Part shown: positions 1 through 35,749 of the stretch, in pieces
Layout: every line of letters begins with the position of its first letter
How positions within the stretch are numbered: position 1 is the stretch's first letter
Source of the DNA: a virus
Taxonomy: Duplodnaviria; Heunggongvirae; Uroviricota; Caudoviricetes
Strand: one strand, 5' to 3'
IMG/VR virus record: IMGVR_UViG_2541047865_000003
Length of the DNA stretch: 35,749 bases
Position numbers and translations under genes: made by a program
Notes under the pieces: model-generated
Seen by the model: the letters and a program-made list of their open reading frames with translations, nothing else
Database searches by the model: none
What the model was told of the DNA's origin: nothing

Positions 1-1602
1 ATGTATAGAACTCACCGACAACACAGCCTGTTAAGCTCTGGTGGAGTGCCATCGTTTATTGGTGGGCTGGTGGTGTTTGTGTCGGCAGCGTTCAATGCAC
101 AAGCTGAAACCTGGTTCGATCCTGCCTTTTTCAAAGATGATCCCTCAATGGTGGCCGATTTGTCTCGTTTCGAAAAAGGACAAAAAATAACGCCAGGGGT
201 TTATCGTGTCGATATTGTTCTGAATCAGACAATTGTAGATACGCGCAACGTCAATTTTGTTGAGTTAACGCCAGAGAAGGGGATTGCCGCCTGTTTGACG
301 ACTGAAAGCCTGGATGCAATGGGTGTGAATACTGATGCGTTTCCGGCTTTTAAACAACTGGACAAACAAGCGTGTGCGCTATTGGCGGAGATTATTCCGG
401 ATGCCAGCGTAACTTTTAATGTGAATAAACTCCGTCTGGAAATTTCAGTACCGCAAATTGCTATAAAAAGTAACGCTCGTGGTTATGTCCCCCCTGAACG
501 TTGGGATGAAGGGATCAACGCGCTATTACTGGGATATTCATTTAGCGGGGCTAACAGTATTCATAGCAGCGCAGACAGTGATTCTGGCGACAGTTATTTT
601 CTGAATTTAAACAGTGGCGTTAATTTAGGCCCATGGAGATTGCGCAACAATTCAACATGGAGTCGTAGTAGTGGCCAAACCGCAGAATGGAAGAATCTCA
701 GCAGCTATTTGCAACGGGCGGTTATTCCTCTGAAAGGCGAACTGACCGTAGGTGATGATTATACTGCAGGCGATTTTTTCGATAGTGTCAGCTTTCGTGG
801 TGTGCAGCTGGCGTCAGATGACAACATGCTGCCAGACAGCCTGAAAGGGTTTGCGCCTGTGGTGCGTGGTATCGCCAAAAGCAATGCCCAGATAACGATT
901 AAGCAAAATGGTTACACCATTTACCAAACTTATGTATCGCCTGGTGCTTTTGAAATTAGTGATCTCTATTCCACGTCGTCGAGCGGTGATTTGTTAGTTG
1001 AAATCAAAGAAGCGGACGGCAGCGTCAATAGCTACAGCGTACCGTTTTCCAGCGTGCCATTACTCCAGCGTCAGGGGCGAATCAAATACGCGGTGACACT
1101 GGCGAAATACAGAACCAATAGTAATGAACAGCAGGAGAGCAAATTTGCCCAGGCCACGTTGCAGTGGGGCGGACCGTGGGGAACGACATGGTATGGTGGT
1201 GGACAATATGCTGAATATTACCGTGCCGCCATGTTTGGTCTGGGATTTAACCTTGGCGATTTCGGAGCAATTTCGTTCGATGCGACCCAGGCGAAGAGTA
1301 CGCTGGCAGACCAAAGCGAACATAAAGGTCAGTCATATCGTTTTCTGTATGCCAAAACGCTCAACCAATTGGGCACTAATTTTCAATTGATGGGCTATCG
1401 CTATTCGACGTCGGGTTTCTACACCCTTTCCGACACCATGTATAAACATATGGATGGCTACGAATTTAATGACGGTGATGATGAAGATACGCCGATGTGG
1501 TCGCGTTATTACAATTTGTTTTACACCAAACGTGGCAAACTGCAGGTCAATATCTCCCAGCAATTAGGCGAGTACGGTTCGTTTTATTTAAGTGGTAGCT
1601 GA
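1..1602 (+). CDS. Fimbrial outer-membrane usher protein (FimD/PapC family), 5' fragment; reading frame ends at the prophage junction
   Basis: 533-aa ORF with a signal-peptide-like N-terminus (…AAFNAQA) and FimD-like motifs (ADLSRFEKGQ, PGVYRVDI, RGYVPPERWDEGINA, LASDDNMLPDSLKGFAPV, GQSYRFLY, YRYSTSGFY, FYLSGS). Ushers are ~850 aa; here the frame stops at TGA 1600-1602, where Mu-end-like sequence begins. True start may lie upstream of the window. Confidence 0.8.
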   Translation: MYRTHRQHSLLSSGGVPSFIGGLVVFVSAAFNAQAETWFDPAFFKDDPSMVADLSRFEKGQKITPGVYRVDIVLNQTIVDTRNVNFVELTPEKGIAACLTTESLDAMGVNTDAFPAFKQLDKQACALLAEIIPDASVTFNVNKLRLEISVPQIAIKSNARGYVPPERWDEGINALLLGYSFSGANSIHSSADSDSGDSYFLNLNSGVNLGPWRLRNNSTWSRSSGQTAEWKNLSSYLQRAVIPLKGELTVGDDYTAGDFFDSVSFRGVQLASDDNMLPDSLKGFAPVVRGIAKSNAQITIKQNGYTIYQTYVSPGAFEISDLYSTSSSGDLLVEIKEADGSVNSYSVPFSSVPLLQRQGRIKYAVTLAKYRTNSNEQQESKFAQATLQWGGPWGTTWYGGGQYAEYYRAAMFGLGFNLGDFGAISFDATQAKSTLADQSEHKGQSYRFLYAKTLNQLGTNFQLMGYRYSTSGFYTLSDTMYKHMDGYEFNDGDDEDTPMWSRYYNLFYTKRGKLQVNISQQLGEYGSFYLSGS

Positions 1603-1677
1603 TGCGCCGCGCGATAAATGCGCCCATTTCCGTGAGATAAATGGCACCGCTGCGGCGTTTCAATATTTGAAAAAGAA
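1603..1677. repeat. Prophage terminal region with two direct repeats of a GATAAATG-containing motif (candidate transposase-binding sites)
   Basis: Begins 5'-TGATGCGCCGCGCGATAAATGCG, resembling the Mu right-end R1 consensus (TGAAGCGGCGCACGAAAAACGCG, recalled from memory). GATAAATG occurs at ~1613-1620 and ~1636-1643, about 23 bp apart; Mu end sites are ~22 bp units. Confidence 0.45.
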
Positions 1678-2259
1678 TTACAATCCTACCGCGTCATCCT
1701 TCCTCTGACTATCTACCGGAAAATACCGGTAGAGCGTCGATAACCCCACCCCGTAGATAATGGCCAGTTGCTGGCGGGTATGCCCCTTAGCCAATAGCCG
1801 CCCAATCTGTTCTCGCTCATGAGGCTTTAATGCGTTGGGCCTTCCACCTATGCGTCCCTGTGCTCTGGCTGCTGCTAACCCGGCCAATGTTCGTTCGACG
1901 ATCAACTCACGTTCCATTTCCGCCAGTGCCGACATCACATGGAAAAAGAAACGCCCCATGGCAGTGCTGGTATCAATACTGTCTGTTAAAGAGCGGAAGT
2001 GGGCACCGCGTTCATGTAACTCTGATATCAGTGCGATCAGGTTCTTAACGCTGCGCCCCAGCCTGTCCAGTTTCCACACGACCAGGGTGTCTCCGCTATT
2101 AACGCACTTTAAAGCGCGTTTCAGACCGGGGCGGCTGGCAACTTTTCCGCTCATACGGTCTTCAAAAATGCGGTCACAGTTTGCGCTTATGAGTGCATTA
2201 CGCTGTAAATCGCTGTTCTGGTCGATTGTTGATACGCGGATATAACCAATGACGGCCAT
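1678..2259 (-). CDS. gin: Serine-recombinase DNA invertase (Gin/Hin/Cin/Pin family)
   Basis: 193-aa product from MAVIGYIRVSTIDQNSDLQRNAL…, closely matching the Gin/Hin N-terminus (catalytic Ser in VST, C-terminal HTH …STLYRYF). ATG at 2257-2259 preceded by a GGAGGAG RBS. The track ORF 1678..2421 is an upstream in-frame extension. Confidence 0.85.
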   Translation of the reverse strand: MAVIGYIRVSTIDQNSDLQRNALISANCDRIFEDRMSGKVASRPGLKRALKCVNSGDTLVVWKLDRLGRSVKNLIALISELHERGAHFRSLTDSIDTSTAMGRFFFHVMSALAEMERELIVERTLAGLAAARAQGRIGGRPNALKPHEREQIGRLLAKGHTRQQLAIIYGVGLSTLYRYFPVDSQRKDDAVGL

Positions 2260-2321
2260 CAATTCTCCTCCTCTATGTCGCGGTGGGAGGATTTTTACAG
2301 ATTTCGCTATGTGTAACCGCT

Positions 2322-2347
2322 TTTCCAAAAACCTTGGTTTGGGAGAA
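2322..2347. repeat. gix/hix-like recombination crossover site (copy next to gin)
   Basis: 26-bp site TTTCCAAAAACC-TT-GGTTTGGGAGAA, resembling the Hin hix consensus TTCTTGAAAACC-AA-GGTTTTTGATAA. Inverted relative to the 4154-4179 copy, sharing a ~21-bp identical core. Confidence 0.75.
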
Positions 2348-2800
2348 GGTTCGGCATTACCCGTTGGTGTGCCTGTCCCGTGGCCTTCCGCCACTCCGCC
2401 AACAGGCTGGCTAAAATGCAATGGTGCGGCTTTTTCTGCTGAAGAATACCCGGAACTGGCAAAGGTTTATCCGACAAATAAATTGCCTGATTTACGCGGT
2501 GAATTTATTCGTGGCTGGGATGACGGACGTGGAGTGGATGCCGGGCGACAATTATTATCTTCACAGGGGGATGCAATAAGAAATATTGAGGGATTCGCAG
2601 ATGGCGGGATCGGTATGTCTTTTGATGCAATCAGAGGGGCTTTTTACGATGCAGGAACACGATCAGCGAGAATGCCGAATAACACAACTACTATAGACAA
2701 AACCGATGACCTTGGATTCGACGCCTCTCGTGTCGTGCCAACAGCTAATGAAAACCGTCCACGTAACATCGCCTTTAATTATATTGTGAGGGCTGCATAA
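2348..2800 (+). CDS. Alternative tail-fibre C-terminal variable segment (Sv'), no own start; would fuse to the constant S N-terminus after inversion
   Basis: Frame open through the crossover site, encoding the same NLGLGE junction as the S gene, then a receptor-binding-like region (PVGVPVPWPSATPPTGWLKCNGAAFSAEEYPELAKVYP). Stop at 2798-2800 overlaps the start of the downstream assembly gene. Confidence 0.65.
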   Translation, partial: GSALPVGVPVPWPSATPPTGWLKCNGAAFSAEEYPELAKVYPTNKLPDLRGEFIRGWDDGRGVDAGRQLLSSQGDAIRNIEGFADGGIGMSFDAIRGAFYDAGTRSARMPNNTTTIDKTDDLGFDASRVVPTANENRPRNIAFNYIVRAA

Positions 2801-3393
2801 TGAAACCTGTTTTTGATGAAAATGGGCTGGCTACAGTGCCGGGTGATATGCGTTGTTTTTATTATGATGCAGTAACGTCTGAATATACGGGCTGGTCTGA
2901 TGAATATATTAATACTGGCGTAAGTATGCCCGCCTGTTCCACTGGTATTGACCCGGGCGAATACATTCCGGGGAAAGTGGCAGTATTTACGGGTAAGGGA
3001 TGGAGCCATGAAGAAGACCACCGCAATGAGACTGTTTACTCAATCGAAAATGGCGCAGCTGTTACAGTGGATTATATCGGTGCCATCAAAGACGGTTATG
3101 TCACGCTTTCACCGTTAACGCCATACGATAAATGGGATGGTGAGAAATGGGTGACAGATACTGAGGCACAGCATAGTGCCGCACTAGACGCGGCAGAAGC
3201 ACAGCGCCAGTCGCTGATTGATGCTGCAATGGCTTCCATCAGTCTGATTCAACTGAAATTACAGGCCGGGCGGAAGCTGACGCAGGCAGAAACAACCCGA
3301 CTTAACGCCGTGCTGGATTATATTGACGCGGTGACGGTAACAGATACCAGCACTGCGCCGGATGTCATCTGGCCTGAACTGCCGGAGGCGTAG
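2800..3393 (+). CDS. Tail-fibre assembly protein (U'-like, alternative orientation)
   Basis: 197 aa with the conserved C-terminal assembly-chaperone motif (…DTSTAPDVIWPELPEA). TAATG overlap with Sv'. Confidence 0.75.
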   Translation: MKPVFDENGLATVPGDMRCFYYDAVTSEYTGWSDEYINTGVSMPACSTGIDPGEYIPGKVAVFTGKGWSHEEDHRNETVYSIENGAAVTVDYIGAIKDGYVTLSPLTPYDKWDGEKWVTDTEAQHSAALDAAEAQRQSLIDAAMASISLIQLKLQAGRKLTQAETTRLNAVLDYIDAVTVTDTSTAPDVIWPELPEA

Positions 3394-3805
3394 GCCATTC
3401 AATATCTGGCGCACCGGAAGTATCGACCAGTTCCAGTGTGTCCAGATAATCCAGCCACAAATTATATTGCGCCAGTTCCTCACCTTTCAGGCGACCAATC
3501 GCCGCTTTACCAGGCCATTGCTTACTGTTTATGTATTCGTTGACCTGATTAATCAATTGCTGCTTTTCCAGTTCGGCTGCGGCAATTTGTTCCTCATGAG
3601 TTGGCGGTGGAATATCAATCCATGCAGGCATTCCGTCGATGACACCTCTGTATTTTCCTTCTGGTGCTTCCTTCATAAATTCGGCGGCAACAGTGTCGTC
3701 AATTTCGATTCCATCATCGGGCCATTCGCCGGATTCCTGATAAGCGATTTTAAGCTCCACAGGGAAAAACGCATTTTTATCGGCACTGAAAATATATTTC
3801 TGCAT
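3365..3805 (-). CDS. Tail-fibre assembly protein (U-like, currently expressed orientation)
   Basis: 146 aa, C-terminus …DTSGAPDIEWPTPP. Immediately follows the S gene; 3' end converges on and overlaps the U' 3' end. Confidence 0.75.
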   Translation of the reverse strand: MQKYIFSADKNAFFPVELKIAYQESGEWPDDGIEIDDTVAAEFMKEAPEGKYRGVIDGMPAWIDIPPPTHEEQIAAAELEKQQLINQVNEYINSKQWPGKAAIGRLKGEELAQYNLWLDYLDTLELVDTSGAPDIEWPTPPAVQAR

Positions 3806-3807
3806 TT

Positions 3808-4653
3808 CTACCGTCCTATCGAAATATAACTGAATCTGTATTGCTGTGAGATATCACTGGTTGCCACACGCCACGCTGAATTACTGATATGTTCAAAATT
3901 TACAGACAAAACCTGCGGGGCAGGATTCGACGGGTCTGACTGAACGGCATCAGACATAACACTGACTGAAACCATCGGCTGATTAGGGAATGGTATAGGG
4001 AAGTGTCCACTGATAAAGCGGGTCGTGTTTCCTGAAAAAGTGCCAAACTGAACAATATATCCACCTGGTAGCCTGAACCATCCCGAACCAGAAGCGAATG
4101 CTCCCATATCCGGTATCTGATTATCTCCTGTGCCCACATCCCTTTTCGCCGCTTCTCCCAAACCAAGGTTTTGAAGAAAGGCTGCCTTATCGGGAATATC
4201 CGCACCGTTCTGGTCTTTGGCCAGTTTCTCCGCCAGCTTGTTCAGCACTGTGGTCGCAAAGTTCGGATCGTTGCCAAGGGCATCAGCCAGCTCTTTCAGC
4301 GTATCCAGTGTTTCTGGGGCTGTACCTGCAAGCGCAGCAATCGCCCTCGCCACAAATTCTGTCGTCACCAGCTTTTTGCTGTTGTCATTAGCTGCAGGCG
4401 TGGGGGCTGTTGGCGTACCCGTGAATGTTGGGCTGGCCTTCGTCGCATACTGGGTATGCGGGTCGGCCGCTGCGATGTGTTTCGCGAGATCTGAACCGCC
4501 TTTTTCAACCTGCTGTTTCAGGTATGAAGTACGGCTGGCCAGCTGTTTAGCCTGACGGTTAGAAATTCCATCAGGCCCACCCAGTACGGGGTCGGAGACC
4601 TCAATCTGGTAGATGCCGTCTTCCCACTGCGGGGTTTCGGGTAGATTTGCCAT
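3808..4653 (-). CDS. Tail-fibre protein (constant N-terminal part 4180..4653 plus variable part inside the invertible segment)
   Basis: 281 aa with a typical tail-fibre N-terminus (MANLPETPQWEDGIYQIE…) and the hix-encoded NLGLGE junction. Crossover site lies inside the coding sequence at 4154-4179. Confidence 0.85.
   Translation of the reverse strand: MANLPETPQWEDGIYQIEVSDPVLGGPDGISNRQAKQLASRTSYLKQQVEKGGSDLAKHIAAADPHTQYATKASPTFTGTPTAPTPAANDNSKKLVTTEFVARAIAALAGTAPETLDTLKELADALGNDPNFATTVLNKLAEKLAKDQNGADIPDKAAFLQNLGLGEAAKRDVGTGDNQIPDMGAFASGSGWFRLPGGYIVQFGTFSGNTTRFISGHFPIPFPNQPMVSVSVMSDAVQSDPSNPAPQVLSVNFEHISNSAWRVATSDISQQYRFSYISIGR
4154..4179. repeat. gix/hix-like recombination crossover site (copy inside the tail-fibre gene)
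   Basis: TTCTCCCAAACC-AA-GGTTTTGAAGAA. Inverted partner of 2322-2347. Confidence 0.75.
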
Positions 4654-4655
4654 AA

Positions 4656-5240
4656 TTAACTGCTCCCGTGGTTATAGCTGCCGTCATAGTTGACGGTGTT
4701 GTTGTAGCGAATGGCGACAGACTGATACTCCAGGCTCGCCAGATGGCAGCGGGCCGGAGCAAAGGCAGCGAGCGTCTGGCGTAACAGAGCCGCCTGATCG
4801 TTAGTGATGGGCTGTTGAAGGATGACGCGATAGACCGCCCAGGCTTCCGCATCGCCGTGGACAAAAAGCCCGTTATAAGTGTGTTTGCCGTCGTATCCGA
4901 TCTGGCCAGTGCCTTCAATCAGATCCACTTCGCCGAAGCCGAAACGGCGGATAATTTCCCGGATTGACCACGGCGTCCCTTTGTAGCGGTGCAACTCGAT
5001 AGCGGATTTGATAAGCGTGCGACGTACATCGTCTGACTCCGCCAGTTCCCAGCCGTCACCGAACAGCGAGAACTGTTCGCCCAGCCATGGCAGCGCAGAG
5101 CTGTCGACAATATCGACGAGGTAGACCATCAACACGCTCAGGTCGATGCTGTCCAGTCTTCCGGCCAGATTGCCCAGTGCCCTGAAGCTGATATCACCCT
5201 CAAGTGCTGGCGGGAGTTTTAGCGTCTCAGCCATCGACAA
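4656..5240 (-). CDS. Tail protein (P2 gpI-like / Mu gp48-like)
   Basis: 194 aa directly between the baseplate J-like gene and the tail-fibre gene. Call rests on position and size; start uncertain (overlaps upstream gene). Confidence 0.6.
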   Translation of the reverse strand: MSMAETLKLPPALEGDISFRALGNLAGRLDSIDLSVLMVYLVDIVDSSALPWLGEQFSLFGDGWELAESDDVRRTLIKSAIELHRYKGTPWSIREIIRRFGFGEVDLIEGTGQIGYDGKHTYNGLFVHGDAEAWAVYRVILQQPITNDQAALLRQTLAAFAPARCHLASLEYQSVAIRYNNTVNYDGSYNHGSS

Positions 5241-6330
5241 CTCCCGTGATAGTTACGTTGATGGCGGTACAGTTAGCCCACTCATTCTCTGCAAGAACAA
5301 CAAGTTCAAGGCCGGGTAGTTCAACCTGGTAAACACCGCTGACAGTCAACACGGCGTTAATTTGTCCGGGGACGATATCCACACCCAGCTTGGTTCTTCG
5401 GGCTGCAACCCAGTTCTGGATGGCGTTGTTTGCCTCGTCTTTTACCGAGTTTGCATCCTGATTGCGGTAGATGGTGATCTGGGCATCTATGGTGTAATCC
5501 ACCTGCACGGGCGTTTTAGCCCGGACGGTATCAGTGAGCGGCCTGACTTTTTCGCCTGAGCAGAAGCTCTCTACCAGCGTGAGGATGCTGTCGTCCGGCA
5601 GGCCGGTACTGAGCAGTGGATACAGCTCTACGGTGCCCGGAACCGGGGAGAGCACGGCGACGTCAACGATGTTGGGATGGGCCTGCATGGCATGAAAGCG
5701 GTATGCCATACGGCTTCCGGCATTTGTGAAAGACTCCGGGGCCAGTTTGATACGTTCCCGAAGTCTGTCATTGTCTTCCTGCTCTGAACCGCCAGAGCTG
5801 GCTGCCAGATTGGTTACCTGCAGGTCGACGTTATCAATCTCATCGAGCAACTGACTGACCTGCGCAGGTTGCCAGTCGTTGCCAGCGGCTCCTGGTTCGG
5901 TACAGGTGGCCGTGGCATTGACCAGCAGCAATCCGGCTTTCAGTACCACGTCCGTATCGGTGGCAAAAATAATGCTGTCGGAAGCGCTGACACGGGTACC
6001 TGCCGGGATCAGCACATCAATGGCCAGTTCCTCATCCACGGAGAACTGGAGCGTGGTGGTAGCAGGCTGCGCGGCAAGGCGGTACACACCAACCAGTTCA
6101 CCGAGGTAGTCAATCATCGGCTCACGGGCAAAGGCGACCAGATTCTGTTTGGCCGCTTCCTGCGCCGCCACCCTGACCAGCATTTCACGGTATGCCCACA
6201 GGTCAATCAGCAGGCGCTCAGCCTGAGCGGGGTACAGCGTTTTGCCGGTTGCAGCTTCGTACTGTGCAATCATTTCTGCCGTGATTTTGTCGGCATCACG
6301 TTCAATAAAGTCGGGTTCTGTCAGCGCCAT
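5227..6330 (-). CDS. Baseplate J-like protein (Mu gp47 / P2 gpJ family)
   Basis: 367 aa, positioned between the gpW-like and gpI-like genes. Overlapping stop/start couples it to neighbours. Confidence 0.75.
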   Translation of the reverse strand: MALTEPDFIERDADKITAEMIAQYEAATGKTLYPAQAERLLIDLWAYREMLVRVAAQEAAKQNLVAFAREPMIDYLGELVGVYRLAAQPATTTLQFSVDEELAIDVLIPAGTRVSASDSIIFATDTDVVLKAGLLLVNATATCTEPGAAGNDWQPAQVSQLLDEIDNVDLQVTNLAASSGGSEQEDNDRLRERIKLAPESFTNAGSRMAYRFHAMQAHPNIVDVAVLSPVPGTVELYPLLSTGLPDDSILTLVESFCSGEKVRPLTDTVRAKTPVQVDYTIDAQITIYRNQDANSVKDEANNAIQNWVAARRTKLGVDIVPGQINAVLTVSGVYQVELPGLELVVLAENEWANCTAINVTITGVVDG

Positions 6331-6668
6331 AGCAGCTCCTGAGTCCGGGTCTGTCCTTCAGAGCCTTTCCAGCTCACCCGGAGCGTAAGATGTTCGCCGT
6401 CGACGGCGGGTTTAACCGACATCAGCTGGCAGCGAGGCTCCCAGCGGCGGATGGCATCGACGGATTCGCGCACCACATGCGGGATAGCCCGGTCGATGGG
6501 CCAGTCGATATAAAGATGCAGATTGCTGCCGAACTCCGGGCGATGCGGGTCGCTGCCGCGAGGAGTTCGCAGGATGATTTGAATGGCCTGCCAGATATCA
6601 TCCAGCCCCCGGACGATTTCGCCGGGGGCCTGCAGTGCCGGTTGCCAGAATACTGAGGTTGTTTTCAT
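6321..6668 (-). CDS. Baseplate wedge protein (GPW/gp25-like)
   Basis: 115 aa, size and position typical of gpW/gp25 between spike and J genes. Confidence 0.7.
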   Translation of the reverse strand: MKTTSVFWQPALQAPGEIVRGLDDIWQAIQIILRTPRGSDPHRPEFGSNLHLYIDWPIDRAIPHVVRESVDAIRRWEPRCQLMSVKPAVDGEHLTLRVSWKGSEGQTRTQELLWR

Positions 6669-6722
6669 GGGGGCAGTATTGCCCCTGTGCGGGAACGCCG
6701 ATATTAAAGGCGTTTAAGAAGG

Positions 6723-7235
6723 TCAGTGGGAATGGTGATTGGAGTTCTGGCCGTCAGACAGCATGCTGCCTGTGGAGTGGGCATTGCCGTTGATTTCAAG
6801 GTTACCGTTCACCGTGGTGGTATCAGCGGTCAAATCAATGGTTTTCCCCTTCAGGCTGATACCTACCGCAACCTCGATCACCACATGCTCGATACCTCCT
6901 TTGACCGTCAGCGTATGGGTCGCGCGGTTATAGCTGAACTCTGCGCCATCCGCGTATTTCGTGCCCCGGACGTTTTTGTCGCTGAACGGCGGTTTATCGA
7001 CTTCTGAGTACACCGCGCCCAGAATGACACCATCCTCGCCGTTGGCATCGAGCAGCACCTCAACCTGCTCCCCCACGTCAGGGAGCCAGTAATCCTTGTT
7101 ATCCTGGGTATTGCGCTGTAGCACGTTAAGCCAGTTAGTGCGCAGGTTATCGCACTCAGGCAAACGAACGCGGGCCTGAACCTTGTCGGCATCGACGGCG
7201 CTGACCGTACCGACCTGACGGGTGACGCCTGCCAT
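6723..7235 (-). CDS. Baseplate spike / assembly protein V-like
   Basis: 170 aa after the gpD-like gene. His-rich C-terminal tip (NSNHHSH) as seen in metal-binding spike apexes. Confidence 0.65.
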   Translation of the reverse strand: MAGVTRQVGTVSAVDADKVQARVRLPECDNLRTNWLNVLQRNTQDNKDYWLPDVGEQVEVLLDANGEDGVILGAVYSEVDKPPFSDKNVRGTKYADGAEFSYNRATHTLTVKGGIEHVVIEVAVGISLKGKTIDLTADTTTVNGNLEINGNAHSTGSMLSDGQNSNHHSH

Positions 7236-8404
7236 TATTTCTTCTCCTTTATTACCGTGGACGTGCTGCCGTCCGGTTTATAGACGGTCAGCGTCTGGGT
7301 TTTTCCTGTCTTTTTACCTTTCTTCGCCTTGCCCTGCGTGACCGGCCCTCGTGCCACTTCCAGTTCTGTGATGTAGCCGTTGTTACGGTCAAACTCATGG
7401 CGGGCAGTAGTTATCAGCCATGGCCCGGATAACTGACCAAAGCCCACCAGTTCAATTTTGTTGCCTGCTGTCAGTTGAGGTGTCCCCATCAGCGTCAGGG
7501 AGCCGTTCTGCTGGTATTCGTTATGTCTGGCCAGCGCCGAATCTGCTTTAATCCGTGCGGTGTCCGGGTCGCTGACGCGGCTGTTGACCTTAAGTGAGTC
7601 GGCACTGGTGACCTTACCGCCTTTGGTTTGTTTGTCGCTTTCGCTGGTACCGCCATCAGCTTCATAAACGATCAACTTTTTATCACTGCTCTTCTGGTGT
7701 TTTACCTTCGCGGATTTGTAGACGCGGTTGATGGTGTCACGCAGGGAAAAACGGGCCACATCCTGCGGCTTAAGCTGCTTAACTGGCTCCTGACCGCGCA
7801 GCGTGGCCAGATGAGAAAAAACCAGCTGGTCGCTGACCACTTTTACGGCATAACCATACTCGCTGGCCAGTCGACGCAGGAAACCCACGTCCGTTTCAGC
7901 ATACTGGGTCACCCGGTCAATTTTGATGGACTCAATACTGCCAACCAGCTTCAGTTGATGCTTTTTGGCAATCCGTCCGGCGATGGCCGCCAGCGTGGTG
8001 CTCTCGAAACCACGACTGGATTTTGTCCGCAGGGCGTTGTTGACCGACGTGGCCACGCCCCGGATAGCGACAACGGACGCGGGCGAACTCACCTCGATCT
8101 CGTCTATAGAGAACGTACCGCAGGACAGCAGCTTCTCGCCCTGATAACCCATTTTCAGCGTCAGCGTGTCACCCTTGCCCGGATACCACTTATCCAGCCA
8201 GCGGCCATCGGTGTCGTCCAGTTCCACCTCAATGGTATCGGACTCGCTTTTGATGTTATCGCTGTAGGTTACGCGGGTGACATAGGGGGCGATATCGGTG
8301 GTGATGTTCTTCTGCAGATACCATAGCGTGAACACCGGACTCAGAACATCGCTGACGCCGGTTAACGCTGATGCGGCTTGTGCAGGGCTGTTTATCTCAG
8401 CCAT
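7235..8404 (-). CDS. Tail protein D-like (P2 gpD / Mu P-like baseplate hub)
   Basis: 389 aa; position after the X-like and U-like genes. 1-nt stop/start overlap with the V gene. Confidence 0.7.
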   Translation of the reverse strand: MAEINSPAQAASALTGVSDVLSPVFTLWYLQKNITTDIAPYVTRVTYSDNIKSESDTIEVELDDTDGRWLDKWYPGKGDTLTLKMGYQGEKLLSCGTFSIDEIEVSSPASVVAIRGVATSVNNALRTKSSRGFESTTLAAIAGRIAKKHQLKLVGSIESIKIDRVTQYAETDVGFLRRLASEYGYAVKVVSDQLVFSHLATLRGQEPVKQLKPQDVARFSLRDTINRVYKSAKVKHQKSSDKKLIVYEADGGTSESDKQTKGGKVTSADSLKVNSRVSDPDTARIKADSALARHNEYQQNGSLTLMGTPQLTAGNKIELVGFGQLSGPWLITTARHEFDRNNGYITELEVARGPVTQGKAKKGKKTGKTQTLTVYKPDGSTSTVIKEKK

Positions 8405-8607
8405 GGGGCAATATCCTCTTCTGTACTGGCTTCTTCAGCCTCGATAACCGGAATCAGTAACAACAGCCCGGAGGGCAGCACCGGCGTGATGGCCACGTGT
8501 GGATTGGCGGCAATTATCCGGGGATAGCCCAGCGGGTCGCCGTAGTACTGCCATGCGAGAGAGTCCCAGCGCTCTCCGTCACGGGTGACATGTTCAAGAA
8601 ACATCAC
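8392..8607 (-). CDS. Tail protein X-like (small LysM-like tail protein)
   Basis: 71 aa with the gpX-like motif (GERWDSLAWQYYGDP). Confidence 0.6.
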   Translation of the reverse strand: MMFLEHVTRDGERWDSLAWQYYGDPLGYPRIIAANPHVAITPVLPSGLLLLIPVIEAEEASTEEDIAPWLR

Positions 8608-9488
8608 ACACTCCTCGCCAGAATTTTGGCTGCCATGGTGCTTAACCCCGGCGACATACGGGTGAAGGTGGTGCTGGCGGAGTTAAGCTGCCCGGAAACG
8701 GCATCCAGCGCCGCTGCGATATTGCTGCCGTCCACGCCGCTCAGTGAAGACTGTGCCTGTTGTACATACGTGGCCGCATCACTGGTGGCTCTGGCCAGAC
8801 TGATGGCATCAGGCATGGATTCAGAAAGCGCATTAAATGCCGGAACGCTTTGACCCAACGCCCCGGACACGTTGCCCAGCCCGCTCATCAACCCCGGTAC
8901 GCGGGTCAGTGCAACGGCGGGGTTATCCTTCATTTTCTGCGCCACCCGAACGGCACTGATGGTGGTCTGGAGAACAGACTGCGCCTGTTTGGCGTAGTTG
9001 ACGCCGTCGCGGACGTACTGCGCTACCCCGGAAGGTGAAGGAACGGCACCGGAGACCGCCCCGACGCCGGGAACCTGCGTGCGTATTGCGGGTGGCTGTA
9101 GCGGGTTTTTCGGGTCGCCGATGTACTCCCGGAGAGACGCGGTGGCATTGACGGCCAGCACGTTGCCGGTGCTGTCGGTCTGCTCGCTGGTCGCAGTAAC
9201 ATCGGTAATCACGAACCAGCCGCGATAGTCACCGTTGCCGAAGACCAGCGCCAGCGCTTGATGGGCCTTCATGGCCGTTCGCAGTCTCGCCAGCTCCACG
9301 TCGGGCACACAATAGTGCTGATGGAAGACCAGGCTTATCTGGATTTCGTCCAGCTTATCGCCAACGAACTGCAGGCCGGGCTTACCCTCGATACGGGGAT
9401 GCTCCGCATAATCGACGCCGAACGTGACCTCGAAGCCGTCCCAGTAGGTAATCAGTTCAAACTCAATATCACCCAATACTGCAAACAT
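8604..9488 (-). CDS. Tail protein (P2 gpU-like / Mu N-like DNA-circularisation protein)
   Basis: 294 aa with a gpU-like N-terminus (MFAVLGDIEFEL…), immediately downstream of the tape measure gene. Confidence 0.6.
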   Translation of the reverse strand: MFAVLGDIEFELITYWDGFEVTFGVDYAEHPRIEGKPGLQFVGDKLDEIQISLVFHQHYCVPDVELARLRTAMKAHQALALVFGNGDYRGWFVITDVTATSEQTDSTGNVLAVNATASLREYIGDPKNPLQPPAIRTQVPGVGAVSGAVPSPSGVAQYVRDGVNYAKQAQSVLQTTISAVRVAQKMKDNPAVALTRVPGLMSGLGNVSGALGQSVPAFNALSESMPDAISLARATSDAATYVQQAQSSLSGVDGSNIAAALDAVSGQLNSASTTFTRMSPGLSTMAAKILARSV

Positions 9489-11953
9489 CAGCTGTACCTC
9501 CTGCGTTGTTGCTGAGCCAGCAGACGCTCCAGCATTTTCTCCAGCTCATGCAGGCTCATATTCAGTACGCCGGTCAACCCGTCAGGCGCTGCGGTTTCTT
9601 TGCCATTGAGGAAAAACTGAGGATTAAAGCTGACCTGGATACCGCCAGATGTTCCGCTGCCAGTTGCAGCTGCGCCACGACCTGAATATCCCGCCGCCAT
9701 GATTTCCGGCGACGGGATACGGGGAACATCCGGTGTCATTTCAGTGGCCAGACGCTGCCCGGCCAGTGCAGCAAGTGGTGTGGTGCGCTGCAGGCCGATA
9801 GCTGCTCCCTGCGCGATGTTGTCACCAAAGCCTATAAACACGCGGCTCGGCGAATGAATGCCCAGCTTTTCCTTGAACCAACCGCCGACGCTGTCGCCCA
9901 TATCTGTGACGGTGGTTTTGAGCGACTCCCATTTGTTTTTGATGCCGTTAATCAGGCCGTCGATAAGATGGCCACCGAAGTCGGTGAACTTCGCTGGCAG
10001 ATCAACACCGAGGTATTTCAGCGCAGCCGCAAAGGCTTTATAGAGCAGACCAACCGGCGACCAGTTAATCAGCAGCTTACCAATCCCCACGACACCGCCA
10101 TTAAACGCCTCTTTAATGTCAGCCCAGCGCTGTTTAAACCAGCTACTGACTGCGCCCCAGTTGCGATAAATAAGGTAAGCTGCTGCCGCGACGGCGGTGA
10201 TGGCGAGACCAATGGGATTCATCAGCAGCGCCCGGCCAATCCAGAGAACGGCCCGCCCGGCGATCATAATGCCGCGAACCAGCCCACCTGACAGCACACC
10301 ACCCAGTGTTCTGGCTCCTCTGGCGACGGCGCTGAAGCCGGTCACCAGCCAGCGGAGCTTACCGCCTTCACCGAGTGCAAGCGACAGTCGAAGCCAGTTG
10401 GCCCGCAGTAAAACGGCATTTTTCCAGACGTTAACAAAGGGGGAAATAAGGAGATTCAGCCCCAGCTTGAGACCGATAGTGGCCATCTTGAAAGCGAGTA
10501 ATGCTCCTACAACCTTTATGGTGCCGCTGACGATTTGCGGGTTTGCCGCTATCCATTTGCCGACACTGTCCATTAAAGGAATAAAAGTCTCACCCAGTTG
10601 GATCAAGGCCGGGCGTAGTGACTCACCAATGCTGATGGCTGCCTCGTTAAAACCAATCTGAGTTCTGCGCCAACGACCTTCGAGCGTATTATTTTGTTTT
10701 GCAGCATCCTTATCCAGCGTAGACATTGCTGACGGGGTATTCATTTCCTGCTTGCTGGAAAGGTATTTATCCCAGCCCTGACGCATTGACAGTAAATGGT
10801 TAACGGTCTGAATATCAGTGAAGACTTCTGCCAGACCAAATGACTCCATTAGCTTCTGCTGGCCTTCCTGATCGCCTCTTGAGCCTGCTGCTTTCCATTG
10901 CTGTAAAAACGCCTTACCTTTACCGTCGATAAAACGGTTGGCAATCATCAGTGAGGCTTCATACTGTGAGAAGCCCTGAGCGACGTAATTCTGCATTGAC
11001 CCCTGGTAATCCACCCCGGCTTTAGCATATTTCTGGATGGTATCTCCGCGCCCCATCGCCGCCAGCCAGTTTGACATATTGGTGACGGCCTCTTCCGCTG
11101 AGCCGCTGCCTTTACCAACTTCCAGACTGGCGACGATCTGGGTAATCGCATCTTTTCCATAAATACCACGAGCAGCGAAGGCTTTAGCCATACCGGGTAA
11201 TGCTTTTGCCATATCCTTCAGCTCAAATGACCCAAGTTTGGCTCCTGTTGCCGCAATACCAAATGCCTGTTCAAGTTCTTTCGCATCAGTGATTCTGAGT
11301 GCATCGCTGAAGGCATAAGTCATTTTGGCAAGGTCGGTCATATCGGCTTTGGTTGCTGTAGCGGTCTTTCCAAGCATCTCTGCAAACGTTGCTGCCCGTT
11401 CGGGGGCCATACCATCAGCAACTAATTGTCCGACTCCCCCTAACAGAGACTCCTGCAGTTGGTTAACCTTCAGCGAGGCCTGTCTGATAGCCAGGCCAAT
11501 TGCACGTTCCTGCCTTGAATCCAGATCACCAGTGACACTGATATCCCGCAACTGCGATTCAAACGAGGCATATTGTTTGACTGAGGCCATGACCGGTGCA
11601 CCCAGTGTTCTGACGATGGCATAGGTTTCTGCTCCCTGGCCATAGAGCGCCATGCGGTTAGCTTTCAGCGCGTCACTGGTGGTTGATACTGCTGACAAAC
11701 GGCGCTGCTGGCGCTCAATTTGCTCCATTGTGCGGCTTACCCGCAGCAGGTCGCTGTTGAGGCGCTGCATCCGGGAAGAACCCAACTGACCATAGCGTTC
11801 TGTTGCACGGGTTAAGGCGTTTTGGCGTTCCTGCAGGCGGCGCGATGTATCGCCCAGGGAATCAAGGGCGCGTCGGGTACCGCTGACGGCTGAGCGGAAG
11901 CTACTCCCGACAATGCCGCCAATAATGACGCCGACTGAAAATTCACTGGCCAC
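9488..11953 (-). CDS. Tail tape measure protein
   Basis: 821 aa; long helical N-terminal region, Gly/Ala-rich hydrophobic central segments; located after the chaperone pair. Confidence 0.85.
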   Translation of the reverse strand: MASEFSVGVIIGGIVGSSFRSAVSGTRRALDSLGDTSRRLQERQNALTRATERYGQLGSSRMQRLNSDLLRVSRTMEQIERQQRRLSAVSTTSDALKANRMALYGQGAETYAIVRTLGAPVMASVKQYASFESQLRDISVTGDLDSRQERAIGLAIRQASLKVNQLQESLLGGVGQLVADGMAPERAATFAEMLGKTATATKADMTDLAKMTYAFSDALRITDAKELEQAFGIAATGAKLGSFELKDMAKALPGMAKAFAARGIYGKDAITQIVASLEVGKGSGSAEEAVTNMSNWLAAMGRGDTIQKYAKAGVDYQGSMQNYVAQGFSQYEASLMIANRFIDGKGKAFLQQWKAAGSRGDQEGQQKLMESFGLAEVFTDIQTVNHLLSMRQGWDKYLSSKQEMNTPSAMSTLDKDAAKQNNTLEGRWRRTQIGFNEAAISIGESLRPALIQLGETFIPLMDSVGKWIAANPQIVSGTIKVVGALLAFKMATIGLKLGLNLLISPFVNVWKNAVLLRANWLRLSLALGEGGKLRWLVTGFSAVARGARTLGGVLSGGLVRGIMIAGRAVLWIGRALLMNPIGLAITAVAAAAYLIYRNWGAVSSWFKQRWADIKEAFNGGVVGIGKLLINWSPVGLLYKAFAAALKYLGVDLPAKFTDFGGHLIDGLINGIKNKWESLKTTVTDMGDSVGGWFKEKLGIHSPSRVFIGFGDNIAQGAAIGLQRTTPLAALAGQRLATEMTPDVPRIPSPEIMAAGYSGRGAAATGSGTSGGIQVSFNPQFFLNGKETAAPDGLTGVLNMSLHELEKMLERLLAQQQRRRYS

Positions 11954-12148
11954 GGTGGTTATCCTCTGAAAGCGGAAAAACGGAAGGAAAATGTCTGAGA
12001 GCCATGCAGAACAGCCGCGAGTAGCGGCTGTTAAGTGATGAGGAGTTAATGATTATCGCCGAACTCGCTTCTGATTTGCACTTCAGCCTGCTCCAGCCAC
12101 ATCTCCAGATCGTCAGTATCGAGGGCATCAATCTCCCCCGGCTGAAAT

Positions 12149-12463
12149 CTAAACCACCTCGCCAGCAGCCCCTGCGCCTGCATCAGCGTTTTCGTCGCTC
12201 TTGCCCAGCCCAGTGACTTGCTGAAATCGTTTCTGCAGCTCCATGTAGTCGGCAAGATCCATATTATCGAGGTCTTCCGGAAGAATACCGGTGCTACGGG
12301 CAATCAGCGGCTCGTCCCAGTCAGCCGGGTCTTTACTGATTTTGCGCACCTGCTTCAGGTCTTTGACCGTCAGGCGTTTCAGTTCAACCTGCTCAACTCT
12401 GGTGCCAGCAGCGGTGGTGAAGGGGTAAGACAGCTTAAAAGTATCGGATTGGGTTTGTGACAT
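12149..12463 (-). CDS. Tail assembly chaperone (gpE-like); overlapping frame 12046..12303 is the likely frameshift-extended form (E+E'-like)
   Basis: 104 aa upstream of the tape measure. A second frame overlapping its 3' end stays open to 12046 and encodes an E'-like tail (…DTDDLEMWLEQAEVQIRSEFGD). RBS CAGGAG before the ATG. Confidence 0.6.
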   Translation of the reverse strand: MSQTQSDTFKLSYPFTTAAGTRVEQVELKRLTVKDLKQVRKISKDPADWDEPLIARSTGILPEDLDNMDLADYMELQKRFQQVTGLGKSDENADAGAGAAGEVV

Positions 12464-12527
12464 GATCGTGCTCCTGTGTAAGTTCAGAGCAGTATGTCTG
12501 GTGGTGGGACTGGCAGATATTAAAGGG

Positions 12528-12554
12528 GATTAAGAAGAAAGGGGCCGAAGCCCC
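12528..12554 (-). terminator. Rho-independent terminator inside the tail gene cluster
   Basis: Minus-strand GGGGC-TTCG-GCCCC hairpin (at ~12541-12554) followed by TTTCTTCTT, just downstream of the 93-aa ORF stop. Confidence 0.55.
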
Positions 12555-12561
12555 TGTGATA

Positions 12562-12843
12562 TCAGTGAGTGCGAAAGCCTTTGCAGTTACGCAGGAAGGC
12601 GATAAGAAGTACCTTTCCTTCAGATTTGCCGATGCCGGTGAACCAGTGGTCAGGTGGCTCCCATGCCTCAATCAGGTCAGCGAGCTTTCGTGCTTTGGAG
12701 CGTGTGCAGTCAATCGGGTCATTGGTTTTCTGGGTATTAAAAAGGTTTTCCACCCCTGAAATATCAAGGATGGTAAACCACGTACCATTCCCCATGCCAA
12801 TCGAACCACAGTTCCCGCCTTTATCTTCAATCTCGACGGTCAC
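12562..12843 (-). CDS. Hypothetical protein (93 aa) between tail tube and chaperone genes
   Basis: GTG start 2 nt after the tube stop with a GGGGG RBS; followed by its own terminator; no recognisable motif; locally lower GC. Confidence 0.45.
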   Translation of the reverse strand: MTVEIEDKGGNCGSIGMGNGTWFTILDISGVENLFNTQKTNDPIDCTRSKARKLADLIEAWEPPDHWFTGIGKSEGKVLLIAFLRNCKGFRTH

Positions 12844-12845
12844 CG

Positions 12846-13367
12846 TCAGCCCCCGATGTTGATGCGGTAGTCGGTCAACTGGTCAATGCCGCCGACGCGG
12901 AAGATGTTGGCCAGATAGTCCAGCTCCAGCAACTCTTCACCATCCAGTACCTGCTTGATGTACGTGCAGGTGAAGCTACTGGAGAACTCGGCGTTCTCAT
13001 GCTGTTTGAACGTCCCCAGCGGGTTCTTCTTAAACATGATCGTCAGGAAAGTGACCAGCGGAATTTCGTCAATCAGCCCCTGCGAGCTGTAGCGCTGAAC
13101 GCTGGAACGGCACTGCAGCGCCAGCGACTTATACGGGTTCGCGGCAGACAGCATCGCGTCGCGGTAAAAGCTGTTCCACTTGATCTCGCCCTCAAGCTTG
13201 TCGAAGCCAGCAGGGAGTTCCACCTTGCCCACCATCCCCAGCGCCTTATGCTCCTGCATGGTCATGGAGACGTCAGGCAGTTTGACCTCCTCGGCCCGGC
13301 CCAGCAGGTTAGCGCCATCCAGGTAGATGTTGGCATTCGTGATGCGGTTGATCTCAATCTTTGCCAT
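12846..13367 (-). CDS. Tail tube protein
   Basis: 173 aa directly after the sheath gene with 1-nt stop/start overlap; size and position as for Mu M / P2 FII. Confidence 0.8.
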   Translation of the reverse strand: MAKIEINRITNANIYLDGANLLGRAEEVKLPDVSMTMQEHKALGMVGKVELPAGFDKLEGEIKWNSFYRDAMLSAANPYKSLALQCRSSVQRYSSQGLIDEIPLVTFLTIMFKKNPLGTFKQHENAEFSSSFTCTYIKQVLDGEELLELDYLANIFRVGGIDQLTDYRINIGG

Positions 13368-14794
13368 CAGCTATTCCCCTTCAGGGTTAACAGGTATTCC
13401 GAGGTGATCTCGGTCTCAAACGTCAGTCGCTCCAGCGGCGGTGGCGGCGTGTATTTGTAGCTCAGCAACAGATGACCGGCGGCCAGCTCCATCTCTTCAT
13501 TACGGGCCGGATCAAACCAGCAACTGAAGCCCAGCAGTGCACCGTCGCCAATCAGCTTGCGACCGTAGGCGTTGACCGACTCCGTCAGCGCATCAATCAG
13601 TGCCTGGGTAATCGGCATGTCGATGTACTGCTGGCTGAAATAACGCAGGGACTCGTTGATAACATCACCGGTGCGGCGAACGTTCTCAAAGTTGCGCATA
13701 TGGGTGACCGTTGGCCATGCTGCCGTCCGGTTGCCCCACAGACGCAGGCCGCTGCCGTAGCTGCTGAAGACCGTAGTGATGCCCTGTTCGTTGAGCAGGT
13801 TCACCTCGCTCTGCGGGTCATCAATCATTGCCGACAGCTGGCGCTCCACGCCGGTGATACCCAGAATCTCCTGGTTGGAGGACGACCACCAGTAGCCCTT
13901 GTCCAGGTCGACCTTGGCACGCAGACCTGCAGCACGCTGGCTCAGCGGCTCCAGCCGTTCGCTGTTGGTGGCCGCGTCGTACACCTTGACGTGCGGATAG
14001 CACAGACGGACGCGGTCGGAGCTGGTATTGAAGTTAATGGTGCCTTCCGGGCCACGCCCCGCCAGAGCCTGCGCAAAAGTGGTACCAATCGGCGCGTCGA
14101 TGTAGGTCACCGCGCCCAGCTTCTCAGCCATGGCGATAAGCTCAACCGAGACGCTGTTCTGGGTGCAGAATACCGGGGCAATCAGAATTTTGGCGAAGTA
14201 GCCAAACAGGTTGAAGCTGTCGTTAAGCAACTTCATGCCGGTACGGTTGCCTGCCGCGTTAACGGTACCGATGATATCAGCCGGGGTGACTTTGGTCGGA
14301 TCGGCATAGTTATAGCTGGCCTTCACCGTTGCATCTGCAGCAATGCTTTTACCAAGATTAGTAATCACCCCGGTCTGCGCATCAAGCGAGTAGTCCTGAC
14401 CTTCCACATAAGGCTGACCGTCGCTGTCCGGTTTCAGTACCAGCTGCGCGATCACCGGATTAGCCAGCTGTGCCTTGCCCGTCGCCTTGTCGAATGTTAC
14501 GTCTTCATCGGCCACAGCGGTTTTATGCACAGCCGGATCAAGCACGTTAATGACCAGAACGGTGCCTGCCCCATGGTCGTAGATCGCATCCAGTGCCTGC
14601 GGAATGGTAAAGCCAGTGAGCTGGCTGCCAAACGCCGCTGCATCTTTCTCAGACAGGCACTGCACCAGCGTATTGACGTCTCCCATTGGGGCGGTACCAA
14701 TCAGGCCAATGACGGCGGATTTCACCGTTTTAACCGGGCGGGCACCGTTTTCCACCTCAATGGTTTCGACGCCATGCAGATAGTTAGCTGACAT
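13367..14794 (-). CDS. Contractile tail sheath protein
   Basis: 475 aa with a typical sheath N-terminus (MSANYLHGVETIEV…IGLIGTAP). Confidence 0.85.
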   Translation of the reverse strand: MSANYLHGVETIEVENGARPVKTVKSAVIGLIGTAPMGDVNTLVQCLSEKDAAAFGSQLTGFTIPQALDAIYDHGAGTVLVINVLDPAVHKTAVADEDVTFDKATGKAQLANPVIAQLVLKPDSDGQPYVEGQDYSLDAQTGVITNLGKSIAADATVKASYNYADPTKVTPADIIGTVNAAGNRTGMKLLNDSFNLFGYFAKILIAPVFCTQNSVSVELIAMAEKLGAVTYIDAPIGTTFAQALAGRGPEGTINFNTSSDRVRLCYPHVKVYDAATNSERLEPLSQRAAGLRAKVDLDKGYWWSSSNQEILGITGVERQLSAMIDDPQSEVNLLNEQGITTVFSSYGSGLRLWGNRTAAWPTVTHMRNFENVRRTGDVINESLRYFSQQYIDMPITQALIDALTESVNAYGRKLIGDGALLGFSCWFDPARNEEMELAAGHLLLSYKYTPPPPLERLTFETEITSEYLLTLKGNS

Positions 14795-15038
14795 GGGAGT
14801 CCTCCGTTTTCACATCGCTGTCGCCGCCGTTCCTGCGCTTTGGTGACTGCACAGCCGGTATGCTGGCGGGTTTAGTCTCTTCAGATACCGGCGTCAGATG
14901 CTTCAGCGCCACCAGTACCTTCACATAGTCATGCTCCTCGGGCAGGGAAACATTCTTCCCCGGCCAGAGCAGGATTTCGGTTCCGTCCGACAGCGTGACG
15001 CCGCTGGCCGGGCCGGAATAGCGGTATTCTTTCATCAC
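14784..15038 (-). CDS. Hypothetical protein (84 aa)
   Basis: Small ORF coupled by ATGA overlap to the upstream gene, immediately before the sheath gene. Confidence 0.45.
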   Translation of the reverse strand: MMKEYRYSGPASGVTLSDGTEILLWPGKNVSLPEEHDYVKVLVALKHLTPVSEETKPASIPAVQSPKRRNGGDSDVKTEDSHVS

Positions 15039-15499
15039 TCGCTTTCCTCATAGTTCACTTCGGTTAACAGCGGGCCGGACGGTAAATCGCTGTCTTCGAT
15101 AAAGACGCTTTCGGTTGCGAAGTCGAGAGCGTACTGCCACAGCCCCTTGGCCTCACCGATAAACACCTCACGGGTCAGCCAGATACGGCGGCGGCAGTTC
15201 GGCGGGGTGTAGCCGCCGAGTATGCGGCGGACTGCATCCAGAACGTCAATCGCACCTCTTTTACCGTTGAGCTGGCGGAAGACCACCGTGACGCAGAGCT
15301 GGATAGTCTGAGGCTGGATCACCGCACCAATATCATCGGGTTTGTCGAAGCGTGAACCGGCATAGCTCAGCAGCAACGCCCCGACAGGATGATTCAGACG
15401 GTATTCGGACGGCTTTTCCGGGAAGTACTCCACCTGCAGCTGGGGCAGCTTCTCGCGCAACCGGGCCAGCACAGCATCGAGGACGGGCAGAACGTTCAT
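15035..15499 (-). CDS. Head-tail joining region protein (Mu gp37-like)
   Basis: 154 aa, positional equivalent in Mu-type head modules. Confidence 0.55.
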   Translation of the reverse strand: MNVLPVLDAVLARLREKLPQLQVEYFPEKPSEYRLNHPVGALLLSYAGSRFDKPDDIGAVIQPQTIQLCVTVVFRQLNGKRGAIDVLDAVRRILGGYTPPNCRRRIWLTREVFIGEAKGLWQYALDFATESVFIEDSDLPSGPLLTEVNYEESE

Positions 15500-15945
15500 C
15501 AGTATTTCTCCAGTAAGCCGTCGCGCCCGCCAAAGGTGGGGCGACGTGCCCGCGCCCGGATTTCACCGGACTCAGGTACGTCTTTTTGAGTGGACTGCAG
15601 CCCCAGCGTCAGCTTCCCGTCGCGGATAGCCTCAAGCTGACGCCGGGCCTCTTTGTTGTCGTCTTTGACGGTGTCAGGCAGATCACCTTCAGGACGACGG
15701 ACATACAGGCGGTAACGCACCAGCGTGATGGCAATATCCCGCAGAACGGTAGGCACTTCTGCCAGCGGCAGGGTATAGCGGCCACGAAGGTGCGCATCAA
15801 TCAACTCCCCGGCGTAGCGAACACAGCTGTCCACAACCGTCACATTCACCGTGGCAGGGGTGTCGAAATCCACGACCTCGTTAGTGAGCTGAATCAGCGT
15901 TGACTCAGGCACTTGTTCCTGTAAATCCGCCAGGGTGCAGTACAT
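15499..15945 (-). CDS. Mu gp36-like protein
   Basis: Start taken at MYCTLADLQE… 1 nt after the upstream stop; positional equivalent of Mu gp36. Confidence 0.55.
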   Translation of the reverse strand: MYCTLADLQEQVPESTLIQLTNEVVDFDTPATVNVTVVDSCVRYAGELIDAHLRGRYTLPLAEVPTVLRDIAITLVRYRLYVRRPEGDLPDTVKDDNKEARRQLEAIRDGKLTLGLQSTQKDVPESGEIRARARRPTFGGRDGLLEKY

Positions 15946-15946
15946 G

Positions 15947-16303
15947 TCACACCCCGCGCAGGATGCGGATAACATCGCCTTTGGCCAGTGCTTCATCCAG
16001 CGCAATCCCGGCTGAAATACCTGCCGGGGTGTCGCCTGATGCTGCTGTCTGGGGAACGGCGCAGGCATTTGCATCCGACTGAACGTTCAGCCCCCTGGCA
16101 ATCGCGGCACCGGCCTCGACGGCAACAATGCCCAGTACGTTGACCGGGGTTACATCACCGGCTGCGGCATCCACCTCTGCCACGCCGAGCGCGACGGCTC
16201 CGGCCTGACAGGGGGCGTTATCGGCACCGACAAAGCGCTGTTGCGTCAGCGCCGCACTGGCCGTCACGGTAGTGGTCAGAATGACCTGCTGTGTTGTACC
16301 CAT
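15947..16303 (-). CDS. Hypothetical head protein (Ala/Gly/Val-rich, 118 aa)
   Basis: Directly downstream of the major head gene; compositional bias typical of head decoration/cement proteins. Confidence 0.45.
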   Translation of the reverse strand: MGTTQQVILTTTVTASAALTQQRFVGADNAPCQAGAVALGVAEVDAAAGDVTPVNVLGIVAVEAGAAIARGLNVQSDANACAVPQTAASGDTPAGISAGIALDEALAKGDVIRILRGV

Positions 16304-16313
16304 GACCGTCTCC

Positions 16314-17267
16314 TTATTTCACGATGTTGGTGACGAGATACCCGGCATCGCCACCGACCACGGCGACTTTGTAGATATCGGTATAACGGCAGTACTTCAC
16401 CTTGCCGCCGACGCCGTCGTATTTATCCGCCACCGGCATCCCTTTACGGCGCAGGGTGTAGCCGAAGGACGGCTCGTTTTCGTCGGCGCTGTCGGTGCCC
16501 GGCTGGGGTTTGCCGACGTAATGCAGCATCAGGTTGTCGCCCCAGATATCAGCCGGGACTTTGTCCTTGTTCTGCGCGTCTTTCATGGAGGCCATAGAGA
16601 CCGGCTCGCCGATCACCACATCTTCCAACTGGAAAAGGTCTTTCAGAATTTCGATGGTGATACGCTTGCGCTCGTTGGCTCCAATCGCGGCCTGAATCGC
16701 CGGGTGGAACTTCAGCAGCGACATGACGCTGGCCCCCATGGTCATCAGGTTTGGGCGCAGGCCGGTTTTGTTACGTACCGCCTCAATGCCACCTTCAATG
16801 ATGCCAATTGGATCACCTTTACCACCGACCCAGCGTTCAGCAGCTGCCAGTGCTTTAACGGACGATGCCGGGTAAACGTTTTTGTCCTGCGCCAGACGGG
16901 CCGCATACAGTTCGCGCTTCAGGTTGACGCCACTGGTCACGCGACGAATGGCCTTGGCCTCTTCGTTGAACATCGACTCCGCCTGCTCGCGGTAGTCCAC
17001 CGGCGCGGCCAGATCGTGCTCGTTAAGAACCAGATCCAGTTTGCCGGTCTTCTCACGTACCAGGACGTTACTGTCAGCCCCCACGGCACGCTCGGTGTCG
17101 TACTCAACAAAGGCGGATTTACCGAAGGTCGGGACGGTCACACCTTCCTTATCGGTCTGGACAATGGGGAAGATGCGTTCGCCGATAAATGCGGCATTTT
17201 TATAACCGCGAGCGATGCTGGTCAGCACCGGGTCAACAACGCGCTTACCCTTTAAATAGTCAGACAT
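16314..17267 (-). CDS. Major head subunit (Mu T-like)
   Basis: 317 aa, N-terminus MSDYLKGKRVVDPVLTSIARGYKN…; follows the protease/scaffold gene. Confidence 0.85.
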   Translation of the reverse strand: MSDYLKGKRVVDPVLTSIARGYKNAAFIGERIFPIVQTDKEGVTVPTFGKSAFVEYDTERAVGADSNVLVREKTGKLDLVLNEHDLAAPVDYREQAESMFNEEAKAIRRVTSGVNLKRELYAARLAQDKNVYPASSVKALAAAERWVGGKGDPIGIIEGGIEAVRNKTGLRPNLMTMGASVMSLLKFHPAIQAAIGANERKRITIEILKDLFQLEDVVIGEPVSMASMKDAQNKDKVPADIWGDNLMLHYVGKPQPGTDSADENEPSFGYTLRRKGMPVADKYDGVGGKVKYCRYTDIYKVAVVGGDAGYLVTNIVK

Positions 17268-17280
17268 GTTCTCTCCTTAA

Positions 17281-18378
17281 TTACAGGCAGCGGGAGACAG
17301 CAGCGTCGTAGCTGATGCCTTCTTTTTTCGACAGTTCCAGCGCTTTCTGATGCAGCGCCAGACGTTCCGGGTCGGCTTCAGCGAACTCTGCTGACGTCGT
17401 TTTGATCTCCGTGTTCACGCGGTCTTTGGTCGCGTGCTCACTGAAATTCAGTACCGGCTCAGTGCTGTCCAGCAGCGTCTTAAACGCCGTGGCCAGAGGG
17501 GTGCGGATATCGCCTTCGGCAAACTCAACCGGCTTGTCGCCTGCAGAGACCGCGTCCAGAATGGCCACGACAACCGACTTCGCTTTAGGAGCCAGTCGGC
17601 CATCGCCAACCAGCTTCTCGGCAAAGGAGACGTTGTCCGCGTGCAGTTTGTCCTGCTTAGCCTTCGCTTCCTGTTCCGCCCGCTGGGTGGCTTCCGCTTT
17701 CAGACGCGTGTTTTCCGCCTGAAGCGCTTTGATTTCTTCTTCAGTCATGGTGCTGTTCTCTTTTTGAGGGGTGGGATTGTGTTCACTGAAGTCCGGTTCA
17801 GACTTCCCGGTGTCGCGGTAAGCCTCTTCACGCAGGGAGTCCACCTGCCATGAAGGAAGCACCTTGTCGGTCTCGTCCAGCCCGAACTGGGCGATCAGAA
17901 AATCGCGCAGACGGCCCCATAAAGAGGCATTGGTGATATCACTCCAGTCGGCAAACTCCACGACGCCTTCTTCTTTCTCACCAAACGAAACCTGCTTAAG
18001 CCCCTTAATGGACGGTGGCTGCGCCCCCAGAAAGCCGACATGACGCAGGTAAAGCGTGCCGGGCTTCGGGTTGTTCGGTGAGTCCGGGAGATAGAACGAG
18101 GCTGAGACCTTCTTGAAGCGCCCGTTGCCCACCAGTTCGGCAAACTGCGGGTCGAGCTGGTCAGGCTCAGCCAGCAGATCGCCGCCGTTAAGCGACAGGG
18201 ATTTCACCCAGCCCCACGCCGGGTCTTCCGTTTTGGGGTGGCCAATAACGAGTGGTGCTTCATGGACGGACGGGTCATAGGCTTTCACGCAGGCGGCAAG
18301 ATCGCTTTGCGTGAACGGCAGTTTCGTGCCGTGCATATCGGTATGAGTACCGGCTTTAAAAATGTGAATGGCTGGCAT
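17281..18378 (-). CDS. Head maturation protease / scaffold (Mu I-like)
   Basis: 365 aa, N-terminal protease-like region (MPAIHIFKAGTHTD…) and a charged, helical C-terminal scaffold-like region (EEEIKALQAENTRLKAEATQRAEQEAKAK…). Confidence 0.8.
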   Translation of the reverse strand: MPAIHIFKAGTHTDMHGTKLPFTQSDLAACVKAYDPSVHEAPLVIGHPKTEDPAWGWVKSLSLNGGDLLAEPDQLDPQFAELVGNGRFKKVSASFYLPDSPNNPKPGTLYLRHVGFLGAQPPSIKGLKQVSFGEKEEGVVEFADWSDITNASLWGRLRDFLIAQFGLDETDKVLPSWQVDSLREEAYRDTGKSEPDFSEHNPTPQKENSTMTEEEIKALQAENTRLKAEATQRAEQEAKAKQDKLHADNVSFAEKLVGDGRLAPKAKSVVVAILDAVSAGDKPVEFAEGDIRTPLATAFKTLLDSTEPVLNFSEHATKDRVNTEIKTTSAEFAEADPERLALHQKALELSKKEGISYDAAVSRCL

Positions 18379-18592
18379 TTTGCTGTCCCGCGTTACGTTG
18401 TCGGGGACAGTCTGTGGAAAAAGCGTCAGCAGCGCTTTTAATCTGCTTTAGAAAAAATCGGGGGTATCAGTACGGGGAATGTCACGCTGCGGGCGAATAG
18501 TGGTGCAAAGCGGGGGCTGTAAAGCCTTTATAAAGGTAATACAGCCCCTCAGCGGCTGGCAATGATAAATCACCCGCCTGCAGAGACAAAAC

Positions 18593-19051
18593 TCAGCGAC
18601 GGGCCGCTGCTTCAAGATGGCGGACAATCGTATCGAGGATAGGGACAACCACTTCAGGCTGCAGCTCACCGTCCCCCGTCAGCGGCAGGAACGGACGGGC
18701 AGGAAGTTCAACGGACTCATTACGCCCCGTTTTACCCCCAAACTGGTGAATCGGCCCATAAACGACATTAGTGCCAACCGCTGCCTGCCGGTCGTCATGG
18801 TCGGTTGATACCGACCCCATCAGACGCCCGGTATCCTGCAGCGTTTGCCCGTCGCGCTCCTGCGCTGCCAGCGAGGGAGTCCACCCCGGACGCCCCTCAT
18901 CGAGAAAGTTAAACTGCGTTTCCGCCAGCAGGGTTCCGGCGATTTTGCGCATCGCGGGTTCCAGGTCTGTGGCAGCAAGATCCAGCGCACGGAGGCTCCG
19001 GCGCAGGGATTCATCGTTAATGGTGACATTGACCAGGTTATCGGAAGCCAT
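18593..19051 (-). CDS. Virion morphogenesis protein (Mu G-like)
   Basis: Start at MASDNLVNVTIND… with a GAGG RBS, 2 nt after the F stop. The upstream extension in the track overlaps F and is not used. Confidence 0.65.
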   Translation of the reverse strand: MASDNLVNVTINDESLRRSLRALDLAATDLEPAMRKIAGTLLAETQFNFLDEGRPGWTPSLAAQERDGQTLQDTGRLMGSVSTDHDDRQAAVGTNVVYGPIHQFGGKTGRNESVELPARPFLPLTGDGELQPEVVVPILDTIVRHLEAAARR

Positions 19052-19053
19052 CG

Positions 19054-19875
19054 TTATCCTCTCAGTTCCTGCTGTGCCAGCGGTTGAAGCGTCCCCTGAT
19101 AGCGGGCAAGGTCGGGACGGTATGCTGCCCCCGGCGCATAAGACCAGCCGACGTCGGTAGCCACCTTCGTGGTGCCGGTATTGAAGGTGGCGACGTTCTG
19201 CATCTCGCCGGTTTTCTCTGAGACCAGCTTCAGCTCCCATCCCAGAGCTGCGCCAGAACCTGACACCTTCAGGCCACGGGCACGCACATCCGCCGCGCTC
19301 AGGGCAATCACGCCACAACGGCAGCGCCAGCCGTTCGGCGGATAGAACGCCTGCCAGAACGGGTCATCATAGCGCAGCACCAGACCATGCAGCGCCAGAT
19401 GGCTCTTGCGGGTATGGCTGTCGTTGATGCCGGTATACATCCAGTACGGCCTGTCGTCGACGTTCTCCATCTGCTCAGCCCAGCGACCGGCGCTGTAGAG
19501 TACGGACATATTTGTGCGAAAGATGGTGTCGAGACGCCATGGGCTGCCCTGCTGGATGGTGACCGGCTCGCCCGTTACCGGGTCGGTGGTGTCACGTGAC
19601 CCCCACCATCCCTTGCGCTGCAGCTCCGGCTCCAGCTCCTGCCGGAACCAGCGGCCTGTTTTTCCTTCATCGACAGCCTGCTGCAGTGCCCCGCGAATAT
19701 CTTCCAGGATATCAAGGCGGGTCACTTTGGCGACGGTAAAGGCGCGGGCATGGGCATCCTGCCACATCTCCTCCCAGTCCCACGTGAAGCTATACCCTTT
19801 GGACTTCAGGTAACTGATAGCCCGTTTGGGGGGCAACGTCATGCAGTACGCCAGTTCAGCCGTTGTCACGCTCAT
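19054..19875 (-). CDS. Head morphogenesis protein (Mu F-like)
   Basis: ~273 aa after the portal gene. Start chosen at MSVTTAEL… with a GGGGG RBS; exact start uncertain. Confidence 0.7.
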   Translation of the reverse strand: MSVTTAELAYCMTLPPKRAISYLKSKGYSFTWDWEEMWQDAHARAFTVAKVTRLDILEDIRGALQQAVDEGKTGRWFRQELEPELQRKGWWGSRDTTDPVTGEPVTIQQGSPWRLDTIFRTNMSVLYSAGRWAEQMENVDDRPYWMYTGINDSHTRKSHLALHGLVLRYDDPFWQAFYPPNGWRCRCGVIALSAADVRARGLKVSGSGAALGWELKLVSEKTGEMQNVATFNTGTTKVATDVGWSYAPGAAYRPDLARYQGTLQPLAQQELRG

Positions 19876-21352
19876 GCAGACGCCCCCAGACAGTTGCAAC
19901 AAACATAATCCGTGCCAGCCGTTCCTGCAGGTCTTCAGCGTTCATCTGCGGGTACAGCTCGGCCAGTTCGCCCAGCAGCTCAGACGGATTGACGCCATCT
20001 TCAACCCGCTTAAACAAAGGAGCCAGTACGGGTTCCAGCGTGCCATTTAACGCGCCTCCGTTCATCAGAATATCCAGCGCGTCGTCCAGGGCCTGCTGTG
20101 CCTGAATATCGGCATCAATAGCTTCGGCAAATGACAGCGGCAGCATGTTCTTCTGGCGTTCTGACGGTGGTGTCTCGTCAATATCACCGTCCTGCAGCTG
20201 GTACTCACGCTTGAAGTATTGCGGGGTGAAGACCACACCGGCGCGGCTGAGTTTCTCGTCGCGGGTTGCCTGGGTATCGTCGACCGTTCCCTGTTCCCAC
20301 ATCTTCCAGACGGGGCTGGCCACGTCGCCAAAGTTCATTGATACCGCCATCCTGATGGCCTGATTCACCGCGCTTTCCACGATATCAGCGTCAGCGTCAC
20401 GGATATCATCAGTAACCTCCAGTCCGGCCTGCGCGGAGGCGCGGTTACTGTTGGCCTCGGTGGTCTGGTTCTGCCCCAGCAGGGCGATGGAGATTTCACT
20501 GCGGGCAAGCGTTATCAGGTTCTGATAAATATCGCTGCTGTCGGCCTTGCCTGCGGCCTCCTTAATTTCAATGGAGGAATCGTCGGGGATAGCGGCCACC
20601 GCGTCTTCCACCATTGCCTCCATGGAATCCAGCAGCAGGTCAATCTCACCCTGAGCGGTACCGCGCGGATGCTTGCCGATAACCCACGGTGAGCCATATT
20701 TCTCGGCAAAGCGCACCCAGAACTTCATGCCGCCTTTTTTGAAGGTCACGGGCCAGAAGCACATCGACAGGTCAGGGAAGCCATACGGGTTATCGTAGGT
20801 CGCGTCCTGACGCGGTACCACAAACTTGTTCAGCGGTACCGGCTCGCCTTCCAGCCCGGCGTCCTTGGCGCGAAAGCGCAGCAGGTTGTCGTTGTCGAAC
20901 TGGAACCACTCAGGGGGTTTACCTACGATATCGGCAATGGCCCAGGATTTAACAGAGCGTCCCCACATGATCTCACAGGGCTGATACCCGTAGAGAACGG
21001 CGTCGGTCATCTCGCCGATGATGCGGGACAGATCCAGATCGTCGAGCATATCCCGGATGAAGCTGAATACCCGCGCCGGGGCATGACCACGTTCAAGACC
21101 GCGCTCCAGCGATTTGACCGCCGCCTTACGCCTGCGGATGCAGCCACCGACCAGCGGGTCGGTACGCAGCTCGCGATAGATGCGGATATCCCGGCCCTGA
21201 GATTTCAGAATGGGGTCAGGGTTAGGCAGGTACATCCCCAGCCCGAAGAAGTCGATGGAACGGCTGCGCGAGGCGATCTGCTCCGTCAGTGTTTTATTAG
21301 GTTCGGCAAATTTGACGAACTCACTGGGTGAAACCCAGAGTCCACGGGCCAT
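19856..21352 (-). CDS. Portal protein (Mu gp29-like)
   Basis: 498 aa directly after the terminase with overlapping stop/start. Confidence 0.8.
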   Translation of the reverse strand: MARGLWVSPSEFVKFAEPNKTLTEQIASRSRSIDFFGLGMYLPNPDPILKSQGRDIRIYRELRTDPLVGGCIRRRKAAVKSLERGLERGHAPARVFSFIRDMLDDLDLSRIIGEMTDAVLYGYQPCEIMWGRSVKSWAIADIVGKPPEWFQFDNDNLLRFRAKDAGLEGEPVPLNKFVVPRQDATYDNPYGFPDLSMCFWPVTFKKGGMKFWVRFAEKYGSPWVIGKHPRGTAQGEIDLLLDSMEAMVEDAVAAIPDDSSIEIKEAAGKADSSDIYQNLITLARSEISIALLGQNQTTEANSNRASAQAGLEVTDDIRDADADIVESAVNQAIRMAVSMNFGDVASPVWKMWEQGTVDDTQATRDEKLSRAGVVFTPQYFKREYQLQDGDIDETPPSERQKNMLPLSFAEAIDADIQAQQALDDALDILMNGGALNGTLEPVLAPLFKRVEDGVNPSELLGELAELYPQMNAEDLQERLARIMFVATVWGRLHERDNG

Positions 21353-22875
21353 CAGTAATCCTCCAGCATACGGGCCGCCTGACGACGACGGCGTGAGCTT
21401 GCCTTCACCGGCCCTTTGTTAATTTCACGACTGGCGAAGTACGCCAGCGCCAGTGCGATGGCTGAATCCCCGTGACGCTTGCCACTGTCAGACTTCGCTT
21501 TTGAGCGCTGTTCCGGCACGCGGGGAACGCCGTTTACCACCTGAACGGCCCGCAGGTCATCCAGCGTATCTTCATCCTTCGGTAAATCCACCAGGTTGCC
21601 ATCTTCCAGCGCAGCCTTGACCGGCGGCATATGCTCGCGATACCAGTTTTCAGTTGGCATCACCTGCTTAACCCGGCTGGAGCCGTAGCGCTGCATGGCG
21701 TATTCGGCGAGGTAAGAGCCGTTACCACGGGCATCAAACGCTGCACCCAGCAGACCGGGCAGGCCATCCATCAGGTACCAGGCGATTTGCTCCTGCTGTT
21801 TGAACGGCACGTTGCGCAGCTCCAGCACGAACGGCACGCGGCGAACCAGGTTCTTCTCCTGCAGCAGGGGATAGTCCACCGACAGGTCACCGCTGCGGCC
21901 AAAGTCGCGACCCAGGAAAGAACGTGCGTCAGCGGGGAGCGCCTCCAGCAACGGTTTCAGATGTGTATCAAGCCACTCCTGCGTCTCGCTCCAGCGGACA
22001 TCATCGGGCTTCAGCTCGTAACCCTCCGGGCAGGTCAGACGCAACACCGGCGTGCCAGCCGACATACGGGACTCAATCAGGGCGCGGGACAGCCAGGCTC
22101 CGCCACCGTTGGCCGGAACACAGTCAAGCTCCTCCGATGCACCGGCACCGTAGAATTTGTACACCGATGCCATCCACGCCTGCTCGGATGCTTCCGACCA
22201 TTCTTTCCCGGTACGCAGGCAGACGCGGTGGAACAGCCCTTGGGACACAGCCTCCTGAAAAGTAATGCGATGTACGCTGCCCCCCTGACGCCCGGCCCGG
22301 ATATCACCGATAAGCGTATTGAACGGGTTATCGTCACCGTCATGGGTGGAGATAACGCGCACTTTACCGCCCCAGATAAGCATCGCCAGCGCCGCCTTCA
22401 GCAGTTCGTCCAGTTGCTCATGGAACGCCGCTTCGTCGATAACGATGATGCCCTGACGGCCACGCAGGTTAGACGGACGGCTGGAGAGCGCGACAACGCG
22501 GAAGCCGGAGTCAGGGAATTTGATGGTGTAGGTCTTGATATGCTTGTCGTCTTCGTCCTCTTCCCAGAAACCCTCTTCGATTTCACTGGCGGCATAGTTG
22601 AATGCCCGCGCCCACATCGCACACGCCTGGATATATTCGACGGTCATGTCCTGGTTATAGGCGATGTAATACACGTTCATCCCACCCGCAGGGGCTGAAG
22701 AGGCTGCGGTCAGCACGTCATCGGACGCCTCAGCCCAGGTGATACCGGTTCGGCGGCTCTTCTCAATCACCTTGAGCGGAGACGTGTCAGCCACCCAGCG
22801 CTGCTGGTAGGGCATCAGAACGGCGGGGATATCCAGCGCCGAGGTGTCAGGCAAAACAGGAGCAAGCTGGCTCAT
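21352..22875 (-). CDS. Terminase large subunit (Mu gp28-like)
   Basis: 507 aa with an N-terminal ATPase region (…KSRRTGITWAEASD…) and acidic nuclease-like motifs. Confidence 0.8.
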   Translation of the reverse strand: MSQLAPVLPDTSALDIPAVLMPYQQRWVADTSPLKVIEKSRRTGITWAEASDDVLTAASSAPAGGMNVYYIAYNQDMTVEYIQACAMWARAFNYAASEIEEGFWEEDEDDKHIKTYTIKFPDSGFRVVALSSRPSNLRGRQGIIVIDEAAFHEQLDELLKAALAMLIWGGKVRVISTHDGDDNPFNTLIGDIRAGRQGGSVHRITFQEAVSQGLFHRVCLRTGKEWSEASEQAWMASVYKFYGAGASEELDCVPANGGGAWLSRALIESRMSAGTPVLRLTCPEGYELKPDDVRWSETQEWLDTHLKPLLEALPADARSFLGRDFGRSGDLSVDYPLLQEKNLVRRVPFVLELRNVPFKQQEQIAWYLMDGLPGLLGAAFDARGNGSYLAEYAMQRYGSSRVKQVMPTENWYREHMPPVKAALEDGNLVDLPKDEDTLDDLRAVQVVNGVPRVPEQRSKAKSDSGKRHGDSAIALALAYFASREINKGPVKASSRRRRQAARMLEDY

Positions 22876-23420
22876 GAGGCAATCCCCAGAATTTCACGAC
22901 GCAGCGCCTGTACCGCATCGGTTGACAGTCCACCCTTACGGGCAATTTTCTCGGCGTTGCTGGCCGCCTGCTGCGCTCTGGCCCGGACTTCAGACTGGAA
23001 CTTCTTGAGGTTGACGGAAGCGCGGGACAGCGTGGCCACGTTCTTTGCCACCTTCGACAACAGCGCCACGCGCTCTTTGGGGTCGACTTCGCCTTCTTCC
23101 GCTTCCTGCAGCTGGACGATGCTCTCGAACAGCTCGGTCTGAATCAGGGCGATCACCGCCTCCGAACGTGCATCCTGATCGTCAGCCGCACCTTCGGTCA
23201 GCATCCGGGCCGCTTCAGTGGCTGCACGGATAGCGCCATAGCGGCGCTCAATCTTCTGGCCATAGCGATGGATAGCCGATTTGCTGATGACATAACCCTG
23301 CTCACGCAGCAGGGACTCCAGCTCGTTATACCCGCTGAAGCCGGATTCAGTCAGCGCCCGCTCAAGCCAGCGACGCACGTCTTCCGGCAGCTTTTCTATC
23401 GTGCTGCGTCTGGCCATCAT
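22872..23420 (-). CDS. Mu gp27-like protein (putative small terminase / DNA-binding)
   Basis: 182 aa helical protein immediately upstream of the large terminase with ATGA overlap. Confidence 0.55.
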   Translation of the reverse strand: MMARRSTIEKLPEDVRRWLERALTESGFSGYNELESLLREQGYVISKSAIHRYGQKIERRYGAIRAATEAARMLTEGAADDQDARSEAVIALIQTELFESIVQLQEAEEGEVDPKERVALLSKVAKNVATLSRASVNLKKFQSEVRARAQQAASNAEKIARKGGLSTDAVQALRREILGIAS

Positions 23421-23728
23421 TCACTCCAGTACTTTTCCGGGCGGGCGATACCGGGGCCGCATTCCACGGTATATTCCACCAGGTCAACGCCGAGGCGGGT
23501 CAGGTCGGCAAACCAGTCGCCGGAGGGTTTTTTCTCCAGATCAACCATCTTGCGGTCGGACAGATAATCCAGCTCACGGCGCAGCTCCAGCGGAGTGGTG
23601 TCCGGGTAGATGGCGCGGGACACGTCCAGCAGCAGCGTCTCGCTGGCGGTGTACGGGCGGGTTTTGTTCAGAGCAACCAGCAGACTCCAGCGCAGGGATT
23701 CCCGGCGCACGCGGGCGATATCAACCAT
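23417..23728 (-). CDS. Hypothetical protein (~103 aa)
   Basis: Start at MVDIARVRRE… preceded by a GGAGG RBS; the track ORF start lies upstream and overlaps the preceding gene. Confidence 0.4.
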   Translation of the reverse strand: MVDIARVRRESLRWSLLVALNKTRPYTASETLLLDVSRAIYPDTTPLELRRELDYLSDRKMVDLEKKPSGDWFADLTRLGVDLVEYTVECGPGIARPEKYWSE

Positions 23729-24053
23729 GGTGACCTCCTGTATGACGATACTGCTGTACCACTTCCAGTTTGTTGTAGAGTGCGTCCAGCTTGGCCTCGA
23801 TGACCGTCTGCCCACGGATGTAATCCTCGCGGCGGACGTAGTTCAGCGGTAAATCCGCCTTAAACCGCATAAATTCTTTTTCCAGCTCGCCCCAGTTGGA
23901 AGCGGACTGTTGCAGCGACTGCTCAAGAGAGGCGAACCGCGCCGCCTGACGCTCCTCCGCTTTACTGAACAGCCACTTGGCCATACCGCCGACAAAGCTC
24001 ATGAAGGTGATGAGAAAGCCCACCACCGTCCAGAATTCAACCTGCAACGTCAT
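23721..24053 (-). CDS. Small membrane protein (1 TM, ~110 aa)
   Basis: Start MTLQVEFWTVVGFLITFMSFVGG… in ATGA overlap with the Rz-like stop. Confidence 0.45.
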   Translation of the reverse strand: MTLQVEFWTVVGFLITFMSFVGGMAKWLFSKAEERQAARFASLEQSLQQSASNWGELEKEFMRFKADLPLNYVRREDYIRGQTVIEAKLDALYNKLEVVQQYRHTGGHHG

Positions 24054-24703
24054 TTCTGTAATCCTTCCCGTTCGTCCAGCAGCCCGTTTATCTGGCTGCG
24101 CCAGATGCGGCACTGCTTCGCGTTGTCGATGATGTTGGCGAGGACATCACGCTGGGAGACGCCTGAGTTGCGTAGCCAGGCGTCAGCGGCTTCAGGTTGC
24201 CCGGACGCTGCGCCAGTGCCGGTGCCAGCGGCGGCAGTTGCGTCTGAATGACCGGTGTCGACGGATGCGTTGTCATATCCGAGCGCGGCGTTGTACTGGC
24301 GCACGAAACCGCGAGTAAACACGCACTCAATGGGATGGCTCTTACCTTTTTCATCAATCCAGCGCTGTGTGACATCGTTAATTTGCCCCTGTAGTTGTTT
24401 GTTCTGGCTCTCCAGTTGAGCAATCTGCTCAAGGTAACTGGCTTCAGCCTGCTGCCCGGCGGCTACCTGTTCCTGATACCGTTTCGCCCAGGCCCGCAAC
24501 GCAGCGTTCTCAAGCGTTGCCTGCTCCGTTTTGTACGTGTCGAATGCTGACTGCAACTCACTGACCGCCTTATCGCCGTCGCGCGTGGCGTTTTCATGCC
24601 CGCTTTTGTAGCCCAGGTAATAAAGCCCAATCAGAAAAGCATTTATGACCACCGCCAGCAGCAGACTGCGCCACGGCAGATTTTTTAGCAGGTTAGTCCA
24701 CAC
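24050..24703 (-). CDS. i-spanin (Rz-like)
   Basis: N-terminal TM (WRSLLLAVVINAFLIGLYYLGY), coiled-coil middle region, contains the nested Rz1 frame. Putative GTG start with a GGGGAGG RBS; start uncertain. Confidence 0.6.
   Translation of the reverse strand: MWTNLLKNLPWRSLLLAVVINAFLIGLYYLGYKSGHENATRDGDKAVSELQSAFDTYKTEQATLENAALRAWAKRYQEQVAAGQQAEASYLEQIAQLESQNKQLQGQINDVTQRWIDEKGKSHPIECVFTRGFVRQYNAALGYDNASVDTGHSDATAAAGTGTGAASGQPEAADAWLRNSGVSQRDVLANIIDNAKQCRIWRSQINGLLDEREGLQK
24088..24354 (-). CDS. o-spanin (Rz1-like lipoprotein) nested in the +1 frame of the i-spanin gene
   Basis: MKKVRAIPLSACLLAVSC… signal peptide with lipobox, then a Pro-rich short mature region; entirely inside the Rz-like gene. 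Confidence 0.6.
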   Translation of the reverse strand: MKKVRAIPLSACLLAVSCASTTPRSDMTTHPSTPVIQTQLPPLAPALAQRPGNLKPLTPGYATQASPSVMSSPTSSTTRSSAASGAAR

Positions 24704-25430
24704 AGCTGCCGCCTCCCCAGGTGAGATAACGCGGGGCCAGTTCGTGCAGGATGCGCTGCGGATAATGACGGTTCTCCCGCCAGTTGGCAGTGCTGCGTCC
24801 GGCATTCACCGTGGCGACATGACCAAACCAGCGGGTGCTGTCCAGCCCCTGCTGCGAGGCCAGCCGTTTGTCCCGCTGTACCCAGCCCAGACCACCGTTA
24901 TAGCCTGACAGCGTCATGGCCATACGCTCGCAGTCATTGACGGCGCTGACGCGTTGCCACAGCCAGCGGTCATAGCTGACCAGCGCCCGGATGGCCCAAG
25001 ACGGATTAAACGGTTCACGGCTGTTAAGCCCCGGCATCAGCTGACTTATCCAGTCAGCGGTGGTGGGCATAAACTGCGCCAGTCCCTGAGCGCCAACCGG
25101 CGAGACCGCATCAGGTCGCCAGCCGCTTTCCTGATGCAGCTGCGCGGCGAAGTCGGCCACCGGCGCAGACATTCCCCATTCAAGCCGGGCATTACGGATC
25201 ACATCGTCGCGATACTGCAGCGCGGTCTGCGGTGGCTGGGCAGCGCGGGCCTGACTGAAGAAGCCGCCACACCAGAGCAGCCAGGCTACCGTTACTGAAC
25301 CAAAGAGCTGCCACCAGAAACTGTGCTTACCCGTTCGGGCCTGCCCGTGGCGGGCCAGTTCGATGCCCAGCCCCAGCAGTACCAGCACGGCCCAGACAAC
25401 CTGAGGCCAGTACATATAGAGGGTCATCAT
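24693..25430 (-). CDS. Lytic transglycosylase (SLT domain) endolysin with N-terminal membrane anchor
   Basis: SLT catalytic motif (…LHQESGWRPDAVSPVGAQGLAQFMP…); hydrophobic N-terminal segments; sits between the holin-like gene and the spanins. Confidence 0.8.
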   Translation of the reverse strand: MMTLYMYWPQVVWAVLVLLGLGIELARHGQARTGKHSFWWQLFGSVTVAWLLWCGGFFSQARAAQPPQTALQYRDDVIRNARLEWGMSAPVADFAAQLHQESGWRPDAVSPVGAQGLAQFMPTTADWISQLMPGLNSREPFNPSWAIRALVSYDRWLWQRVSAVNDCERMAMTLSGYNGGLGWVQRDKRLASQQGLDSTRWFGHVATVNAGRSTANWRENRHYPQRILHELAPRYLTWGGGSCVD

Positions 25431-25780
25431 TAAAGCCCCATCGCTACGGCCAGACAGACTGCAGCAACAATCAGCGCACGGCGGATTAGCGCAGCAGAAA
25501 AGACCAGGTGAAGGCCAGTCTGGACAGGGAAGCGACCATCAGCCATCAGCCTGTCATCATGCTTCAGGTACTGACCGGGACGGGCTTTGGGGAAAAGCGA
25601 ACGGTCAAGCCAGTAGCCCAATACTGCCGCCAGCGTGATGAGTGATAGCTTGTAGACAACCACCGGCAGCTGCTGGGGCGATACCAGACCGATGGTGCCG
25701 AGCAGCAGCACAGCGGTCAGCAGCCAGCCGCTGAGACGTGGCTTTTTAACAGGGGGAATGAATTTTTTCAGGTTTTTCAT
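25430..25780 (-). CDS. Putative holin (three hydrophobic helices)
   Basis: Start at MKNLKKF… preceded by an AAGGAG RBS; three predicted TM segments; first gene of the late arm with ATGA overlap to the endolysin. Confidence 0.5.
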   Translation of the reverse strand: MKNLKKFIPPVKKPRLSGWLLTAVLLLGTIGLVSPQQLPVVVYKLSLITLAAVLGYWLDRSLFPKARPGQYLKHDDRLMADGRFPVQTGLHLVFSAALIRRALIVAAVCLAVAMGL

Positions 25781-26027
25781 GAGCGTCTCCTTGTGTAGTG
25801 GAGACAGCATCACAAATGGTCGGGGAAAGGGATTTTAAACAGCGTTAATAGTGAGGATGCAGACGTGAACCGCATGATGGCTTTGAAAGAACGACCAGCC
25901 CGGTGCGGTAACACCAGGCTGGTCATCAACCCACAGGTATGCACTGTGAGCCGACCAGGGTTCAGTCAGTCTCGCGAGACCAGACTAGCCTGCCATATTT
26001 TCATTGATTGCAAAAGGCTTACGGATA

Positions 26028-26798
26028 ATGAAAGAACAATCTTTACCCATCGTCCCATGGATTGGCGGTAAACGTCGTCTGGCGAAGCATATTTTACCAT
26101 TGTTTCCGGCCCATACCTGCTATGTGGAGCCGTTCTGCGGGGCAGCTGCGCTCTATTTCCTAAAGACTCCCAGCAAGACCGAAGTCATTAACGATATCAA
26201 CGGGGAACTGGTGAACCTCTATCGGGTGGTCAAGCATCATCTGGAAGAATTTATTCGCCAGTTCAAATGGGCGCTGGTCAGCCGTCAGATTTACAAATGG
26301 TTGCAGGATACGCCGGAAGAAACGCTCACCGACATTCAGCGGGCGGCCCGGTTCTACTACCTGCAGAAACAGGCATTTGGCGGCAAGGTCGCCGATCACA
26401 CATTCGGTACCTCTACAACCAGTGCGCCGCGCTTCAATTTGCTGCGTATTGAGGAAGAACTGTCGATGGCACACCTGCGCCTGTCGAGAACGCTGATAGA
26501 GCATCTGGACTGGCACCAGTGCATAGAGCGATATGATCGCCCGCATACGCTGTTCTACTGTGACCCACCGTACTGGGGAACGGAAGGCTATGGTGTGGAG
26601 TTCGGGCTGGAAAACTATGATCACATGGCAGATTTAGCGCGAAGGATCAAAGGGAAGATGATTATATCAGTGAACGATATCCCGGAAATGCGGCAGGTAT
26701 TCAACGGTCTGAACATGCAGTCGGTTGATATCAGCTACAACCTTAAGGTAACAGGCAAACCCAGCCCGAAGAAAGAGCTGGTAATTTGTAATTTTTGA
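26028..26798 (+). CDS. DNA adenine methyltransferase (Dam-like, N6-adenine)
   Basis: SAM-binding motif (FCGAAALYF) and catalytic DPPY motif. Start chosen at MKEQSLPIVPWIGGK…; the track ORF begins 24 nt upstream. Confidence 0.75.
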   Translation: MKEQSLPIVPWIGGKRRLAKHILPLFPAHTCYVEPFCGAAALYFLKTPSKTEVINDINGELVNLYRVVKHHLEEFIRQFKWALVSRQIYKWLQDTPEETLTDIQRAARFYYLQKQAFGGKVADHTFGTSTTSAPRFNLLRIEEELSMAHLRLSRTLIEHLDWHQCIERYDRPHTLFYCDPPYWGTEGYGVEFGLENYDHMADLARRIKGKMIISVNDIPEMRQVFNGLNMQSVDISYNLKVTGKPSPKKELVICNF

Positions 26799-26812
26799 AA
26801 GAGGTAGTTAAA

Positions 26813-26838
26813 GGTGGTGGTGCATCTGCAGCACCACC
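26813..26838. terminator. Hairpin between convergent Dam-like and lipoprotein genes (candidate bidirectional terminator)
   Basis: GGTGGTGGTGC-ATCT-GCAGCACCACC, 11-bp stem with one mismatch, between the two stops (26798 and 26846); flanking T-rich sequence on both sides but no clean U-tract. Confidence 0.45.
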
Positions 26839-26845
26839 TAAACAT

Positions 26846-27379
26846 TTAATCCTGCCTTGGACAAGTCCAATAATCATTATCTGGCTCTGGTGAATAAGCT
26901 TTCAAACAACCTGCTCGCGGGGTCTTACCATCATCTGTCATAGGAACTTTTTCCTTATCAAGTTTCACGGTCAGGTCTCCACCAGGAACATCCGTTTTAT
27001 CGAAAAAAACAGCCTGACATGCTGATTTAGATATTTTCACTTCGTGGGCATTATTTGATATGAACAAATAACAATTATGACCAGAGGCTATGTAGTCACT
27101 TGGAATATTATTTTCGTCTTTAATATGAAACTGCACCGTTGTCACCGGGCGTTCGCTATCCTCGGATACTTCGACTTTTTCAAAACTGTCCGCGTACTTA
27201 TCCAGGCCGGGGAGTTGTTGGCGAATAAACGGTAATTCGCGATTTACAACCGGATTATCTGTTTCAACGCTAAAAACCGCGTGCTCCTTAGCTGTGGTGG
27301 ACGTATCAGCAGGATCGGTATTATCTCCACACCCAGATAAAACAAATATCAACGGTAAAAATAATTTGCGCATAGTCAT
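26846..27379 (-). CDS. Lipoprotein of unknown function (177 aa), AT-rich moron downstream of the repressor
   Basis: Signal peptide MTMRKLFLPLIFVLSGC with lipobox; mature part has four more Cys; AT-rich codons; RBS ~35 nt after the repressor stop on the same strand. Confidence 0.65.
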   Translation of the reverse strand: MTMRKLFLPLIFVLSGCGDNTDPADTSTTAKEHAVFSVETDNPVVNRELPFIRQQLPGLDKYADSFEKVEVSEDSERPVTTVQFHIKDENNIPSDYIASGHNCYLFISNNAHEVKISKSACQAVFFDKTDVPGGDLTVKLDKEKVPMTDDGKTPRAGCLKAYSPEPDNDYWTCPRQD

Positions 27380-27414
27380 GTCCTTATACCTCTAATGTTC
27401 TTAATAGGAACAGA

Positions 27415-27825
27415 TTAACCCGTATTTTTTAATCTTTCGAACGCTGCGGACAGCTCCTTAAGCTGTTTTTCCATATCAATCATTCGCTGTTTTTCCTCAG
27501 CGCCTCGCAGCAACTCTTTTCGCACCTCTGGCTCCAGTTGGTTGAGCAGCTCCAATAACTTCAGATCAGACTGGTTGAAATGCTGCTCCTGATTAGCTGG
27601 CTGTGCTTTCTCTACCCCAACAGCTTCCCCTTTACCAGTAAGTAGCCAATCTATTGATATGTTCAAATGGGTGCTTAGCGCAACAAGAGCCTCTGCATTA
27701 GGTTCTCTCTCTCCACGCAGATAGTTTTGAAGTGAGCGATATGGAATTTTTGACAAGTCTGACAATGCCTTAATTGTCAGACCCTTAGCATCCATCGCTT
27801 CGCGCAATCTCTCTTTTATACTCAT
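27415..27825 (-). CDS. Prophage repressor (XRE-family HTH)
   Basis: Start at MSIKERLREAMDAKGLTIKALSDLSKIPYRSLQNYLRGER… (HTH), C-terminal coiled-coil-like region. Divergent from the early operon across an ~88-bp promoter/operator region. Confidence 0.7.
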   Translation of the reverse strand: MSIKERLREAMDAKGLTIKALSDLSKIPYRSLQNYLRGEREPNAEALVALSTHLNISIDWLLTGKGEAVGVEKAQPANQEQHFNQSDLKLLELLNQLEPEVRKELLRGAEEKQRMIDMEKQLKELSAAFERLKNTG

Positions 27826-27841
27826 TTGAACATATCTCAAT

Positions 27842-27869
27842 TTGACATACCCGTTTGGGTGCGTACAAT
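27842..27869 (+). promoter_or_regulatory. Candidate sigma70 early promoter (TTGACA-16-TACAAT) with overlapping operator dyad
   Basis: TTGACA at ~27842-27847 and TACAAT at ~27864-27869, upstream of the Ner-like gene. Inverted repeat TTGGGT(N11)ACCCAA straddles the -10; a further ACCCAA lies ~20 bp downstream. Confidence 0.5.
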
Positions 27870-27913
27870 AGACCCAATAGAGTACATCATAACCCAACAG
27901 GAACACGGTGCAT

Positions 27914-28138
27914 ATGAACAAACAACAAGTTCGGGCACGGCTGGTTGAAAGAGGCAGTAGCTTGCGCCAGTTCGCGCTTAACGCGGGCTATGAGCCACGA
28001 ACAGTCACCCAGGCTGTCAGCCGCTGGGCAGGCAAAAGCGAACTTCCACGCGGTCGTTTGACTTATCGGATTTTGCGAGACCTTTCGGTCGCAATAGGCA
28101 AAGAAGTTACCCCCGGCATCCTCAAGGAGGCGTCATGA
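27914..28138 (+). CDS. Ner-like DNA-binding early regulator
   Basis: …LRQFALNAGYEPRTVTQAVSRWAGKSE… resembles the Mu Ner core; first gene of the early operon, divergent from the repressor. Confidence 0.65.
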   Translation: MNKQQVRARLVERGSSLRQFALNAGYEPRTVTQAVSRWAGKSELPRGRLTYRILRDLSVAIGKEVTPGILKEAS

Positions 28139-28440
28139 GTAAACCAAATACATCAAGCTCAGGTACCCGTATTTTGCGTGTCCTTAAGGCTTTACGCGGT
28201 CACGCTCTGAACGGTGTTTCTAACGGCGAGCTGGCGTCAGCTCTGGGCGAGTCCCCGGCGAATATCAATCGGGCGCTCAATACCCTTATCGAAGAAGGAC
28301 TGGCCCTGAAACTGGATAACGGGCGTTTTGCCCCAGGAGTCCAGCTCTTACAAATCGCCATGGCGCACAGTACCGAAATGGCGCGGGCGCAGGATCGTAT
28401 CAATGAAATTAACCAGCGTGTTATGGCTGGTAGTCGCTAA
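28135..28440 (+). CDS. Winged-helix/HTH DNA-binding protein (IclR-N-like), 101 aa
   Basis: …VSNGELASALGESPANINRALNTLIEEGLA… HTH-like segment; ATGA overlap with the Ner-like stop. Confidence 0.5.
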   Translation: MSKPNTSSSGTRILRVLKALRGHALNGVSNGELASALGESPANINRALNTLIEEGLALKLDNGRFAPGVQLLQIAMAHSTEMARAQDRINEINQRVMAGSR

Positions 28441-28449
28441 GGAGTTGAA

Positions 28450-29358
28450 ATGGGACGCACAAAATCACAACCAGTTGAACTAGTGGAAGATGCACCGCTG
28501 ACCGATGGTCTCAGTGTCAGTCTTAATGCTATGTCCGAACATCGCCTCGAAATCATGCAGCAGTTTGGTGATGGCCTGCCGTATGAACGTGATCGTATTG
28601 TCCATGAAACACGTTTTTATATGGCTCAGAGTGCTGAAGCCATGCTGGAGGCGGGTAAACGACTGGTAATTCTCAAAGAAAATGAACCACATGGTGACTT
28701 CATCGACATCGTTGAGTCTCAGTTGTCCCTGTCCAAACGTACCGCGCAGGTGATGATGCAAGCATCCCTCAAATATTTGTCTCCCAAGCTTGAACCAAAA
28801 GCGCAAGCGCTTGCGCTTTTGGGTAAAACAAAGCTGTTTGAGTTGATGACGGAAGATGACGAAGACCTCGTCGAATTAGCCGATGGCGGCACGATTGCTG
28901 GTATGAGCCTCGATGATATTGATCGCATGACAAGCCGCGAACTGAAAGCGGCCCTACGCGAAGCGCGTGAAACCAACGCAGCACAACAGCGCGTGCTTGC
29001 CGACAAAAACGAAAAAATCGACTCGCTCTCCACAAAACTGGAGAAGAAATCCCGTATCCAGCCGCCCAAGCCTGACGAAGAGGTGAAGAAGCTGCGTGCG
29101 GAAGTTACAGCGTTAGCGGTTGAGGCGGAATCTGCCATCGCCGTTCGACTGTCCAGCGCCTTTGAGACCCTGTGCGCATACTGTGCTGAAAATATGATTG
29201 ATACCCCCAGAGACTTTATGGCCGGTCTGGTCTGCCAGTTGGAAAGCACCGCGCGTAGCCTGCGCTCCACATTTGACCTGCCGGACGAGCCGACAGGCAA
29301 CGCCGCCCCTTCATGGCTGACTGACCCGACGCCAGAGATTAACGGGCAGGAGGCATAA
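28450..29358 (+). CDS. Hypothetical early protein (302 aa)
   Basis: Strong RBS (AAGGAG); acidic/coiled-coil-rich; sits between the regulators and the transposase, where Mu has no gene. Confidence 0.5.
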   Translation: MGRTKSQPVELVEDAPLTDGLSVSLNAMSEHRLEIMQQFGDGLPYERDRIVHETRFYMAQSAEAMLEAGKRLVILKENEPHGDFIDIVESQLSLSKRTAQVMMQASLKYLSPKLEPKAQALALLGKTKLFELMTEDDEDLVELADGGTIAGMSLDDIDRMTSRELKAALREARETNAAQQRVLADKNEKIDSLSTKLEKKSRIQPPKPDEEVKKLRAEVTALAVEAESAIAVRLSSAFETLCAYCAENMIDTPRDFMAGLVCQLESTARSLRSTFDLPDEPTGNAAPSWLTDPTPEINGQEA

Positions 29359-29361
29359 CCC

Positions 29362-31131
29362 ATGAGTGCCGCCCTGACTGAACGACTGGTTTATGTTGCC
29401 CGCGCGGCACGTGACGCGGGGCATGGTAAGCGTGGTGCGATATATGATGCCGCCTGCGCCGAACTGGGCATTTCCCGCGCCACCCTGCTGCGCAAGCTGA
29501 AGGAGGTATCAGTGACTGACAAACGTAAAAAACGCGCCGATGCCGGGCGCAGTGCCCTGAGCCGCGACGAAGCCGCGCTGATATCTGCCACGCTGCGCGA
29601 GGCCACCCGTAAGAACGGTAAGCGCCTGTATTCCATCGCGGATGCGGTGGAGACCCTGCGGTCAAACGGCTTTATCACTGCTGGCAGAACGGACGAGGCC
29701 ACAGGCGAGTTTTTCCCGCTGTCCGAGGACACCATCAGCCGCGCCCTGCGGAACTATGGTCTGCACCCGGAACAGCTTGACGCACCGGCCCCGTCGTCCG
29801 AGATGGCCAGCCTGCATCCCAATCACGTCTGGGAGATTGATGCCTCACTTTGTACGCTTTACTACCTGAGCAACGGCCATAAAGGGTTGCAGGTGATGGA
29901 CAGCTCGAAGTTCTACAAGAACAAGCCTGCCAACATCGCCCGCATCGCCAGTGACCGCGTGTGGAGTTACGAGATTACCGACCATACCAGCGGCTGGATT
30001 TACGTTGAGTACGTGATGGGTGCGGAATCTGGTGAGAACCTCTGTTCTGTGCTTATCAACGCCATGCAGGAGCGCGGCGGCGCGGACGTGCTGCACGGCG
30101 TGCCGAAAATACTCTACCTTGATCCCGGTTCGGCGAACACCGCTGGCATGACGAAAAACATGTGCCGCTCGCTGGGCATCAATCTGATAGCGCACAAGCC
30201 GCATAACGCCCGCGCCACCGGGCAGGTGGAAAAGGCCCGTGACATTATCGAACGTAAACTGGAGCCGGGTCTCAAATTCCAGCCGGTTCATAGCCTGGAC
30301 GAACTGAACGCGCTGGCGGTGAAATGGCGCAGCCACTTTAACGCCACGGCGGTCCACAGCCGCCACGGTAAAACCCGCACGGATATCTGGCTGAAGATTA
30401 CTGCTGACCAGCTGAAAAAAGCGCCATCCGTTGAGGTTTGCCGCGAACTGGCGGTGGCCGCACCGGAACTCCGTAAGGTCACACCAAAACTGCGCGTCTC
30501 GTTCCGGGGCAATGAGTTTGACGTTTCGACGGTACCGGGCGTACTGGTCGGCGAAAAACTGATGATTACCCGTAACCCGTGGCGCAGCGATGTGGCGCAG
30601 GTGGTGCTGACCGGTGAGGACGGTCACGAGACGTTCTTCCTGGTCGAAGAGGTCAGAAAGAACGAGTTCGGCTTTGCCGAAAGCGCGGCGGTATTTGGCG
30701 AAAACTACAAAGCCCTGCCGGAGACCCCGGCGCAGACGGCGGCAAAAGAAATCGAAGAGCTGGTTACGGGCACCGATAACGCCACCGATGCAGCTGCTGC
30801 ACGCAAGGCGAAGGCGCTGCCGTTCGGCGGGCGACTTGACCCGTACAAACATATCGACGACACCACGCTTCCGGCCTATATGCCGAAGCGCGGTCAGGCT
30901 TCAGACGTGCGCGGGCCGCGTATTGAGCAGCGTCCGCTGACCCATGTGGAGGCGGCGAAAGCCCTGCGCGAGAAGTTTGGCGCTAACGGCCATATCTGGA
31001 CGCCGGAACATTACCGCCAGTTAACGGCGCAGTACCCGGATGGCGTACCTGAAGCCGCGCTGGATGAGGTGATGGTTACCCTGACCACTCCGGCCCGCAA
31101 CAGCGTTATCAGCATCGTTAACGGTAACTGA
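29362..31131 (+). CDS. DDE transposase (Mu A-like)
   Basis: 589 aa with an N-terminal DNA-binding region and candidate DDE residues (WEIDAS, LYLDPGS, HNARATGQVEKAR); followed by the AAA+ ATPase partner; RBS GGAGG. Confidence 0.8.
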   Translation: MSAALTERLVYVARAARDAGHGKRGAIYDAACAELGISRATLLRKLKEVSVTDKRKKRADAGRSALSRDEAALISATLREATRKNGKRLYSIADAVETLRSNGFITAGRTDEATGEFFPLSEDTISRALRNYGLHPEQLDAPAPSSEMASLHPNHVWEIDASLCTLYYLSNGHKGLQVMDSSKFYKNKPANIARIASDRVWSYEITDHTSGWIYVEYVMGAESGENLCSVLINAMQERGGADVLHGVPKILYLDPGSANTAGMTKNMCRSLGINLIAHKPHNARATGQVEKARDIIERKLEPGLKFQPVHSLDELNALAVKWRSHFNATAVHSRHGKTRTDIWLKITADQLKKAPSVEVCRELAVAAPELRKVTPKLRVSFRGNEFDVSTVPGVLVGEKLMITRNPWRSDVAQVVLTGEDGHETFFLVEEVRKNEFGFAESAAVFGENYKALPETPAQTAAKEIEELVTGTDNATDAAAARKAKALPFGGRLDPYKHIDDTTLPAYMPKRGQASDVRGPRIEQRPLTHVEAAKALREKFGANGHIWTPEHYRQLTAQYPDGVPEAALDEVMVTLTTPARNSVISIVNGN

Positions 31132-31141
31132 GGAGGAAGGC

Positions 31142-32308
31142 ATGCTGGTACTGAAGCAACAACTGAAAGAGGCCCGCATCCCGCAGGCGGTGGTGGCAAG
31201 AGCCGTCGCCGTTTCCGAGGCCACGCTGGCCCAGATTGTGAACCATAACGAGTGGCCACGCACCAGCCCCGAAGAGGTACGCCAGCGTCTGGCGTTGTAT
31301 CTGGAAAGTAAGGGGATTGATACAGCGAAAAGTTTTGATGCTGCACAGGGCGCTGTCACGCCCCGTACAGCGGGTACTACCGATAAAACCAACCTCAGTG
31401 AGGAAGAGAACATGTTACTCAAAAAGCAGGTGTTATTTCCAGCAACCAAAAAAGCGTTTGGCCTTTTCCGTGATCCGTTCGCCGATGAAGCCATGCAGGG
31501 CGCGGACGATGTGTTCACCACGCCGGATATCCGCTACGTGCGTGAGGCGCTGTTCCAGACCGCCCGCCATGGTGGCTTTCTGGCGGTTATCGGCGAGTCC
31601 GGTGCGGGTAAATCCACGCTGCGCCGCGACCTGATTGAACGCGTCAACCGCGAGAACGCGCCGGTGATTGTAATTGAGCCATACATCATCGCCATGGAAG
31701 ACAACGACGTGAAGGGCAAAACCCTGAAGGCGGCAGCTATCGCCGAGGCCATCATCAGCACCATCGCGCCGCTGGAGAGTATCAAACGCAGCCAGGACGC
31801 CCGCTTCCGCCAGTTGCACCGCGTCCTGAAGGACAGCAGTCAGGCGGGTTTCAGCCACGTTCTGGTGATTGAGGAGGCCCACAGCCTTCCCATTCCGACG
31901 CTGAAGCACCTTAAACGCTTCTTCGAACTGGAGTCCGGCTTCAAAAAACTGCTGTCCATCGTGCTGATTGGCCAGCCTGAACTGGCGGACAAACTGTCCG
32001 AACGCAACATGGAAGTCCGTGAGGTCGTCCAGCGCTGCGAGGTGGTTGAATTGCTGCCGCTGGACAACAGCCTCGAAGAGTTTCTGACGTTCAAACTGCA
32101 ACGTGCCGGTAAGCAGCTGGCCGACATCATGGACGCCAGCGCAGTGGAAGCCATCCGCGCCCGTCTGAGCAATCTGGGTAGTAGCCGTAAAAGCATGGTC
32201 AGCCTGCTGTATCCGCTGGCCGTCAGTAACCTGGTGATAGCCGCCATGAATCTGGCTGCTGAAATCGGGGTTCCGCAGGTCAACGCCGACGTCGTCAAAG
32301 GAGTTTAA
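31142..32308 (+). CDS. Transposition ATPase / target-DNA activator (Mu B-like AAA+)
   Basis: Walker A GESGAGKST, Walker B VLVIEEAH, N-terminal HTH-like region; immediately downstream of the transposase. Confidence 0.8.
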   Translation: MLVLKQQLKEARIPQAVVARAVAVSEATLAQIVNHNEWPRTSPEEVRQRLALYLESKGIDTAKSFDAAQGAVTPRTAGTTDKTNLSEEENMLLKKQVLFPATKKAFGLFRDPFADEAMQGADDVFTTPDIRYVREALFQTARHGGFLAVIGESGAGKSTLRRDLIERVNRENAPVIVIEPYIIAMEDNDVKGKTLKAAAIAEAIISTIAPLESIKRSQDARFRQLHRVLKDSSQAGFSHVLVIEEAHSLPIPTLKHLKRFFELESGFKKLLSIVLIGQPELADKLSERNMEVREVVQRCEVVELLPLDNSLEEFLTFKLQRAGKQLADIMDASAVEAIRARLSNLGSSRKSMVSLLYPLAVSNLVIAAMNLAAEIGVPQVNADVVKGV

Positions 32309-32310
32309 TC

Positions 32311-32580
32311 ATGAAATCCATCGCCGATATCAACCAGCAGATGAACAAGGTGCAGTCCGCCATTATGGCGCTCAACGCCATGAACACTACCGTGCAGAGC
32401 GTCATGATTGCTGGCAGTAAGCCGGTTATCCGTATCGCCCGCAACGGGCACTGTGCCCGCCTGCTGGAGCAGGGCAAAGCGAGTTATACCCATGTTGGCC
32501 ATGACGGCTCAGGGCGCTTCCGTCAGGGCGTCTTTGAGTTGCATGGCTGCCGTATTACCTGGTCAGAGTCGTTACATTAA
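32311..32580 (+). CDS. Hypothetical early protein (89 aa)
   Basis: AGGAG RBS; starts 3 nt after the B stop; several His/Cys residues. Confidence 0.45.
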   Translation: MKSIADINQQMNKVQSAIMALNAMNTTVQSVMIAGSKPVIRIARNGHCARLLEQGKASYTHVGHDGSGRFRQGVFELHGCRITWSESLH

Positions 32581-32597
32581 CCATAAGGTGAACAGAG

Positions 32598-33209
32598 ATG
32601 AGCGAAGTAAATAAAGAAAACTACATGAAAGACCGCAAGGGGCGTCTGGTGCCGGTTGACCAGGTGTCTGACTATGACCTTGCGATGGACTCTTTCGTTA
32701 AAGAACAGGTTGTCGCCGCGAAGGTTAAACGCGATGAACTCAGTGACTTCAAGCGTCGTGCCTTTGACGAGTGCTATGCCTGGCTTGACCTTGTGGCCGA
32801 GAAGTACGGCAGAACGCGTGGCGGTGCCAAAGGCAACGTGACCTTCAGCAGCTTCGACGGTGCTCAGCAGATCACCATCCGCGTGCAGGAAACCCTGACC
32901 TTCGGGCCAGAGCTGCAGATTGCCAAAGACCTGATAGACGAGTGCGTCACCGAGTGGTCGGAAGGCGCGAACGCCAACCTGCGGGCCATCATCAGCGATG
33001 CTTTTCAGGTGGACAAAGAGGGCCAGCTTAATACCGGACGTATTCTTTCCCTGCGCCGCGTCAAGATTCAGGACGAGCGCTGGAACCGGGCAATGGAGGC
33101 CATATCGGAATCACTGCAGGTGGCAATGTCCAAAACCTATATTAATTTCCGGGAGAAAGATAAACACGGGAAGCTAATTAATATTCCGTTAGATATCGCT
33201 GCCATTTAA
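32598..33209 (+). CDS. Hypothetical early protein (203 aa; possibly the DUF3164 family of Mu-like prophages)
   Basis: Occupies the semi-essential early region; family assignment is from memory only. Confidence 0.45.
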   Translation: MSEVNKENYMKDRKGRLVPVDQVSDYDLAMDSFVKEQVVAAKVKRDELSDFKRRAFDECYAWLDLVAEKYGRTRGGAKGNVTFSSFDGAQQITIRVQETLTFGPELQIAKDLIDECVTEWSEGANANLRAIISDAFQVDKEGQLNTGRILSLRRVKIQDERWNRAMEAISESLQVAMSKTYINFREKDKHGKLINIPLDIAAI

Positions 33210-33287
33210 TTTTAATTCAATTTCTTTTTATTTCGGCGTCAGTGCCGTGGGCTTCTGCACGCCGAAAACAGCATTAAGGAATAAATC

Positions 33288-33476
33288 ATGTCCATCAAAT
33301 GTATCAACTGCCAGAAAGGTATCACCACCCTGAAGTTCAGCGACGCCAGCGTCATTTCCTCCGGTAAGTACCGCGTACCAGCCGTCCTCATCACGCTGGT
33401 ATGCCCACACTGTAGCCAGCATTACTACACCGAAGTCCCGGCCATGGAATTCATCCCTTGTGAGGCAAAGAAATGA
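33288..33476 (+). CDS. Com-like zinc-ribbon protein (62 aa)
   Basis: Two Cys pairs (CINC…CPHC). Pattern and length resemble Mu Com as recalled from memory (MKSIRCKNC…CPRCKRH). AAGGAA RBS; 3' end overlaps the next gene (ATGA). Confidence 0.5.
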   Translation: MSIKCINCQKGITTLKFSDASVISSGKYRVPAVLITLVCPHCSQHYYTEVPAMEFIPCEAKK

Positions 33477-33745
33477 TTACTGCAAAAGAAGCCGAAAAAC
33501 GGACCCGTGAAATTGTCGCGGAATATATCAGTGAATGTGGTTGTGAAAATCCCAACCATATCCGGCAGGTATTAATCAAATTAATCAGCATGGCTTCACA
33601 CGCCATCGTAGCAACAAATGGCCTAGATCAGGCTATTTACGTTCTTCACGCCACCAGTGACCACCTGAGAAAAATGCCGCCGCTGTACGAGCTGGAAATT
33701 ACTGAGGACGGCCACGTGAAAGTTATCGGCGTATCACGCCATTGA
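33473..33745 (+). CDS. Hypothetical protein (90 aa), translationally coupled to the Com-like gene
   Basis: ATGA overlap with the Com-like ORF; no recognisable motif. Confidence 0.45.
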   Translation: MITAKEAEKRTREIVAEYISECGCENPNHIRQVLIKLISMASHAIVATNGLDQAIYVLHATSDHLRKMPPLYELEITEDGHVKVIGVSRH

Positions 33746-33760
33746 TTTGGGGAAGATAAG

Positions 33761-34057
33761 ATGAAAGGCATGAAATTATATAACCGTTCGACGATCTACA
33801 ATCTGGCCCTCAAAACCTTCGGCCCAGAAGCTCAGGCTCTGAAGCTGATGGAAGAAGCTGCCGAACTGGCCGCTGCTGCTGCCCGCAACATGAACGGACT
33901 GGGCAATGAAGTTGATCTGGCAGGCGAACTGGCTGACGTTGAAATCATGATTGAACAGTTCCGCCTAAACGGGATGGGCCTGATGATTGATTTTCATAAG
34001 CAGAAAAAGCTGGAACGCCTTGCCGAACGCCTGGGGGTGACTTATGCCGCAGAATAA
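33761..34057 (+). CDS. MazG-like nucleotide pyrophosphohydrolase-domain protein (98 aa)
   Basis: EExxEL (MEEAAELAAAA) and downstream ELADVE acidic motif typical of the MazG/HisE-like fold; size matches stand-alone phage MazG-like proteins. Confidence 0.5.
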   Translation: MKGMKLYNRSTIYNLALKTFGPEAQALKLMEEAAELAAAAARNMNGLGNEVDLAGELADVEIMIEQFRLNGMGLMIDFHKQKKLERLAERLGVTYAAE

Positions 34058-34733
34058 TGAAAAGCTGCTGGAGAAGTTAAAAAAGCTACTTGCGCTGGCT
34101 AAATCCGATAACCCCCATGAAGCGGCACTGGCACTGCAACGCGCCCAGAAACTGATGCAGGCCTATAACATCACCCAGGCTGACCTCGCACTCAGTGATA
34201 TTGATGAAAGCGTCAGTAACTACTGGGCTGCAGGTAGCGTTAATCCGCCGCGTTATATGCTGGGTCTGCTGGATATTATCCAGGTGGCATTTGGCGTTAA
34301 GTCTATTATTCACTCCGGCTTTAAACCCGGCGTTGGCTTTTACGGTAATAAAGACCGGGTTGAACTGGCCTCATATACATGGGAGGTACTGGCCAGACAG
34401 TTAATCATGGCCCGTAAAAACTATATTCGACAGCAGAATAAAAGAATCAAAAACACGACCAAGACCAGCCGTGGTGACAAATTTGCCGAAGGGTGGGTTC
34501 TGGCCGTGCGTAGCGAGGTTCATTTATTTGCTATGTCCCGCGAAGAACGGGAGCTGGCAAACCTCTGGCTTGAACAAAAATACCCTGATTCAGGAACAAC
34601 CTCTGGCCGCAAAGCCGGTAAATCCCGTGACGCGGACATGTCCCGCCACATCGGTTACAGAGAGGGAGAAAACGTCCGTCTACATCAGCCTGTCAGCGGG
34701 CAGGAACAGCGGAAGCTGGGGAGTGGCTTATGA
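34044..34733 (+). CDS. Hypothetical early protein (229 aa)
   Basis: Helical N-terminus (LLEKLKKLLALAKSDNPHEAALALQRAQKLM) and basic C-terminal region; GGGGGTGA RBS. Confidence 0.45.
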   Translation: MPQNNEKLLEKLKKLLALAKSDNPHEAALALQRAQKLMQAYNITQADLALSDIDESVSNYWAAGSVNPPRYMLGLLDIIQVAFGVKSIIHSGFKPGVGFYGNKDRVELASYTWEVLARQLIMARKNYIRQQNKRIKNTTKTSRGDKFAEGWVLAVRSEVHLFAMSREERELANLWLEQKYPDSGTTSGRKAGKSRDADMSRHIGYREGENVRLHQPVSGQEQRKLGSGL

Positions 34734-34945
34734 TGGCTGAATCAATTGTATGTGCCTTGTTCTGGTATGGTCTCGTGGGGTGGTGTACTGCTGAACTGCA
34801 CCGCCGTTCAGGGTTTTACTCACGTTACAGCGGTACCGGACACTGGATCAGTTGGGCCGTTATGTTCCTGTGCTGGCCTGTCGCGCTTCCTTTATATGTC
34901 GACTATATCGGTGGCGCAGGTAAAAGGAGTGGCAATGATGACTAA
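34730..34945 (+). CDS. Small hydrophobic protein (71 aa, two predicted TM helices)
   Basis: ATGATG overlap with the upstream stop; Trp-rich hydrophobic segments. Confidence 0.4.
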   Translation: MMAESIVCALFWYGLVGWCTAELHRRSGFYSRYSGTGHWISWAVMFLCWPVALPLYVDYIGGAGKRSGNDD

Positions 34946-35363
34946 GCAGCGTCTTATTCAACTCATTCATATTGCCCGCAGCGACCTCCAGATGGATGAG
35001 GACACCTACCGCCAGATGCTACAGGGGCTGACCGGCAAAGCCTCAACCAAAGGGATGGATACCCCACAGCTAAACCGCGTGCTGGAATCAATGAAAAAGA
35101 AAGGCTTTCGCATTAAGCCTGCCGGGAAAGCCAAGTCCGGCTTACCGCTCGACAGCCATCCGCAGTCAAAGAAAATCCGTGCGCTATGGCTTGAAATGGC
35201 TGCCGCAGGCATCGTCCGTGACAGTTCAGAGCAGGCGCTGGCGCTGTGGGTTAAACGGGAAACCGGCATCAGCGCGTTACGCTGGCTCAGCAATGAGCAG
35301 GCAAGTAGCGTGATTGAGAAACTGAAGAAGTGGCAGCGCAGAGCTGCGGGAGTGAAGCAATGA
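34935..35363 (+). CDS. GemA-like regulatory protein (Mu gp16 family)
   Basis: Start MMTKQRLIQLIHIARSDLQMDEDTYRQML…, preceded by an AAAGGAG RBS; located immediately before the Mor-like gene as in Mu. Confidence 0.55.
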   Translation: MMTKQRLIQLIHIARSDLQMDEDTYRQMLQGLTGKASTKGMDTPQLNRVLESMKKKGFRIKPAGKAKSGLPLDSHPQSKKIRALWLEMAAAGIVRDSSEQALALWVKRETGISALRWLSNEQASSVIEKLKKWQRRAAGVKQ

Positions 35364-35749
35364 GCGACCTGAATCAGTTTCGTAGTAAAGGGCCGGAACT
35401 GTTGGTGGAACTGGCACAGCATACCTCTGAGACTGTCCGCGAGATTATTGATATCGAACCCGCAGTTGCCGACCAGATTGGTCAGGCCGTCGCGAACCGC
35501 ATGATGCAGGTCTGGGGTGGGCAAAACGTCTATTTTCCGATGGGCATGGTCTGGAAGGTCAGCCAGCGCGACCGGGAAATTTTCCTGGAGTTTGACGGGC
35601 GCAACCATCACGAACTGGCCCGCAAATTTGGTGTTTCACTACAGTGGGTTTACAGCGTGGTGAAGCGGGTCAGAAAAGAAGAACTGGATCGGATGCAGGG
35701 CAAACTGTTTGATGGCGAACCTGATGCCGATACAGGGAAAAAGGAGTAA
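35360..35749 (+). CDS. Mor/C-family transcription activator (middle operon regulator-like)
   Basis: 129 aa from MSDLNQFRSKG…; C-terminal HTH (HELARKFGVSLQWVYSVVKRVRK) and central GGQNVYFP motif parallel Mu Mor (GGGQVYIP … NTVYKAIRR, from memory); ATGA overlap with the GemA-like stop. Confidence 0.65.
   Translation: MSDLNQFRSKGPELLVELAQHTSETVREIIDIEPAVADQIGQAVANRMMQVWGGQNVYFPMGMVWKVSQRDREIFLEFDGRNHHELARKFGVSLQWVYSVVKRVRKEELDRMQGKLFDGEPDADTGKKE

Follow-up and report, generated by a model that had tools for sequence, protein, structure and literature searches.

BcepMu-related prophages have TG...CA termini, which are characteristic of the group, and rve transposases related to that of Tn552 (PMC2628397). 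In the genome of Burkholderia phage BcepMu (Bcepmuvirus; NC_005882), the genes for Mor, GemA, DUF3164, the transposition ATPase, the transposase and DUF3102 lie on one side of the repressor, and those for the holin, the SLT endolysin, the terminase, the Mu-type portal and head, and a P2-type tail lie on the other side. Phage Mu (NC_000929) has its early genes in the same direction as the late genes, generates 5-bp target-site duplications, and carries com and mom in an interval of about 1 kb between gin and attR. Here, we describe a window of 35,749 nucleotides in which a transposable prophage (1600 to 35749, minus strand) abuts the 5′ part of an Escherichia coli fimbrial usher gene. Judged from its genes and termini, the phage is of the BcepMu type and not Mu proper. 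Several relatives have been deposited before. The GenBank entry for Escherichia phage Phi06_2974 B (KM389306/KM389307), which is unverified and lacks annotation, describes essentially this phage: 28,323 bp of KM389306 align with a single mismatch and 3,066 bp with two mismatches, and KM389307 is near-identical to the prophage described here. Klebsiella phage KP12 (OM835952) shares 93.8% identity over 92% of the query, a prophage in E. coli HH107 shares 98.7% identity over 33 kb, and the prophage of E. coli GON1437 is also among the closest relatives. The insertion sites or flanks of these four differ from those of the prophage in the window. A search of the literature for Phi06_2974 found no mention of it.

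The gene order of the prophage is colinear with that of BcepMu. The late genes are located on the minus strand, in the order holin, SLT endolysin, terminase, Mu-type portal, F and G head genes, and P2-type tail. The early genes are on the plus strand from about position 27914 and diverge from a CI-type repressor of 136 amino acids (27415 to 27825, minus strand; HTH_3 and Phage_CI_repr domains). Their order is two genes for HTH proteins of 74 and 101 amino acids, DUF3102, transposase, AAA+ ATPase, DUF3164, DUF2786, GemA and Mor. The DDE (rve) transposase (29362 to 31131, plus strand; 589 amino acids) has BcepMu gp09 as its closest homologue, with 68% identity over 581 amino acids, and a weak match to the rve domain; a comparison with PDB chains, MuA included, returned no sequence match at E ≤ 0.01. 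The AAA+ transposition ATPase of the ExeA/AAA_22 type (31142 to 32308, plus strand; 388 amino acids) has 60% identity to BcepMu gp08 (E = 4e-168; AAA_22, E = 3e-20). The last gene before the early-side end encodes a transcription activator of the Mor family (35360 to 35749, plus strand; PF08765). The assignment thus combines a gp09-like transposase, a gp08-like ATPase and TG...CA termini with divergent early and late operons, a Mu-type head and a P2-type tail, and with many insertion sites flanked by short target duplications among the relatives, the insertion in the window itself being visible on one side only. The likeness to Mu consists of the transposable lifestyle, Gin and an invertible tail-fibre segment, Mor, GemA, the Mu-type portal, and the F and G head genes. 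The features that define Mu proper, i.e., 5-bp duplications, a com-mom module between gin and attR and a MuA-type transposase, were not found, and the early genes diverge from the late genes instead of following their direction. The phage also departs from BcepMu at two places. Where the right end of BcepMu carries a single long tail-fibre gene and an acyltransferase gene (gp53), a Mu-like invertible fibre cassette with Gin is present, and a Dam methylase gene lies beside the immunity region.

Positions 1 to 1599 (plus strand) contain codons 1 to 533 of the 866 codons of elfC (ycbS), which encodes the usher of the ELF/Ycb chaperone-usher fimbriae. The open reading frame extends from 1 to 1602 and its product, 533 amino acids ending in ...GEYGSFYLSGS, is identical to residues 1 to 533 of E. 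coli ElfC/YcbS. Direct reading and comparison with intact alleles showed that the TGA stop codon (1600 to 1602, plus strand) is made of the first three bases of the prophage. The original prediction, in which the usher frame stops at 1600 to 1602 right after the FYLSGS motif and about 300 codons short of a full-length usher, was correct on both counts, the deficit being 333 codons. It had also called for a comparison with uninterrupted alleles and had asked whether the usher could naturally be about 530 amino acids long. The intact alleles of strains A29 and OkiPb01676 are identical to the window up to position 1599, diverge from there on, and encode 866 amino acids. With a slash marking the junction, intact elfC reads ...AAGTGGTAGC/CAGCAAACT and the window reads ...AAGTGGTAGC/TGATGCGCC; the same junction can also be written as ...AAGTGGTAGC/CAGCAAACTTAC vs. 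...AAGTGGTAGC/TGATGCGCCGCG. A megablast search with positions 1 to 2400 matched elfC in 4097 of 5426 complete E. coli genomes, and in all matches listed the homology ends at base 1599. Positions 1 to 1599 are 100% identical to elfC in 13 complete genomes, and none of the genomes among the matches listed from the 5,426 spans the 1599/1600 junction. All 11,602 bases retrieved from scaffold KE701470.1 (GCA_000460035.1) are identical to the window, so the window very probably derives from this scaffold of E. coli UMEA 3052-1. The truncated usher is deposited from the same strain as EQW36290.1. The junction is also present in the Logan assembly of SRR958552, which is independent and identical across it up to base 2348. 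These results confirmed that the truncation of the usher at the prophage end is real.

The consequences for the protein can be read from usher architecture. FimD aligns with ElfC from end to end (E = 1e-259), and the FimD barrel-plus-plug construct 3OHN maps by alignment to ElfC residues 159 to 695. A complete usher consists of an N-terminal domain, a 24-strand barrel with a plug, and two C-terminal domains. A domain search of the 533-residue product detected PapC_N and Usher only; PapC_C was absent from it and was found only in 3′ elfC fragments of other genomes. On the basis of these alignments, the product is predicted to be a stub without approximately 160 residues of the β-barrel, its distal part, and without both C-terminal domains. 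Such a stub would be unable to form a working usher.

The gin-proximal terminus of the prophage, i.e., the late or right end (1600 to 1677), starts with 5′-TG (TGATGCGCC...) and includes two repeats of the GATAAATG type (1610 to 1620 and 1633 to 1643), which are putative transposase-binding sites. Their offsets from the tip are 14 and 37, as they are at the other end in the Phi06_2974 B record. The first 23 nucleotides resemble the right ends of Mu (attR) and BcepMu; TG...CA ends are common to BcepMu and the phage described here, and the Mu right end matches at 18 of 23 positions by manual count (TGAAGCGGCGCACGAAAAACGCG vs. TGATGCGCCGCGCGATAAATGCG). When positions 1600 to 1760 were used as query, 23 records in 22 complete E. 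coli genomes were found, and all of them aligned from the first base of the query while adjoining varied host genes. Position 1600 must therefore be the true phage terminus. The related prophages occupy about 28 different insertion sites or flanks. Host genes at or next to the matched ends include csgC, a carbamate kinase gene, rlmC, napB, gadC and hybA. The original prediction of a Mu-like end at the point where the usher breaks off was accordingly right about the position, where a prophage end abuts 1599/1600, and needed revision as to the element, which belongs with BcepMu.

The size of the target-site duplication was determined from four relatives in which both ends are visible. Each is a simple insertion flanked by a perfect 6-bp duplication: ATTGTC in csgC of HH107, TTCACC in the carbamate kinase gene of GON1437, CTATGG in rlmC of 21KM1392, and TCATGA beside napB in CFSAN051542. 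The termini are TGATGCG...TCTAATCA in all four (TG...CA), and the base preceding TGATG is C, C, G and A, respectively; since it varies, it lies outside the phage. Two of the cases were compatible with a phage end that begins CTG and a 5-bp duplication, but the other two, where G or A precedes TGATG, excluded this. The phage family therefore makes 6-bp duplications, as seen in all four relatives with both ends, vs. the 5 bp of Mu. In the Phi06_2974 B record, which is unverified, the ends are flanked by TC on one side and CATGCC... on the other, and they form no duplication; this may hint at variable host DNA at the ends of the virion DNA, such as headful packaging after replicative transposition would leave. 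The expectation of a 5-bp duplication around 1596 to 1600 has to be replaced: going by the four relatives, the copy inside the window is predicted to be GGTAGC at 1594 to 1599, within the codons for Gly532 and Ser533, and the second copy would be outside the window. Knowing the exact termini, TGATGCG...TCTAATCA, and the size of the duplication, 6 bp, helps to delimit this very common enterobacterial prophage automatically.

We consider it highly probable that a BcepMu-type myophage inserted by DDE transposition at codon 533/534 of elfC in E. coli UMEA 3052-1 and knocked out the ELF operon. The phage would combine a Mu-like head and replication strategy with a P2-like tail and a Mu-like Gin/G-segment. 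In the reaction that we propose, the rve transposase (589 amino acids) and its AAA+ partner (388 amino acids) would join the 3′-CA phage ends to a 6-bp staggered cut in the target, and repair would then duplicate GGTAGC. This chemistry is proposed by homology to known transposases. The terminal TGA of the phage would end the 533-amino acid ElfC stub, and the 34-kb insert would part elfG-ycbUVF from the elfA promoter, which on this proposal knocks out the ELF (Ycb) fimbrial operon.

The last bases of the window are the mor stop codon. The phage end is located about 161 bp beyond this point in both Phi06_2974 B and HH107, at ...CATTTATCTCAAGTCTAATCA, and counting these bases the prophage amounts to about 34,311 bp (~34.3 kb). 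The far junction, which lies outside the window, is predicted from the relatives as ...TCTAATCA/GGTAGCCAGCAA...; in KE701470.1, where base 1 of the window lies at 211,762, it should be found at about 247,671, as ...CATTTATCTCAAGTCTAATCA/GGTAGCCAGCAAACTTACTGG..., i.e., ...CATTTATCTCAAGTCTAATCA GGTAGC CAGCAAACTTACTGGCAT.... The remainder of the usher gene, codons 534 to 866, would follow this end, with elfG after it. Both junction strings were searched for in the genome_contigs, viral_contigs and metagenome_contigs collections and had no match there. Exact look-up of the open reading frames predicted after the junction found forms of 289 and 260 amino acids in the collection. The 289-amino acid frame, which would start just downstream of the junction, is on one Logan contig, and a frameshift allele could also yield it. 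A protein search for C-terminal ElfC fragments covered cluster representatives only, and the two that were followed are frameshift alleles.

Since only the left junction of this prophage is seen, the insertion could have been complex. Mu-type transposable phages can generate inversions and deletions, and recombination between prophage copies or a replicative-transposition inversion or deletion could have relocated or deleted the 3′ part of elfC, leaving the far end next to another locus. Such rearrangements are within reach of transposable phages. Nevertheless, in each of the four relatives that could be read at both ends, the phage is simply inserted between perfect 6-bp repeats of the target, which makes a simple insertion the likely outcome here, and the 289-amino acid frame on the Logan contig points the same way, with the reservation about frameshift alleles already made. 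We regard a complex insertion as improbable. Even less probable is an assembly or scaffolding chimera in which contigs of elfC and of a prophage were wrongly joined. The sequence does come from a draft scaffold, and other draft contigs break at the same position of elfC; however, the SRR958552 assembly reads through the junction, and the break coincides exactly with the canonical TG terminus that the prophages of 22 other genomes share. A chimera formed at random would not break there. That the usher is naturally about 533 amino acids long, or that the gene was dead before the phage arrived, is hardly credible, as the intact 866-amino acid alleles of A29 and OkiPb01676 share the 5′ part and the stop codon that gives the 533-amino acid end is phage DNA and thus not native, even though inactivated forms of elfC do occur. 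Strain 08-00022, which matches the window over all of the first 1599 bp of the gene, has a frameshift after residue 561, two Logan contigs are frameshifted as well, and strain TOE3 carries an IS1 in the gene.

Other sequences pointed to the GGTAGC hexamer in elfC as a possible preferred target of the phage family rather than a random hit. In an independent insertion near fliH, the mor end is followed by GGTAGC, and in another insertion it is followed by CGTAGC; one flank was read in each case, and the duplication is the presumed one. Contigs of GCA_026218875.1 and GCA_032310475.1 encode the same 533-amino acid product from an allele that differs at four synonymous sites; they stop at base 1600 or 1599, one of them in the C that the intact gene has at 1600. 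Complementary partial ushers starting at residues 532 to 534 exist, and the protein accession of a 333-amino acid usher form falls in one series with those of the TPA copies of the 533-amino acid fragment. The pairs of 533- and 333-amino acid partial proteins in TPA assemblies were considered as the same insertion, and this reading was rejected because they belong to the other allele lineage and one contig ends in the intact-gene C at 1600. The breaks at 1599/1600 in that lineage may be contig ends that fall there by chance or may mark a separate insertion at this position. We find a preference for this hexamer doubtful. If it were true, the phage family would have a usable target-site preference and would recurrently knock out the ELF fimbrial operon.

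The gene next to the junction, which is the last one of the prophage, encodes a Gin-type serine DNA invertase of 193 amino acids (1678 to 2259, minus strand; Resolvase, E = 2.6e-46, and HTH_7) with 71% identity to Mu Gin (tblastn, E = 2e-83). It is followed by an invertible tail-fibre segment analogous to the G-segment (2328 to 4172), bounded by perfect 21-nucleotide inverted repeats (2328 to 2348 and 4152 to 4172). The segment, about 1.8 kb, holds two sets of alternative fibre C-termini and assembly chaperones. The fibre and chaperone genes (2309 to 2800 and 2800 to 3393, plus strand; 3365 to 3805 and 3808 to 4653, minus strand) have Collar, Caudo_TAP and Gp53-like_C domains. In Phi06_2974 B, the aligned stretch of this segment (870 bp, 94% identity) is inverted. 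On the other side, only 78 bp separate the gin stop codon from the phage terminus, an interval that comprises the two putative transposase-binding repeats and no com/mom module, while the corresponding interval of Mu has both com and mom. As anticipated by the original prediction, neither gene lies between gin and the end; moreover, tblastn of Mu Mom and Mu Com against the window gave best E values of 0.24 and 0.54, respectively, i.e., no homologue anywhere in it.

Two further genes had been placed elsewhere in the element, a Dam-like methyltransferase and a Com-like gene. The former is present as a D12-class N6-adenine DNA methyltransferase gene (26028 to 26798, plus strand; PF02086, E = 1.1e-27, 97.9 bits with a cut-off of 22). 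The latter was not borne out. Its probable counterpart, an open reading frame for 62 amino acids with a zinc-ribbon-like Cys4 arrangement (33288 to 33476, plus strand), has no match to PF10122 and only sub-threshold matches to zinc ribbons, and the tblastn comparison with Mu Com gave E = 0.77 for it (0.5 to 0.8 overall), so that it was given no Com assignment. An 89-amino acid open reading frame (32311 to 32580) scored 11.9 bits against PF10122 (Zn_ribbon_Com), for which the cut-off is 22.9. Taken as a whole, the earlier interpretation was partly supported.

ELF fimbriae have been linked to adhesion, and the lysogen is expected to be without them. The elf genes are reported to be poorly expressed under laboratory conditions, and consequently the phenotypic cost of the insertion may be nil; elfC is, besides, often already inactive in E. 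coli. The event is nothing unusual: a common type of phage has disrupted, by insertion, a fimbrial gene that is often decayed, and outside annotation this matters little. In annotation, elfC of UMEA 3052-1 should be marked as a prophage-disrupted pseudogene and the prophage labeled as BcepMu-type rather than Mu. No rare alleles were found among the proteins encoded in the last 10 kb of the window. The phage type is common and has already been sequenced and deposited; in the contig collection, 5,689 indexed blocks contain its Mor protein.

Both termini of the prophage open with a TGA triplet when they are read inward, TGATGCG at the gin-proximal end (positions 1600-1606) and TGATTAG at the opposite end, as found in GenBank record KM389306 of the near-identical Escherichia phage Phi06_2974 B. 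Therefore, a gene that is hit in the matching frame stops at once and acquires no fusion tail. This is the case of the elfC copy in the window, which is terminated immediately by the TGA at the phage tip.

Contig ends at the same position were found in another elfC lineage, which carries four synonymous differences. Two draft contigs, from GCA_026218875.1 (locus L008) and GCA_032310475.1 (L009), stop at the nucleotide equivalent to 1599/1600 in the window, and the last base of one of them is a C, as in the intact gene. Partial ushers starting at residue 532, 533 or 534 were also found, and a 333-aa partial usher and TPA copies of the 533-aa fragment belong to a common protein-accession series. 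The contig ends in this lineage may reflect a separate insertion event at this position or simply an assembly that happened to break there.

A comparison of insertion sites points to a weak target preference in the BcepMu-type family. The hexamer GGTAGC, identical to that in the window, directly follows the mor end of an unrelated insertion near fliH in OZ039639.1 (L014/L023), and CGTAGC follows the mor end in CP027109.1 (L018); in both insertions the flank at the mor end alone was read and the duplication was inferred. Across 28 sites with an inferred 6-bp duplication, position 3 was A or T in 23 and position 6 was C in 13. The ends of the Phi06_2974 B records (KM389306 and KM389307) have host-like flanks, TC before the phage sequence and CATGCCCTGACG... 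after it, and these do not match as copies of a 6-bp duplication would. Unmatched flanks would be expected if the record derives from virions that had packaged DNA of many transposition sites.

The elfC gene of E. coli and its operon were often already damaged. Three alleles are frameshifted (strain 08-00022, which is locus L001, L030 and L031), elfC of TOE3 (H15) holds an IS1, an IS30 adjoins a truncated fimbrial gene on the elfA side in A29 (L032), and a C-terminal ElfC ORF of 260 aa was present on 540 contigs.

When the fibre segment at 2328-4172 was compared to that of Phi06_2974 B (KM389307, 752-2558), 870 bp aligned in the inverted orientation with just 94% identity. A Logan contig of SRR958552 (L007) ends precisely at position 2348, where the inner edge of the 21-nt repeat lies, which would fit a sequenced culture with both orientations of the segment.

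Cargo differs among the related prophages, and the slots that it occupies are fixed. Some relatives carry an additional gene of the Gp27 family between mor and the terminus (L002, L020, L024, L026, L027, L029 and L043), some have a DUF2441 gene beside dam (loci for this slot, L020, L021, L024, L026, L027, L029 and L043), and the early operon of one, L021, includes a gene for a dATP/dGTP pyrophosphohydrolase. The prophage in the window lacks these three cargo genes and includes a 90-aa ORF (33473..33745) that is absent from others. Another related prophage, with carbamate kinase gene flanks, was found in a separate 40,540-bp replicon record of E. coli JCH8249 (NZ_CP132021.1). This 40.5-kb replicon is probably an assembly artefact; in the chromosome record of JCH8249, this phage end lies no more than about 740 bp from where the record itself terminates.

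Follow-up and report, generated by a model that had tools for sequence, protein, structure and literature searches.

A pair of 23-bp putative transposase sites at one end of a probable BcepMu-type prophage in the Escherichia coli elfC gene

The window analysed here, a stretch of 35,749 nucleotides recorded in IMG/VR as a virus of the Caudoviricetes (IMGVR_UViG_2541047865_000003), opens within a bacterial gene and then passes into a prophage. A first-pass annotation, made from the letters alone, had pointed to two copies of a short motif just inside this end of the element and likened them to the R1/R2 transposase-binding units of phage Mu. This raises the question of what these repeats are, where the element begins, and to which kind of transposable phage its end belongs. 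The comparisons described below suggest, with a probability that we put at about 0.85, that positions 1600-1645 form one end of a BcepMu-type transposable prophage of ~34.3 kb inserted in elfC, which carries paired 23-bp putative transposase sites at this end and an inverted pair at the other.

Two exact copies of the 8-mer GATAAATG stand on the plus strand at 1613-1620 and 1636-1643, 23 bp apart, enclosed by a 14-nt direct repeat (CCGCGCGATAAATG at 1607-1620 and CCGTGAGATAAATG at 1630-1643; 12/14 identity, start-to-start distance 23). A period scan of this end has its maximum at 23 (13/22), and no third core was found in phase at the window end. On its own the in-window repeat is statistically weak: GATAAATG occurs four times in the window against 0.74 expected, some 19 distinct exact 8-mer direct repeats with offsets of 15-35 nt are present in the window, and 12/14 repeats of the 1607/1630 kind are found in 5 of 1190 60-nt window tiles. 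Its weight comes from its position and from its conservation among relatives.

Two further repeats were seen in the window. The sequence TTTCCGGTAGATA at 1710-1722, within the gin coding sequence, repeats the left portion of unit 2 in inverted orientation (1627-1639; TTTCCGTGAGATA and TATCTACCGGAAA, 85% complementary); at 111-123 nt from the terminus it recalls an inverted third site, though it may reflect coding constraint. An 11-mer direct repeat, GCTGTTTTTCC, stands at 27462-27472 and 27486-27496 (24-nt offset) in the repressor-gene region (27415-27921, minus strand).

The start of the element was located from both sides of the junction. The 5' portion of elfC stands at the start of the window, and many E. 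coli genomes are identical to it over positions 1-1599; the uninterrupted gene then reads GGTAGC followed by CAGCAAAC, whereas the window instead reads TGATGCGCCGCGCGATAAATGCGCCCATTTCCGTGAGATAAATGGCACC after GGTAGC. The elfC insertion itself was found in no complete E. coli genome, and the six contigs listed for the identical transposase carry it at other sites. Conversely, homology to 24 related E. coli prophage copies, which reside at different loci beside different flanking genes, begins at 1598-1600 and runs inward only. Since elfC identity extends through 1599 and the homology of the relatives starts at 1598-1600, the first base of the element is 1600. The element begins TGATG, with its second TG at 1603, where the first-pass annotation had placed the terminus; that placement has to be given up in favour of the TGA at 1600, while the two motif copies about 23 bp apart that it had described inside the prophage end are present, as a 12/14 direct repeat with a spacing of 23. 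The ELF fimbrial usher gene, elfC, is inactivated by the prophage insertion. The terminal TGA also serves as the stop codon of the cut-off elfC reading frame (1..1602). The features at this junction and in the early region are collected in Table 1.

Table 1. Features of the prophage end in elfC and of the neighbouring early genes, in window coordinates
Feature	Position	Strand	Remarks
Last 6 bp of elfC, GGTAGC	1594..1599	+	predicted left copy of 6-bp target-site duplication
Prophage terminus 5'-TGA (TG...CA tip)	1600..1602	+	homology to relatives at other chromosomal sites starts here
Terminal 23-bp unit 1, TGATGCGCCGCGCGATAAATGCG	1600..1622	+	core GCGATAAAT at 1611-1619, positions 12-20 from terminus
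Inner 23-bp unit 2, CCCATTTCCGTGAGATAAATGGC	1623..1645	+	core GAGATAAAT at 1634-1642, positions 35-43 from terminus
IclR/Ner-like HTH protein	28135-28440	+	
DUF3102 protein	28450-29358	+	
DDE (rve) transposase TnpA, 589 aa	29362..31131	+	Pfam rve; candidate repeat-binding protein
AAA+ (ExeA/AAA_22) ATPase	31142..32308	+	Pfam AAA_22, 3e-20; counterpart of BcepMu gp08, Mu B and Tn552 p271

After the terminus come a gin-type invertase gene (1678-2262, minus strand), an invertible tail-fibre region, tail, head and lysis genes on the minus strand, and a repressor gene; on the plus strand, from 28.1 kb, the genes for the IclR/Ner-like HTH protein, the DUF3102 protein, the rve transposase and the AAA_22 ATPase are followed by other early genes, GemA and Mor. 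The late genes span ~2.2-25.8 kb of the minus strand, and the early genes begin on the plus strand at 28.1 kb. The end under study, beside the gin invertase and the tail-fibre genes, is the right end in BcepMu numbering. The transposase, TnpA, is 68% identical over 581 aa to BcepMu TnpA (gp09), which is annotated as 'Tn552/IS1604 rve transposase'. Besides rve, Pfam returns a weak HTH_8 match at aa 30-48; no Mu-specific Pfam domain was found in TnpA, and BLASTP gave no similarity to MuA (best E 3.1). Its next relatives are IS481-family transposases at ~25% identity, and sequence comparison with solved structures yields weak matches to retroviral-integrase cores only. The annotation of the ATPase counterpart is 'DNA transposition protein' in BcepMu, and in relatives it is 'ExeA family'.

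With the stop codon of Mor the window comes to its end, leaving out the last 161 nt before the far terminus, and the far end of the window prophage was read from proxies, namely Escherichia phage Phi06_2974 B and six chromosomal loci whose transposase is identical. Phi06_2974 B matches window 28000-35749 (7.75 kb) at 100% identity and extends further; its far end, read inward, is TGATTAGACTTGAGATAAATGACAGGGGATAAGTGAGATAATTATGGGAAG, with cores in register with those of the near end. The six loci have the same far end joined to six different flanks, and in all of these proxies it reads TGATTAGACTTGAGATAAATG...GTGAGATAATT in the same register (60-mer TGATTAGACTTGAGATAAATGACAGGGGATAAGTGAGATAATTATGGGAAGTACTGGGTC). 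The first-pass annotation had suggested looking for inverted copies of the motif beyond the window, and the pair is there, inverted and in register, in Phi06_2974 B and the six loci; every close relative whose sequence extends to the other end has inverted cores there, at 12-20 and 35-43 from a TGA terminus. Common to the near and far ends are TGAT, G(C/A)GATAAAT at 12-20 and GAGATAA(A/T)T at 35-43, and overall 26 of the first 46 nt are identical, concentrated in the cores.

The far end has further features of its own. In locus L003 a second direct repeat, ATGGGAAGTACTGG and ATGGGAAGAGACTGG, with some 20 nt between its copies, follows immediately inside unit 2 (28441-28406, read inward; 44-79 from the far terminus), and ends of the far-end class keep a 'GGGA' behind their second core. 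This second repeat could extend the site, or be a pac or an accessory site.

Complete relatives confirm that such ends occur in pairs. In four complete E. coli prophages the strict pattern TGA-N8-GMGATAWWT-N14-GMGATAWWT is found once per strand per locus of 41-45 kb, and the paired matches delimit elements of 30.2-35.6 kb. All four are flanked by 6-bp target duplications (CGTAAT, AATATC, CGTTGC and GCGCAT), and a 6-bp duplication is also present in the locus pair L033/L037. From the duplications in the four complete relatives, GGTAGC is predicted on either side of the window copy, its right copy lying beyond the window, and the far junction is predicted to read ...TCA followed by GGTAGCCAGCAAAC, or more fully ...CTAATCA followed by GGTAGCCAGCAAACTT.

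Two deposited records came up alongside these prophages. NZ_CP132021.1 (40,540 bp), deposited as a plasmid of E. coli JCH8249, holds a whole prophage of BcepMu type (matches H40 and H75), whose transposase occupies 30927-32693. Both in this record and in the chromosome of the same strain, NZ_CP132020.1, the matching stretch bears the annotation of a carbamate-kinase gene. The plasmid record may result from faulty assembly, or may represent the prophage in a replicating or excised state. Klebsiella phage KP12 clone KP12_2 (OM835952.1), filed under Vequintavirinae, is 97% identical to the early region of the window and has BcepMu-type gene content; the strict end motif is absent from both of its ends, and it looks like a co-assembled prophage contig.

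BcepMu itself reportedly has 23-bp imperfect direct repeats at its genome ends. Read here, its two ends are TGAAGAGAGGTGAGATATTTCC...GCGCGATATTTCC and TGAAGCGCGGCGCGATATTTCA...GCGCGATAAATTC, with cores at the window offsets. Like the window prophage, BcepMu has a TGA terminus, two direct repeats per end with a period of 23 bp, inverted between the ends, and the core GMGATAWWT at 12-20 and 35-43; its transposase is the 68% identical protein described above, with an adjoining AAA ATPase, and its early/late order is the same but mirrored. The two differ in host (Burkholderia as against E. coli here), in the core, which is mostly GATAAAT in the window prophage and GATATTT in BcepMu, and in the neighbourhood of the end, where the window has the gin invertase and an invertible tail-fibre segment and BcepMu has an acyltransferase; outside the cores their ends have little in common. 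The BcepMu kind is known from E. coli also through phage PhiKM, which is filed under Bcepmuvirus. Pseudomonas phage B3, recorded under the genus Beetrevirus, shows the same architecture at its ends (TGAGAGAGAGTGAGAAATAC...GCGCGATAAAG and TGTAGCGCGGCGCGAAATTTG...GCGCAATAAATG) and has ~68% DNA identity to the window over the transposase gene region, but its cores are more degenerate (GAAAT) and one of its ends has a 22-bp period.

These observations place the window end among those of BcepMu type: the window has TG(A) at the junction, the 23-bp pair, a TnpA orthologue with its ATPase, and an early region inverted in the manner reported for BcepMu relative to Mu (PMC3091646), while its relatives and proxies have the inverted far-end pair, many insertion sites and the 6-bp duplication. 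For BcepMu and phiE255, "23-bp imperfect direct repeats" have been proposed as transposase sites (Ronning et al. 2010, PMC2920897), so that the kind of feature is known and the window repeats appear to be its orthologue.

The comparison can be carried beyond phages, to the transposon Tn552, whose ends we took from S. aureus pMW2 (NC_005011.1, 4872-11417). Each Tn552 end (TGTCACTTTACTCGATATATGAGAATGACTTTACCTAATAAATGAGAAAA) consists of two adjacent 23-bp direct repeats, with internal identities of 17/22 and 15/22, and the Tn552 transposase is said to footprint two 23-bp repeats per end. The cores of Tn552, CGATATATG at 13-21 and TAATAAATG at 36-44, agree in offset with CGATAAATG and AGATAAATG of the window end. 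In common with the window phage, Tn552 has a TG tip, a 6-bp target duplication (in the phage, seen in its relatives) and a gene pair of transposase and AAA ATPase. pMW2 carries a complete Tn552, in which p480 is frameshifted (Shearer et al., PMC3276174), and 6 bp is the length of the published Tn552 target duplications (PMC3276174). The KS10 paper describes BcepMu-type transposases as related to Tn552 and their phages as having TG...CA termini (PMC2628397). The two transposases both find their best match in the NCBIfam IS481-like model, below its cutoff (1e-18 for TnpA; 1e-11 and 3e-13 for Tn552), direct BLASTP between them is not significant (E 0.023 over 20 aa), and the window ATPase and Tn552 p271 are weakly similar (E 0.002). 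Tn552 is a 6.5-kb transposon and not a phage, with inverted repeats of ~120 bp, whereas the two phage ends are only 26/46 alike. Sequence-level homology of the Tn552 and phage ends was considered and rejected: their identity of 21/46 is not above background, and the likeness is thus architectural.

How far these ends are conserved was assessed in two samples of different design. The IMG/VR sample comprised 80 loci picked only by transposase homology, at 70-100% identity. The strict pattern is present in all 11 of its loci that have a full 10 kb downstream, always with inward polarity, 4.3-6.4 kb past tnpA and next to flanks that are all different; no further matches to the end pattern were found in these 11 loci at up to 2 mismatches. 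Among relatives the spacer between the cores (positions 21-33) varies freely while the cores are unchanged, which amounts to a phylogenetic footprint.

In the second sample, made up of one genome per species, a scan with the strict end pattern returned at least 120 sites in other genomes, mostly of Beta- and Gammaproteobacteria, against roughly 17 chance matches estimated from the information content; around a dozen, such as those in Bacteroidota and in a Methanosarcina tandem repeat, look like chance. Among the matches listed, the 3.5 kb on the inward side encode homologues of BcepMu or window phage proteins in 56 of 106 cases, and those on the outward side in 0 of 101. The pattern-free positions 4-11 are conserved among the ends from the matches listed, and outside the terminus, at positions -10 to -1, no conservation was found in the 112 ends among the matches listed. 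The offset of the unit 1 core, 12-20, is kept in BcepMu, B3, Tn552 and more than 100 other ends, a figure to be read with the reservation that the strict pattern presets the TGA and the core columns, which makes their conservation in the scan partly circular; the circularity is eased by the transposase-chosen IMG/VR sample and by the four complete prophages.

Within the collected ends we noted two classes with peculiarities of their own. In 54 GC-rich-tip (class-A) ends a short T-run is kept ~14-17 nt past the second core, at positions ~57-61 from the terminus; the window has GTTTC there (~1656-1660). Many ends of the purine-rich class (TGAnnnGAnnTGAGATAAAT...), among them those of loci L017, L077, L093, L101, L109, L118 and L124, which are shorter than an element, have on their inward side homologues of BcepMu gp31 (Mu G) and gp30 (Mu F) and of the portal protein, all of them directed toward the terminus. 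Such an order of modules is unlike that of BcepMu and the window, where Mor adjoins this class of end.

Are the repeats, then, divergent R1/R2 att sites of a MuA-type system? For MuA sites the 22-bp consensus is YGTTTCAYTNNAARYRCGAAAR, consistent with Mu L1 and R2 as read here. At up to 3 mismatches it has no match at the window end (1600-1700); in the R1 register 12 of its 20 specified positions agree, the GTTTCA/CGAAA half-sites of Mu are absent from the window end, and the period is 23 as against 22 in the Mu right end, by the same period scan. Mu has three asymmetric sites per end and an enhancer, with a 5-bp stagger (PMC3562280), whereas the window phage type has two symmetric sites per end at identical offsets, and four complete relatives have a target duplication of 6 bp rather than 5. 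The repeats accordingly fall outside the Mu att sites on consensus, period, number of sites, duplication length and transposase. There is nonetheless a resemblance that speaks for a MuA-type reading: the first 23 nt of the element, TGATGCGCCGCGCGATAAATGCG, agree with the Mu right-end tip TGAAGCGGCGCACGAAAAACGCG (locus L209, read inward) at 18 of 23 positions, a score that no other of the 71,452 window positions equals (runner-up 16); Mu R2 contains the identical 11-mer CGATAAATGCG; and Mu attR, like the window end, has two adjacent sites counted from a TG tip and is the gin-proximal end. With the consensus unmatched, the CGAAA half-site missing, and a TnpA with neither BLASTP likeness to MuA nor Mu-specific Pfam domains, we consider this reading very improbable. 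Of the likeness to Mu R1/R2 that the first-pass annotation had seen in spacing and position, the two adjacent sites starting from the tip survive; the spacing does not, being 23, as in BcepMu and Tn552, and not 22. Its statement that the motif differs from the Mu consensus agrees with the absence of a match at up to 3 mismatches, yet the 18/23 identity of the tip makes the motif less foreign to Mu than it had held. Its broader proposal, candidate transposase sites of non-MuA specificity just inside the terminus, finds support in the inverted far-end pair and in a TnpA that is like that of BcepMu and not like MuA. The only match to the Mu consensus in the window at up to 3 mismatches is AGTTTCATATTAAAGACGAAAA at 27111-27132 on the minus strand, in the reading frame 26846-27379 beside the repressor gene; it is probably a chance match, as 6 of 100 shuffles give at least one.

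A different possibility is that the cores are genuine end elements read by another protein, be it the IclR/Ner-like HTH protein, the DUF3102 protein, a host nucleoid protein or the packaging machinery acting at a pac site. Packaging in BcepMu-type phages does begin at a pac site, located at one end (PMC2920897), and the A/T-rich core could suit a bending protein. The motif, however, stands at both ends, inverted and at a fixed distance from the cleaved TG tip, which fits a transposase and not a one-ended pac site, and BcepMu convention assigns pac to the Mor end, not to the window end (PMC2920897); both points make a pac-only role unlikely. Tn552, moreover, has the same core at the same offsets without any phage accessory proteins, and we hold a reader other than the transposase to be improbable. 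It is scarcely likely at all that the repeat arose by chance, or that it belongs to the transcription terminator of gin, a gene whose end is at 1678. In favour of these readings, the window has many short direct repeats of a similar kind, and its minus strand carries a weak terminator-like hairpin (1657-1645) whose T-tract falls within unit 2. Against them, this hairpin has 5 pairs, the count of terminator-like sites is 2 where 0.9 would be expected, and RNA folding gives a z-score of -0.9. The motif is kept in BcepMu, B3 and Tn552, which have no gin at the corresponding end, and recurs at the far end next to Mor. We therefore rejected the gin terminator, which cannot account for the motif at ends that lack gin or adjoin Mor.

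Returning to the preferred reading, paired transposase sites at the ends of a BcepMu-type prophage, we infer TnpA as the binder, along with the following stoichiometry and chemistry. One TnpA protomer would bind each 23-bp unit through its N-terminal helix-turn-helix region; the four bound sites would be brought together in a tetramer-type transpososome; and the terminal ...TCA-3' ends would be nicked and joined to the target with a 6-bp stagger, with help from the adjacent AAA+ ATPase. An AF2 model of TnpA, built from a 27-sequence alignment, is poor (mean pLDDT 58), so that the DNA-binding-domain structure it gives is suggestive. In it the N-terminal ~140 aa form two helical subdomains of DNA-binding type (aa 3-49 and 68-132, pLDDT 70-86), and a beta-barrel follows the core. 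Foldseek with this model ranked CAST TnsB, IS21 IstA, Tn7 TnsB and retroviral integrases highest, all at low TM (~0.12 for TnsB and IstA), a suggestive result at most. The modelled layout may thus be compatible with a TnsB/MuA-like protein having two DNA-binding domains, a DDE core and a beta-barrel.

What the repeats mean is modest. Judged by their counterparts, they appear real but ordinary, the likely orthologue of the repeats published for BcepMu and phiE255; as an expected cis-acting site of a known phage family, they leave the understanding of that family unchanged. Small additions are the core offsets and 23-bp period shared with Tn552, the resemblance to the Mu right-end tip, and the 6-bp duplication that sets these phages apart from Mu. 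Tn552, BcepMu- and B3-type phages and the Mu right end all have a TG tip followed at ~14-20 by an A/T-rich core, (G)ATAWWT(G), which recurs one 22/23-bp period inward, and it is conceivable, though doubtful, that these ends are homologous by descent or through exchange of end modules, and not convergent. If so, the R1-R2 part of Mu attR and Tn552/IS481-like ends would be homologous although their transposases are no longer recognisably similar, and in E. coli the MuA-type and BcepMu-type systems might to some extent recognise each other's ends. For the element itself, the prophage boundary is fixed at window position 1600 and the assignment is to BcepMu type, not to Mu. For the family, the compact end signature TGA-N8-GMGATAWWT-N14-GMGATAWWT is useful for drawing prophage boundaries: with it, ends of transposable prophages were found in over 100 genomes of Beta- and Gammaproteobacteria, in the correct polarity.

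Follow-up and report, generated by a model that had tools for sequence, protein, structure and literature searches.

Does the DNA between the invertase gene and the tail-fibre gene of this Escherichia coli prophage serve as a switch for the receptor-binding tip of the fibre, and does the other position of such a switch occur in nature? The locus (Table 1) belongs to an apparently complete BcepMu-like transposable prophage of E. coli inserted in elfC. In the window (the whole stretch of DNA that was analysed, 35,749 nt) a complete tail module ends with the segment, and there the minus-strand late operon runs from a gpJ-like gene through a gpI-like gene to the fibre gene. An identical phage has been deposited as phage Phi06_2974 B; a literature search on Phi06_2974 B and PhiKM found nothing. 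Very probably the locus is a tail-fibre switch with two states, driven by an invertase and of the same type as Mu G, P1 C and e14 P.

Table 1. Features of the invertible tail-fibre segment and its surroundings (positions in the window)
Feature	Position	Strand	Remarks
DNA invertase gene	1678-2259	-	193 aa, intact; Hin/Gin/Cin/Pin family; just outside segment
Candidate recombinational enhancer, 5′ part of invertase gene	2167-2238		By homology with P1 cin enhancer
Fis-like 15-mer 2	2172-2186		GCGCAAACTGTGACC; gene nt 74-88
Fis-like 15-mer 1	2221-2235		Gene strand GTATCAACAATCGAC; gene nt 25-39
Spacer, left site to invertase start	2260-2321	-	Strong ribosome-binding site GGAGGAG; promoter presumed
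Left (invertase-proximal) 26-bp crossover site	2322-2347	+	TTTCCAAAAACC TT GGTTTGGGAGAA; crossover dinucleotide TT at 2334-2335
Inverted repeat arms	2328-2348 and 4152-4172		21 nt, 100% complementary, 1803 nt between arms; repeat search of window
Sv′, silent alternative fibre C-terminus	2348-2800	+	150 aa after NLGLGE; Pfam Collar 3.5e-15
U′, tail-fibre assembly chaperone for Sv′	2800-3393	+	197 aa; Pfam Caudo_TAP 2.8e-26
U, tail-fibre assembly chaperone for expressed tip	3365-3805	-	146 aa; Pfam Caudo_TAP 2e-34
Sv, currently expressed variable C-terminus	3808-4152	-	Residues 168-281; Pfam Gp53-like_C 1.2e-8 (residues 194-281)
Whole fibre ORF, present orientation	3808-4653	-	281 aa
Right (fibre-proximal) 26-bp crossover site	4153-4178	-	Reverse complement TTCTTCAAAACC TT GGTTTGGGAGAA; crossover dinucleotide AA at 4165-4166
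Sc, constant fibre N-terminus	4171-4653	-	Residues 1-161; outside segment; from ORF list

The segment is bounded by a perfect inverted repeat. With up to three mismatches allowed, the 21-mer has no copy in the window beyond the two arms, and it had 0 occurrences in 100 dinucleotide-preserving shuffles. We placed the 26-bp sites, which are of the hix/gix type, by centring them on the non-palindromic central dinucleotide; the distance from centre to centre is 1831 bp. Each site consists of two imperfectly symmetric 12-bp half-sites round a 2-bp core, which is TT in both sites when they are read in the same sense, and the half-sites align with those of Mu gix, P1 cix (cixL in the case of the left site) and the e14 sites. 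The alignments of relatives break at the left site. The central dinucleotide, not being a palindrome, matches between the sites only in inverted orientation, which dictates inversion, not deletion. Of the two inverted sites in the preliminary description, the left one stands as placed and the right one, given there as 4154-4179, was one base off. The shared 21-bp core was correctly described as encoding NLGLGE in both fibre frames: the peptide is read in frame from codons 2330-2347 on the plus strand and as residues 162-167 of the 281-aa fibre on the minus strand. No third crossover site turned up when the whole window was searched with a core pattern and scanned with a 26-mer profile. A shufflon-like arrangement was accordingly rejected; with only two sites, there can be only two states.

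Between the sites lie two convergent cassettes, each made of a fibre variable region and an assembly chaperone, as had been proposed; Gp53-like_C and Caudo_TAP domains are on the minus strand and Collar and Caudo_TAP domains on the plus strand. The right site falls inside the fibre ORF (codons 159-167 of 281), so placed that the constant N-terminus is outside the segment. The expressed tip is 98.4% identical to the fibre tip of phage SKA5. The silent tip, which in the present orientation is without a constant part, matches a short tail fibre (9cuy, E 9e-33) as well as T4 gp37 and gp12. The start of U′ overlaps the stop codon of Sv′ (ATAATG), and the 3′ ends of U and U′ overlap by 29 nt on opposite strands. 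Residues 143-171 of the fibre are 65.5% identical to residues 150-178 of Mu S, and the Mu S structures 5yvq and 8ju3 match the same stretch (residues ∼143-171) in phmmer; the crossover therefore lies at a homologous position, residue 162 here (GADIPDKAAFLQNLGLGE) and residue 169 in Mu S (GADIPNKPLFIQNLGLQE).

The invertase gene shares its direction of transcription with the fibre operon, and its stop codon is ∼77 bp from the phage end. Its product has a Pfam Resolvase domain (2.6e-46, residues 3-136) followed by HTH_7 (1.6e-14, residues 139-181); it matches the Gin structures 4m6f and 3uj3 with an E-value of 5e-80 and γδ resolvase with 1e-29, and the Hin DNA-binding domain matches it at E 1.8e-17. 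The catalytic motif IRVSTIDQ is wild type, with GYIRVSTIDQ aligning to GYVRVSTNDQ of Gin, and so are the H and M of helix E, two residues at which mutation frees Gin or Hin from dependence on Fis. Identity is 67.5% to Mu Gin, 67.4% to e14 PinE and 66.5% to P1 Cin, against 77.7% between Gin and PinE. By these comparisons the protein is a clear member of the Hin/Gin/Cin/Pin (Din) family on a somewhat outlying branch. The segment had been called ‘Gin-type’ and said to adjoin gin; the adjacency holds, the frame is intact, and the label has to be widened to ‘Hin/Gin/Cin/Pin family’ because the protein is equally far from Gin and Pin.

The 5′ part of this gene contains a candidate enhancer with two putative Fis sites. 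In this family the enhancer is a cis element with two Fis sites ∼48 bp apart, located for Gin, Cin and Pin in that same part of the invertase gene. The P1 record annotates the cin enhancer at nt 19-90 of cin, which correspond to nt 22-93 here when the gene starts are aligned, and the two best Fis-like matches align with those of Mu gin, P1 cin and e14 pinE. These 15-mers are consensus-level matches, and many weaker ones are also present. Terminator-like matches in the region did not exceed the shuffle expectation.

When the segment was inverted in silico, the constant part was joined in frame to Sv′ as the C-terminus of a 317-aa fibre, compared with 281 aa in the native one. Such a fibre exists in nature. 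Another E. coli assembly (L016, GCA_958338245.1) has an identical invertase and flanks that are 100% and 99.97% identical to the window. It aligns with the inverted window in a single collinear piece over 1599-7259 (5.7 kb, 99.47% identity) and with the native window in three pieces, which split at 2328/2348 and 4152/4172 and of which the middle one is reversed; its fibre agrees with the predicted chimera at 312 of 317 residues. The claim that inversion swaps the fibre C-terminus is thus borne out by the in-frame product and by the same phage in the flipped state, with breakpoints inside the 21-nt core and all parts of the switch present and intact. The opposite orientation is also found in a further relative (L006, CFSAN051542) and in phage Phi06_2974 B itself (L001), whose flanks are 100% and 99.9% identical to the window. 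In complete E. coli genomes, a junction search at a coverage of at least 80% of the junction found the native-type left junction in 18 and the inverted type in 14.

Two read-derived Logan contigs (L022 and L023, the latter with the same elfC insertion and seen in 4 samples) start exactly at position 2348 of the window, where the core has its inner edge. Such ends would be expected of a branch between two continuations and fit mixed orientations in those cultures; they could also come from a second related prophage in the genome sharing the junction 30-mer. Four fibre-side contig ends (L029-L032) were dropped as evidence on orientation: they stop 100-120 nt past the core and hence are uninformative on mixing. 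The phages concerned may be variants with longer repeats in which both cassettes are gp53-like. The Klebsiella phage KP12 records OM835952 and OM835953 were rejected as a pair of orientations, one being a BcepMu-like and the other a P2-like prophage-like contig.

It might be argued that the parts were inherited from an active ancestor and that the segment now inverts at no useful rate, so that only the gp53-like fibre is made; absent invertase expression or a defective enhancer would be possible causes. A sigma-70 consensus scan of 2260-2347 indeed found no invertase promoter, and most of the assembled relatives with the same backbone are oriented as the window is (L002, L003, L007, L008 and L015). 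Still, we regard this loss of activity as improbable: nothing is broken in the invertase ORF, its catalytic motif, either site, either cassette or the candidate enhancer, an almost identical phage is found flipped, and the two Logan contigs break exactly at the core. A poor promoter drives weak expression of Mu gin as well, which further counts against this explanation.

A working two-state switch would operate as follows. Invertase dimers would bind both 26-bp sites, which would be brought together, probably on the Fis-bound enhancer inside the invertase gene. The invertase would then cut both strands at the central TT/AA, rotate half of the complex by 180 degrees and religate the ends, leaving the 1831 bp between the sites inverted. 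The present orientation would yield Sc with the gp53-like tip (281 aa) and chaperone U, and the inverted orientation Sc with the collar-domain tip (317 aa) and chaperone U′. Virions of two kinds, differing in receptor specificity, would be released by a lysogenic culture. That this invertase catalyses the reaction, and does so in dependence on Fis, the enhancer and DNA supercoiling, is what its family would lead one to expect. From homology with Mu and P1, and from the different domains of the two tips, we infer that host range would change with orientation. Inversion in this particular lysogen is a prediction.

In core sequence, layout and size, no described system comes closer than the 1.8-kb P segment of the E. 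coli K-12 prophage e14, inverted by Pin; Mu G is more distant. The gene order is the same, with a gpI-like gene, fibre, chaperone, inverted chaperone, inverted fibre tip and invertase (in e14 stfP, tfaP, tfaE, stfE and pinE after the gpI-like gene). The e14 segment measures 1797 bp against 1831 bp here, and the inner core 16-mer TTGGTTTGGGAGAAGG is identical and flanks the segment in inverted orientation in both (PMC12529663). The 3′ ends of tfaP and tfaE share the 29-nt convergent overlap, and the DNA of the chaperone 3′ regions is 89.7% identical. Experiments have demonstrated that the e14 segment inverts in culture (PMC4272514; also PMC12529663). The differences lie in the invertase (67.4% identity to PinE), in the fibre tips, which have diverged to 24% identity on the gp53-like side, and in the constant part, which has ∼95 residues in e14 compared with 161 here and is Mu-S-like just before the site in the present phage. 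Moreover, e14 is what remains of a lambdoid prophage, and its stfE is annotated as a pseudogene, whereas the carrier here is an apparently complete BcepMu-like transposable prophage. Since the contents of the cassettes are only partly homologous, the segment is a relative of that of e14 and not a copy.

This likeness raises the question of whether the switch mainly serves the host. The main selected function would then be the production, on inversion, of a protein derived from the fibre that keeps other phages from adsorbing, as in the reports on PinQ and the e14 P segment. When the homologous segment of e14 inverts, StfE2 is made, a protein with a gp53-like domain that inhibits T2 adsorption (PMC12529663), and the expressed tip here has a gp53-like domain as well. 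We consider this very improbable as the main function, given that e14 is a defective remnant while here the tail module is complete in an apparently complete transposable prophage, that an identical phage genome has been deposited as phage Phi06_2974 B, and that the tip is 24% identical to the C-terminus of e14 StfP. A role of this kind and the change of virion host range are not mutually exclusive and can coexist.

The probability that the repeat is a mere by-product of two facing paralogous fibre genes sharing NLGLGE, and no recombination site, is negligible: it does lie in coding sequence and gives the same peptide in both frames, but all synonymous positions are identical over 21 nt with an abrupt drop on either side, the outer half-site beside the invertase keeps the half-site consensus in no functional ORF, the silent cassette lacks its own N-terminal part, the rearrangement breakpoints of relatives fall inside the core, and the orientation polymorphism already contradicts it.

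The invertase-driven switch shares with Mu G its general plan, with Sc outside, Sv-U and U′-Sv′ convergent inside, and the invertase gene downstream, outside the segment and on the Sc strand; the sites are similar, and in both cases a transposable phage carries the segment and has its invertase at the right end. The segment had been taken to be shorter than Mu G, and it is, with 1831 bp against 3059 bp (boundaries 31966 and 35025 in the Mu record), because the Mu tips have ∼320-335 aa against 114 and 150 aa here. Mu further differs in the central dinucleotide of gix (TC, here TT) and in having com and mom after the invertase. Unlike Mu, the present phage has a BcepMu/B3-type transposase and early genes that diverge from the late ones. 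With P1 the segment shares, besides an invertase 66.5% identical to Cin, the AAACCTTGGTTT centre of cixL and the location of the annotated enhancer in the 5′ part of cin, of which we find a candidate counterpart. The C segment of P1 differs in its size (4.26 kb) and in the position of cin, which is upstream of the segment and reads towards it. Long inverted repeats are found in the P1 C segment, and the Min system of p15B, with its six sites, gives many isomers. The H segment of Salmonella has a recombinase of the same family and the same 26-bp site architecture; there, unlike here, the invertase gene is inside the segment, which carries a promoter (flagellar phase variation), while the present segment carries alternative gene 3′ ends. 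In the Hin system the enhancer with its two Fis sites is ∼100 bp from one site (PMC3798978), whereas here the enhancer is a candidate predicted from sequence.

The cassettes are found in other phages as well. In phage SKA5, which has an unrelated backbone, the 1.84 kb between the sites is matched at 99.9% identity; this match runs from the crossover dinucleotide (2334) to 4172 and is the only alignment within 8 kb. In LWY24, with a third backbone, the segment is 99.8% identical. Some 2,800 E. coli genomes carry the segment. Conversely, three phages (L001, L018 and L019) agree with the window at 100% in their flanks as far as the core and have cassettes that are diverged or different. We tentatively suggest, as an idea somewhat short of an even chance, that besides acting as a switch the segment is a portable cassette, its sites being seams at which unrelated co-resident phages exchange whole receptor-binding modules. 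The module (two tips and two chaperones) is possibly exchanged through invertase recombination between sites on different prophages; homologous recombination in the conserved flanks might be an alternative route. The idea is an old one: Sandmeier and Arber reportedly held that inversion systems promote the exchange of fibre modules. Fibre segments moving between prophages (‘translocation’), including a Bcepmuvirus-like prophage with an invertase, were described in ST131 in a preprint (10.1101/2022.05.07.487787). Invertible fibre segments are known from P2-like and phiE255-like prophages of E. coli (EPEC E2348/69 and ST131 ‘Bone’ isolates), and sequencing has detected invertase-linked inversion of fibre tips in resident prophages (PMC4272514). 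These reports contain no description of the present phage or its sites.

The preliminary reading of the locus as an invertible fibre segment is supported and is correct, though ordinary: a classic host-range switch as in Mu, P1 and e14, which adds nothing new to a mechanism already known and may be of use in host-range prediction or engineering. For annotation it means that the 281-aa fibre and the orphan ‘phage tail protein’ beside the invertase are two states of one gene. Assemblies are expected to break or differ at 2348 and 4152 for a biological cause and not through error. For the biology of this group, it means that BcepMu-like transposable phages of E. coli carry a P segment of the e14 type, and that the same tip module circulates in at least three phage backbones.

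The preliminary description had placed two inverted crossover sites, with a common 21-bp core, within the tail-fibre coding sequence. A repeat search of the window recovered this core as a perfect 21-nt inverted repeat, AAAACCTTGGTTTGGGAGAAG, which includes the centre ACC-TT-GGT; with up to three mismatches allowed, the 35.7 kb contain those two copies only, and the repeat appeared in none of 100 dinucleotide-preserving shuffles. With 26-bp sites defined as the central dinucleotide plus 12 bp on each side, the left site has exactly the coordinates first proposed, while the right one, proposed at 4154-4179, lies one base away. The sites share the same inner half-site and core, and their outer half-sites differ at three positions. 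The core encodes NLGLGE in both fibre frames, as had been claimed: in the plus-strand ORF ending at 2800 and at residues 162-167 of the minus-strand 281-aa ORF (3808-4653). A scan with a profile made from Mu, P1, e14 and window sites found no third crossover site in the window (the next-best 26-mer scored 14.4 vs 21-22 for the two sites), hence the arrangement is a simple two-state one.

Features of the tail-fibre segment, its flanks and the carrier prophage
Feature	Coordinates	Strand	Sequence or match
Host DNA, 5′ part of elfC (fimbrial usher gene)	1-1599
Serine recombinase, intact, 193 aa	1678-2259	-	Resolvase 2.6e-46, HTH_7 1.6e-14
Candidate enhancer	2167-2238		aligned with cin enhancer
Fis-like 15-mers (two best)	2221-2235 and 2172-2186
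Left crossover site	2322-2347		TTTCCAAAAACC TT GGTTTGGGAGAA
Inverted repeat arms	2328-2348 and 4152-4172		AAAACCTTGGTTTGGGAGAAG
Sv′ fibre C-terminus	2348-2800	+	phage tail collar domain 3.5e-15
U′ chaperone, 197 aa	2800-3393	+	Caudo_TAP; start overlaps Sv′ stop codon
U chaperone, 146 aa	3365-3805	-	Caudo_TAP
Sv fibre C-terminus	3808-4152	-	Gp53-like_C domain
Right crossover site	4153-4178	-	TTCTTCAAAACC TT GGTTTGGGAGAA
Sc fibre N-terminus, constant, 161 residues	up to 4653	-
Holin	25430-25813
DNA methyltransferase	26004-26798	+	PHROG 56, 2e-100
Repressor	27415-27921
Transposase	29362-31131		68% identity to BcepMu gp09, 57% to B3 transposase

Domain matches also located the two convergent cassettes of fibre tip plus chaperone that had been described, with an intact invertase gene adjacent. 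The collar tip is strongly similar to the solved short tail fibre 9cuy (9e-33), and T4 gp37 and gp12 match it as well. Upstream of the fibre gene the minus strand carries P2-I-like, baseplate-J-like, gpW-like and gpV-like genes. In the native orientation the fibre consists of Sc and the gp53-like tip (281 aa); exchange in silico between the central dinucleotides yields an unbroken 317-aa fibre of Sc and the collar tip, with the 197-aa chaperone after it. The converging chaperone genes overlap by 29 nt (3365-3393), so that one DNA stretch encodes both C-termini on opposite strands. A further inverted repeat, I12 (3312-3327/3440-3455), reflects an LDYI/LDYL motif common to both chaperones.

Contigs encoding exactly the window invertase were collected and compared with the window in its native form and as inverted in silico. 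One of them, L015 (GCA_000460035.1, KE701470.1), matches window 1-7259 at 100% identity and evidently represents the genome from which the window derives, or a clone. Another, L016 (GCA_958338245.1), harbours the same phage at a different place in the chromosome; it gives a single alignment to the inverted window (1599-7259, 99.47%) but falls into three pieces against the native one, the middle piece reversed, with junctions at 2328/2348 and 4152/4172. In its 317-aa fibre, 312 of 317 residues agree with the predicted chimera. The proposed swap of the fibre C-terminus by inversion is supported both by the in-frame chimera in silico and by the flipped arrangement in L016. The orientation opposite to that of the window is also found in strain CFSAN051542 and in phage Phi06_2974 B (L001), both with cassettes more diverged from the window; the L001 flanks are 100% and 99.9% identical to it. 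Among complete E. coli genomes, the junction of invertase and collar tip is covered to at least 80% in 18, and that of invertase and gp53-like tip in 14.

Two contigs assembled directly from public reads start exactly at the core's inner edge, 2348: one from SRR958552, found in four samples and with the elfC insertion as in the window, and one from SRR29636669. The k of 31 in Logan assemblies exceeds the length of the 21-nt repeat; a stop at 2348 is the result expected of a branch between two continuations. A second related prophage with the same junction 30-mer would produce identical contig starts; the contigs point, indirectly, to cultures that held both orientations as sequenced.

Phage SKA5 aligns with the window at 99.9% between 2334, which is the crossover dinucleotide, and 4172, with no further alignment within 8 kb, and strain LWY24 has a 99.8% identical segment but another baseplate module and a pinE-type invertase. 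Phages with window-identical flanks bear other cassette pairs, with 314-aa, 386-aa Gly-rich or two gp53-like tips. This pattern of sequence matches fits a segment that behaves as a module, whole receptor-binding modules possibly being exchanged, by site-specific or homologous recombination, at the sites or close to them. Exchange of this kind has been proposed before, and a recent preprint (10.1101/2022.05.07.487787) reports it for ST131 prophages.

Six relatives with an identical gpI-like protein or invertase (L018, L019, L024, L026, L028 and L033) carry at least five cassette pairs on one backbone: gp53-like/collar, gp53-like/gp53-like, a 326-aa tip that matches no Pfam family plus gp53-like, a 386-aa Gly_rich_2 tip plus a 60-aa ORF, and a 314-aa tip. 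In L014 (GCA_964040895.1, 4880-5005), the fibre N-terminus of another phage, one of the Baseplate_J/Phage_Wedge1 type, adjoins an invertase and phage end identical to those of the window. Only ∼59 nt separate its two inverted cores, so the segment interior is gone; the junction may reflect a deletion, site-to-site recombination of two prophages or faulty assembly.

The window recombinase matches two Gin crystal structures at 5e-80, compared with 1e-29 for gamma-delta resolvase. It is 67.5% identical to Mu Gin, 67.4% to e14 PinE and 66.5% to P1 Cin, while Gin and PinE are 77.7% identical to each other; these identities place it clearly within the Hin/Gin/Cin/Pin family, on a slightly outlying branch. 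It has the active-site serine motif. Mutation of the helix-E His or Met frees Hin or Gin from Fis dependence, and both are the wild-type residues here. In the P1 record the cin enhancer is annotated at cin nucleotides 19-90, and alignment of the gene starts puts a candidate enhancer within the 5′ part of the window invertase gene. By consensus matches, the two best Fis-like 15-mers share aligned positions with those ranking highest in Mu gin, P1 cin and e14 pinE; the proximal one is ∼106 bp from the left-site centre, the corresponding distance for Hin being roughly 100 bp (PMC3798978). A consensus scan found no invertase promoter.

The window opens with the 5′ part of elfC, which is 100% identical to many E. 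coli genomes and is interrupted at ∼1600, where an almost complete BcepMu-like transposable prophage starts (TGATGCGCC...) that runs to 35749; comparison with KM389306 puts the other phage end ∼0.2 kb past the window end. Relatives with the same phage end lie in yahI, next to napB, in csgC, in yihT and beside an EamA gene, varied insertion sites, which a transposable phage would be expected to show. An AAA_22 ATPase gene follows that of the transposase, and the early (rightward) and late (leftward) blocks diverge. No com/mom genes follow the invertase; the phage is without mom. Unannotated GenBank contigs of Escherichia phage Phi06_2974 B match the phage at 100% identity, contig KP12_2 at 94% and phage PhiKM at 85%. 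The methyltransferase gene, flanked by the lysis genes (holin, endolysin, spanin) on one side and the repressor on the other, is carried on the opposite strand and resembles a moron-type insertion.

Two related records are peculiar. The 94% identical phage is filed under a Klebsiella phage name (KP12, clone KP12_2); it has a shorter segment (655-1934) with one chaperone gene annotated and a Vequintavirinae taxonomy line at odds with its BcepMu-like genome. NZ_CP132021.1, a 40,540-bp circular ‘plasmid’ of strain JCH8249, contains a related prophage with the host flanks yahJ and a truncated carbamate kinase gene, those found around the related prophage in the GON1437 chromosome; a circular product of transposition or excision, a mis-assembly or a mislabelling could each explain it.

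The defective prophage e14 carries the nearest described relative of the segment, its P segment. In the K-12 record the gene order there is as in the window: ymfQ (gpI-like), stfP, tfaP, inverted tfaE and stfE, and pinE; the tfaP and tfaE ends overlap by 29 nt, just as those of the window chaperone genes do. The P segment is 1797 bp long and flanked by TTGGTTTGGGAGAAGG (PMC12529663), exactly the inner part of the window sites, and its inversion has been measured in growing cultures (PMC4272514). DNA similarity is partial (89.7% in the chaperone 3′ regions, 72% across stfE-pinE). Mu G follows the same logic, with the crossover at the homologous fibre point (...GADIPNKPLFIQNLGLQE in Mu S, ...GADIPDKAAFLQNLGLGE in the window); at 3059 bp it is longer, as first stated, because the Mu tips are much longer. 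The P1 C segment spans 4.26 kb, and the short length of the window segment is normal for the P-segment type.

The anatomy first observed is therefore confirmed and its interpretation as an invertible tail-fibre segment supported; the feature, another example of a long-known kind, is most aptly called an invertible tail-fibre segment of the e14 P type, carried by a BcepMu-like transposable prophage.

Follow-up and report, generated by a model that had tools for sequence, protein, structure and literature searches.

[quoted passage not shown] Tail-chaperone frameshifting is textbook knowledge; to our knowledge, almost all annotated cases are −1 shifts, and +1 cases are poorly served by annotation pipelines and by tools such as PRFect. 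The locus lies in a stretch of 35,749 nucleotides from a tailed virus (IMG/VR record IMGVR_UViG_2541047865_000003), the whole of which is referred to here as the window. The original prediction, made from the sequence alone, was that a probable programmed frameshift joins the two frames. Comparison of related loci supports this, in that purifying selection acts on the overlapping frame, whose product includes a conserved E'-like domain and for which no start codon is conserved. Judged from these sequence data, recoding that links the two frames appears to be by far the most convincing explanation.

Gene order and Pfam matches identify the window as a Mu-like transposable prophage that carries a P2-type contractile-tail module on the minus strand (Table 1); its other genes include an rve transposase, a MuB-like AAA protein, and a Mu-type portal. 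The window has 100% identity with both Escherichia phage Phi06_2974 B and a prophage of E. coli CFS3292 and 82% identity with phage PhiKM (classed as Bcepmuvirus); it also has matches in 641 of 5426 complete E. coli genomes. Positions 1-1602 on the plus strand hold a fragment of a fimbrial usher gene (PapC_N and Usher, profile positions 2-320 of 549). Because the fragment stops at 1602, directly adjoining phage genes, this suggests that the transposable prophage integrated in or right beside an usher gene.

Table 1. Coordinates of the tail chaperone locus and adjacent features in the window
Feature	Position	Strand	Basis or comment
gpU gene	8604-9488	−	Pfam match
Tape measure gene, 821 aa, GTG start	9488-11953	−	Pfam PhageMin_Tail, E = 2e-15; PGAP "tape measure protein"
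+1-frame extension, 58 codons plus TAA (12048-12046)	12046-12222	−	Translation, wobble periodicity, conservation
P2 E'-like (GpE) domain, LARWFRFQPGEIDALDTDDLEMWLEQAEVQ	12076-12165	−	PF06528, sub-threshold; hhalign versus P2 E'
G5 run (GCC GGG GGA in frame 0), Mu −2 site lookalike	12135-12139	−	3' of the ORF1 stop in the window
Chaperone ORF1, 104 aa	12149-12463	−	Pfam Phage_TAC_7, E = 6.8e-23
GGG_G run	12172-12169	−	
Candidate +1 shift site, CGA_UUU_C	12223-12229	−	Conservation and stop bracketing
Shine-Dalgarno-like AGGAG	12471-12475	−	7 nt 5' of the ORF1 ATG; read from the sequence
93-aa ORF of unknown function	12562-12843	−	ORF list
Tail tube gene (P2 FII-like), bounding the chaperone locus upstream	12846-13367	−	Pfam Phage_tube, E = 4.8e-54
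Sheath gene	13367-14794	−	Pfam match

The chaperone frame, ORF1, runs from an ATG at 12463 to a TAG at 12151-12149 and matches Pfam family PF10109 (Phage_TAC_7) almost end to end (80.9 bits against a gathering cutoff of 25; profile positions 1-78 of 79). This family takes in P2 E, Mu gp41, and gp14. ORF1 also matches phrog_166, a "tail protein" (E = 1.4e-31), and is annotated by PGAP as "phage tail assembly protein" in an identical RefSeq prophage; a scan of ORF1 and the extension against NCBIfam yielded zero matches. By family and position, ORF1 is a PF10109 tail assembly chaperone encoded between the tube and tape-measure genes, and the tape measure protein would be its expected client. The position of the ORF1 stop drifts among relatives, which end after 90, 92, 100, 104, 106, 109, or 111 aa, and the tail of frame 0 is unconstrained.

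Several features of the flanking DNA were also noted. The 93-aa ORF is conserved and sits between the tube and chaperone genes, where P2 has nothing; it matches phrog_1239 (unknown function; E = 7e-45) and, weakly, DUF7739, and its counterpart in one relative (L110) carries PF13876, Phage_gp49_66. Between this ORF and the chaperone gene, positions 12540-12555 of the minus strand form a terminator-like hairpin, AGGGGCTTCGGCCCCT followed by TTCTTCTT, that could act as a partial terminator, keeping chaperone and tape measure expression below that of the sheath and tube. An 8-bp GC-rich hairpin without a T tract, ACAGCCGC-tactc-GCGGCTGT (12011-12031, minus strand), lies between the stop codon of the extension and the start of the tape-measure gene; in an 85%-identical relative (L003), the stem is identical and the loop is different. 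This hairpin may serve in mRNA processing, mRNA stability, or attenuation.

As originally described, the 104-aa ORF ends at 12149 and the overlapping frame stays open to 12046, and both coordinates and translation agree with that description. The second frame is open on the minus strand from about 12310 to the TAA at 12048-12046. The distance between the two ends (12149 − 12046 = 103 = 3n + 1) and the translations place the extension in the +1 (equivalently, −2) frame relative to ORF1. The failure of the original search to find a canonical XXXYYYZ heptamer is borne out as well: ORF1 contains no in-frame X_XXY_YYZ, and none would fit because the overlapping frame is +1, not −1. The canonical −1 heptamer was discarded as a candidate on both counts. 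The openness of the +1 frame is weak evidence when taken alone because an open stretch of 85 codons has a chance probability of ∼0.04, given the frequency of +1-frame stops in the neighboring tail genes (79 in 2108 codons).

To characterize the overlap, about 160 related loci (more than 150) were gathered from IMG/VR, GTDB genomes, contigs with distant homologues, and GenBank phages, including BcepMu, Mu, and P2. The loci span Enterobacterales, the Burkholderia BcepMu group, Pseudomonas, and Ralstonia-type phages. The IMG/VR loci were collected partly by three single-protein scans, and the scan of GTDB genomes covered Enterobacterales only, owing to narrow search patterns. Because many of the loci are closely related, they correspond to ∼10 independent lineages rather than 150.

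The pattern of substitutions changes along the gene. Among 54 unique relatives, the numbers of variable columns at frame-0 codon positions 1, 2, and 3 are 31, 24, and 67 in codons 2-76 and 26, 6, and 6 in codons 96-137. Frame-0 position 1 is the wobble position of the +1 frame. Since the substitutions past codon ∼96 sit at the third position of the +1 frame, this frame is under selection and appears to be translated. For example, Gly18 of the extension (frame-0 codons 98-99) is encoded by GGG, GGC, GGT, or GGA among relatives, and Arg25 (frame-0 codon 105, the TAG stop in the window) alternates between AGA and CGG. Such changes are silent in the +1 frame only; in frame 0, they would yield A, P, S, T, or a stop. 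The extension frame is kept in all members of the clade apart from a few loci with 1-nt indels, which was the outcome of the check originally suggested, namely, comparison of the overlap across homologous prophages. A frozen-wobble signal was also detected (7/11 versus 5/72 codons; p = 5e-5), partly due to CAG codons, which are strongly preferred anyway. Taken at the level of sequence, we consider the conservation evidence for the +1 frame decisive.

The extension matches phrog_8286 (E = 5e-31), an entry of "unknown function" in PHROGs. Its description as E'-like is upheld, with the proviso that the window peptide itself is sub-threshold against PF06528, Phage_P2_GpE (14.1 to 14.9 bits, below the cutoff of 23; E = 0.02 to 0.03; positions 4-33 of 37). 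The extension peptides of 11 of 16 relatives match PF06528 at E ≤ 0.1 (best E = 2.4e-4), a profile of the extension aligns with the P2 E' sequence (hhalign E = 2e-5, probability 77%), and PGAP annotates a homologous ORF in a degraded prophage as a "GpE family phage tail protein." The extension of the enteric lineages has the sequence ...AQGLLARWFRFQPGEIDALDTDDLEMWLEQAEEQIK..., and divergent clades retain a recognizably homologous motif. By these comparisons, the E'-like domain specified by the overlapping frame is conserved and under purifying selection. No start codon for the extension is conserved among the relatives, the ATG at 12183 in the window being replaced by ACG, ACA, ATT, or AAA elsewhere, which makes independent initiation unlikely. 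A Trp located 1 to 6 codons past a conserved Phe of the chaperone is invariant in the +1 frame of 16 divergent extensions; therefore, +1 reading seems to begin near this Phe, which is Phe80 in the window.

Stop codons in the relatives bracket the shift to an interval of about 13 codons around Phe80. On the 5' side, Pseudomonas-type and Ralstonia-type relatives have a +1-frame stop (TGA) 3 codons upstream of the conserved Phe. On the 3' side, frame 0 stops 9 codons past the Phe in two loci (L113/L114), 11 codons past it in a 90-aa E. coli form (P0023, found on 914 contigs), and 15 codons past it in L110. Within this interval, the sole slip-competent element conserved across lineages is TTT followed by C. 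It is present at the homologous Phe in 117/117 located +1-type loci and in 37/37 further unique loci, and TTC is never found. The preceding codon is usually the rare CGA; the context is CGA TTT CAG in enterics, CGA TTT CTG in Ralstonia-type phages, GTG TTT CGG in Pseudomonas, and TCC or GCC TTT CGC in the Burkholderia BcepMu clade. TTT at this position runs against the codon preference of the high-GC phages, in which TTT accounts for 16/111, 0/12, and 4/25 Phe codons (TTC, about 85 to 100%). Transcriptional slippage was set aside, as inspection of the allowed interval showed no run of ≥6 A or T.

The best candidate in the window is CGA_UUU_C, with CGA (12229-12227) in the E site, the UUU of Phe80 (12226-12224) in the P site, and C12223 skipped, about 24 codons 5' of the ORF1 stop. 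The original prediction that the site or mechanism may be nonstandard fits this candidate and the +1 frame. As in other members of the UUU_C class, the overlap opens with a conserved UUU_C whose UUU is an ORF1 codon. [quoted passage not shown] Just 5' of UUU, no Shine-Dalgarno-like stimulator was seen, the only GGAG lying 12 nt upstream and not being conserved. RNAalifold applied to 17 divergent sequences gave a consensus of −1.0 kcal/mol with 0 covarying pairs; the window's own RNA fold is marginal (z = −1.9). With no hungry A-site codon, Shine-Dalgarno-like element, or conserved RNA structure, the efficiency of the shift may be low, and it probably is, as would suit the long form of a chaperone. 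The P2 shift has an efficiency of about 10%. Published values are 30:1 for lambda (PMC5009743) and about 2% for Mu.

The model that we consider likely is a +1 slip of the P-site tRNA-Phe from UUU to UUC at 12226-12223, giving a 138-aa fusion. The majority of ribosomes would stay in frame 0 to the TAG at 12149 and produce the 104-aa short form. In a minority, the tRNA-Phe on UUU, with CGA in the E site, would slip forward by one base and re-pair with UUC (12225-12223); the next codon would be AGC (12222-12220), and translation would continue in the +1 frame to the TAA at 12046. The predicted long form, join(12463..12224, 12222..12046), would consist of chaperone residues 1-80, a linker of ∼17 residues (SKSLGWARATKTLMQAQ), and the P2 E'-like domain. 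Lambda G/GT and P2 E/E+E' suggest by analogy that the short and long forms would both bind the tape-measure protein through their common N-terminal domain, that the rare extension would recruit tube subunits, and that the slip frequency would set the short/long ratio required in tail assembly. We infer a ribosomal frame change in the +1 rather than the −2 direction that takes place exactly on UUU_C; the shift efficiency and the roles of the two products are inferred in the same way.

The slip sequence itself has precedents. UUU_C is an established +1 P-site slip sequence because a single tRNA-Phe pairs better with UUC, and it has been shown to act as such in influenza PA-X, at UCC_UUU_CGU (PMC3498833). 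In the window tail genes, CGA accounts for 4 of 119 Arg codons. CGA is decoded through an I:A wobble pair, and UUU-Y sites are reportedly prone to +1 shifts in E. coli. The rare, conserved CGA of the enteric and Ralstonia-type sites may act from the E site.

Alternatively, although we regard this as unlikely, the frame could change elsewhere, either by a −2 or +1 slip on a G-run or, 1 to 2 codons upstream of UUU, through the rare CGA in the A site. The G-runs draw attention because the verified −2 site of Mu, CGG GGG CGA, is also a G5 run followed by CGA, because the 111-aa relatives read through the G5 run in frame 0 (GCC GGG GGA GAT TGA), and because GGG_N would retain two of three pairs following a +1 slip. 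However, the G5 run of the window is located downstream of the ORF1 TAG, and +1-frame selection is already present 5' of both G-runs, beginning about 14 codons upstream of G5. Moreover, both runs carry variants that are synonymous in the +1 frame (for G5, CCT GGG, CCA GGG, and GGT), and they are missing from most Ralstonia-type, Pseudomonas, and Burkholderia relatives. Frame 0 stops before the position of the G-runs in L113/L114, L110, and the 90-aa P0023/L051 form. Both runs, which fall outside the bracketed interval, were therefore rejected as the site; at the frame junction of the window, no G-run of the Mu −2 type can be reached in frame 0, and G5 is not conserved. The conservation of TTT_C could instead be explained, at least partly, by dual coding of Phe (TTT in frame 0 and TTC in the +1 frame) were the frame to change 1 or 2 codons earlier, e.g., while the rare CGA occupies the A site. 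CGA is indeed rare and is conserved in the enteric and Ralstonia-type lineages, but it is absent from the Pseudomonas and Burkholderia clades, whereas UUU_C is universal. The codon preceding CGA varies (AAA, AAG, AAC, ACC, GAC, GAA, CGT, GCC, and others) and is rarely slip-competent.

Database proteins of 129 to 144 aa in which the two frames are fused (P0001-P0012) were tried as a guide to the site and discarded. Their junctions fall at varied homopolymers (A5, G3, and the G5 run), and they do not reveal the shift site because they look like indels or assembly errors. In L081, L096, and P0003-P0009, a 1-nt deletion in the G5 run joins frame 0 to the distal extension (...VPVSAG/EIDALD...; 138 to 140 aa), skipping the conserved AQGLLARWFRFQP; one cluster of these fusions has 16 member sequences. 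They may stem from sequencing errors in homopolymers, from prophage decay, or from a genuinely hypermutable site. Another fusion was found in Apirhabdus apintestini (L107, about 1501-1920), where a 1-nt indel 5' of the Phe joins the +1 frame to the N-terminal domain (...LADYLG/CRPDFKKSQGW...); therefore, only the long form would be made. This locus may be a pseudogene, an assembly error, or a fusion that occurs naturally and is constitutive.

A second alternative dispenses with recoding altogether: the extension would be a separate small gene ("GpE family," phrog_8286) with its own start, e.g., the ATG at 12183. Gene callers routinely call such ORFs, among them phrog_8286 members and gp42 of BcepMu, and PGAP annotates a GTG-initiated, 52-aa "GpE family phage tail protein" in a related degraded prophage. 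In addition to the in-frame ATG of the window, the BcepMu clade has a conserved Met in the motif [EKS]MRAP. Nevertheless, this alternative is quite improbable. Across the family, no start is conserved, and the GTG chosen by PGAP is GCA in the window, where the ATG at 12183 is not preceded by a Shine-Dalgarno sequence. The +1-frame Trp and other residues 5' of every candidate start are conserved, P2 E' is made only as an extension of E (GenBank feature and literature), and a free E' domain would be without the part that binds the tape measure. Finally, the notion that the overlapping frame is a nonfunctional relic or a chance opening can hardly be maintained: an 85-codon open frame is not very improbable by chance (P ∼0.04) and the identical RefSeq prophage has no annotation there, but the strong +1-frame purifying selection, conserved from E. 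coli to Burkholderia, and the homology to P2 E' effectively refute it.

The fusion by a +1 slip on UUU_C, the reading preferred here, has consequences for annotation. In the records examined, the long form is unannotated, PGAP giving only "phage tail assembly protein." In the GenBank record of BcepMu (L122, AY539836, 7603-8364), the E'-like +1 ORF is entered as an independent gene, gp42, and slippage was proposed between gp42 and gp43; our data indicate that the real pair is probably gp41 and gp42, joined at UCC UUU CGC. For a related phage, the KS10 paper reports no detectable shift site, and a literature search for a +1 shift in the chaperones of BcepMu-like phages found no description. If CGA_UUU_C is the junction, it would allow the product of an essential tail gene to be annotated correctly in related prophages, provide a compact natural +1 signal that works without the usual stimulators, and record a switch of slip direction within a single protein family at an apparently corresponding codon.

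Among known systems, the locus can be compared first with the G/GT-type chaperone pairs (Xu, Hendrix & Duda 2004). The position is the same, with tube, chaperone, and tape measure genes all on the minus strand, and the 3' end of the first ORF is overlapped by another, in a different frame, that has no conserved start of its own. The overlap lacks the canonical −1 heptamer X_XXY_YYZ and has the conserved UUU_C +1 site instead. The original likening to lambda G/GT and P2 E/E+E' thus holds for position, family, and architecture but fails for the frame, which is +1 and not their −1. By the same three features, the locus appears to belong genuinely to the class of tail-chaperone frameshifts. Reviews of this class recognize −1, −2, or +1 shifts (PMC5009743). 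In the lambda paradigm, a short and a long chaperone, gpG and gpGT, with a common N terminus are made at a fixed low ratio from genes preceding the tape-measure gene (PMC5009743). The window chaperone has no sequence similarity to that of lambda, a siphovirus that uses a −1 shift. The lambda slip site is G_GGA_AAG.

A close counterpart is gpE/gpE+E' of P2. The N-terminal family (PF10109) is common to both, the extensions are homologous (hhalign E = 2e-5), and the gene order of P2, tube, chaperone, tape measure, gpU, and gpD, matches that of the window. The P2 slip site is also at a Phe in a comparable position, a correspondence derived from the spacing to the E' motif alone (27 aa from Phe to FHWPP in P2 versus 24 aa from Phe80 to FRFQP in the window). 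The mechanisms differ: P2 uses a −1 tandem slip on U_UUU_UUG (GGT TTT TTG), whereas the window has a +1 frame, no heptamer, and, as we propose, a single-tRNA slip on UUU_C. Two other relatives reach the E'-like domain by a −1 shift. L163 (IMG/VR UViG 3300020156_000080), which is 40% identical, has a −1 heptamer, AGT TTT TTC, at a Phe aligned with Phe80 by inspection, and Pasteurella phage AFS-2018a (L120) reaches a homologous E'-like domain through an A_AAG-type site, CAA AAG GGA AAG TAA. Because these two loci use −1, the slip direction seems to have changed within the Phage_TAC_7 family.

Mu gp41 is likewise the chaperone of a Mu-like transposable myovirus, encoded between the tube and tape-measure genes, with an extension in the +1/−2 frame, and a rare CGA adjoins its shift site, as in the window. 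However, the verified shift of Mu is a −2 slip on a G5 run, whereas +1-frame selection in the window has already begun 5' of its G-runs; no similarity is detectable between the Mu extension and that of the window, and BcepMu-like tails are P2-like.

For the slip sequence itself, the parallel is influenza A PA-X (UCC_UUU_CGU), with which the window shares the UUU_C tetranucleotide and a restricted E-site codon (PMC3498833); the BcepMu sequence, UCC UUU CGC, is nearly identical to it. The window differs from PA-X in being read by bacterial ribosomes and in having a common A-site codon, CAG, and CGA in the E site, and the proteins are unrelated. A single P-site tRNA that re-pairs in the +1 frame, as proposed for the window, is also found at the CUU_UGA of E. 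coli prfB, and UUU-pyrimidine error sites such as argI are known to be shift-prone in E. coli. On balance, we lean toward the view that a dedicated bacterial +1 signal, [CGA/UCC/GUG]_UUU_C, is common to the BcepMu-like myoviruses of Entero-, Beta-, and Gammaproteobacteria, that it acts without the usual stimulators, that it is the counterpart of the PA-X signal, and that it perhaps evolved from an ancestral −1 heptamer, U_UUU_UUY, at a Phe codon that appears to be the same. If so, the direction of slippage was switched in these phages while the site and the architecture of the product were kept.

Follow-up and report, generated by a model that had tools for sequence, protein, structure and literature searches.

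Tail module and prophage setting

The window, which is the whole stretch of viral DNA that was analysed (35,749 nt), carries on its minus strand a tail module in which the tail tube gene is followed by a gene for a 93-aa protein, an intrinsic terminator, a promoter-like motif and the gene of a gpE-like tail assembly chaperone. The coordinates of these features, together with the genes found at the same place in related prophages, are displayed in Table 1. The tube gene ends in a TGA stop at 12846-12848 and its product shares 68% identity with BcepMu gp40. The chaperone gene is the first one past the slot that holds the 93-aa gene, and a 96%-identical E. coli record in RefSeq carries the annotations 'phage tail assembly protein' and 'GpE family phage tail protein'. 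Pfam and PHROG scans found genes of Mu gp27, of BcepMu Gp37 and of an SLT lysis protein upstream, and no Rfam family or tRNA was detected in the whole window.

Table 1. Features of the tail module in the window and genes or decayed copies found between the tube gene and the terminator in related loci.
Feature	Locus	Position	Strand	Basis or remark
Sheath gene	window	13367-14794	minus	Pfam and PHROG scans
Tail tube gene, 173 aa, P2 FII type	window	12846-13367	minus	PF04985 Phage_tube, E 4.8e-54
93-aa accessory gene (DUF7739 / phrog_1239 family)	window	12562-12843	minus	phrog_1239 match, dN/dS, AlphaFold2 model
Intrinsic terminator, AGGGGC-UUCG-GCCCCU then UUCUUCUUAA	window	12530-12555	minus	form and conservation in relatives
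Promoter-like motif, 44 nt, TTAATCCCCTTTAATAT-N20-CATACTG	window	12490-12533	minus	between terminator and chaperone gene
Tail assembly chaperone gene, gpE-like, 104 aa	window	12149-12463	minus	PF10109 Phage_TAC_7, E 7e-23
Frameshift extension ORF of the chaperone	window	12046-12303
Tape measure gene, 821 aa	window	9488-11953	minus	Pfam and PHROG scans
Second motif copy, TTAAACGCCTTTAATAT-N20-AATACTG	window	6674-6717	minus	upstream of the next tail/baseplate gene block
Gp49 / Sf6-gp66 (gene 66) family gene	L006, L007, L010, L013, L016	about 3519-3818		PF13876; between tube and DUF7739 genes
Gp49 / Sf6-gp66 (gene 66) family gene	L081	2184-2477		PF13876; between tube and DUF7739 genes
66-aa ORF	Pectobacterium and Symbiopectobacterium
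Ferredoxin-fold protein gene, 109-110 aa	L042, L044, L046, L048, L050, L052 (six Pectobacterium spp.)	about 3540-3872		PF00111, 22 bits
CdiA-CT RNase A toxin gene and CdiI_2 immunity gene	L060, Neisseriaceae bacterium TC5R-5	3596-4843		PF18431 (toxin)
PAAR-domain gene and three further ORFs	L058, Chromobacterium sphagni	about 770-2904	opposite
319-aa and 72-aa ORFs	L013, Pantoea stewartii	about 4132-5317		downstream of the DUF7739 gene, before the terminator
Decayed copies of the 93-aa gene	L022, L024, L025, L027, L029 (Photorhabdus, five species)			codons 1-44 lost
Decayed copy of the 93-aa gene	L005, Mixta mediterraneensis			premature stop at codon 61
Decayed copy of the 93-aa gene	L016, Apirhabdus			interrupted

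Concerning its origin, the window is assigned to a BcepMu-type (Mu-like) transposable E. coli prophage with a P2-type tail because of this gene content and of the matches to related genomes. The 1,211-nt stretch 12150-13360 has a 100% match in the chromosome of E. coli CFS3292, and the 1,401-nt stretch 12000-13400 is matched by Phi06_2974 B (100%), Klebsiella phage KP12 (96%) and PhiKM (87%), whose record is classified as Bcepmuvirus. Although the KP12 record (L001, OM835952.1, clone KP12_2) is filed under Vequintavirinae, its 35-kb genome is of the BcepMu type, and the sequence likely comes from a co-isolated or induced prophage that was deposited under a lytic phage's name.

Coding status and composition of the 93-aa gene

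The 93-aa ORF is a real gene under purifying selection, because it has a conserved start, dN/dS values of 0.03-0.21 and a confident, compact AlphaFold2 model. Its GTG start (12843-12841) is separated from the tube stop by only 2 nt (CG). Homologues begin with M-[TS]-V-x-[IL]-x-D-K, and residue 1 of the window protein is aligned to that start. The dN/dS values could be computed for 11 of the 12 same-site orthologues, the synonymous sites being saturated in the twelfth (L017). An antisense ORF of 97 aa on the plus strand (12569-12862) was rejected as a shadow ORF, since the substitutions track the minus-strand frame. Regarding the junction with the tube gene, one database protein of 132 aa (P0133) consists of the last 67 residues of a tube protein followed by an N-terminal portion of DUF7739, and this is probably due to an indel or an assembly artefact at the TGA-CG-GTG junction.

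The GC content of the gene is 0.50, compared with 0.57 in the tube gene and 0.55 in the window (18th percentile among 282-nt windows). The lower GC that the original prediction had reported is therefore true but mild. The signal is stronger at third codon positions (GC3 is 0.55 here and reaches 0.82 in the tube gene), and this low GC3 fits a foreign origin.

A Shine-Dalgarno-like GGGGG run (12850-12854) is located 6 nt upstream of the GTG, inside the last codons of the tube gene. Moreover, a consensus scan of the minus strand in and near the 3' end of the tube gene (12843-13100) showed no sigma-70-like promoter. Since no promoter was detected for the gene itself and since it starts 2 nt past the tube stop (a spacing that had been predicted and was confirmed by the coordinates) and is preceded by this ribosome-binding-like run, it would be expressed late, and co-expression with the tube gene is most likely. 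Translation would proceed by coupling or re-initiation after the tube stop. The tube gene may also contain a promoter that is weak or non-canonical.

Terminator and promoter-like motif

In DNA letters, the terminator reads AGGGGC-TTCG-GCCCCT then TTCTTCTTAA (12555-12530) and begins 5 nt past the TGA of the 93-aa ORF. The hairpin has six pairs, five of them G-C, and a 4-nt loop, and it is at the top of the terminator-like sites found by a consensus scan of positions 9000-19000. The number of such sites in that interval is not significant alone (13 versus 10.1 ± 3.2 in shuffles), and the 81-nt region around the hairpin shows no unusual stability overall (z -0.69). The terminator is considered real because of its form and its conservation in relatives, not because of the site count or the regional stability. 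The hairpin had been described beforehand as GGGGC-TTCG-GCCCC, and it is indeed present together with a T-run.

A 44-nt promoter-like motif follows the terminator, and its second copy lies in the intergenic space between the ORFs 6723-7235 and 6321-6668. The joint form of both copies is TTAA-N3-CCTTTAATAT-N20-[CA]ATACTG. This motif has exactly two matches in the window, both intergenic and just upstream of tail-gene blocks, and none in 200 shuffles. Furthermore, it was found with the same length in around 20 related loci, whether or not they carry the insert, where its ends are conserved and its middle is variable. Mu has C-dependent late promoters, and by analogy the 44-nt motif is a probable activator-dependent late promoter of this phage group. 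It would restart transcription for the chaperone, the tape measure and the genes downstream.

Occupied and empty sites in related prophages

The distribution of the gene was analysed in 74 tail modules that have a related tube gene, taking one genome per species and locating the tube and chaperone genes in each of them. The interval between both genes ranges from 16 to 2,229 nt. A recognisable copy of the 93-aa gene is present in 23 of these loci (15 full-length copies, one with a premature stop, two interrupted or partial and five truncated at the 5' end), and the gene is missing in about 45 of the 74 modules, as well as in BcepMu and phiE255. Relatives lacking the gene include some whose tube proteins are 89-97% identical. 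These results agree with the original prediction that the gene is extra to the canonical order of tube, chaperone and tape measure; its presence is sporadic, so a conserved tail-module protein is not borne out.

In loci without the gene (L014, L018, L020, L031-34 and L043-51), an equivalent hairpin with a T-run comes directly after the tube gene. Empty sites of this kind were seen in Erwinia, Xenorhabdus (L018/L020), Brenneria and several Pectobacterium. In Erwinia tracheiphila (L014), for instance, the tube protein is 97% identical and the spacer measures 131 nt, with no gene in it. BcepMu presents the same gene order as the window (gp39 sheath, gp40 tube, gp41-43 chaperone and gp44 tape measure) and also a UUCG-loop terminator after the tube gene, but it has a non-coding gap of 121 nt with GGCCCGC-UUCG-GCGGGCC-U6 in the place of the 93-aa gene. 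Downstream of the hairpin, the Erwinia and Brenneria empty sites match TTAATCCCCTTTAATAT-N20-CATACTG...AGGAG-ATG; at those of Xenorhabdus and Pectobacterium, recognisable variants of the motif are present and end in GATACTG.

In the multiple alignment, the 93-aa gene is placed exactly between the tube stop and the pre-existing hairpin. Because the empty sites and BcepMu keep the terminator directly after the tube gene, the insert is the gene only, and the terminator is an ancestral operon boundary belonging to the phage backbone. The original prediction had proposed the insertion of a gene plus its terminator; the first half of that proposal stands, and the second does not, given that the terminator was not acquired with the gene.

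Several copies of the gene have decayed (Table 1). The loci that carry them still have the tube (93-100% identity) and the chaperone (55-100% identity). Truncated or interrupted copies next to a tube and a chaperone that are kept indicate that the tail does not need the gene.

Within E. coli, 642 of 5,426 complete genomes (~12%) carry this tail module, with an ST131 strain among the listed matches. The match covers at least 80% of the query in 634 of the 642 carriers and so includes at least part of the gene; in this lineage the 93-aa gene behaves almost like a fixed gene. An enterobacterial BcepMu-type module with a 96% identical tube protein was also found in the actinobacterial assembly of 'Arthrobacter sp. 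GMC3' (L015, NZ_PJIO01000028.1), in a contig of 8.2 kb with a coverage of ~7, and it is probably a contamination.

Protein family and predicted fold

The original prediction had seen no recognisable motif in the 93-aa protein. The profile searches changed this view, as the protein matches the phrog_1239 profile over its full length (E 7e-45) and aligns with DUF7739 proteins. In an alignment of 29 sequences, it shares 41-52% identity over the full length with DUF7739 proteins of the Sf6 gp22 type, and 13 columns are invariant (T21, W22, L26, I28, A51, K53, L57, P63, P64, F83, C87, G89 and F90). In tblastn searches, the protein also finds Sf6, HK75 and CUS-3 with E values of ~1e-11. On its own, it scores 19.1 bits against Pfam DUF7739 (PF24881), below the gathering cut-off of 27 bits, and for this reason it is classified, from these comparisons, as a member of a divergent DUF7739 subfamily. 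Three proteins that are 82-84% identical to it (P0007, P0012 and P0018) have a precomputed PF24881 match.

The DUF7739 / phrog_1239 family is small, as a set of 1.8 billion representatives contains only 82 clusters of it at 50% identity. Its members are single-domain proteins of ~90-100 aa, and the length class that the window protein shares with the Sf6 gp22 type is 93-99 aa. Longer DUF7739 proteins were considered as possible fusion clues and discarded, because they turned out to be gene-calling or assembly joins with lambda P, DUF2737, YopX or the tube, or spurious low-complexity matches. The family is soluble and neutral to basic, with a pI of 6.1 for the window protein and a family median of 8.4.

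The structure prediction gave a confident model, namely a compact α/β fold of four short strands and three helices (pLDDT 87, pTM 0.79). Conserved residues at its surface include D7, K8, K50, K53, K77 and R91. Foldseek searches against PDB and BFVD and a sequence search of PDB were empty or non-significant. The best fold match, the Neisseria protein DMP12 (PDB 3w1o), shares only 8% identity, with a Foldseek E value of 0.26. DNA mimicry of the DMP12 kind was rejected, since DUF7739 proteins are near-neutral to basic and not acidic. No family at E <= 1 was found in the PADLOC and NCBIfam profile libraries with three family members as queries, phrog_1239 is filed in PHROGs as 'unknown function', and Pfam gave only the sub-threshold DUF7739 match. 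Literature searches returned no papers on DUF7739 or phrog_1239, nothing relevant for Sf6 gp22 and, for PhiKM and BcepMu, nothing about the 93-aa gene.

Genomic context of DUF7739 homologues

The window protein has the length class and the full-length alignment in common with Sf6 gp22, whereas the genomic contexts differ: the window gene is located in the late tail operon of a Mu-like myovirus and not in a lambdoid or P22-like early-left operon. In Sf6, HK75, vB_Ecl_MII_001 and metagenomic lambdoid prophages, the DUF7739 gene belongs to the early-left operon, between the recombination genes (Erf/RecT, SSB, RdgC, Abc2) and xis/int, and is surrounded by Ea-type and Lar-type accessory genes. In EPP-1 it is again an early-region gene and lies between those of the repressor and the integrase. 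CUS-3, a P22-like short-tailed phage, has a homologue in its early-left operon as well; Sf6 is likewise short-tailed and HK75 is a siphovirus. Furthermore, DUF7739 occurs in about 105 phage-plasmids of the pHCM2/SSU5 type. In Sf6 (L002, 3432-4413) and in E. coli phage-plasmids (H127-H132), which are unrelated types of replicon, the DUF7739 gene adjoins an ead/Ea22-like gene, a neighbour that is missing in the Mu-like context. In lambda, the PL early-left operon is silenced in lysogens and expressed during lytic growth. As most of the family contexts examined correspond to an operon that is silent in lysogens, and as the window gene also has its place in a late lytic operon, a role in the lytic cycle is suggested for DUF7739.

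These contexts also bear on whether the product belongs to the virion. The original prediction had offered a tail-associated protein as one option, and a protein produced along with the tube that has a minor structural role, helps assembly or is co-injected would be in accordance with the translational packing of the gene against the tube gene, which places its synthesis during virion assembly. A 37%-identical homologue, gp123 of Yersinia phage fHe-Yen8-01, is annotated as 'particle associated protein' and adjoins other 'particle associated' proteins (a DNA methyltransferase and an ADP-ribosyltransferase). However, this annotation comes from one record only, and the literature search on fHe-Yen8-01 found no paper behind it. 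Moreover, the gene is missing in BcepMu and in relatives with nearly the same tube protein, several lineages carry a truncated or interrupted copy, and its podovirus and siphovirus homologues are found in early operons far from structural genes. Given the short tails of Sf6 and CUS-3, a role specific to the tube or the sheath is not credible. Together with the homologues in phage-plasmids, this evidence makes a tail-structural role unlikely, and a virion-associated protein of any of these kinds is considered quite improbable.

Other genes in the slot between tube and terminator

The spacer that separates the tube stop from the terminator is a cargo hotspot, since the relatives hold different passengers there or nothing at all (Table 1). 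Some of them have a Gp49-family gene ahead of the DUF7739 gene, whose ATG start overlaps the end of the Gp49 gene in these loci, and the same order is present in an E. coli plasmid-form prophage. Gp49 and DUF7739 are thus two families with phage Sf6 members that are found side by side as slot cargo. In the ferredoxin-fold protein of Pectobacterium, serine or aspartate takes the place of the 2Fe-2S cluster cysteines (PYSSRAGADPSS), and this protein looks like a cluster-less ferredoxin-like phage cargo. The two extra ORFs of Pantoea stewartii, which stretch the interval between tube and chaperone to 1,970 nt, look like the two pieces of a split insertion-sequence transposase.

Regarding the CdiA-CT/CdiI pair in the slot of a Neisseriaceae relative, it could be thought that the 93-aa protein is an orphan immunity-type protein, which would bind and neutralise a toxin of the CDI, T6SS or colicin type or an abortive-infection effector. 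The fold similarity, although weak, goes in the same direction. Nevertheless, the fold matches share 7-8% sequence identity, no profile similarity to the CdiI_2 of the slot was found (hhalign probability 0.1%), and a toxin partner is not adjacent to the gene in any context examined. There is little reason, therefore, to expect an immunity function. Homology of DUF7739 to the 66-aa Pectobacterium ORF of the same slot was also looked for and none was found.

Probable late expression and possible role

Beyond the observed anatomy, insertion boundaries, coding status, family membership and distribution of the 93-aa gene, the data lead to a proposal about its expression and role. Late transcription through the sheath and tube genes would end at the conserved intrinsic terminator, so that the 93-aa gene would be a passenger occupying the final position of the sheath-tube message and expressed late in the lytic cycle. 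Its product would be a small, soluble, near-neutral α/β cytoplasmic binder without a catalytic signature. During lytic development it could bind a macromolecule of the host, or of a competitor, in a role of the host-takeover or counter-defence type. Such a molecular role is a possibility drawn from context, because the usual home of the family is the early-left accessory region with Abc2 and Lar-type genes. The evidence somewhat favours this reading as a whole, that is, a late-made DUF7739 passenger in a cargo slot of the backbone that is no part of the tail and acts in the lytic cycle. The late-expressed accessory gene was the other option in the original prediction, and it is the one favoured here.

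A counter-defence protein made only late would be unusual, unless it acts on the progeny or is packaged. The near fixation of the gene in the E. coli lineage and the annotation of fHe-Yen8-01 gp123 also count against the favoured reading. A bolder version is that DUF7739 is a new counter-defence or host-takeover family, supplied in bulk late in infection, which either blunts the host sensing of late structural proteins or is carried with the virion. The 'particle associated' label of the fHe-Yen8-01 homologue would fit the last option. This version is speculative, and the chances are clearly against it.

The other explanation to consider is a moron that benefits the lysogen, expressed from the prophage and protecting the host by superinfection exclusion or by blocking the assembly of invading phages. 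A classical moron is an autonomous unit that has its own promoter as well as its own terminator and is expressed in the lysogen, and HK97 gp15 is a precedent for a late-operon moron of benefit to the lysogen. Like HK97 gp15 and Tab of JBD26, the window gene is a small gene of foreign composition in a conserved structural operon, sporadic among relatives and followed by a terminator. Unlike classical morons, it has no detectable promoter, it begins right after the tube stop and it is followed by a terminator of the backbone; its product also shows no sequence similarity to proteins of known function. Its layout is of the same class as that of Tab, an 83-aa protein encoded in the late operon of the Mu-like Pseudomonas phage JBD26 (PMC10884400). 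The bacterial-warfare cargo (CdiA-CT/CdiI, PAAR) in the same slot of relatives and the near fixation of the gene among the E. coli carriers of the prophage also point to a benefit for the lysogen. Nevertheless, no promoter-like site was found upstream of a start that lies 2 nt past the tube stop, and an ancestral terminator implies that the gene is not a self-contained transcription unit. In addition, the place of the family in most other phages is the PL early-left operon, whose repression in lysogens argues for a lytic-cycle role, and there was no PADLOC match. A lysogen-benefiting moron is hence regarded as unlikely.

Meaning for BcepMu-type prophages and the DUF7739 family

Accessory or moron-like cargo in a structural operon is of an ordinary kind for phage genomes. 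The late-passenger reading places a very common 'hypothetical protein' of E. coli, which has a confident predicted fold, as a cargo-slot passenger, and this placement shifts the useful experiments away from tail assembly. Furthermore, the slot and the junction of terminator and promoter-like motif constitute a landmark for finding accessory genes in BcepMu-type prophages. The tube-to-terminator spacer of these prophages could be a general, previously undescribed cargo hotspot and, if this is true, it could be mined for genes of the counter-defence type.

Follow-up and report, generated by a model that had tools for sequence, protein, structure and literature searches.

In this BcepMu-type prophage, the 214-bp gap between the G-like and I-like head genes is probably the control region that separates two late transcription units, with a late promoter, P_I, on its I-proximal side. 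For the most part the gap appears to be a late promoter of the ordinary, activator-dependent kind; in addition it holds one short palindromic element of extreme conservation, which we call block 1. The window, that is the whole stretch of 35,749 nucleotides that was analysed, is by sequence comparison a BcepMu-like transposable prophage of E. coli. Its features at and around the junction, and the gene of the predicted activator, are as follows.

17281-18378, minus strand: I-like gene (PHROG head maturation protease, E 1e-157)
18379-18592, minus strand: G/I intergenic control region, 214 bp, between the G stop (18593-18595) and the I start (18378)
18383-18410, minus strand: inverted repeat CTGTCCC (18410-18404)/GGGACAG (18389-18383), abutting the I start; its 3' arm contains the I Shine-Dalgarno sequence (RBS hairpin)
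18409-18414, minus strand: predicted -10 hexamer CAGACT of P_I, an nAnnnT exactly 22 nt past the dyad
18415-18436, minus strand: 22-bp promoter spacer with a T5 tract, fixed in length and variable in sequence
18437-18452, minus strand: Mor-box, a 16-bp imperfect dyad TCTAA-AGCAGA-TTAAA, the predicted activator site at predicted positions -51 to -36 of P_I
18453-18517, minus strand: pyrimidine-rich spacer with far more C than G, of rut-like composition, variable in sequence and length
18517-18536, minus strand: block 1, CCTTTATAAAGGCTTTACAG, the most conserved element of the gap, with overlapping palindromes CTTTATAAAG and TAAAGGCTTTA
18513-18548, no strand assigned: outer inverted repeat GGGGCTGTA/TACAGCCCC around block 1, clade-specific
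18562-18589, minus strand: weak sigma-70-like match TTGTCT-16-TATCAT (9 of 12 positions), just past the G stop
18593-19051, minus strand: G-like gene (PF05069)
35360-35749, plus strand: Mor-family transcription activator gene (PF08765, E 1e-42), the predicted trans factor for P_I

The G/I gap and its predicted late promoter

All genes at the junction lie on the minus strand. Other neighbours in the head module overlap or stand 2-13 nt apart, and the G/I gap, which the original prediction had singled out amid packed head genes and delimited exactly, is the largest there. Gaps of similar size separate G and I in BcepMu (202 bp) and Mu (196 bp), and the junction was present in 637 of 5,426 complete E. 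coli genomes, ST131 strains included. BcepMu-type transposable prophages are common in E. coli, other Enterobacterales and Burkholderia. The prophage ends were mapped in E. coli CFS3292, where the element measures 34,463 bp and is inserted in gadC; with these ends the gap falls at 49.2-49.8% of the prophage length, its physical centre, and the BcepMu gap lies at 50.7-51.3% of that genome. Just past the G stop, the TATCAT of the sigma-70-like match is conserved in the clade of the window, PhiKM, L124 and L130 alone, and we have low confidence in this match as a promoter. The hairpin over the G stop folds as expected by chance (z -0.56, dinucleotide shuffles).

The view that the gap holds no convincing ORF was borne out, and it is very improbable that it encodes a small protein or a stand-alone small RNA. 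Mechanical ORFs of 35 aa (18482-18589, minus strand) and 73 aa (18448-18669, minus strand) can be drawn, and the gap as a whole folds slightly better than its dinucleotide shuffles (z -2.0), but the small-ORF reading was rejected because frame-breaking indels occur in relatives, with 1-nt indels in near-identical ones (L008, L150) and many non-triplet indels between clades. Conservation limited to short DNA islands speaks against a protein and a small RNA alike; in the clade alignment these islands are block 1, the Mor-box, the -10 hexamer with the 5' arm of the RBS hairpin, and the 3' arm. An Rfam scan of the gap gave no meaningful match at gathering thresholds or permissive E-values.

The I-proximal 80 bp (18376-18452) are predicted to form a Mor/C-type late promoter. 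Mor and C dimers bind a 16-bp imperfect dyad of 5-bp inverted repeats with a 6-bp spacer, centred at -43.5, in promoters that have a -10 element and lack a -35 element (PMC4390567, PMC4287176, PMC2582627); the dyad spacer is defined as G/C-rich (PMC4390567), and the Mu G/I gap contains P_I (PMC2582627). For Mu Pm we placed the Mor dyad from the published description (-51 to -36) and the sequence, and the sole 5+6+5 dyad found is AGTAA-AGCCGG-TTAAT, with TATCCT 22 nt later. A late promoter at the G/I junction, as in Mu, had been anticipated, and a dyad, 22 bp and CAGACT are indeed present. The half-sites of the Mor-box match at 4 of 5 positions, its spacer AGCAGA has three G/C among six bases, and no -35 hexamer was seen at P_I by inspection. 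From the Mu Pm geometry, the start site is predicted near 18401. The predicted activator site is not the flagged palindrome or its stem; the dyad lies ~65 bp downstream of it. A weak hairpin with a T-run, also flagged, folds as expected by chance (z -0.67) and is promoter spacer, not a terminator. A further inverted repeat of the gap is AAAAGCG/CGCTTTT (18419-18425/18433-18439).

The same arrangement recurs in relatives. Each of ~65 distinct full-length related G/I gaps has one promoter-pattern site, in the same place, and the Mor-box is kept in all related gaps from E. coli to Burkholderia; the promoter site is also found in Burkholderia-lineage relatives and in L231, whose G is 40% identical. 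The promoter spacer is 22 nt long in ~70 distinct related gaps with differing sequence, and every clade has an nAnnnT at that distance after the dyad (CAGACT, CAAACT, CACACT, GACACT, GATGAT or GATCAT). This spacing is constant, whereas block 1 and the box stand anywhere from 61 to 87 nt apart. Against the promoter reading stand the dyad spacer AGCAGA, which unlike that of Mu is not G/C-rich, the hexamer CAGACT, which makes a poor -10 although Mu late promoters use TAGACT and similar sequences, and an inverted repeat at -10/+1 that could be a DNA operator instead. No published transcription start, footprint or expression data for BcepMu-type phages were found in the literature searched.

The late activator had been expected beyond the window; a Mor/C-family gene is in fact inside it, at its very end (35360-35749), and is annotated as a Mor family protein in E. 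coli CFS3292. Its product is 30% identical to Mu Mor and 53% identical to BcepMu gp01, and the helix-turn-helix stretch ELARKFGVSLQW is identical in the latter, which fits the conserved box. We propose that a dimer of this activator would bind TCTAA-AGCAGA-TTAAA, with the dyad centred near -43.5 and standing in for the absent -35 element by analogy with Mu Pm, and that it would recruit sigma-70 RNA polymerase to CAGACT 22 bp downstream, with transcription starting near 18401.

Predicted sister promoters and leader hairpins

Further sites with the same architecture lie elsewhere in the window.

25806-25849, minus strand: P_lys, before the holin gene (PF13272), ATTAA-CGCTGT-TTAAA, 22 nt, GATGCT
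12491-12534, minus strand: P_tail, before the tail assembly chaperone gene (PF10109), CTTAA-TCCCCT-TTAAT, 22 nt, CATACT
6675-6718, minus strand: promoter between baseplate V and W, CTTAA-ACGCCT-TTAAT, 22 nt, AATACT, with the W start codon 7 nt later

The pattern nnTAA-N6-TTAnn-N22-nAnnnT occurs five times on the late strand of the window and not at all on the opposite strand, and four of the five matches directly precede late operons (holin, I, tail chaperone and W). Dinucleotide shuffles gave 0.15 matches per strand and none of 500 reached five, a statistic that is somewhat circular, since three of the five window sites helped to define the pattern; other spacer lengths gave at most two matches. 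Independent checks come from the site at 12534, which the pattern picked up without having been built on it, from the Mu Pm geometry and from the relatives. The V/W gap of BcepMu has a homologous site (TTTAG-CCGGCT-TTAAT, 22 nt, CAACAT). The string TAAAGCnGATTAAAAG is identical in the window and BcepMu, amid a spacer that otherwise cannot be aligned; in BcepMu the string occurs again, unchanged, directly before the holin gene, and in a related form in the V/W gap. Searched as multi-copy exact motifs with up to three mismatches, block 1 and block 2 gave their G/I copies alone in the window, and only when block 2 was read as a dyad at a constant distance from the -10 did the repeated signature emerge. 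The result is a testable late-promoter signature for BcepMu-type prophages, nnTAA-N6-TTAnn, 22 bp and nAnnnT, which allows late operons to be delimited and inserted accessory genes to be recognised.

A hairpin abutting the I ribosome-binding site had also been noted, and the inverted repeat at 18383-18410 agrees with it: in read-through RNA it folds with -13.1 kcal/mol (z -4.2, dinucleotide shuffles), compared with z -0.1 for the leader predicted to start at P_I, which is unstructured. Transcription is predicted to start downstream of the 5' arm, which shares bases with the end of the -10 hexamer; the hairpin should therefore form in read-through RNA alone, and RNA started at P_I should be open and translatable. 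Hairpins of different sequence occupy the same position in Pectobacterium (z -2.7), Dickeya (z -4.8) and L231 (z -3.9), as well as at the sister promoters P_lys (GTCTCC/GGAGAC, z -3.5) and P_tail (z -2.4). In the mechanism that we propose, RNA started at P_I would carry the I ribosome-binding site unpaired in the 3' arm and be translated, while read-through RNA, arriving from G or from host promoters outside the randomly inserted prophage, would fold and hide it. The RBS hairpin should thus block I translation in read-through RNA. Its recurrence suggests how a randomly inserting prophage may silence lethal late genes, for example the holin gene, under host transcription.

The conserved palindrome at the prophage centre

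The 9-bp stem around a 12-bp palindrome was confirmed at 18513-18548, where two 18-nt arms (18513-18530 and 18531-18548) are 83% complementary and the perfect palindrome CCTTTATAAAGG lies at 18525-18536, inside the 9-bp outer stem. Block 1 within it is AT-rich, 16-20 bp long, single-copy in the window, located at the prophage centre and nearly invariant across the family; its 16-nt core TTTATAAAGGCTTTAC is identical in BcepMu and invariant in the clade alignment. It belongs to the G-proximal half of the gap (18453-18592), where the upstream transcription unit would end, and the C-rich, G-poor spacer comes after it. Distant relatives also carry the exact 15-mer of block 1 in their G/I gaps, L231 and L275 in inverted orientation, and a tandem form precedes the portal genes of another phage group (L270, L284) by ~45 nt. 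When viral contigs were scanned for this 15-mer, most matches were chance ones in AT-rich phages, and G+C-rich contexts alone are informative. We take block 1 to be a sequence-specific recognition site for a protein or enzyme on DNA rather than an RNA element. Perhaps, and with considerable reservation, block 1 (TTTATAAAGGCTTTA) can be seen as a cis element of transposable phages that is deeply conserved and has not been described before: single-copy, central, present in either orientation and more conserved than the flanking proteins. It would then be either a determinant of a central gyrase or domain-organising site of the BcepMu type or the target of an unrecognised regulator, with the tandem form reused upstream of portal genes elsewhere. 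Two candidate roles were tried and rejected, namely a repressor operator (the early control region, 27826-27914, has no related site) and a Mor-type promoter in either orientation (no hexamer at the required distance).

An alternative explanation, which we consider unlikely, is that block 1 and the flanking inverted repeat form the 3'-end hairpin of the upstream late transcript (holin to G) and that, with the C-rich spacer as a Rho loading site, this hairpin terminates or stabilises that transcript so that I depends on P_I. The hairpin is stable, at -22.7 kcal/mol and z -3.4 on the sense strand (z -5.3 antisense, dinucleotide shuffles), BcepMu has a 13-bp stem followed by UUUGGUU, and variants in L152, L153, L159, PhiKM and L009 retain sense-strand pairing through G-U pairs. 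The spacer is also C-rich and G-poor in the Enterobacterales clades, where (C-G)/(C+G) ranges from +0.14 to +0.67 and is at least +0.41 except at the Dickeya locus, compared with about -0.04 for whole loci; and the silencing of read-through would give the fold-back hairpin over the I ribosome-binding site a purpose. However, no U tract follows the stem in the window (tail CCGCUUUGC), as an intrinsic terminator would require, the left arm of the outer repeat is absent in the Erwinia clade, and L231 and L275 have no extended stem and carry the element inverted. What is conserved is the loop and the 3' arm, not the pairing, and in L309 a separate terminator of canonical type stands between G and block 1. 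In the Burkholderia lineage the stem has a different register and no significant covariation: among 14 sequences, 83% of cells were paired vs 82% in shuffled alignments, and the score was reached by 113 of 500 shuffles. A scan of the coding strand with an intrinsic-terminator consensus gave weak 5-6-bp stems alone.

A gyrase role for block 1 is possible but in our view rather doubtful. Here the G-proximal half of the gap, with block 1 and GC-rich repeats, would be a central strong gyrase site or a DNA-architectural site whose supercoiled loop unites the prophage ends for replicative transposition, with P_I sharing the gap, as in Mu. The Mu cut site, which the original prediction left out of account, is annotated 20 bp past the G stop in the corresponding gap, at 48.7% of Mu. 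A site of the Mu type is marked by strong gyrase cleavage and processive supercoiling, on which fast replicative transposition depends, and its deletion in Mu reportedly causes a delay of roughly 100 min. A central position is required for the function of the Mu gyrase site (PMC3820752, PMC10052514), gyrase sites between G and I were reported for Mu and FluMu (PMC2628397), and a central protected segment was reported in Pseudomonas phage Ab30 (PMC5977238); these reports favour the idea, as does the central place of the gap in both the prophage and BcepMu. Block 1 is moreover single-copy and independent of orientation, and it is conserved from Enterobacterales to Burkholderiales, as the site of a conserved host enzyme might be; T/A tracts phased ~11 bp apart, 50-75 nt past the G stop, resemble the conserved right-arm block of Mu and Sp18. 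Against it, local alignment of the gap reached z 1.3 with Mu and z 0.4 with Sp18, compared with z 8.0 for Mu and Sp18 (shuffles), the exact conservation of 15-16 bp exceeds what indirect read-out by gyrase needs, and the tandem copies before the portal genes look like a gene-proximal regulatory site. The central site of a Mu-like prophage of S. Typhi (CT18) was reportedly found by Oram and Pato in 2004 to be cut by gyrase yet to be no substitute for the Mu site, which also weighs against a gyrase role for block 1. A 133-bp consensus for the 130-bp gyrase motif (Sutormin 2019), matched exactly or as strong/weak (S/W) bases, placed the true Mu site at only the 97th-99th percentile, in one ranking at the 98.9th; the proxy failed this positive control and is therefore uninformative for the window. 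A likeness of GCGGGTGATTT to the Mu gyrase core, matched by eye, failed the shuffle test in both orientations. A gyrase or domain-organising role for the central palindrome, if borne out, would make it the first counterpart of the Mu strong gyrase site (SGS) to be defined by sequence outside the Mu lineage.

Accessory genes and comparison with known systems

The junction had been suggested as a hotspot for accessory genes, and this holds for part of the family. Accessory genes lie in the G/I gap of four BcepMu-family relatives (L161, L231, L262, L309) and of the more distant Mu-like phages L026 and L027, but there is no extra gene between G and I in the window or in ~100 close relatives. The inserted genes encode a Tlde1-domain protein with a small membrane protein, a DUF2158 protein and membrane proteins; no anti-CRISPR gene was identified among them, and no Aca-type regulator or operator was seen. 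In L231, L262 and L309 the insertions lie between block 1 and P_I, and the spacer at 18453-18517 is the usual insertion point. The proposal of a degenerate hotspot did not hold for the window, whose gap is the standard, fully conserved state.

These insertions bear on a further reading of block 1, which we regard as improbable: that it is a binding site (dyad TAAAG-S-CTTTA) for a Mor-family activator or another phage regulator, or a -10-type promoter (TATAAA), and serves an accessory slot that is empty here. The accessory genes in the four relatives are in line with this, ORFs begin 35-60 nt downstream of block 1 in L231, L262, L270 and L284, and the opposite strand of block 1 begins with GTAAAGCC, the left half and spacer of the inferred Mu Pm/BcepMu box. 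However, by inspection no -10 lies at 22 nt in either orientation and there is no conserved -35, and no similar site occurs in the early operator region or elsewhere in the window. The inserted gene of L309 is on the opposite strand, and those of L161 lie upstream of block 1 with their own TTGCAA-17-TATAAT promoter.

Pseudomonas Mu-like phages carry an anti-CRISPR or accessory locus between G and the protease-scaffold gene. The junction described here is the same, and relatives carry unrelated accessory genes in it; unlike that locus, the window has no inserted gene and the relatives have no identified anti-CRISPR gene.

The leader hairpins recall IS10/Tn10, where fold-back inhibition of transposase translation was reportedly described by Davis, Simons and Kleckner in 1985. 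As there, the 5' arm lies upstream of the element's own start, and externally initiated RNA alone would form the hairpin that hides the ribosome-binding site. The design proposed here, unlike that of IS10/Tn10, is deduced from sequence alone, and it is found at three late phage promoters rather than at a transposase gene.

Similar to the Mu SGS, the G-proximal part of the gap combines a G/I position, the prophage centre and a short conserved island of phased T/A tracts at 50-75 nt past the G stop. The differences are that the sequence similarity to the Mu site is not significant, that block 1 exceeds by far the invariance a gyrase arm needs, and that the gyrase role is a candidate one.

A close parallel to the predicted promoter is Mu Pm, with which it shares a phage-encoded Mor/C-family activator (PF08765), a 16-bp imperfect dyad nnTAA-N6-TTAnn (compare AGTAAAGCCGGTTAAT in Mu with CGTAAAGCCGATTAAA in BcepMu), and 22 bp from the dyad to a weak -10 with a T tract in the spacer and no -35. 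It differs from Pm in a 6-bp dyad spacer that is not G/C-rich, and its binding and start sites are predicted ones. Whereas Mu uses a cascade of Mor and then C, a single Mor/C homologue apparently serves all late operons here. The Mu C-site sequences TTAT-N6-ATAA (Pmom) and CCCGCACC (shared by Plys and P_I) are absent from the gap of the window, and the box resembles a Mu Mor site rather than a C site. With the C-dependent P_I of Mu, the predicted promoter shares its genomic position and presumably its role, starting the operon for protease/scaffold and capsid, and it is likewise presumed to be an activator-dependent promoter with a -10 element only.

Prophage context and layout of the G/I gap

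The window carries a BcepMu-type (Bcepmuvirus) transposable prophage, and the gap between the G-like and I-like genes sits in its head-gene module.

Late genes around the gap
21352-22875, minus strand: terminase
19856-21352, minus strand: portal
between portal and G, minus strand: F
18593-19051, minus strand: G (PF05069)
17281-18378, minus strand: I (head maturation protease PHROG)
16314-17267, minus strand: major head protein

The region matched E. coli CFS3292 and phage Phi06_2974 B at 100% identity, Klebsiella phage KP12 at 98% and E. coli phage PhiKM at 86%, and aligned weakly with Burkholderia phage BcepMu. Both ends of the prophage and its length (34,463 bp) are fixed by its insertion in gadC of CFS3292; the left end, TGATGCGCCGCGCGATAAATG, is similar to what we take to be the Mu right-end sequence, and the target duplication is 5-6 bp (GTTGC or CGTTGC). 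The window prophage starts at ~1600 within a fimbrial usher gene (1-1602; PF00577/PF13954), which it cuts off at residue 533, and ends ~140 bp past the window edge. Insertions of this kind in different genes are what random Mu-type transposition typically gives. A resolvase/invertase gene (PF00239; 1678-2259, minus strand) adjoins the tail-fibre and tail-fibre-assembly genes, and segment 2326-3535 runs in the opposite direction in CFS3292. The two together indicate a host-range segment that can invert, similar to the Mu G segment. The CFS3292 annotation also places a DNA adenine methylase gene (26004-26798, plus strand) on the opposite strand between the lysis cassette and the early region. 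In E. coli VTB96929v (L317), an IS66-family element (ISCro1, ~1770-3269 of L317) lies at the very start of I, so this prophage copy is probably defective.

We confirmed the exact boundaries of the gap (18379-18592) and the presence of all three inverted repeats listed in the original prediction. Compared to shuffled sequence, the palindrome-in-a-stem (18513-18548; z -3.4 sense, -5.3 antisense) and the hairpin adjoining the I start (18383-18410; z -4.2) folded better, while the third repeat, described as a weak hairpin plus T run, was indistinguishable from chance (z -0.67), as was a short hairpin spanning the G stop (z -0.56). The gap had been said to hold no convincing ORF and, in agreement, no ORF is conserved across relatives: frame-breaking indels are found among them, with single-base indels inside the gap of near-identical relatives and many non-triplet indels between clades. 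An Rfam search of the gap returned no match.

Overall, the comparison covered the G/I junctions of 62 species genomes and ~126 viral contigs. The gap measures ~190-215 bp throughout the family (202 bp in BcepMu) and is largely unalignable between clades except for four islands.

Conserved islands from the clade comparison
block 1, palindromic element at 18517-18536: CCTTTATAAAGG(C)TTTACAG
block 2, 16-bp dyad at 18437-18452: TTTTCTAAAGCnGATTAAAAG
short motif: (C/G)AnACTGTC
directly before the start codon: GGGACAGCA

Gaps of the Burkholderia lineage (L151-L173) have a third conserved island, GCGCAACG(A/G)TAGCC, ~40-60 nt past the G stop after a GC-rich hairpin, and a clear counterpart is absent from the window.

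A predicted Mor-type late promoter

Judged by its sequence, block 2 is probably a Mor-type promoter with a predicted start site, the equivalent of the late promoter P_I that the original prediction had placed in the gap by analogy with Mu. Mor/C-dependent promoters have a -10 and no -35 element, and the activator binds as a dimer to an imperfect 16-bp dyad, in which 5-bp inverted repeats flank a 6-bp spacer and whose centre lies at -43.5 (PMC4390567, PMC4287176, PMC2582627). In BcepMu, TAAAGCCGATTAAAAG occurs in exact copies both in the G/I gap and directly upstream of the holin gene, with a related copy between V and W of the baseplate genes; all three of these places hold related copies in the window as well. 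The pattern nnTAA-N6-TTAnn, 22 nt, nAnnnT matched the window five times, always on the late strand (shuffles, 0.15 per strand; 0/500 reached five), a statistic to be read knowing that three of the window sites had helped define the pattern. Other spacings gave at most two matches. The tail-chaperone site was unanticipated and found by the pattern.

Predicted Mor-dependent late promoters
G/I gap, minus strand: P_I, TCTAA-AGCAGA-TTAAA ... CAGACT
25806-25849, minus strand: before holin gene, ATTAA-CGCTGT-TTAAA ... GATGCT
6675-6718, minus strand: at V/W, before baseplate W, CTTAA-ACGCCT-TTAAT ... AATACT
12491-12534, minus strand: before tail-chaperone gene, CTTAA-TCCCCT-TTAAT ... CATACT

Each full-length related G/I gap has exactly one pattern site, which always coincides with block 2; the spacing stays at 22 nt and the distance from block 1 to the box ranges from 61 to 87 nt. 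The layout is kept in Pectobacterium (CTTAA-TGGGGG-TTAAC ... GACACT), in Dickeya, in the Burkholderia lineage (with ... GATGAT or GATCAT) and in L231, although the G of the latter is only 40% identical. The Mor-family activator gene, which had been expected beyond the window, was found inside it (35360-35749; PF08765, E 1e-42), and it shares an identical helix-turn-helix stretch with BcepMu gp01, which would account for the conservation of the box between E. coli and Burkholderia phages. In Mu Pm, the sole such dyad identified is AGTAA-AGCCGG-TTAAT, followed 22 nt later by TATCCT, and closely resembles the BcepMu box CGTAA-AGCCGA-TTAAA. The gap is largely ordinary, the probable P_I equivalent of a BcepMu-type prophage with its box, spacing and -10 now defined; its invariant central palindrome is the sole part that could prove new.

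Block 1 and the genes inserted beside it

The palindromes CTTTATAAAG and TAAAGSCTTTA overlap to make up block 1, which occurs once in the window and is more uniformly conserved in the clade alignment than the promoter box. The 9-bp outer stem of the original prediction is found only in the window's own clade, and the Erwinia clade is without its left arm. The stem shifts register between lineages, is missing in some and displays no significant covariation; what is conserved is thus DNA sequence rather than an RNA helix. A 3'-end hairpin with a Rho loading spacer seems unlikely; in Enterobacterales clades, the stretch separating block 1 from the box is rich in pyrimidines with far more C than G, which would suit a Rho loading site, though as an argument of composition alone.

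With the GC-rich repeats upstream, block 1 could alternatively be a gyrase or architectural site, a serious if tentative candidate because of its position, single copy, independence of orientation and conservation across hosts. The central strong gyrase site of Mu is annotated in the same G/I gap, 20 bp past G, and works only if central (PMC10052514, PMC3820752); the window gap lies 49.2-49.8% along the prophage and that of BcepMu at ~51%. The exact 15-mer TTTATAAAGGCTTTA also occurs in the G/I gaps of L231, L275, L262, L309, L280 and L221, inverted relative to G and I in the first two. However, the gap has no similarity to the Mu and Sp18 site sequences, and a gyrase-motif proxy score failed its positive control and hence had no discriminating value. 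Tandem copies near portal genes point instead to a gene-proximal regulatory site: in L270 (~3270-3300) and L284 (~555-580), which belong to a separate group of high-GC phages, the form CTTTATAAAGGCTTTATAAAG lies ~45 nt upstream of these genes, which suggests that use of the element extends past BcepMu-type phages. That block 1 is a regulator or promoter site is rather improbable. Read backwards, it starts with the Mor-box left half, GTAAAGCC; no -10 hexamer was found at the right distance in either orientation, and no relatives of block 1 were found in the early operator region.

The junction had also been proposed as an accessory-gene hotspot, to be checked by alignment of related prophages. 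Insertions were found in four BcepMu-family relatives, but none in the window or in ~100 close relatives; the junction is thus a recurrent but seldom-used insertion point.

Genes inserted at the G/I junction
L161, 2040-2845: Tlde1-domain protein (PF10908, E 1e-32) and overlapping 88-aa membrane protein
L262, between block 1 and P_I: DUF2158 protein
L231, 4182-4574, minus strand, between block 1 and P_I: 130-aa ORF, no family
L309, 4080-4490, minus strand (the opposite strand), between block 1 and P_I: 136-aa membrane protein

The L161 insert lies directly past the G stop with its own sigma-70 promoter (TTGCAA-17-TATAAT); its Tlde1 domain is a type VI L,D-transpeptidase effector fold, and the pair is likely a toxin/immunity moron. 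The genes in the other three relatives are small and mutually unrelated. ORFs also occur in the gaps of two more distant Mu-like phages (L026, L027). With insertions, block 1 remains on the G side and P_I beside I.

Folding at the I start and at the sister promoters

Mu geometry puts the predicted P_I start site at ~18401, 3 nt past the 5' arm (CTGTCCC, 18410-18404) of an inverted repeat whose 3' arm (GGGACAG, 18389-18383) holds the Shine-Dalgarno sequence. Read-through RNA from G folds (-13.1 kcal/mol, z -4.2), and the predicted leader of P_I-initiated RNA stays unfolded (z -0.1). Hairpins of other sequence occupy the same position in Pectobacterium, Dickeya and L231 and at the window holin and tail-chaperone promoters (z -2.4 to -4.8), where they would mask the ribosome-binding site in read-through RNA only. 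At the window W promoter, 7 nt separate the -10 hexamer from the start codon. In the Burkholderia lineage (L151-L173; L068, 18811-18870 and 30776-30825), the predicted -10 hexamer lies between the arms of an inverted repeat (e.g. GCCGCC...GGCGGC) and the I start codon follows the hexamer 6-7 nt later, as does the W start codon of BcepMu; this spacing predicts leaderless late mRNAs. The inverted repeat at the I start might alternatively be an operator. As a read-through-silencing hairpin, which is plausible, it would leave only activator-driven transcripts translatable, and this fold-back logic is that of IS10.

Follow-up and report, generated by a model that had tools for sequence, protein, structure and literature searches.

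Gene content of the two arms

The window, which is the whole 35,749-nt stretch of DNA analysed here, carries ~33 lysis, head and tail genes on the minus strand, running from a holin (start 25780) to gin (1678), and ~17 early genes on the plus strand, running from 27914 to Mor (35749). The two arms are separated by genes for a Dam methylase, a lipoprotein and an HTH repressor. Chance does not account for such a pattern, in which ~33 successive genes share one strand and a further ~17 the other. The gene picture was assembled from the ORF list, the RefSeq annotation of 99.9%-identical prophages and Pfam, PHROG and NCBIfam scans; because all of these concur, the strand switch is real and lies where a sequence-only reading, which had described a divergent two-arm layout, placed it. 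The principal features are the following.

1..1599, plus strand: host DNA belonging to the 5' portion of the fimbrial usher gene elfC, into which the prophage is inserted (100% megablast match to elfC in many E. coli genomes)
1600..1643, plus strand: tail-side prophage end, beginning 5'-TG (abuts differing host DNA in three genomes; motif search)
1678..2259, minus strand: Gin-type serine DNA invertase (Resolvase and HTH_7 domains; 71% amino-acid identity to Mu Gin)
2328..4172, no strand assigned: invertible fibre segment between two gix-like sites, which form perfect inverted repeats of 21 bp (2328-2348 and 4152-4172)
3808..25780, minus strand: late arm, comprising tail fibre, P2-like baseplate, tape measure, tube and sheath, Mu-like head genes, TerL/TerS, an Rz-like protein, SLT endolysin and holin (BcepMu collinearity, RefSeq annotation)
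25430..25780, minus strand: holin (Holin_2-3 domain)
25781..25870, minus strand: putative activator-dependent late (lysis/head/tail) promoter (conserved motif)
25893..25924, minus strand: GC-rich hairpin with a UUCUUUC tail on the minus-strand transcript, candidate terminator (13-bp inverted repeat)
26028..26798, plus strand: Dam-family N6-adenine DNA methyltransferase (PF02086, E 1e-27; TIGR00571 above cutoff)
26812..26839, no strand assigned: hairpin where the dam and lipoprotein genes converge, candidate bidirectional terminator (inverted repeat)
26846..27379, minus strand: lipoprotein, downstream of the repressor on the same strand (signal peptide with LSGC lipobox)
27415..27825, minus strand: lysogeny repressor, HTH_3/CI-type (Pfam HTH_3 and Phage_CI_repr; PHROG transcriptional repressor families)
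27826..27913, no strand assigned: divergent control region (sequence)
27914..35749, plus strand: early arm (Pfam, PHROG and NCBIfam scans; BcepMu collinearity)
27914..28138, plus strand: gp16/Ner-like HTH protein (family matches below curated cutoffs)
29362..31131, plus strand: rve (Tn552/IS1604-like) transposase (rve match of 31.4 bits, just under the Pfam cutoff of 32.6)
31142..32308, plus strand: ExeA-like AAA+ transposition ATPase 'B' (AAA_22, 73 bits; 60% identity to BcepMu gp08)
34935..35363, plus strand: GemA
35360..35749, plus strand: Mor

The early arm encodes, in plus-strand order, the gp16/Ner-like protein, a gp12-like HTH regulator, DUF3102, the rve transposase, the AAA+ ATPase, DUF3164, DUF2786, GemA and Mor, the last being the only Mor/C-family gene present. 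Its conserved genes map in order to the BcepMu minus strand, from 7974 down to 368 (tblastn), and the transposase shares 68% identity with BcepMu gp09 and 57% with its B3 counterpart. The Mu names "A", "B" and "ner", given to these genes in the sequence-only reading, have to be abandoned: the genes are BcepMu-type (an rve/Tn552-like transposase, an ExeA-like ATPase and a gp16-like protein) and have no real Mu matches. MuA and Mu c yield no tblastn match in the window at E<=1, and MuB and Ner give only chance-level matches (E ~0.1), located in unrelated late-arm genes.

All late-arm genes map in order to the BcepMu plus strand, 11555-33248, with 30-79% amino-acid identity (tblastn). They include a tail cassette in P2 order (sheath, tube, tape measure, U, X, D, V, W, J, I, H) that is collinear with BcepMu gp39-gp52 and whose RefSeq names agree; the sheath and tube are 79% and 68% identical to those of BcepMu, respectively.

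Close relatives, prophage ends and insertion sites

Escherichia phage Phi06_2974 B (KM389306) is 100% identical to the window over the shared 28.3 kb, and prophages of E. coli CFS3292, HH107 and G5 are 99.8-99.9% identical over 20000-35749 but occupy different insertion sites. Klebsiella phage KP12 (OM835952) is ~95-97% identical (97% over 20000-35749) and carries one additional gene of ~0.94 kb, inserted between dam and the holin promoter, while Escherichia phage PhiKM (PQ738613) matches about 80% of the element at ~84-87% identity and differs in its set of central genes. The three phages and three prophages are essentially the same phage as the element in the window; apart from the differences just given, they share its central region and its two arms.

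The apparent stop codon at 1600-1602 reads in the sequence as the terminal TGA of the prophage. Two putative transposase-binding repeats, GCGATAAATG at 1611-1620 and GAGATAAATG at 1634-1643, lie 23 bp apart in this tail-side end. The Mor-side end aligns with it in register, as do the ends of BcepMu and B3 and the Mu-R end. The two prophage ends share the motif TGAT-N7-GNGATAAATG-N13-G(A/T)GATAA, and the ends here agree with the 23-bp repeats that have been reported at the termini of phiE255 and BcepMu (PMC2920897). The sequence-only reading had noted that no end-like sequence separates the arms, and a search with the motif derived from both real ends (TGAT-N7-GNGATAAATG, with the repeat 23 bp further in) bears this out: perfect copies in the window occur only at 1600-1643, and none is found in 25780-27914 at <=1 mismatch for the short pattern or <=3 mismatches for the long pattern.

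The window stops exactly at the mor stop codon, so its own Mor-side end and right host flank lie outside it. The position of that end, 161 bp past the end of the window, is seen in two related sequences. The window's copy would be expected to continue for 161 bp ending in CATTTATCTCAAGTCTAATCA, followed by GGTAGC and then the remainder of elfC. In CFS3292, gadC is split by the whole two-arm element with CGTTGC on both sides; in HH107, a 34,376-bp element splits csgC with an ATTGTC duplication; and in G5, the element occupies a yjfY/ulaF intergenic site with a CGAAAC duplication. The element thus has TG...CA ends and 6-bp target duplications at three of four differing insertion sites, the fourth being the elfC site of the window, and it moves as a single ~34.4-kb unit. 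The window's own copy is presumably also one unit, given the 99.9%-identical copies elsewhere. The elfC insertion itself is carried by no complete E. coli genome. The flank of Phi06_2974 B mismatches the expected GGTAGC duplication; the record is therefore either a different copy or one bearing packaged host DNA. The 54 nt of unrelated sequence beyond the CA end of its contig at most hint at replication by transposition with packaging of random host DNA at the virion DNA ends.

The central region and its control signals

The dam gene is read opposite to the late arm, and its product is 65% identical in amino-acid sequence to B3 ORF48, which is located in the B3 tail cluster. A 68-aa ORF upstream of dam (25865-26071) was considered as a Com-like translational regulator, by comparison with B3 ORF47, and dropped because it has neither CxxC pairs nor a PHROG match. 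The lipoprotein gene has a low G+C content of 0.435, and the N-terminus of its product, MTMRKLFLPLIFVLSGC, bears the lipobox. This protein matches only PHROG 10002 (function not annotated), has no Pfam, NCBIfam or solved-structure match and, among phage records, is confined to this lineage. It may be a moron expressed in the lysogen.

The repressor is the positional equivalent of BcepMu gp17, and operator-like repeats are present in and near its gene. Since tblastn finds no match in BcepMu, B3 or Mu for the repressor, the lipoprotein or the gp16/Ner-like protein, and the gp16 and Ner family matches fall below curated cutoffs, the roles assigned to all three proteins rest on position and domain type. 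Within the divergent control region, a near-consensus early promoter (TTGACA-16-TACAAT, 11/12 consensus match) lies at 27842-27869 on the plus strand.

Upstream of the holin, a TAACGCnnTTTAAAATCC element (25830-25850) precedes TGTGATGCT by ~18 nt. KP12 and PhiKM share this conserved arrangement with the window, and BcepMu does so in part; in KP12 it stays with the holin despite the 0.94-kb insertion. The window contains no second exact copy of the motif, and the promoter scan gave no sigma-70 consensus promoter at 25781-25870. A loose resemblance, with different spacing, is seen upstream of the protease gene (CACTATT...TTCCCCG). The neighbouring hairpin at 25893-25924 folds at -34.7 kcal/mol (z = -4.1) and is fully conserved in KP12 and G5; as a candidate terminator, it may shield the late arm from leftward read-through. 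The same dyad was weighed as a repeated activator site, but there are no other good copies and the terminator reading fits better. For the hairpin at 26812-26839, the folding energies are -18.8 kcal/mol on the minus strand and -21 kcal/mol on the plus strand (z = -4.7 and -3.2). No Rfam RNA families were found in the window.

Proposed regulation

These signals suggest a scheme in which the promoter, operator, terminator and Mor-site assignments are all predictions from sequence. In the lysogen, the CI-type repressor (27415-27825) would be transcribed leftward together with the lipoprotein and would shut the strong rightward early promoter (27842-27869). Upon induction, this promoter would drive the gp16/Ner-like protein, the regulators, the rve transposase and its AAA+ partner, GemA and lastly Mor, outward to one end of the element. 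Mor would then activate the promoter just upstream of the holin (about 25781-25870), from which the lysis, head and tail genes would be expressed outward to the other end. The two hairpins and the opposed dam gene may separate repressor-side transcription from the late arm.

The invertible fibre segment

Two alternative sets of fibre C-terminus and assembly chaperone (Collar and Caudo_TAP domains) lie on opposite strands between the gix-like sites, whose core is CAAAACCTTGGTTT compared with CAAAACCTCGGTTT in Mu gix. The orientation of the segment relative to gin is opposite in different genomes, and its content differs too. The gix-like sites cut the fibre gene and a serine invertase adjoins them, which is the arrangement of a Gin/Cin/Pin-type fibre switch and points to one here; Gin would invert 2328-4172 and so switch the fibre tip. 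A 29-aa fibre stretch matches Mu S across the Mu G-segment boundary. BcepMu has no fibre inversion system (PMC2771037), and a preprint had already pointed out that E. coli prophages classed as phiE255-like carry an invertase. This segment is the sole real graft in the element, and only the ~2.6-kb gin/gix module is Mu-derived. It offers a tidy example of module exchange on a BcepMu-type fibre and no surprise.

Comparison with BcepMu, B3 and Mu

BcepMu has two gene clusters, with genes 1-13 on the bottom strand, genes 17-52 on the top strand and lysogeny control at their interface (PMC2771037). The reverse-complemented window is collinear with it gene for gene, all the way from Mor to the tail fibre at the opposite end. 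As in BcepMu (NC_005882) and phiE255, the divergent arms meet at a repressor/gp16 control region, mor adjoins one TG end and the tail fibre the other, and paired terminal repeats lie ~23 bp apart. Also shared with these phages are the rve (Tn552-like) transposase and ExeA-like ATPase, the holin/SLT endolysin/Rz cassette, the Mu-like head genes and the P2-like contractile tail, and amino-acid identity to BcepMu is 30-79% over ~35 genes. The differences are that the immunity proteins are unrelated at the tblastn level, BcepMu gp18-gp20 are replaced by the opposite-strand Dam gene and the lipoprotein, and the terminal acyltransferase of BcepMu is replaced by the Gin invertase and gix-bounded fibre segment. 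BcepMu is also a Burkholderia phage, whereas the host here is E. coli. Nothing is added to the BcepMu plan except the Mu-like Gin/gix segment and the placement of the Dam gene. The usual genus threshold is at least 70% nucleotide identity over genome length; with a nucleotide similarity of ~26% to BcepMu (blastn coverage 0.38 x identity 68%), the element falls outside a strict Bcepmuvirus and shares its architecture but not its genus.

Pseudomonas phage B3 (NC_006548) likewise has an inverted early operon, with the order Mor, GemA, DUF2786, DUF3164, B, A, DUF3102 and regulator. Unlike the present element, B3 is a siphovirus whose non-contractile tail genes give no matches, and its Dam gene lies inside the tail cluster rather than in the central region. 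Mu (NC_000929) shares the transposable lifestyle, TG...CA ends, a similar right-end sequence, GemA, Mor, the TerL, portal, F and G head proteins and the Gin/gix invertible fibre switch. Mu differs in that its early operon is not inverted relative to the late genes, in having C in addition to Mor where a single Mor/C-type activator is present here, and in its Mu-type rather than P2-like tail. Target duplications are 5 bp in Mu and 6 bp here; a literature search found no paper stating their length for BcepMu. With no MuA or c match at E<=1, an inverted early arm and a nucleotide similarity of 1.7%, the element also lies outside a strict Muvirus. Because gemA/mor and the late genes match the same Mu strand, the arms are inverted only relative to Mu.

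Comparison of strand and order with NC_005882 and NC_006548 shows divergent clusters, one ending in mor and the other running through lysis, head and tail genes to the opposite end. The inverted early module, which the sequence-only reading had likened to those of B3 and BcepMu, is accordingly upheld by the annotated records, by tblastn synteny and by the literature, in which the early-operon inversion of B3 is stated (PMC5977238) and the two clusters of BcepMu are described (PMC2771037). The two-arm layout is standard for the BcepMu/B3 phage group, has been described since 2004 and is already known. The observation is thus correct yet ordinary.

One prophage and its alternatives

The window is very probably one BcepMu/B3-type transposable E. 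coli prophage inserted in elfC, complete except for 161 bp, with 25780-27914 as its central lysogeny-control and accessory region rather than a junction of two elements. Two truncated Mu-like prophages, or a prophage and a remnant, could instead lie head to head with their boundary in that region, a reading for which nothing speaks but the strand switch and the low G+C of the central stretch. The end motif, however, is absent from the central region, and neither arm would be a viable phage alone, while together they equal BcepMu gene for gene. The insertions in CFS3292, HH107 and G5 refute this alternative, since in each genome a single host locus and one 6-bp direct duplication enclose both arms; the single prophage proposed in the sequence-only reading therefore stands, and the chance of two is negligible. 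A strain-specific inversion, or an assembly artefact, in a prophage that was once Mu-ordered has nothing positive in its favour, although the window stops at the mor stop codon with the far end out of view. It is refuted, and its probability reduced to almost nil, by the junction, which recurs identically in three phage records and in 35 complete genomes of E. coli that are of unrelated origin and match at least 80% of 20000-35749. In 13 complete genomes among the matches listed, a single alignment piece spans the junction without a break at 98.5-100% identity, and the junction is likewise contiguous in Phi06_2974 B, KP12 and PhiKM. Moreover, the Mor-side terminus is a true transposon end adjoining mor, and the distantly related BcepMu and B3 share the orientation.

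A further possibility, along the lines of the mosaic in the sequence-only reading, is a novel recombinant in which a B3/BcepMu-type early module was joined to a Mu/P2-type late module. It draws on the 71% identity of Gin to Mu Gin, the fibre stretch resembling Mu S and the head proteins F, TerL and portal, which match Mu at 28-48% identity. The same late genes nevertheless match BcepMu better and are fully collinear with it, the sheath (79%) and tube (68%) among them; the P2-like tail genes have no tblastn match in Mu at E<=1e-3; the contribution of Mu is confined to the gin/gix module; and a P2-like tail cassette together with a Mu-like head is already part of BcepMu (PMC2771037). Such a recombinant is thus very improbable, and the mosaic that had been thought unplaceable, combining this layout with a contractile P2/Mu-type tail, dissolves into a late arm collinear with BcepMu throughout. 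The earlier interpretation as a whole therefore holds for the single prophage and its known inverted early module, and fails for the mosaic and the Mu gene names.

Beyond the single BcepMu/B3-type prophage, a more speculative proposal, which we consider rather unlikely, is that the E. coli lineage forms a separate branch of BcepMu-type phages at genus level that still awaits formal description, with a Mu Gin/gix host-range switch grafted onto a BcepMu-type fibre, and that the central control region, flanked by the terminator-like hairpins and the opposed dam gene, perhaps also acts as a transposition enhancer. If it were an enhancer like the Mu operator region, which lies ~1 kb from one end, its distances to the two ends would be ~8 kb and ~26 kb.

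Occurrence and annotation

Relatives of the element occur in 646 of 5426 complete E. coli genomes (about 12%). Because they interrupt genes such as elfC, gadC and csgC, recognising their true ends helps to explain strain phenotypes. The element should be annotated as a single transposable prophage of the BcepMu type, which has an rve transposase and an ExeA-like ATPase and makes 6-bp target duplications, and neither as Mu nor as two prophages; beyond correct annotation, the significance is small. GenBank files the related PhiKM under Bcepmuvirus.

Architecture and kinship

The element in the window is a BcepMu-type transposable prophage. GenBank already contains near-identical copies of it, some deposited as phages and others lying within many E. 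coli genomes. Gene and domain content on each strand agrees with the divergent two-arm layout described in the sequence-only reading.

Features of the window
1-1599: 5' part of elfC, an E. coli fimbrial usher gene (100% identity)
1678-2259, minus: gin
gin to holin, minus: late arm, with tail fibre, P2-like baseplate, tape measure, tube, sheath, head, terminase and lysis genes
25430-25780, minus: holin
25893-25924: strong hairpin with a U-rich tail on minus-strand RNA
26028-26798, plus: Dam-family methylase, central region
26812-26839: strong hairpin between the convergent lipoprotein and dam genes
26846-27379, minus: lipoprotein with LSGC lipobox, central region
27415-27825, minus: HTH_3/CI-type repressor, central region
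27914-35749, plus: early arm, with small HTH protein, HTH regulator, DUF3102, rve-domain transposase, AAA+ (ExeA-like) protein, DUF3164, DUF2786, GemA and Mor (the mor stop at 35749 is the final base)

Identities of the transposase are 68% to BcepMu gp09, 69% to its phiE255 counterpart and 57% to that of B3. With tblastn at E<=1, neither MuA nor Mu c matches anything in the window; the matches of MuB and Ner are at chance level only and fall in unrelated late-arm genes. In gene-by-gene tblastn of the window against BcepMu, B3 and Mu, all late genes (window minus strand) fall on the BcepMu plus strand, where holin lies at 11555, fibre at 33248 and the rest between them in unchanged order, and all conserved early genes (plus strand) on its minus strand, again in order, from 7974 to mor at 368. 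The early and head genes of B3 are oriented as in the window, and the annotated BcepMu and B3 records have the same architecture. In Mu, by contrast, gemA/mor and the head genes match one strand, so the window's arms are inverted relative to Mu only. BcepMu has its genes in two clusters (1-13 on the bottom strand, 17-52 on the top), with lysogeny control at their interface and a tail cassette related to P2 in sequence and order (PMC2771037). The proposed B3/BcepMu-type inverted early module is thus upheld by synteny, annotated records and the published map. The same reading regarded the inverted layout with a contractile tail as a mosaic that could not be placed; this does not stand, since the collinear BcepMu plan already has a P2-type tail, which is therefore no odd partner for the layout.

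With nucleotide similarity of only about 26%, below the 70% identity of the genus rule, BcepMu is a relative at the level of architecture. By tblastn against BcepMu, B3 and Mu, neither the immunity proteins nor the lipoprotein finds a match, and the small HTH protein scores below the cutoffs of the family models for BcepMu gp16 and for Ner. The Dam protein is 65% identical to B3 ORF48; here its gene lies in the central region, in the direction opposed to the late arm. This relocated gene and the Mu-derived Gin fibre switch are accessory modules of the element. G+C is 0.58-0.61 across the conserved arms, falls to 0.435 across the lipoprotein and repressor (26500-27500), and is about 0.48-0.51 across the gin/fibre segment (1-4000) and distal early genes (33000-34500); the low-G+C stretches fit accessory modules acquired in enterobacteria.

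Prophage ends and insertion sites

The sequence switches at 1600 to TGATGCGCCGCGCGATAAATG..., which in further E. coli genomes is joined to host DNA of unrelated sequence, identifying this position as a prophage end. The true termini were derived from close relatives, the prophages of E. coli CFS3292, HH107 and G5 (99.8-99.9% identity over 20000-35749). They place the Mor-side end 161 bp beyond the window, finishing in ...TCTAATCA. Both ends share TGAT-N7-GNGATAAATG, with a second motif copy 23 bp inward, a spacing that agrees with the 23-bp terminal repeats of phiE255 and BcepMu (PMC2920897). In all three relatives, both arms lie jointly within a single host locus, with a 6-bp direct duplication on either side.

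Insertion sites of the relatives
CFS3292: gadC, split; CGTTGC
HH107: csgC, split; ATTGTC; element of 34,376 bp
G5: yjfY/ulaF spacer; CGAAAC

With elfC of the window, the insertion sites number four. Target-site duplications (read at L002 30905-30916, L004 5095-5100 and the ends of L008 and L009) are 6 bp here versus 5 bp in Mu, and GGTAGC (1594-1599) should accordingly recur to the right of the window's copy, outside the window. The record of phage Phi06_2974 B carries 54 nt beyond the CA end (L003 28485-28538) that mismatch this expected duplication; they may be packaged host DNA or reflect a different insertion site.

Could the arms instead be two separate prophages, or their junction an assembly artefact? 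Two prophages are contradicted by the shared host locus and duplication in CFS3292, HH107 and G5, and by the end motif, whose perfect matches in the window are confined to 1600-1643 and of which 25780-27914 holds no match at all, as had been claimed for the region between the arms. An artefact is contradicted by the junction, which is unbroken in each of the 13 complete genomes whose listed alignment is a single piece and in the phage records Phi06_2974 B (100%), KP12 (97%) and PhiKM (87%); at least 80% of 20000-35749 is covered in 35 complete E. coli genomes. Together these observations exclude both readings and bear out the proposal of one prophage.

Matches to 20000-35749 occur in 646 of 5426 complete E. 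coli genomes, mostly partial and at 80-90% identity, with up to three matching places in some, indicating that related BcepMu-type (PhiKM-like) prophages are common in E. coli.

The invertible fibre segment

The Gin invertase at the tail end shares 71% identity with that of Mu. A fibre gene whose N-terminus is BcepMu gp52-like is cut by perfect 21-bp gix-like inverted repeats (2328-2348 and 4152-4172, core CAAAACCTTGGTTT); tblastn also finds a short match to Mu S that spans the boundary of Mu's invertible G segment. Relative to gin, the shared part of the segment points one way in the window and in HH107 and the other way in CFS3292 and G5, a difference suggestive of active inversion. BcepMu is without a fibre inversion system (PMC2771037), so the Gin/gix module is a graft. 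Invertase-bearing phiE255-like prophages have already been noted in E. coli ST131 (preprint).

Probable regulation in the central region

The repressor and the first early gene are 88 bp apart, and in this space lies a near-consensus promoter directed toward the early arm, TTGACA-16-TACAAT. The repressor and lipoprotein are read leftward, in the late-arm direction, and are separated from holin by both hairpins and the opposed dam gene. A scan upstream of holin finds no sigma-70 consensus promoter. A motif there, TAACGCnnTTTAAAATCC (25830-25850, minus strand), followed about 18 nt on by TGTGATGCT, is one that KP12 and PhiKM share with the window and that BcepMu partly conserves; a 0.94-kb insertion in KP12 has not parted it from holin. 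It is a possible Mor site. The element has a single Mor/C-family gene, and the simplest model is a two-step cascade, in which the early operon finishes with Mor and Mor would activate the late arm.

A loosely similar CACTATT...TTCCCCG with different spacing lies upstream of the head protease (18480-18510, minus strand); it might mark a second late promoter or have arisen by chance. At the repressor gene, a 17-nt inverted repeat (27656-27672/27820-27836) pairs the region of the start codon with sequence 147 nt into the gene, and the N-terminal coding part holds a perfect 10-bp palindrome, GTCTGACAAT...ATTGTCAGAC (27757-27782); operators or mRNA structure are possible roles.

The insertion in KP12 is an additional minus-strand gene of ~0.94 kb, KP12_281 (L001 about 24070-25010). 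It separates the holin promoter region from the hairpin on the dam side, at a point corresponding to 25870-25885 of the window. With GCGTTAATAG-like sequence at the insertion boundary, this spot looks like an accessory-gene slot.

Follow-up and report, generated by a model that had tools for sequence, protein, structure and literature searches.

In phage Mu, the transcriptional cascade has three tiers, with Mor leading to C and C leading to the late genes. The Mor footprint at Pm is a 16-bp dyad from -51 to -36, centred on -43.5, and the promoter has a -10 element but no -35 (PMC4287176). C binds an imperfect dyad, also of 16 bp, with its centre at -43.5, and the bases just downstream of the dyad matter in activation by both Mor and C (PMC2582627). 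Mor and C each use a beta-strand and a helix-turn-helix to contact two adjacent major grooves, and both touch the alpha-CTD, sigma region 4 and the beta flap of RNA polymerase (bioRxiv 10.1101/2025.05.02.651988). With the Mu promoters read from AF083977 and the published Pm coordinates mapped onto it by our own reading, the Mor-dependent Pm is GTAA-AGCCGG-TTAA, 23 nt, TATCCT. Pmom reads TTAT-GCCCCA-ATAA, 24 nt, TAAGAT, and the right half-sites and hexamers of the others are CCATAA, 24 nt, TAGACT-G at Plys, GCATAA, 24 nt, CAAACT-G at PI and CCATAA, 24 nt, TATCCT at PP.

The other system that we used for comparison is BcepMu, whose early and late arms diverge from a central control region. In the literature that we searched, to which the original BcepMu paper did not belong, we found no description of BcepMu-like late promoters or of RdgB binding sites. 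The DNA analysed here, called the window below, is the whole 35,749-nt stretch of the IMG/VR record IMGVR_UViG_2541047865_000003. It is a BcepMu-like transposable prophage with the gene order of BcepMu: an early arm with a DDE transposase, a MuB-like protein, GemA and Mor diverges from a late arm of the Mu/P2 type. Over 24000-28500 it matches Escherichia phage Phi06_2974 B at 100% identity, the prophage-like record Klebsiella phage KP12 (L001) at 96% and phage PhiKM at 85%. The assignment to the BcepMu type draws on the annotation of L001, the BcepMu gene table and Pfam/PHROG matches. Table 1 gives the features that we refer to.

Table 1. Features of the window, in order of position, with starts and binding sites as predicted
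Feature	Position	Strand	Sequence or content	Remarks
Late arm, lysis/head part		-	holin (ATG 25780), SLT lysin, terminase, portal, F, G, I protease, capsid	
Late arm, tail part		-	sheath, tube, chaperone, tape measure, baseplate, tail fibres	in that order
Invertase gene	1678-2259	-		
W -10 and start region	6666..6680	-	AATACT (6680..6675), GCCCCC, ATG (6668..6666)	z -3.0; predicted start about 6668
W dyad	6704..6717	-	TTAAACGCCTTTAA	highest weight-matrix score, 42 bits
Chaperone -10 hexamer	12491..12496	-	CATACT, then G	predicted start about 12484
Chaperone/tape-measure dyad	12520..12533	-	TTAATCCCCTTTAA	core is AATCCCCTTT
Intrinsic terminator	12540..12555	-	GGGGCUUCGGCCCC, then U-run	after sheath-tube-X, directly upstream of the chaperone promoter; z -3.25
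I hairpin	18383..18410	-	5' arm CTGTCCCC, holding CCCCGAC	3' arm covers the gene I Shine-Dalgarno; -13.1 kcal/mol, z -2.8; 8 pairs
I -10 hexamer	18409..18414	-	CAGACT, then G at 18408	predicted start about 18402
I-protease dyad	18438..18451	-	CTAAAGCAGATTAA	from alignment and weight matrix
G-I gap hairpin	18513..18548	-	long hairpin	-23.9 kcal/mol, z -3.5
Predicted holin 5'UTR	25781-25799	-		
Holin hairpin	25781..25811	-	GUCUCC...GGAGAC	joins -10/discriminator to the holin Shine-Dalgarno; -11.9 kcal/mol, z -3.5; 7 pairs
Holin -10 hexamer	25806..25811	-	GATGCT, then G at 25805	predicted start about 25799
Holin spacer, 23 nt	25812..25834	-	AATCCCTTTCCCCGACCATTTGT, holding CCCCGAC	C-rich, variable
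Holin dyad	25835..25848	-	TTAACGCTGTTTAA	putative Mor-binding site; centre about -42.5
Divergent -10-like hexamer	25873..25878	+	CATGAT	24 nt from the holin dyad, towards dam
17-bp hairpin	25890..25927	-	stem, then GUUCUUUC on the - strand	-31 kcal/mol, z -7.7
dam	26028-26798	+	D12-class Dam methylase gene	
Repressor-like HTH gene	27415-27921	-		
Early operon	27908 to 35749	+	DDE transposase, MuB-like protein, GemA, Mor/C-family activator last	
Phage winged-helix protein	28135-28440			
Mor/C-family activator gene	35330-35749	+		Pfam Mor E 1.3e-42; PHROG 'late transcriptional activator'

Four sites in the window have the same layout, in which a dyad YTAA-N6-TTAA is followed after 23 nt by NANNCT-G and there is no -35 hexamer. 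As a search pattern, YTAA-N6-TTAA-N24-ANNCTG has 4 matches in the window compared with 0.03 expected from shuffled sequence. All four are intergenic, on the - strand, and precede holin, the I protease, the tail assembly chaperone and baseplate W, which is where promoters of the Mor/C type belong. The pattern was defined on the holin, I and chaperone sites and W was not used, so the independent tests are the fourth site and the relatives only. TTAA-N6-TTAA alone occurs 4 times where 0.26 are expected, and a class-balanced weight-matrix scan gave the four sites 35-42 bits, with the next match at 20.6 bits.

For numbering, we set the hexamer at -12..-7 and assumed a start 7-8 nt after it, which puts the dyad centre at about -43 in these predicted coordinates. 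The assignment of the -10 hexamers rests on their spacing and on analogy with Mu; all four are kept in relatives, and GATGCT and CAGACT are weak matches to a -10. The -35 positions of the four promoters hold AATCCC, AAGCGC, TATCTG and TATCGG, and a scan for the sigma-70 -35/-10 consensus found none of the four sites. Since the -35 is absent, we argue that these promoters depend on an activator, whose putative site, the dyad, would overlap the -35 region.

To see which parts are conserved, we collected 20 genome loci that encode relatives of the I protease (69-100% identity), each with 10-kb flanks, from Pantoea, Mixta, Erwinia, Brenneria, Pectobacterium and other Enterobacterales. We aligned the stretches in front of holin, I and the chaperone, and also compared 80 viral contigs. 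The alignments consist of two fixed blocks, the dyad and the hexamer, with a freely changing segment between them. Every aligned sequence has NTAA-N6-TTAA, 23 nt and NANNCT, except that one has TGAA as its right half-site and two sequence types (one of them a holin sequence) have 24 nt. In total, some 80 distinct relative sequences conserve the pattern, and the spacer with the C-tract varies among them; these relatives are homologous, so that such counts are of lineages and not of independent events. Matches across the 104 fetched loci fall at the expected positions and strand only, and L001 (34.9 kb) has exactly 4.

At holin, the TAA/TTAA half-sites are invariant in 18 distinct relative sequences and NATG(C/A)T is found in all of them at a distance of 23 nt, or in one case 24 nt, from the dyad. 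The spacer there has 9 C compared with 2 G in the window and differs among relatives, with versions such as CCGTATCCCGCCAC, CCCCGCGGTGCTAT and CCCTGCGTGCCGCG. At I, the Pectobacterium group has TTAATGGGGGTTAA at the position of the dyad, the spacer is AAGCGCTGCTGACGCTTTTTCCA, and the hexamer is CAGACT, CAAACT, CACACT or GACACT at exactly 23 nt in 13/13 distinct sequences. The chaperone spacer is TATCTGCCAGTCCCACCACCAGA, always 23 nt in relatives, with CATACT after it in 17/18 distinct sequences and CATAAT in one; the dyad of one chaperone sequence (L013) begins with GTAA and was therefore missed by the search pattern. The W promoter (6674-6717) lies in a 54-nt gap between the baseplate genes V and W, of which the W protein matches GPW_gp25. 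Its spacer is TATCGGCGTTCCCGCACAGGGGC, followed by AATACT-G. This promoter is kept in 46 distinct IMG/VR relatives, some with a different gene upstream, and the most distant contig (60% J identity) still reads TTAAAGGGCTTTAA-N23-CACACT-G.

The window encodes a single Mor/C-family candidate for the activator. Its gene is the last of the early operon, after gemA, as is the activator gene of Mu, and no second homologue turned up when the window was searched by tblastn with this protein, with Mor and C of Mu and with the Mor of BcepMu. The protein is 31% identical to Mu Mor and 28% identical to Mu C, and retains GG..Y.P.G and GRN..EL. In our alignment, its recognition helix differs from that of Mu C at two contact positions (Q113 to W and Q116 to S), with the contact residues of C taken from bioRxiv 10.1101/2025.05.02.651988. 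It is 53% identical to BcepMu Mor, and the two have the beta-strand WGGQNxYFPMG and the recognition helix GVSLQWxY in common. The Mor segments expected to touch DNA are thus kept together with the dyad half-sites in both the window and BcepMu.

Compared with Mu, the window sites are closest to Pm, which has the same half-sites, GC-rich core and 23-nt spacing. The C-dependent promoters of Mu are like them in having a dyad at about -43.5, no -35, C-rich spacers and a -10 of the same NANACT-G kind (TAGACTG and CAAACTG in Mu, CAGACTG and CATACTG in the window). However, their half-sites are TTAT/ATAA at 24 nt, whereas those of the window are TTAA/TTAA at 23 nt, and they have CCCC right after the right half-site where the window reads WAKC. 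The sequence-only reading, made from the letters of the window, had pointed to activation of the Mu C type as a possibility. The class of activator was right and a Mor/C gene is present, but the sites resemble the Mor-dependent Pm more than the C-dependent promoters.

The placement of the four promoters can also be compared. The lysis and I (head) promoters of the window stand where Mu has Plys and PI, and those on the tail side, one preceding the chaperone and one preceding W, occupy the place of PP in Mu. The slot of the DNA-modification operon that Pmom drives in Mu is taken in the window by dam, for which only a divergent promoter can be proposed, tentatively. Transcription from Pm in Mu covers a short middle operon ending in C, whereas the Pm-type sites of the window directly precede four late operons. 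With these sites at the late operons and no C-like second activator, the cascade of the window would have two tiers and not three. The lineage thus appears to run from early transcription to Mor and from Mor to the late genes through Pm-type sites.

BcepMu (63% GC) has the same promoter layout in the same four gaps, with half-sites that are partly degenerate. Its holin promoter reads CTAAAGCCGATTAA, 23 nt, CAAGAT, and its I promoter GTAAAGCCGATTAA, 23 nt, GATGAT, where the dyad is one base away from that of Mu Pm. The chaperone promoter, directly after a terminator, is TTAATCTGCGCTGA, 23 nt, GACAAT, and the W promoter is TTAGCCGGCTTTAA, 23 nt, CAACAT-GGCCGC-ATG, arranged as in the window. The half-sites differ from those of the window in that BcepMu has CTAA/GTAA at holin and I and TTAG at W, and the right half of its chaperone dyad is CTGA. 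For J2315, which is a BcepMu lysogen, dRNA-seq of an uninduced biofilm lists no start at the predicted late promoters (PMC4603805 Table S3), which in uninduced cells speaks neither for nor against them.

We infer, with a probability of about 0.8, that the four sites are activator-dependent late promoters of the Mor type, where Mor binding, the start sites and late timing are all predicted. The early operon would be transcribed and the single Mor/C protein made at its end. Mor would then bind the dyads centred at about -43 and recruit sigma-70 RNA polymerase to promoters with only a -10, as at Mu Pm and in a way comparable to C at Plys, PI, PP and Pmom. From the predicted starts in Table 1, the first unit would carry lysis, terminase, portal, F and G, and the second the protease/scaffold, capsid, connector, sheath and tube, ending at the terminator before the chaperone promoter. 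The third would consist of tail chaperone, tape measure, hub and spike, and the fourth of the baseplate wedge and fibres. The hairpin in the G-I gap and the terminator would separate the units in part. In the Pectobacterium group the stem of this terminator is replaced by GGAGGG...CCCTCC, and the BcepMu counterpart is GGCCCGCTTCGGCGGGCC followed by T6.

For annotation, we regard YTAA-N6-TTAA, 23 nt, NANNCT-G as a usable late-promoter signature for BcepMu-like prophages, a group that is common across Enterobacterales and Burkholderia. With it, late operons can be delimited, and accessory genes that are possibly under late control, dam being one, can be flagged. Finding promoters of the Mor/C type in a Mu-like phage is helpful for this purpose, and will not surprise a Mu specialist.

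A reading that is compatible with Mor promoters is that a C- or pyrimidine-rich non-template spacer (about -32..-18), together with the discriminator (-5..-1), is a degenerate auxiliary feature of Mor/C activation. Such C-rich tracts might tune DNA shape, contacts with the alpha-CTD and sigma region 4, or the stability of the open complex. Three of the four window spacers contain CCC, with 0.23 expected per 23-mer (P about 0.04), as do 4/4 Mu late-promoter spacers; C minus G is 7 in both the holin and chaperone spacers (P about 0.02 each), and TTCCCGCAC is found at -27..-19 in the window W promoter and in Mu PI alike. Positions -5..-1 are pyrimidines in 19/20 cases over the four window promoters (P about 1e-5, post hoc), and bases downstream of the dyad do matter to Mor/C activation (PMC2582627). 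However, the C-tract has moved or is missing in many relatives (the holin spacers of the Pectobacterium group and several W spacers), the BcepMu discriminators are G-rich in contrast to those of the window, and the tests were post hoc on few sequences that are phylogenetically related. It may also be that the pyrimidine-rich discriminator is merely the complement of the Shine-Dalgarno within a hairpin. We therefore consider an auxiliary role possible and on the whole somewhat doubtful. The residual C-richness is weak, and in our view it reflects a soft preference or results from the Shine-Dalgarno hairpins; we do not take it for a recognition element.

The hairpins themselves suggest an elaboration of the Mor-type promoters. 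IS10 is protected from outside transcription by fold-back inhibition, in which read-through RNA is sequestered. By analogy, and if the predicted starts are right, hairpins in three of the four window promoters would pair the segment before +1 with the ribosome-binding region. The holin hairpin has only G-U-compatible changes among relatives, and the I hairpin has one pair with a CG/GC swap (6:5) and several G-U changes. At W, the hexamer is flanked by GGGGC/GCCCC, and transcription is predicted to begin with the A of the ATG, so that the mRNA would have no leader. BcepMu has its -10 in the loop of an inverted repeat at three of its four promoters. Of the window hairpins, that at the chaperone promoter is weak (z -0.9). 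A scan of the whole window against Rfam found no family at threshold, so these hairpins are not known RNA families.

Around the holin dyad there are two more elements that bear on this. The 17-bp hairpin (Table 1) looks like a terminator that shields the lysis promoter from leftward transcription that comes from the repressor side. On the + strand, CA(T/G)NNT is found at 23-24 nt from the holin dyad in 18/19 relatives, with a variable spacer, and we tentatively suggest that the palindromic dyad could also serve a divergent promoter toward dam. We considered the sequence CATCATG at 25878..25872 as a tandem upstream promoter on the - strand and rejected it, as no dyad precedes it and the divergent + reading fits the dyad distance better. 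Put together, the late promoters might be insulated: the ribosome-binding site would be paired with the -10/+1 segment at lysis and head, the -10 would sit in an inverted-repeat loop at W (and at 3/4 BcepMu promoters), only RNA initiated by Mor would be translatable, and the holin dyad would fire both ways with dam under late control. If so, Mor transcripts would have short leaders at holin and I and none at W, read-through RNA would be folded shut, and dam would be late-controlled as mom is in Mu. We think that this whole scheme is unlikely.

It is also conceivable that the dyads are bound by another regulator, such as the winged-helix protein or a host factor, or that the promoters are constitutive and the dyads have another role. 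The early operon does encode further helix-turn-helix proteins besides Mor, according to Pfam/PHROG matches. We nevertheless judge this improbable, as the half-sites, the GC-rich N6 and the 23-nt distance match those of Mu Pm, a footprinted Mor site (PMC4287176), the dyad and the DNA-contact segments of Mor are both conserved between the window and BcepMu, and the lack of a -35 speaks for dependence on an activator.

The sequence-only reading had instead pointed to a C-tract, with the 7-mer CCCCGAC, as the possible mark of three late promoters. The sequences are where it placed them. CCCCGAC is present on the - strand at 25825..25819, upstream of the holin ATG, and at 18406..18400, upstream of the I-protease ATG at 18378. 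The tail-chaperone ATG at 12463 is preceded by the related AATCCCCTTT (12531..12522) and GTCCCACC (12510..12503). The T-rich run said to follow the C-tract is not a consistent feature. There is no enrichment of the 7-mer, with 5 copies on both strands and 4.93 +/- 2.14 expected from dinucleotide-preserving shuffles (>=5, that is at least five, copies in 54/100). Three of the 5 copies are within genes (9059+, 15379+ and 20582-), and a similar frequency inside coding regions is what the sequence-only reading had said would refute it. It had itself cautioned that a motif this short could arise by chance. Two random 80-nt late-strand stretches have some 7-mer in common 36% of the time.

The two promoter copies are not at homologous positions. 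Measured from the conserved -10 hexamer, the holin copy is at about -26..-20, in the variable spacer, and the I copy is at about -4..+3, in the discriminator and start region, within the 5' arm of the hairpin. At the chaperone promoter AATCCCCTTT is the N6 core of the dyad, and at the holin promoter AATCCCTTT is directly 3' of the dyad. Rough equivalence is limited to the holin CCCCGACC and the chaperone GTCCCACC, which share a spacer zone at about -26..-19. CCCCGAC is kept in 7/20 sequences at the holin promoter (shifted by one base in 3 of those 7) and in 9/21 at the I promoter, in close relatives only, while the dyad and hexamer are kept in all.

That the late activator recognises three late promoters by the C-tract is extremely improbable: the Mu C-dependent promoters do continue from the ATAA half-site directly into CCCC (ATAACCCC at both PI and PP, ATAATCCC at Plys) and CCCCGAC is found upstream of two late operons, but most relatives lack it and still keep the dyad and hexamer, and the I-promoter spacer has no C-run at all. 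CCCCGAC is not a functional unit, and the shared 7-mer is a chance match. The conserved holin dyad is mostly outside the range that had been singled out, which ends at 25840. What stood was the choice of gaps, as all three carry predicted late promoters; the motif was wrong, and with the W promoter, which had been missed, there are four units and not three. The lesson for method is that a short k-mer shared in GC-rich DNA can point to the right gaps for the wrong reason.

A further TTAA-N6-TTAA at 2099-2112, with 24 nt to GAAACTG, scored 20.6 bits and was rejected as a probable chance match, as it lies within the invertase gene, where the sequence encodes the conserved recombinase residues LKCVN...VWKLD. 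In the G-I gap, a hairpin or terminator precedes the promoter in the window as it precedes PI in Mu. The apex of the window hairpin is the palindrome CCTTTATAAAGG (18536..18525), which is identical in 21/21 enterobacterial sequences, and BcepMu retains TTTATAAAGGCTTTAC from it. This hairpin may be a terminator, a protein-binding site or both. Directly after gene G, at 18589-18562, the sigma-70 scan matched TTGTCT-16-TATCAT, which is kept in close relatives only.

The lysis promoter, which lies ahead of the holin gene, could also drive transcription in the opposite direction. The half-sites of its TTAA-N6-TTAA-type dyad, the putative site of Mor, are palindromic, and a -10-like hexamer on the other side of it is oriented toward dam, the D12-class Dam methylase gene (26028-26798, + strand). 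In loci of relatives, CA(T/G)NNT is present 23-24 nt from the dyad in 18 of 19 cases, with a variable spacer. We regard the dyad together with CATGAT as a candidate bidirectional Mor promoter, an arrangement that could place dam, and with it DNA modification, under late control. The parallel we propose is with mom of Mu, which is a DNA-modification gene under late control.

Features of the window discussed here, with positions, strands and remarks
Feature	Position	Strand	Remarks
-10-like hexamer CATGAT	25873-25878	+	24 nt from lysis-promoter dyad (25835-25848), opposite strand
17-bp hairpin	25890-25927		between dam and lysis promoter; -31 kcal/mol, z -7.7
Holin-promoter hairpin	25781-25811	-	GTCTCC after -10; z -3.5
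I-promoter hairpin	18383-18410	-	GTCCCC after -10; z -2.8
Chaperone-promoter hairpin	12463-12496	-	GCTCTG after -10; z -0.9
W start region	6666-6690	-	also in related locus L104, 30810-30825 and 18849-18864
Fifth TTAA-N6-TTAA, TTAAAGTGCGTTAA	2099-2112	-	within invertase gene 1678-2259
Palindrome CCTTTATAAAGG	18525-18536		apex of long hairpin 18513-18548 in G-I gap; near mid-genome
Usher ORF	1-1602	+	begins at base 1; PapC_N plus Usher
Invertible tail-fibre segment	2249-3829		adjoins Gin/Hin-type serine invertase

The interval from the lysis promoter to dam also holds a 17-bp hairpin that is followed on the - strand by GUUCUUUC. It looks like a terminator that would keep transcripts of the repressor-side genes (27921 to 26846) from running leftward into the lysis genes. 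In relatives of the Klebsiella phage KP12 type (L001, about 24040-24340, and loci L008-L010) this interval contains additional DNA, and an ORF preceded by a good ribosome-binding site begins right after the divergent hexamer on the dam-side strand. The gene annotated there in the KP12 record, KP12_281, is on the strand opposite to this ORF.

At the holin, I protease and tail chaperone promoters, the six nucleotides right behind the -10 box are the complement of sequence in the Shine-Dalgarno region of the gene that follows, with which they form predicted hairpins. The 5' arms of all three are upstream of the predicted +1, so sequestration would affect read-through RNA only. At the promoter of baseplate gene W, the -10 hexamer is flanked by GGGGC/GCCCC. 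The ATG of W is 6 nt past the hexamer and no Shine-Dalgarno precedes it, an arrangement common to 46 relatives and BcepMu, which predicts, from sequence, a leaderless W mRNA.

A fifth dyad has GAAACTG 24 nt away and scores 20.6 bits. It is probably a chance match because conserved recombinase residues are encoded there.

Between genes G and I, the window has a hairpin with a palindrome at its apex. In Mu, this gap is where the strong gyrase site is found, along with a predicted terminator. The window palindrome is identical in 21 of 21 enterobacterial sequences, and the BcepMu version is TTTATAAAGGCTTTAC. Its region has no sequence similarity to the Mu gyrase cut site.

The ORF at the left edge specifies part of a fimbrial usher of the outer membrane, 533 residues long, and its match to the Usher profile, which has 549 positions, breaks off at position 320. 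The prophage seems to end near 1602-1678, and a host usher gene seems to be the insertion site of the phage. The neighbouring invertible segment carries alternative genes for the fibre tip (Collar domain) and for tail-fibre assembly on opposite strands, the same arrangement as in the Mu G segment.
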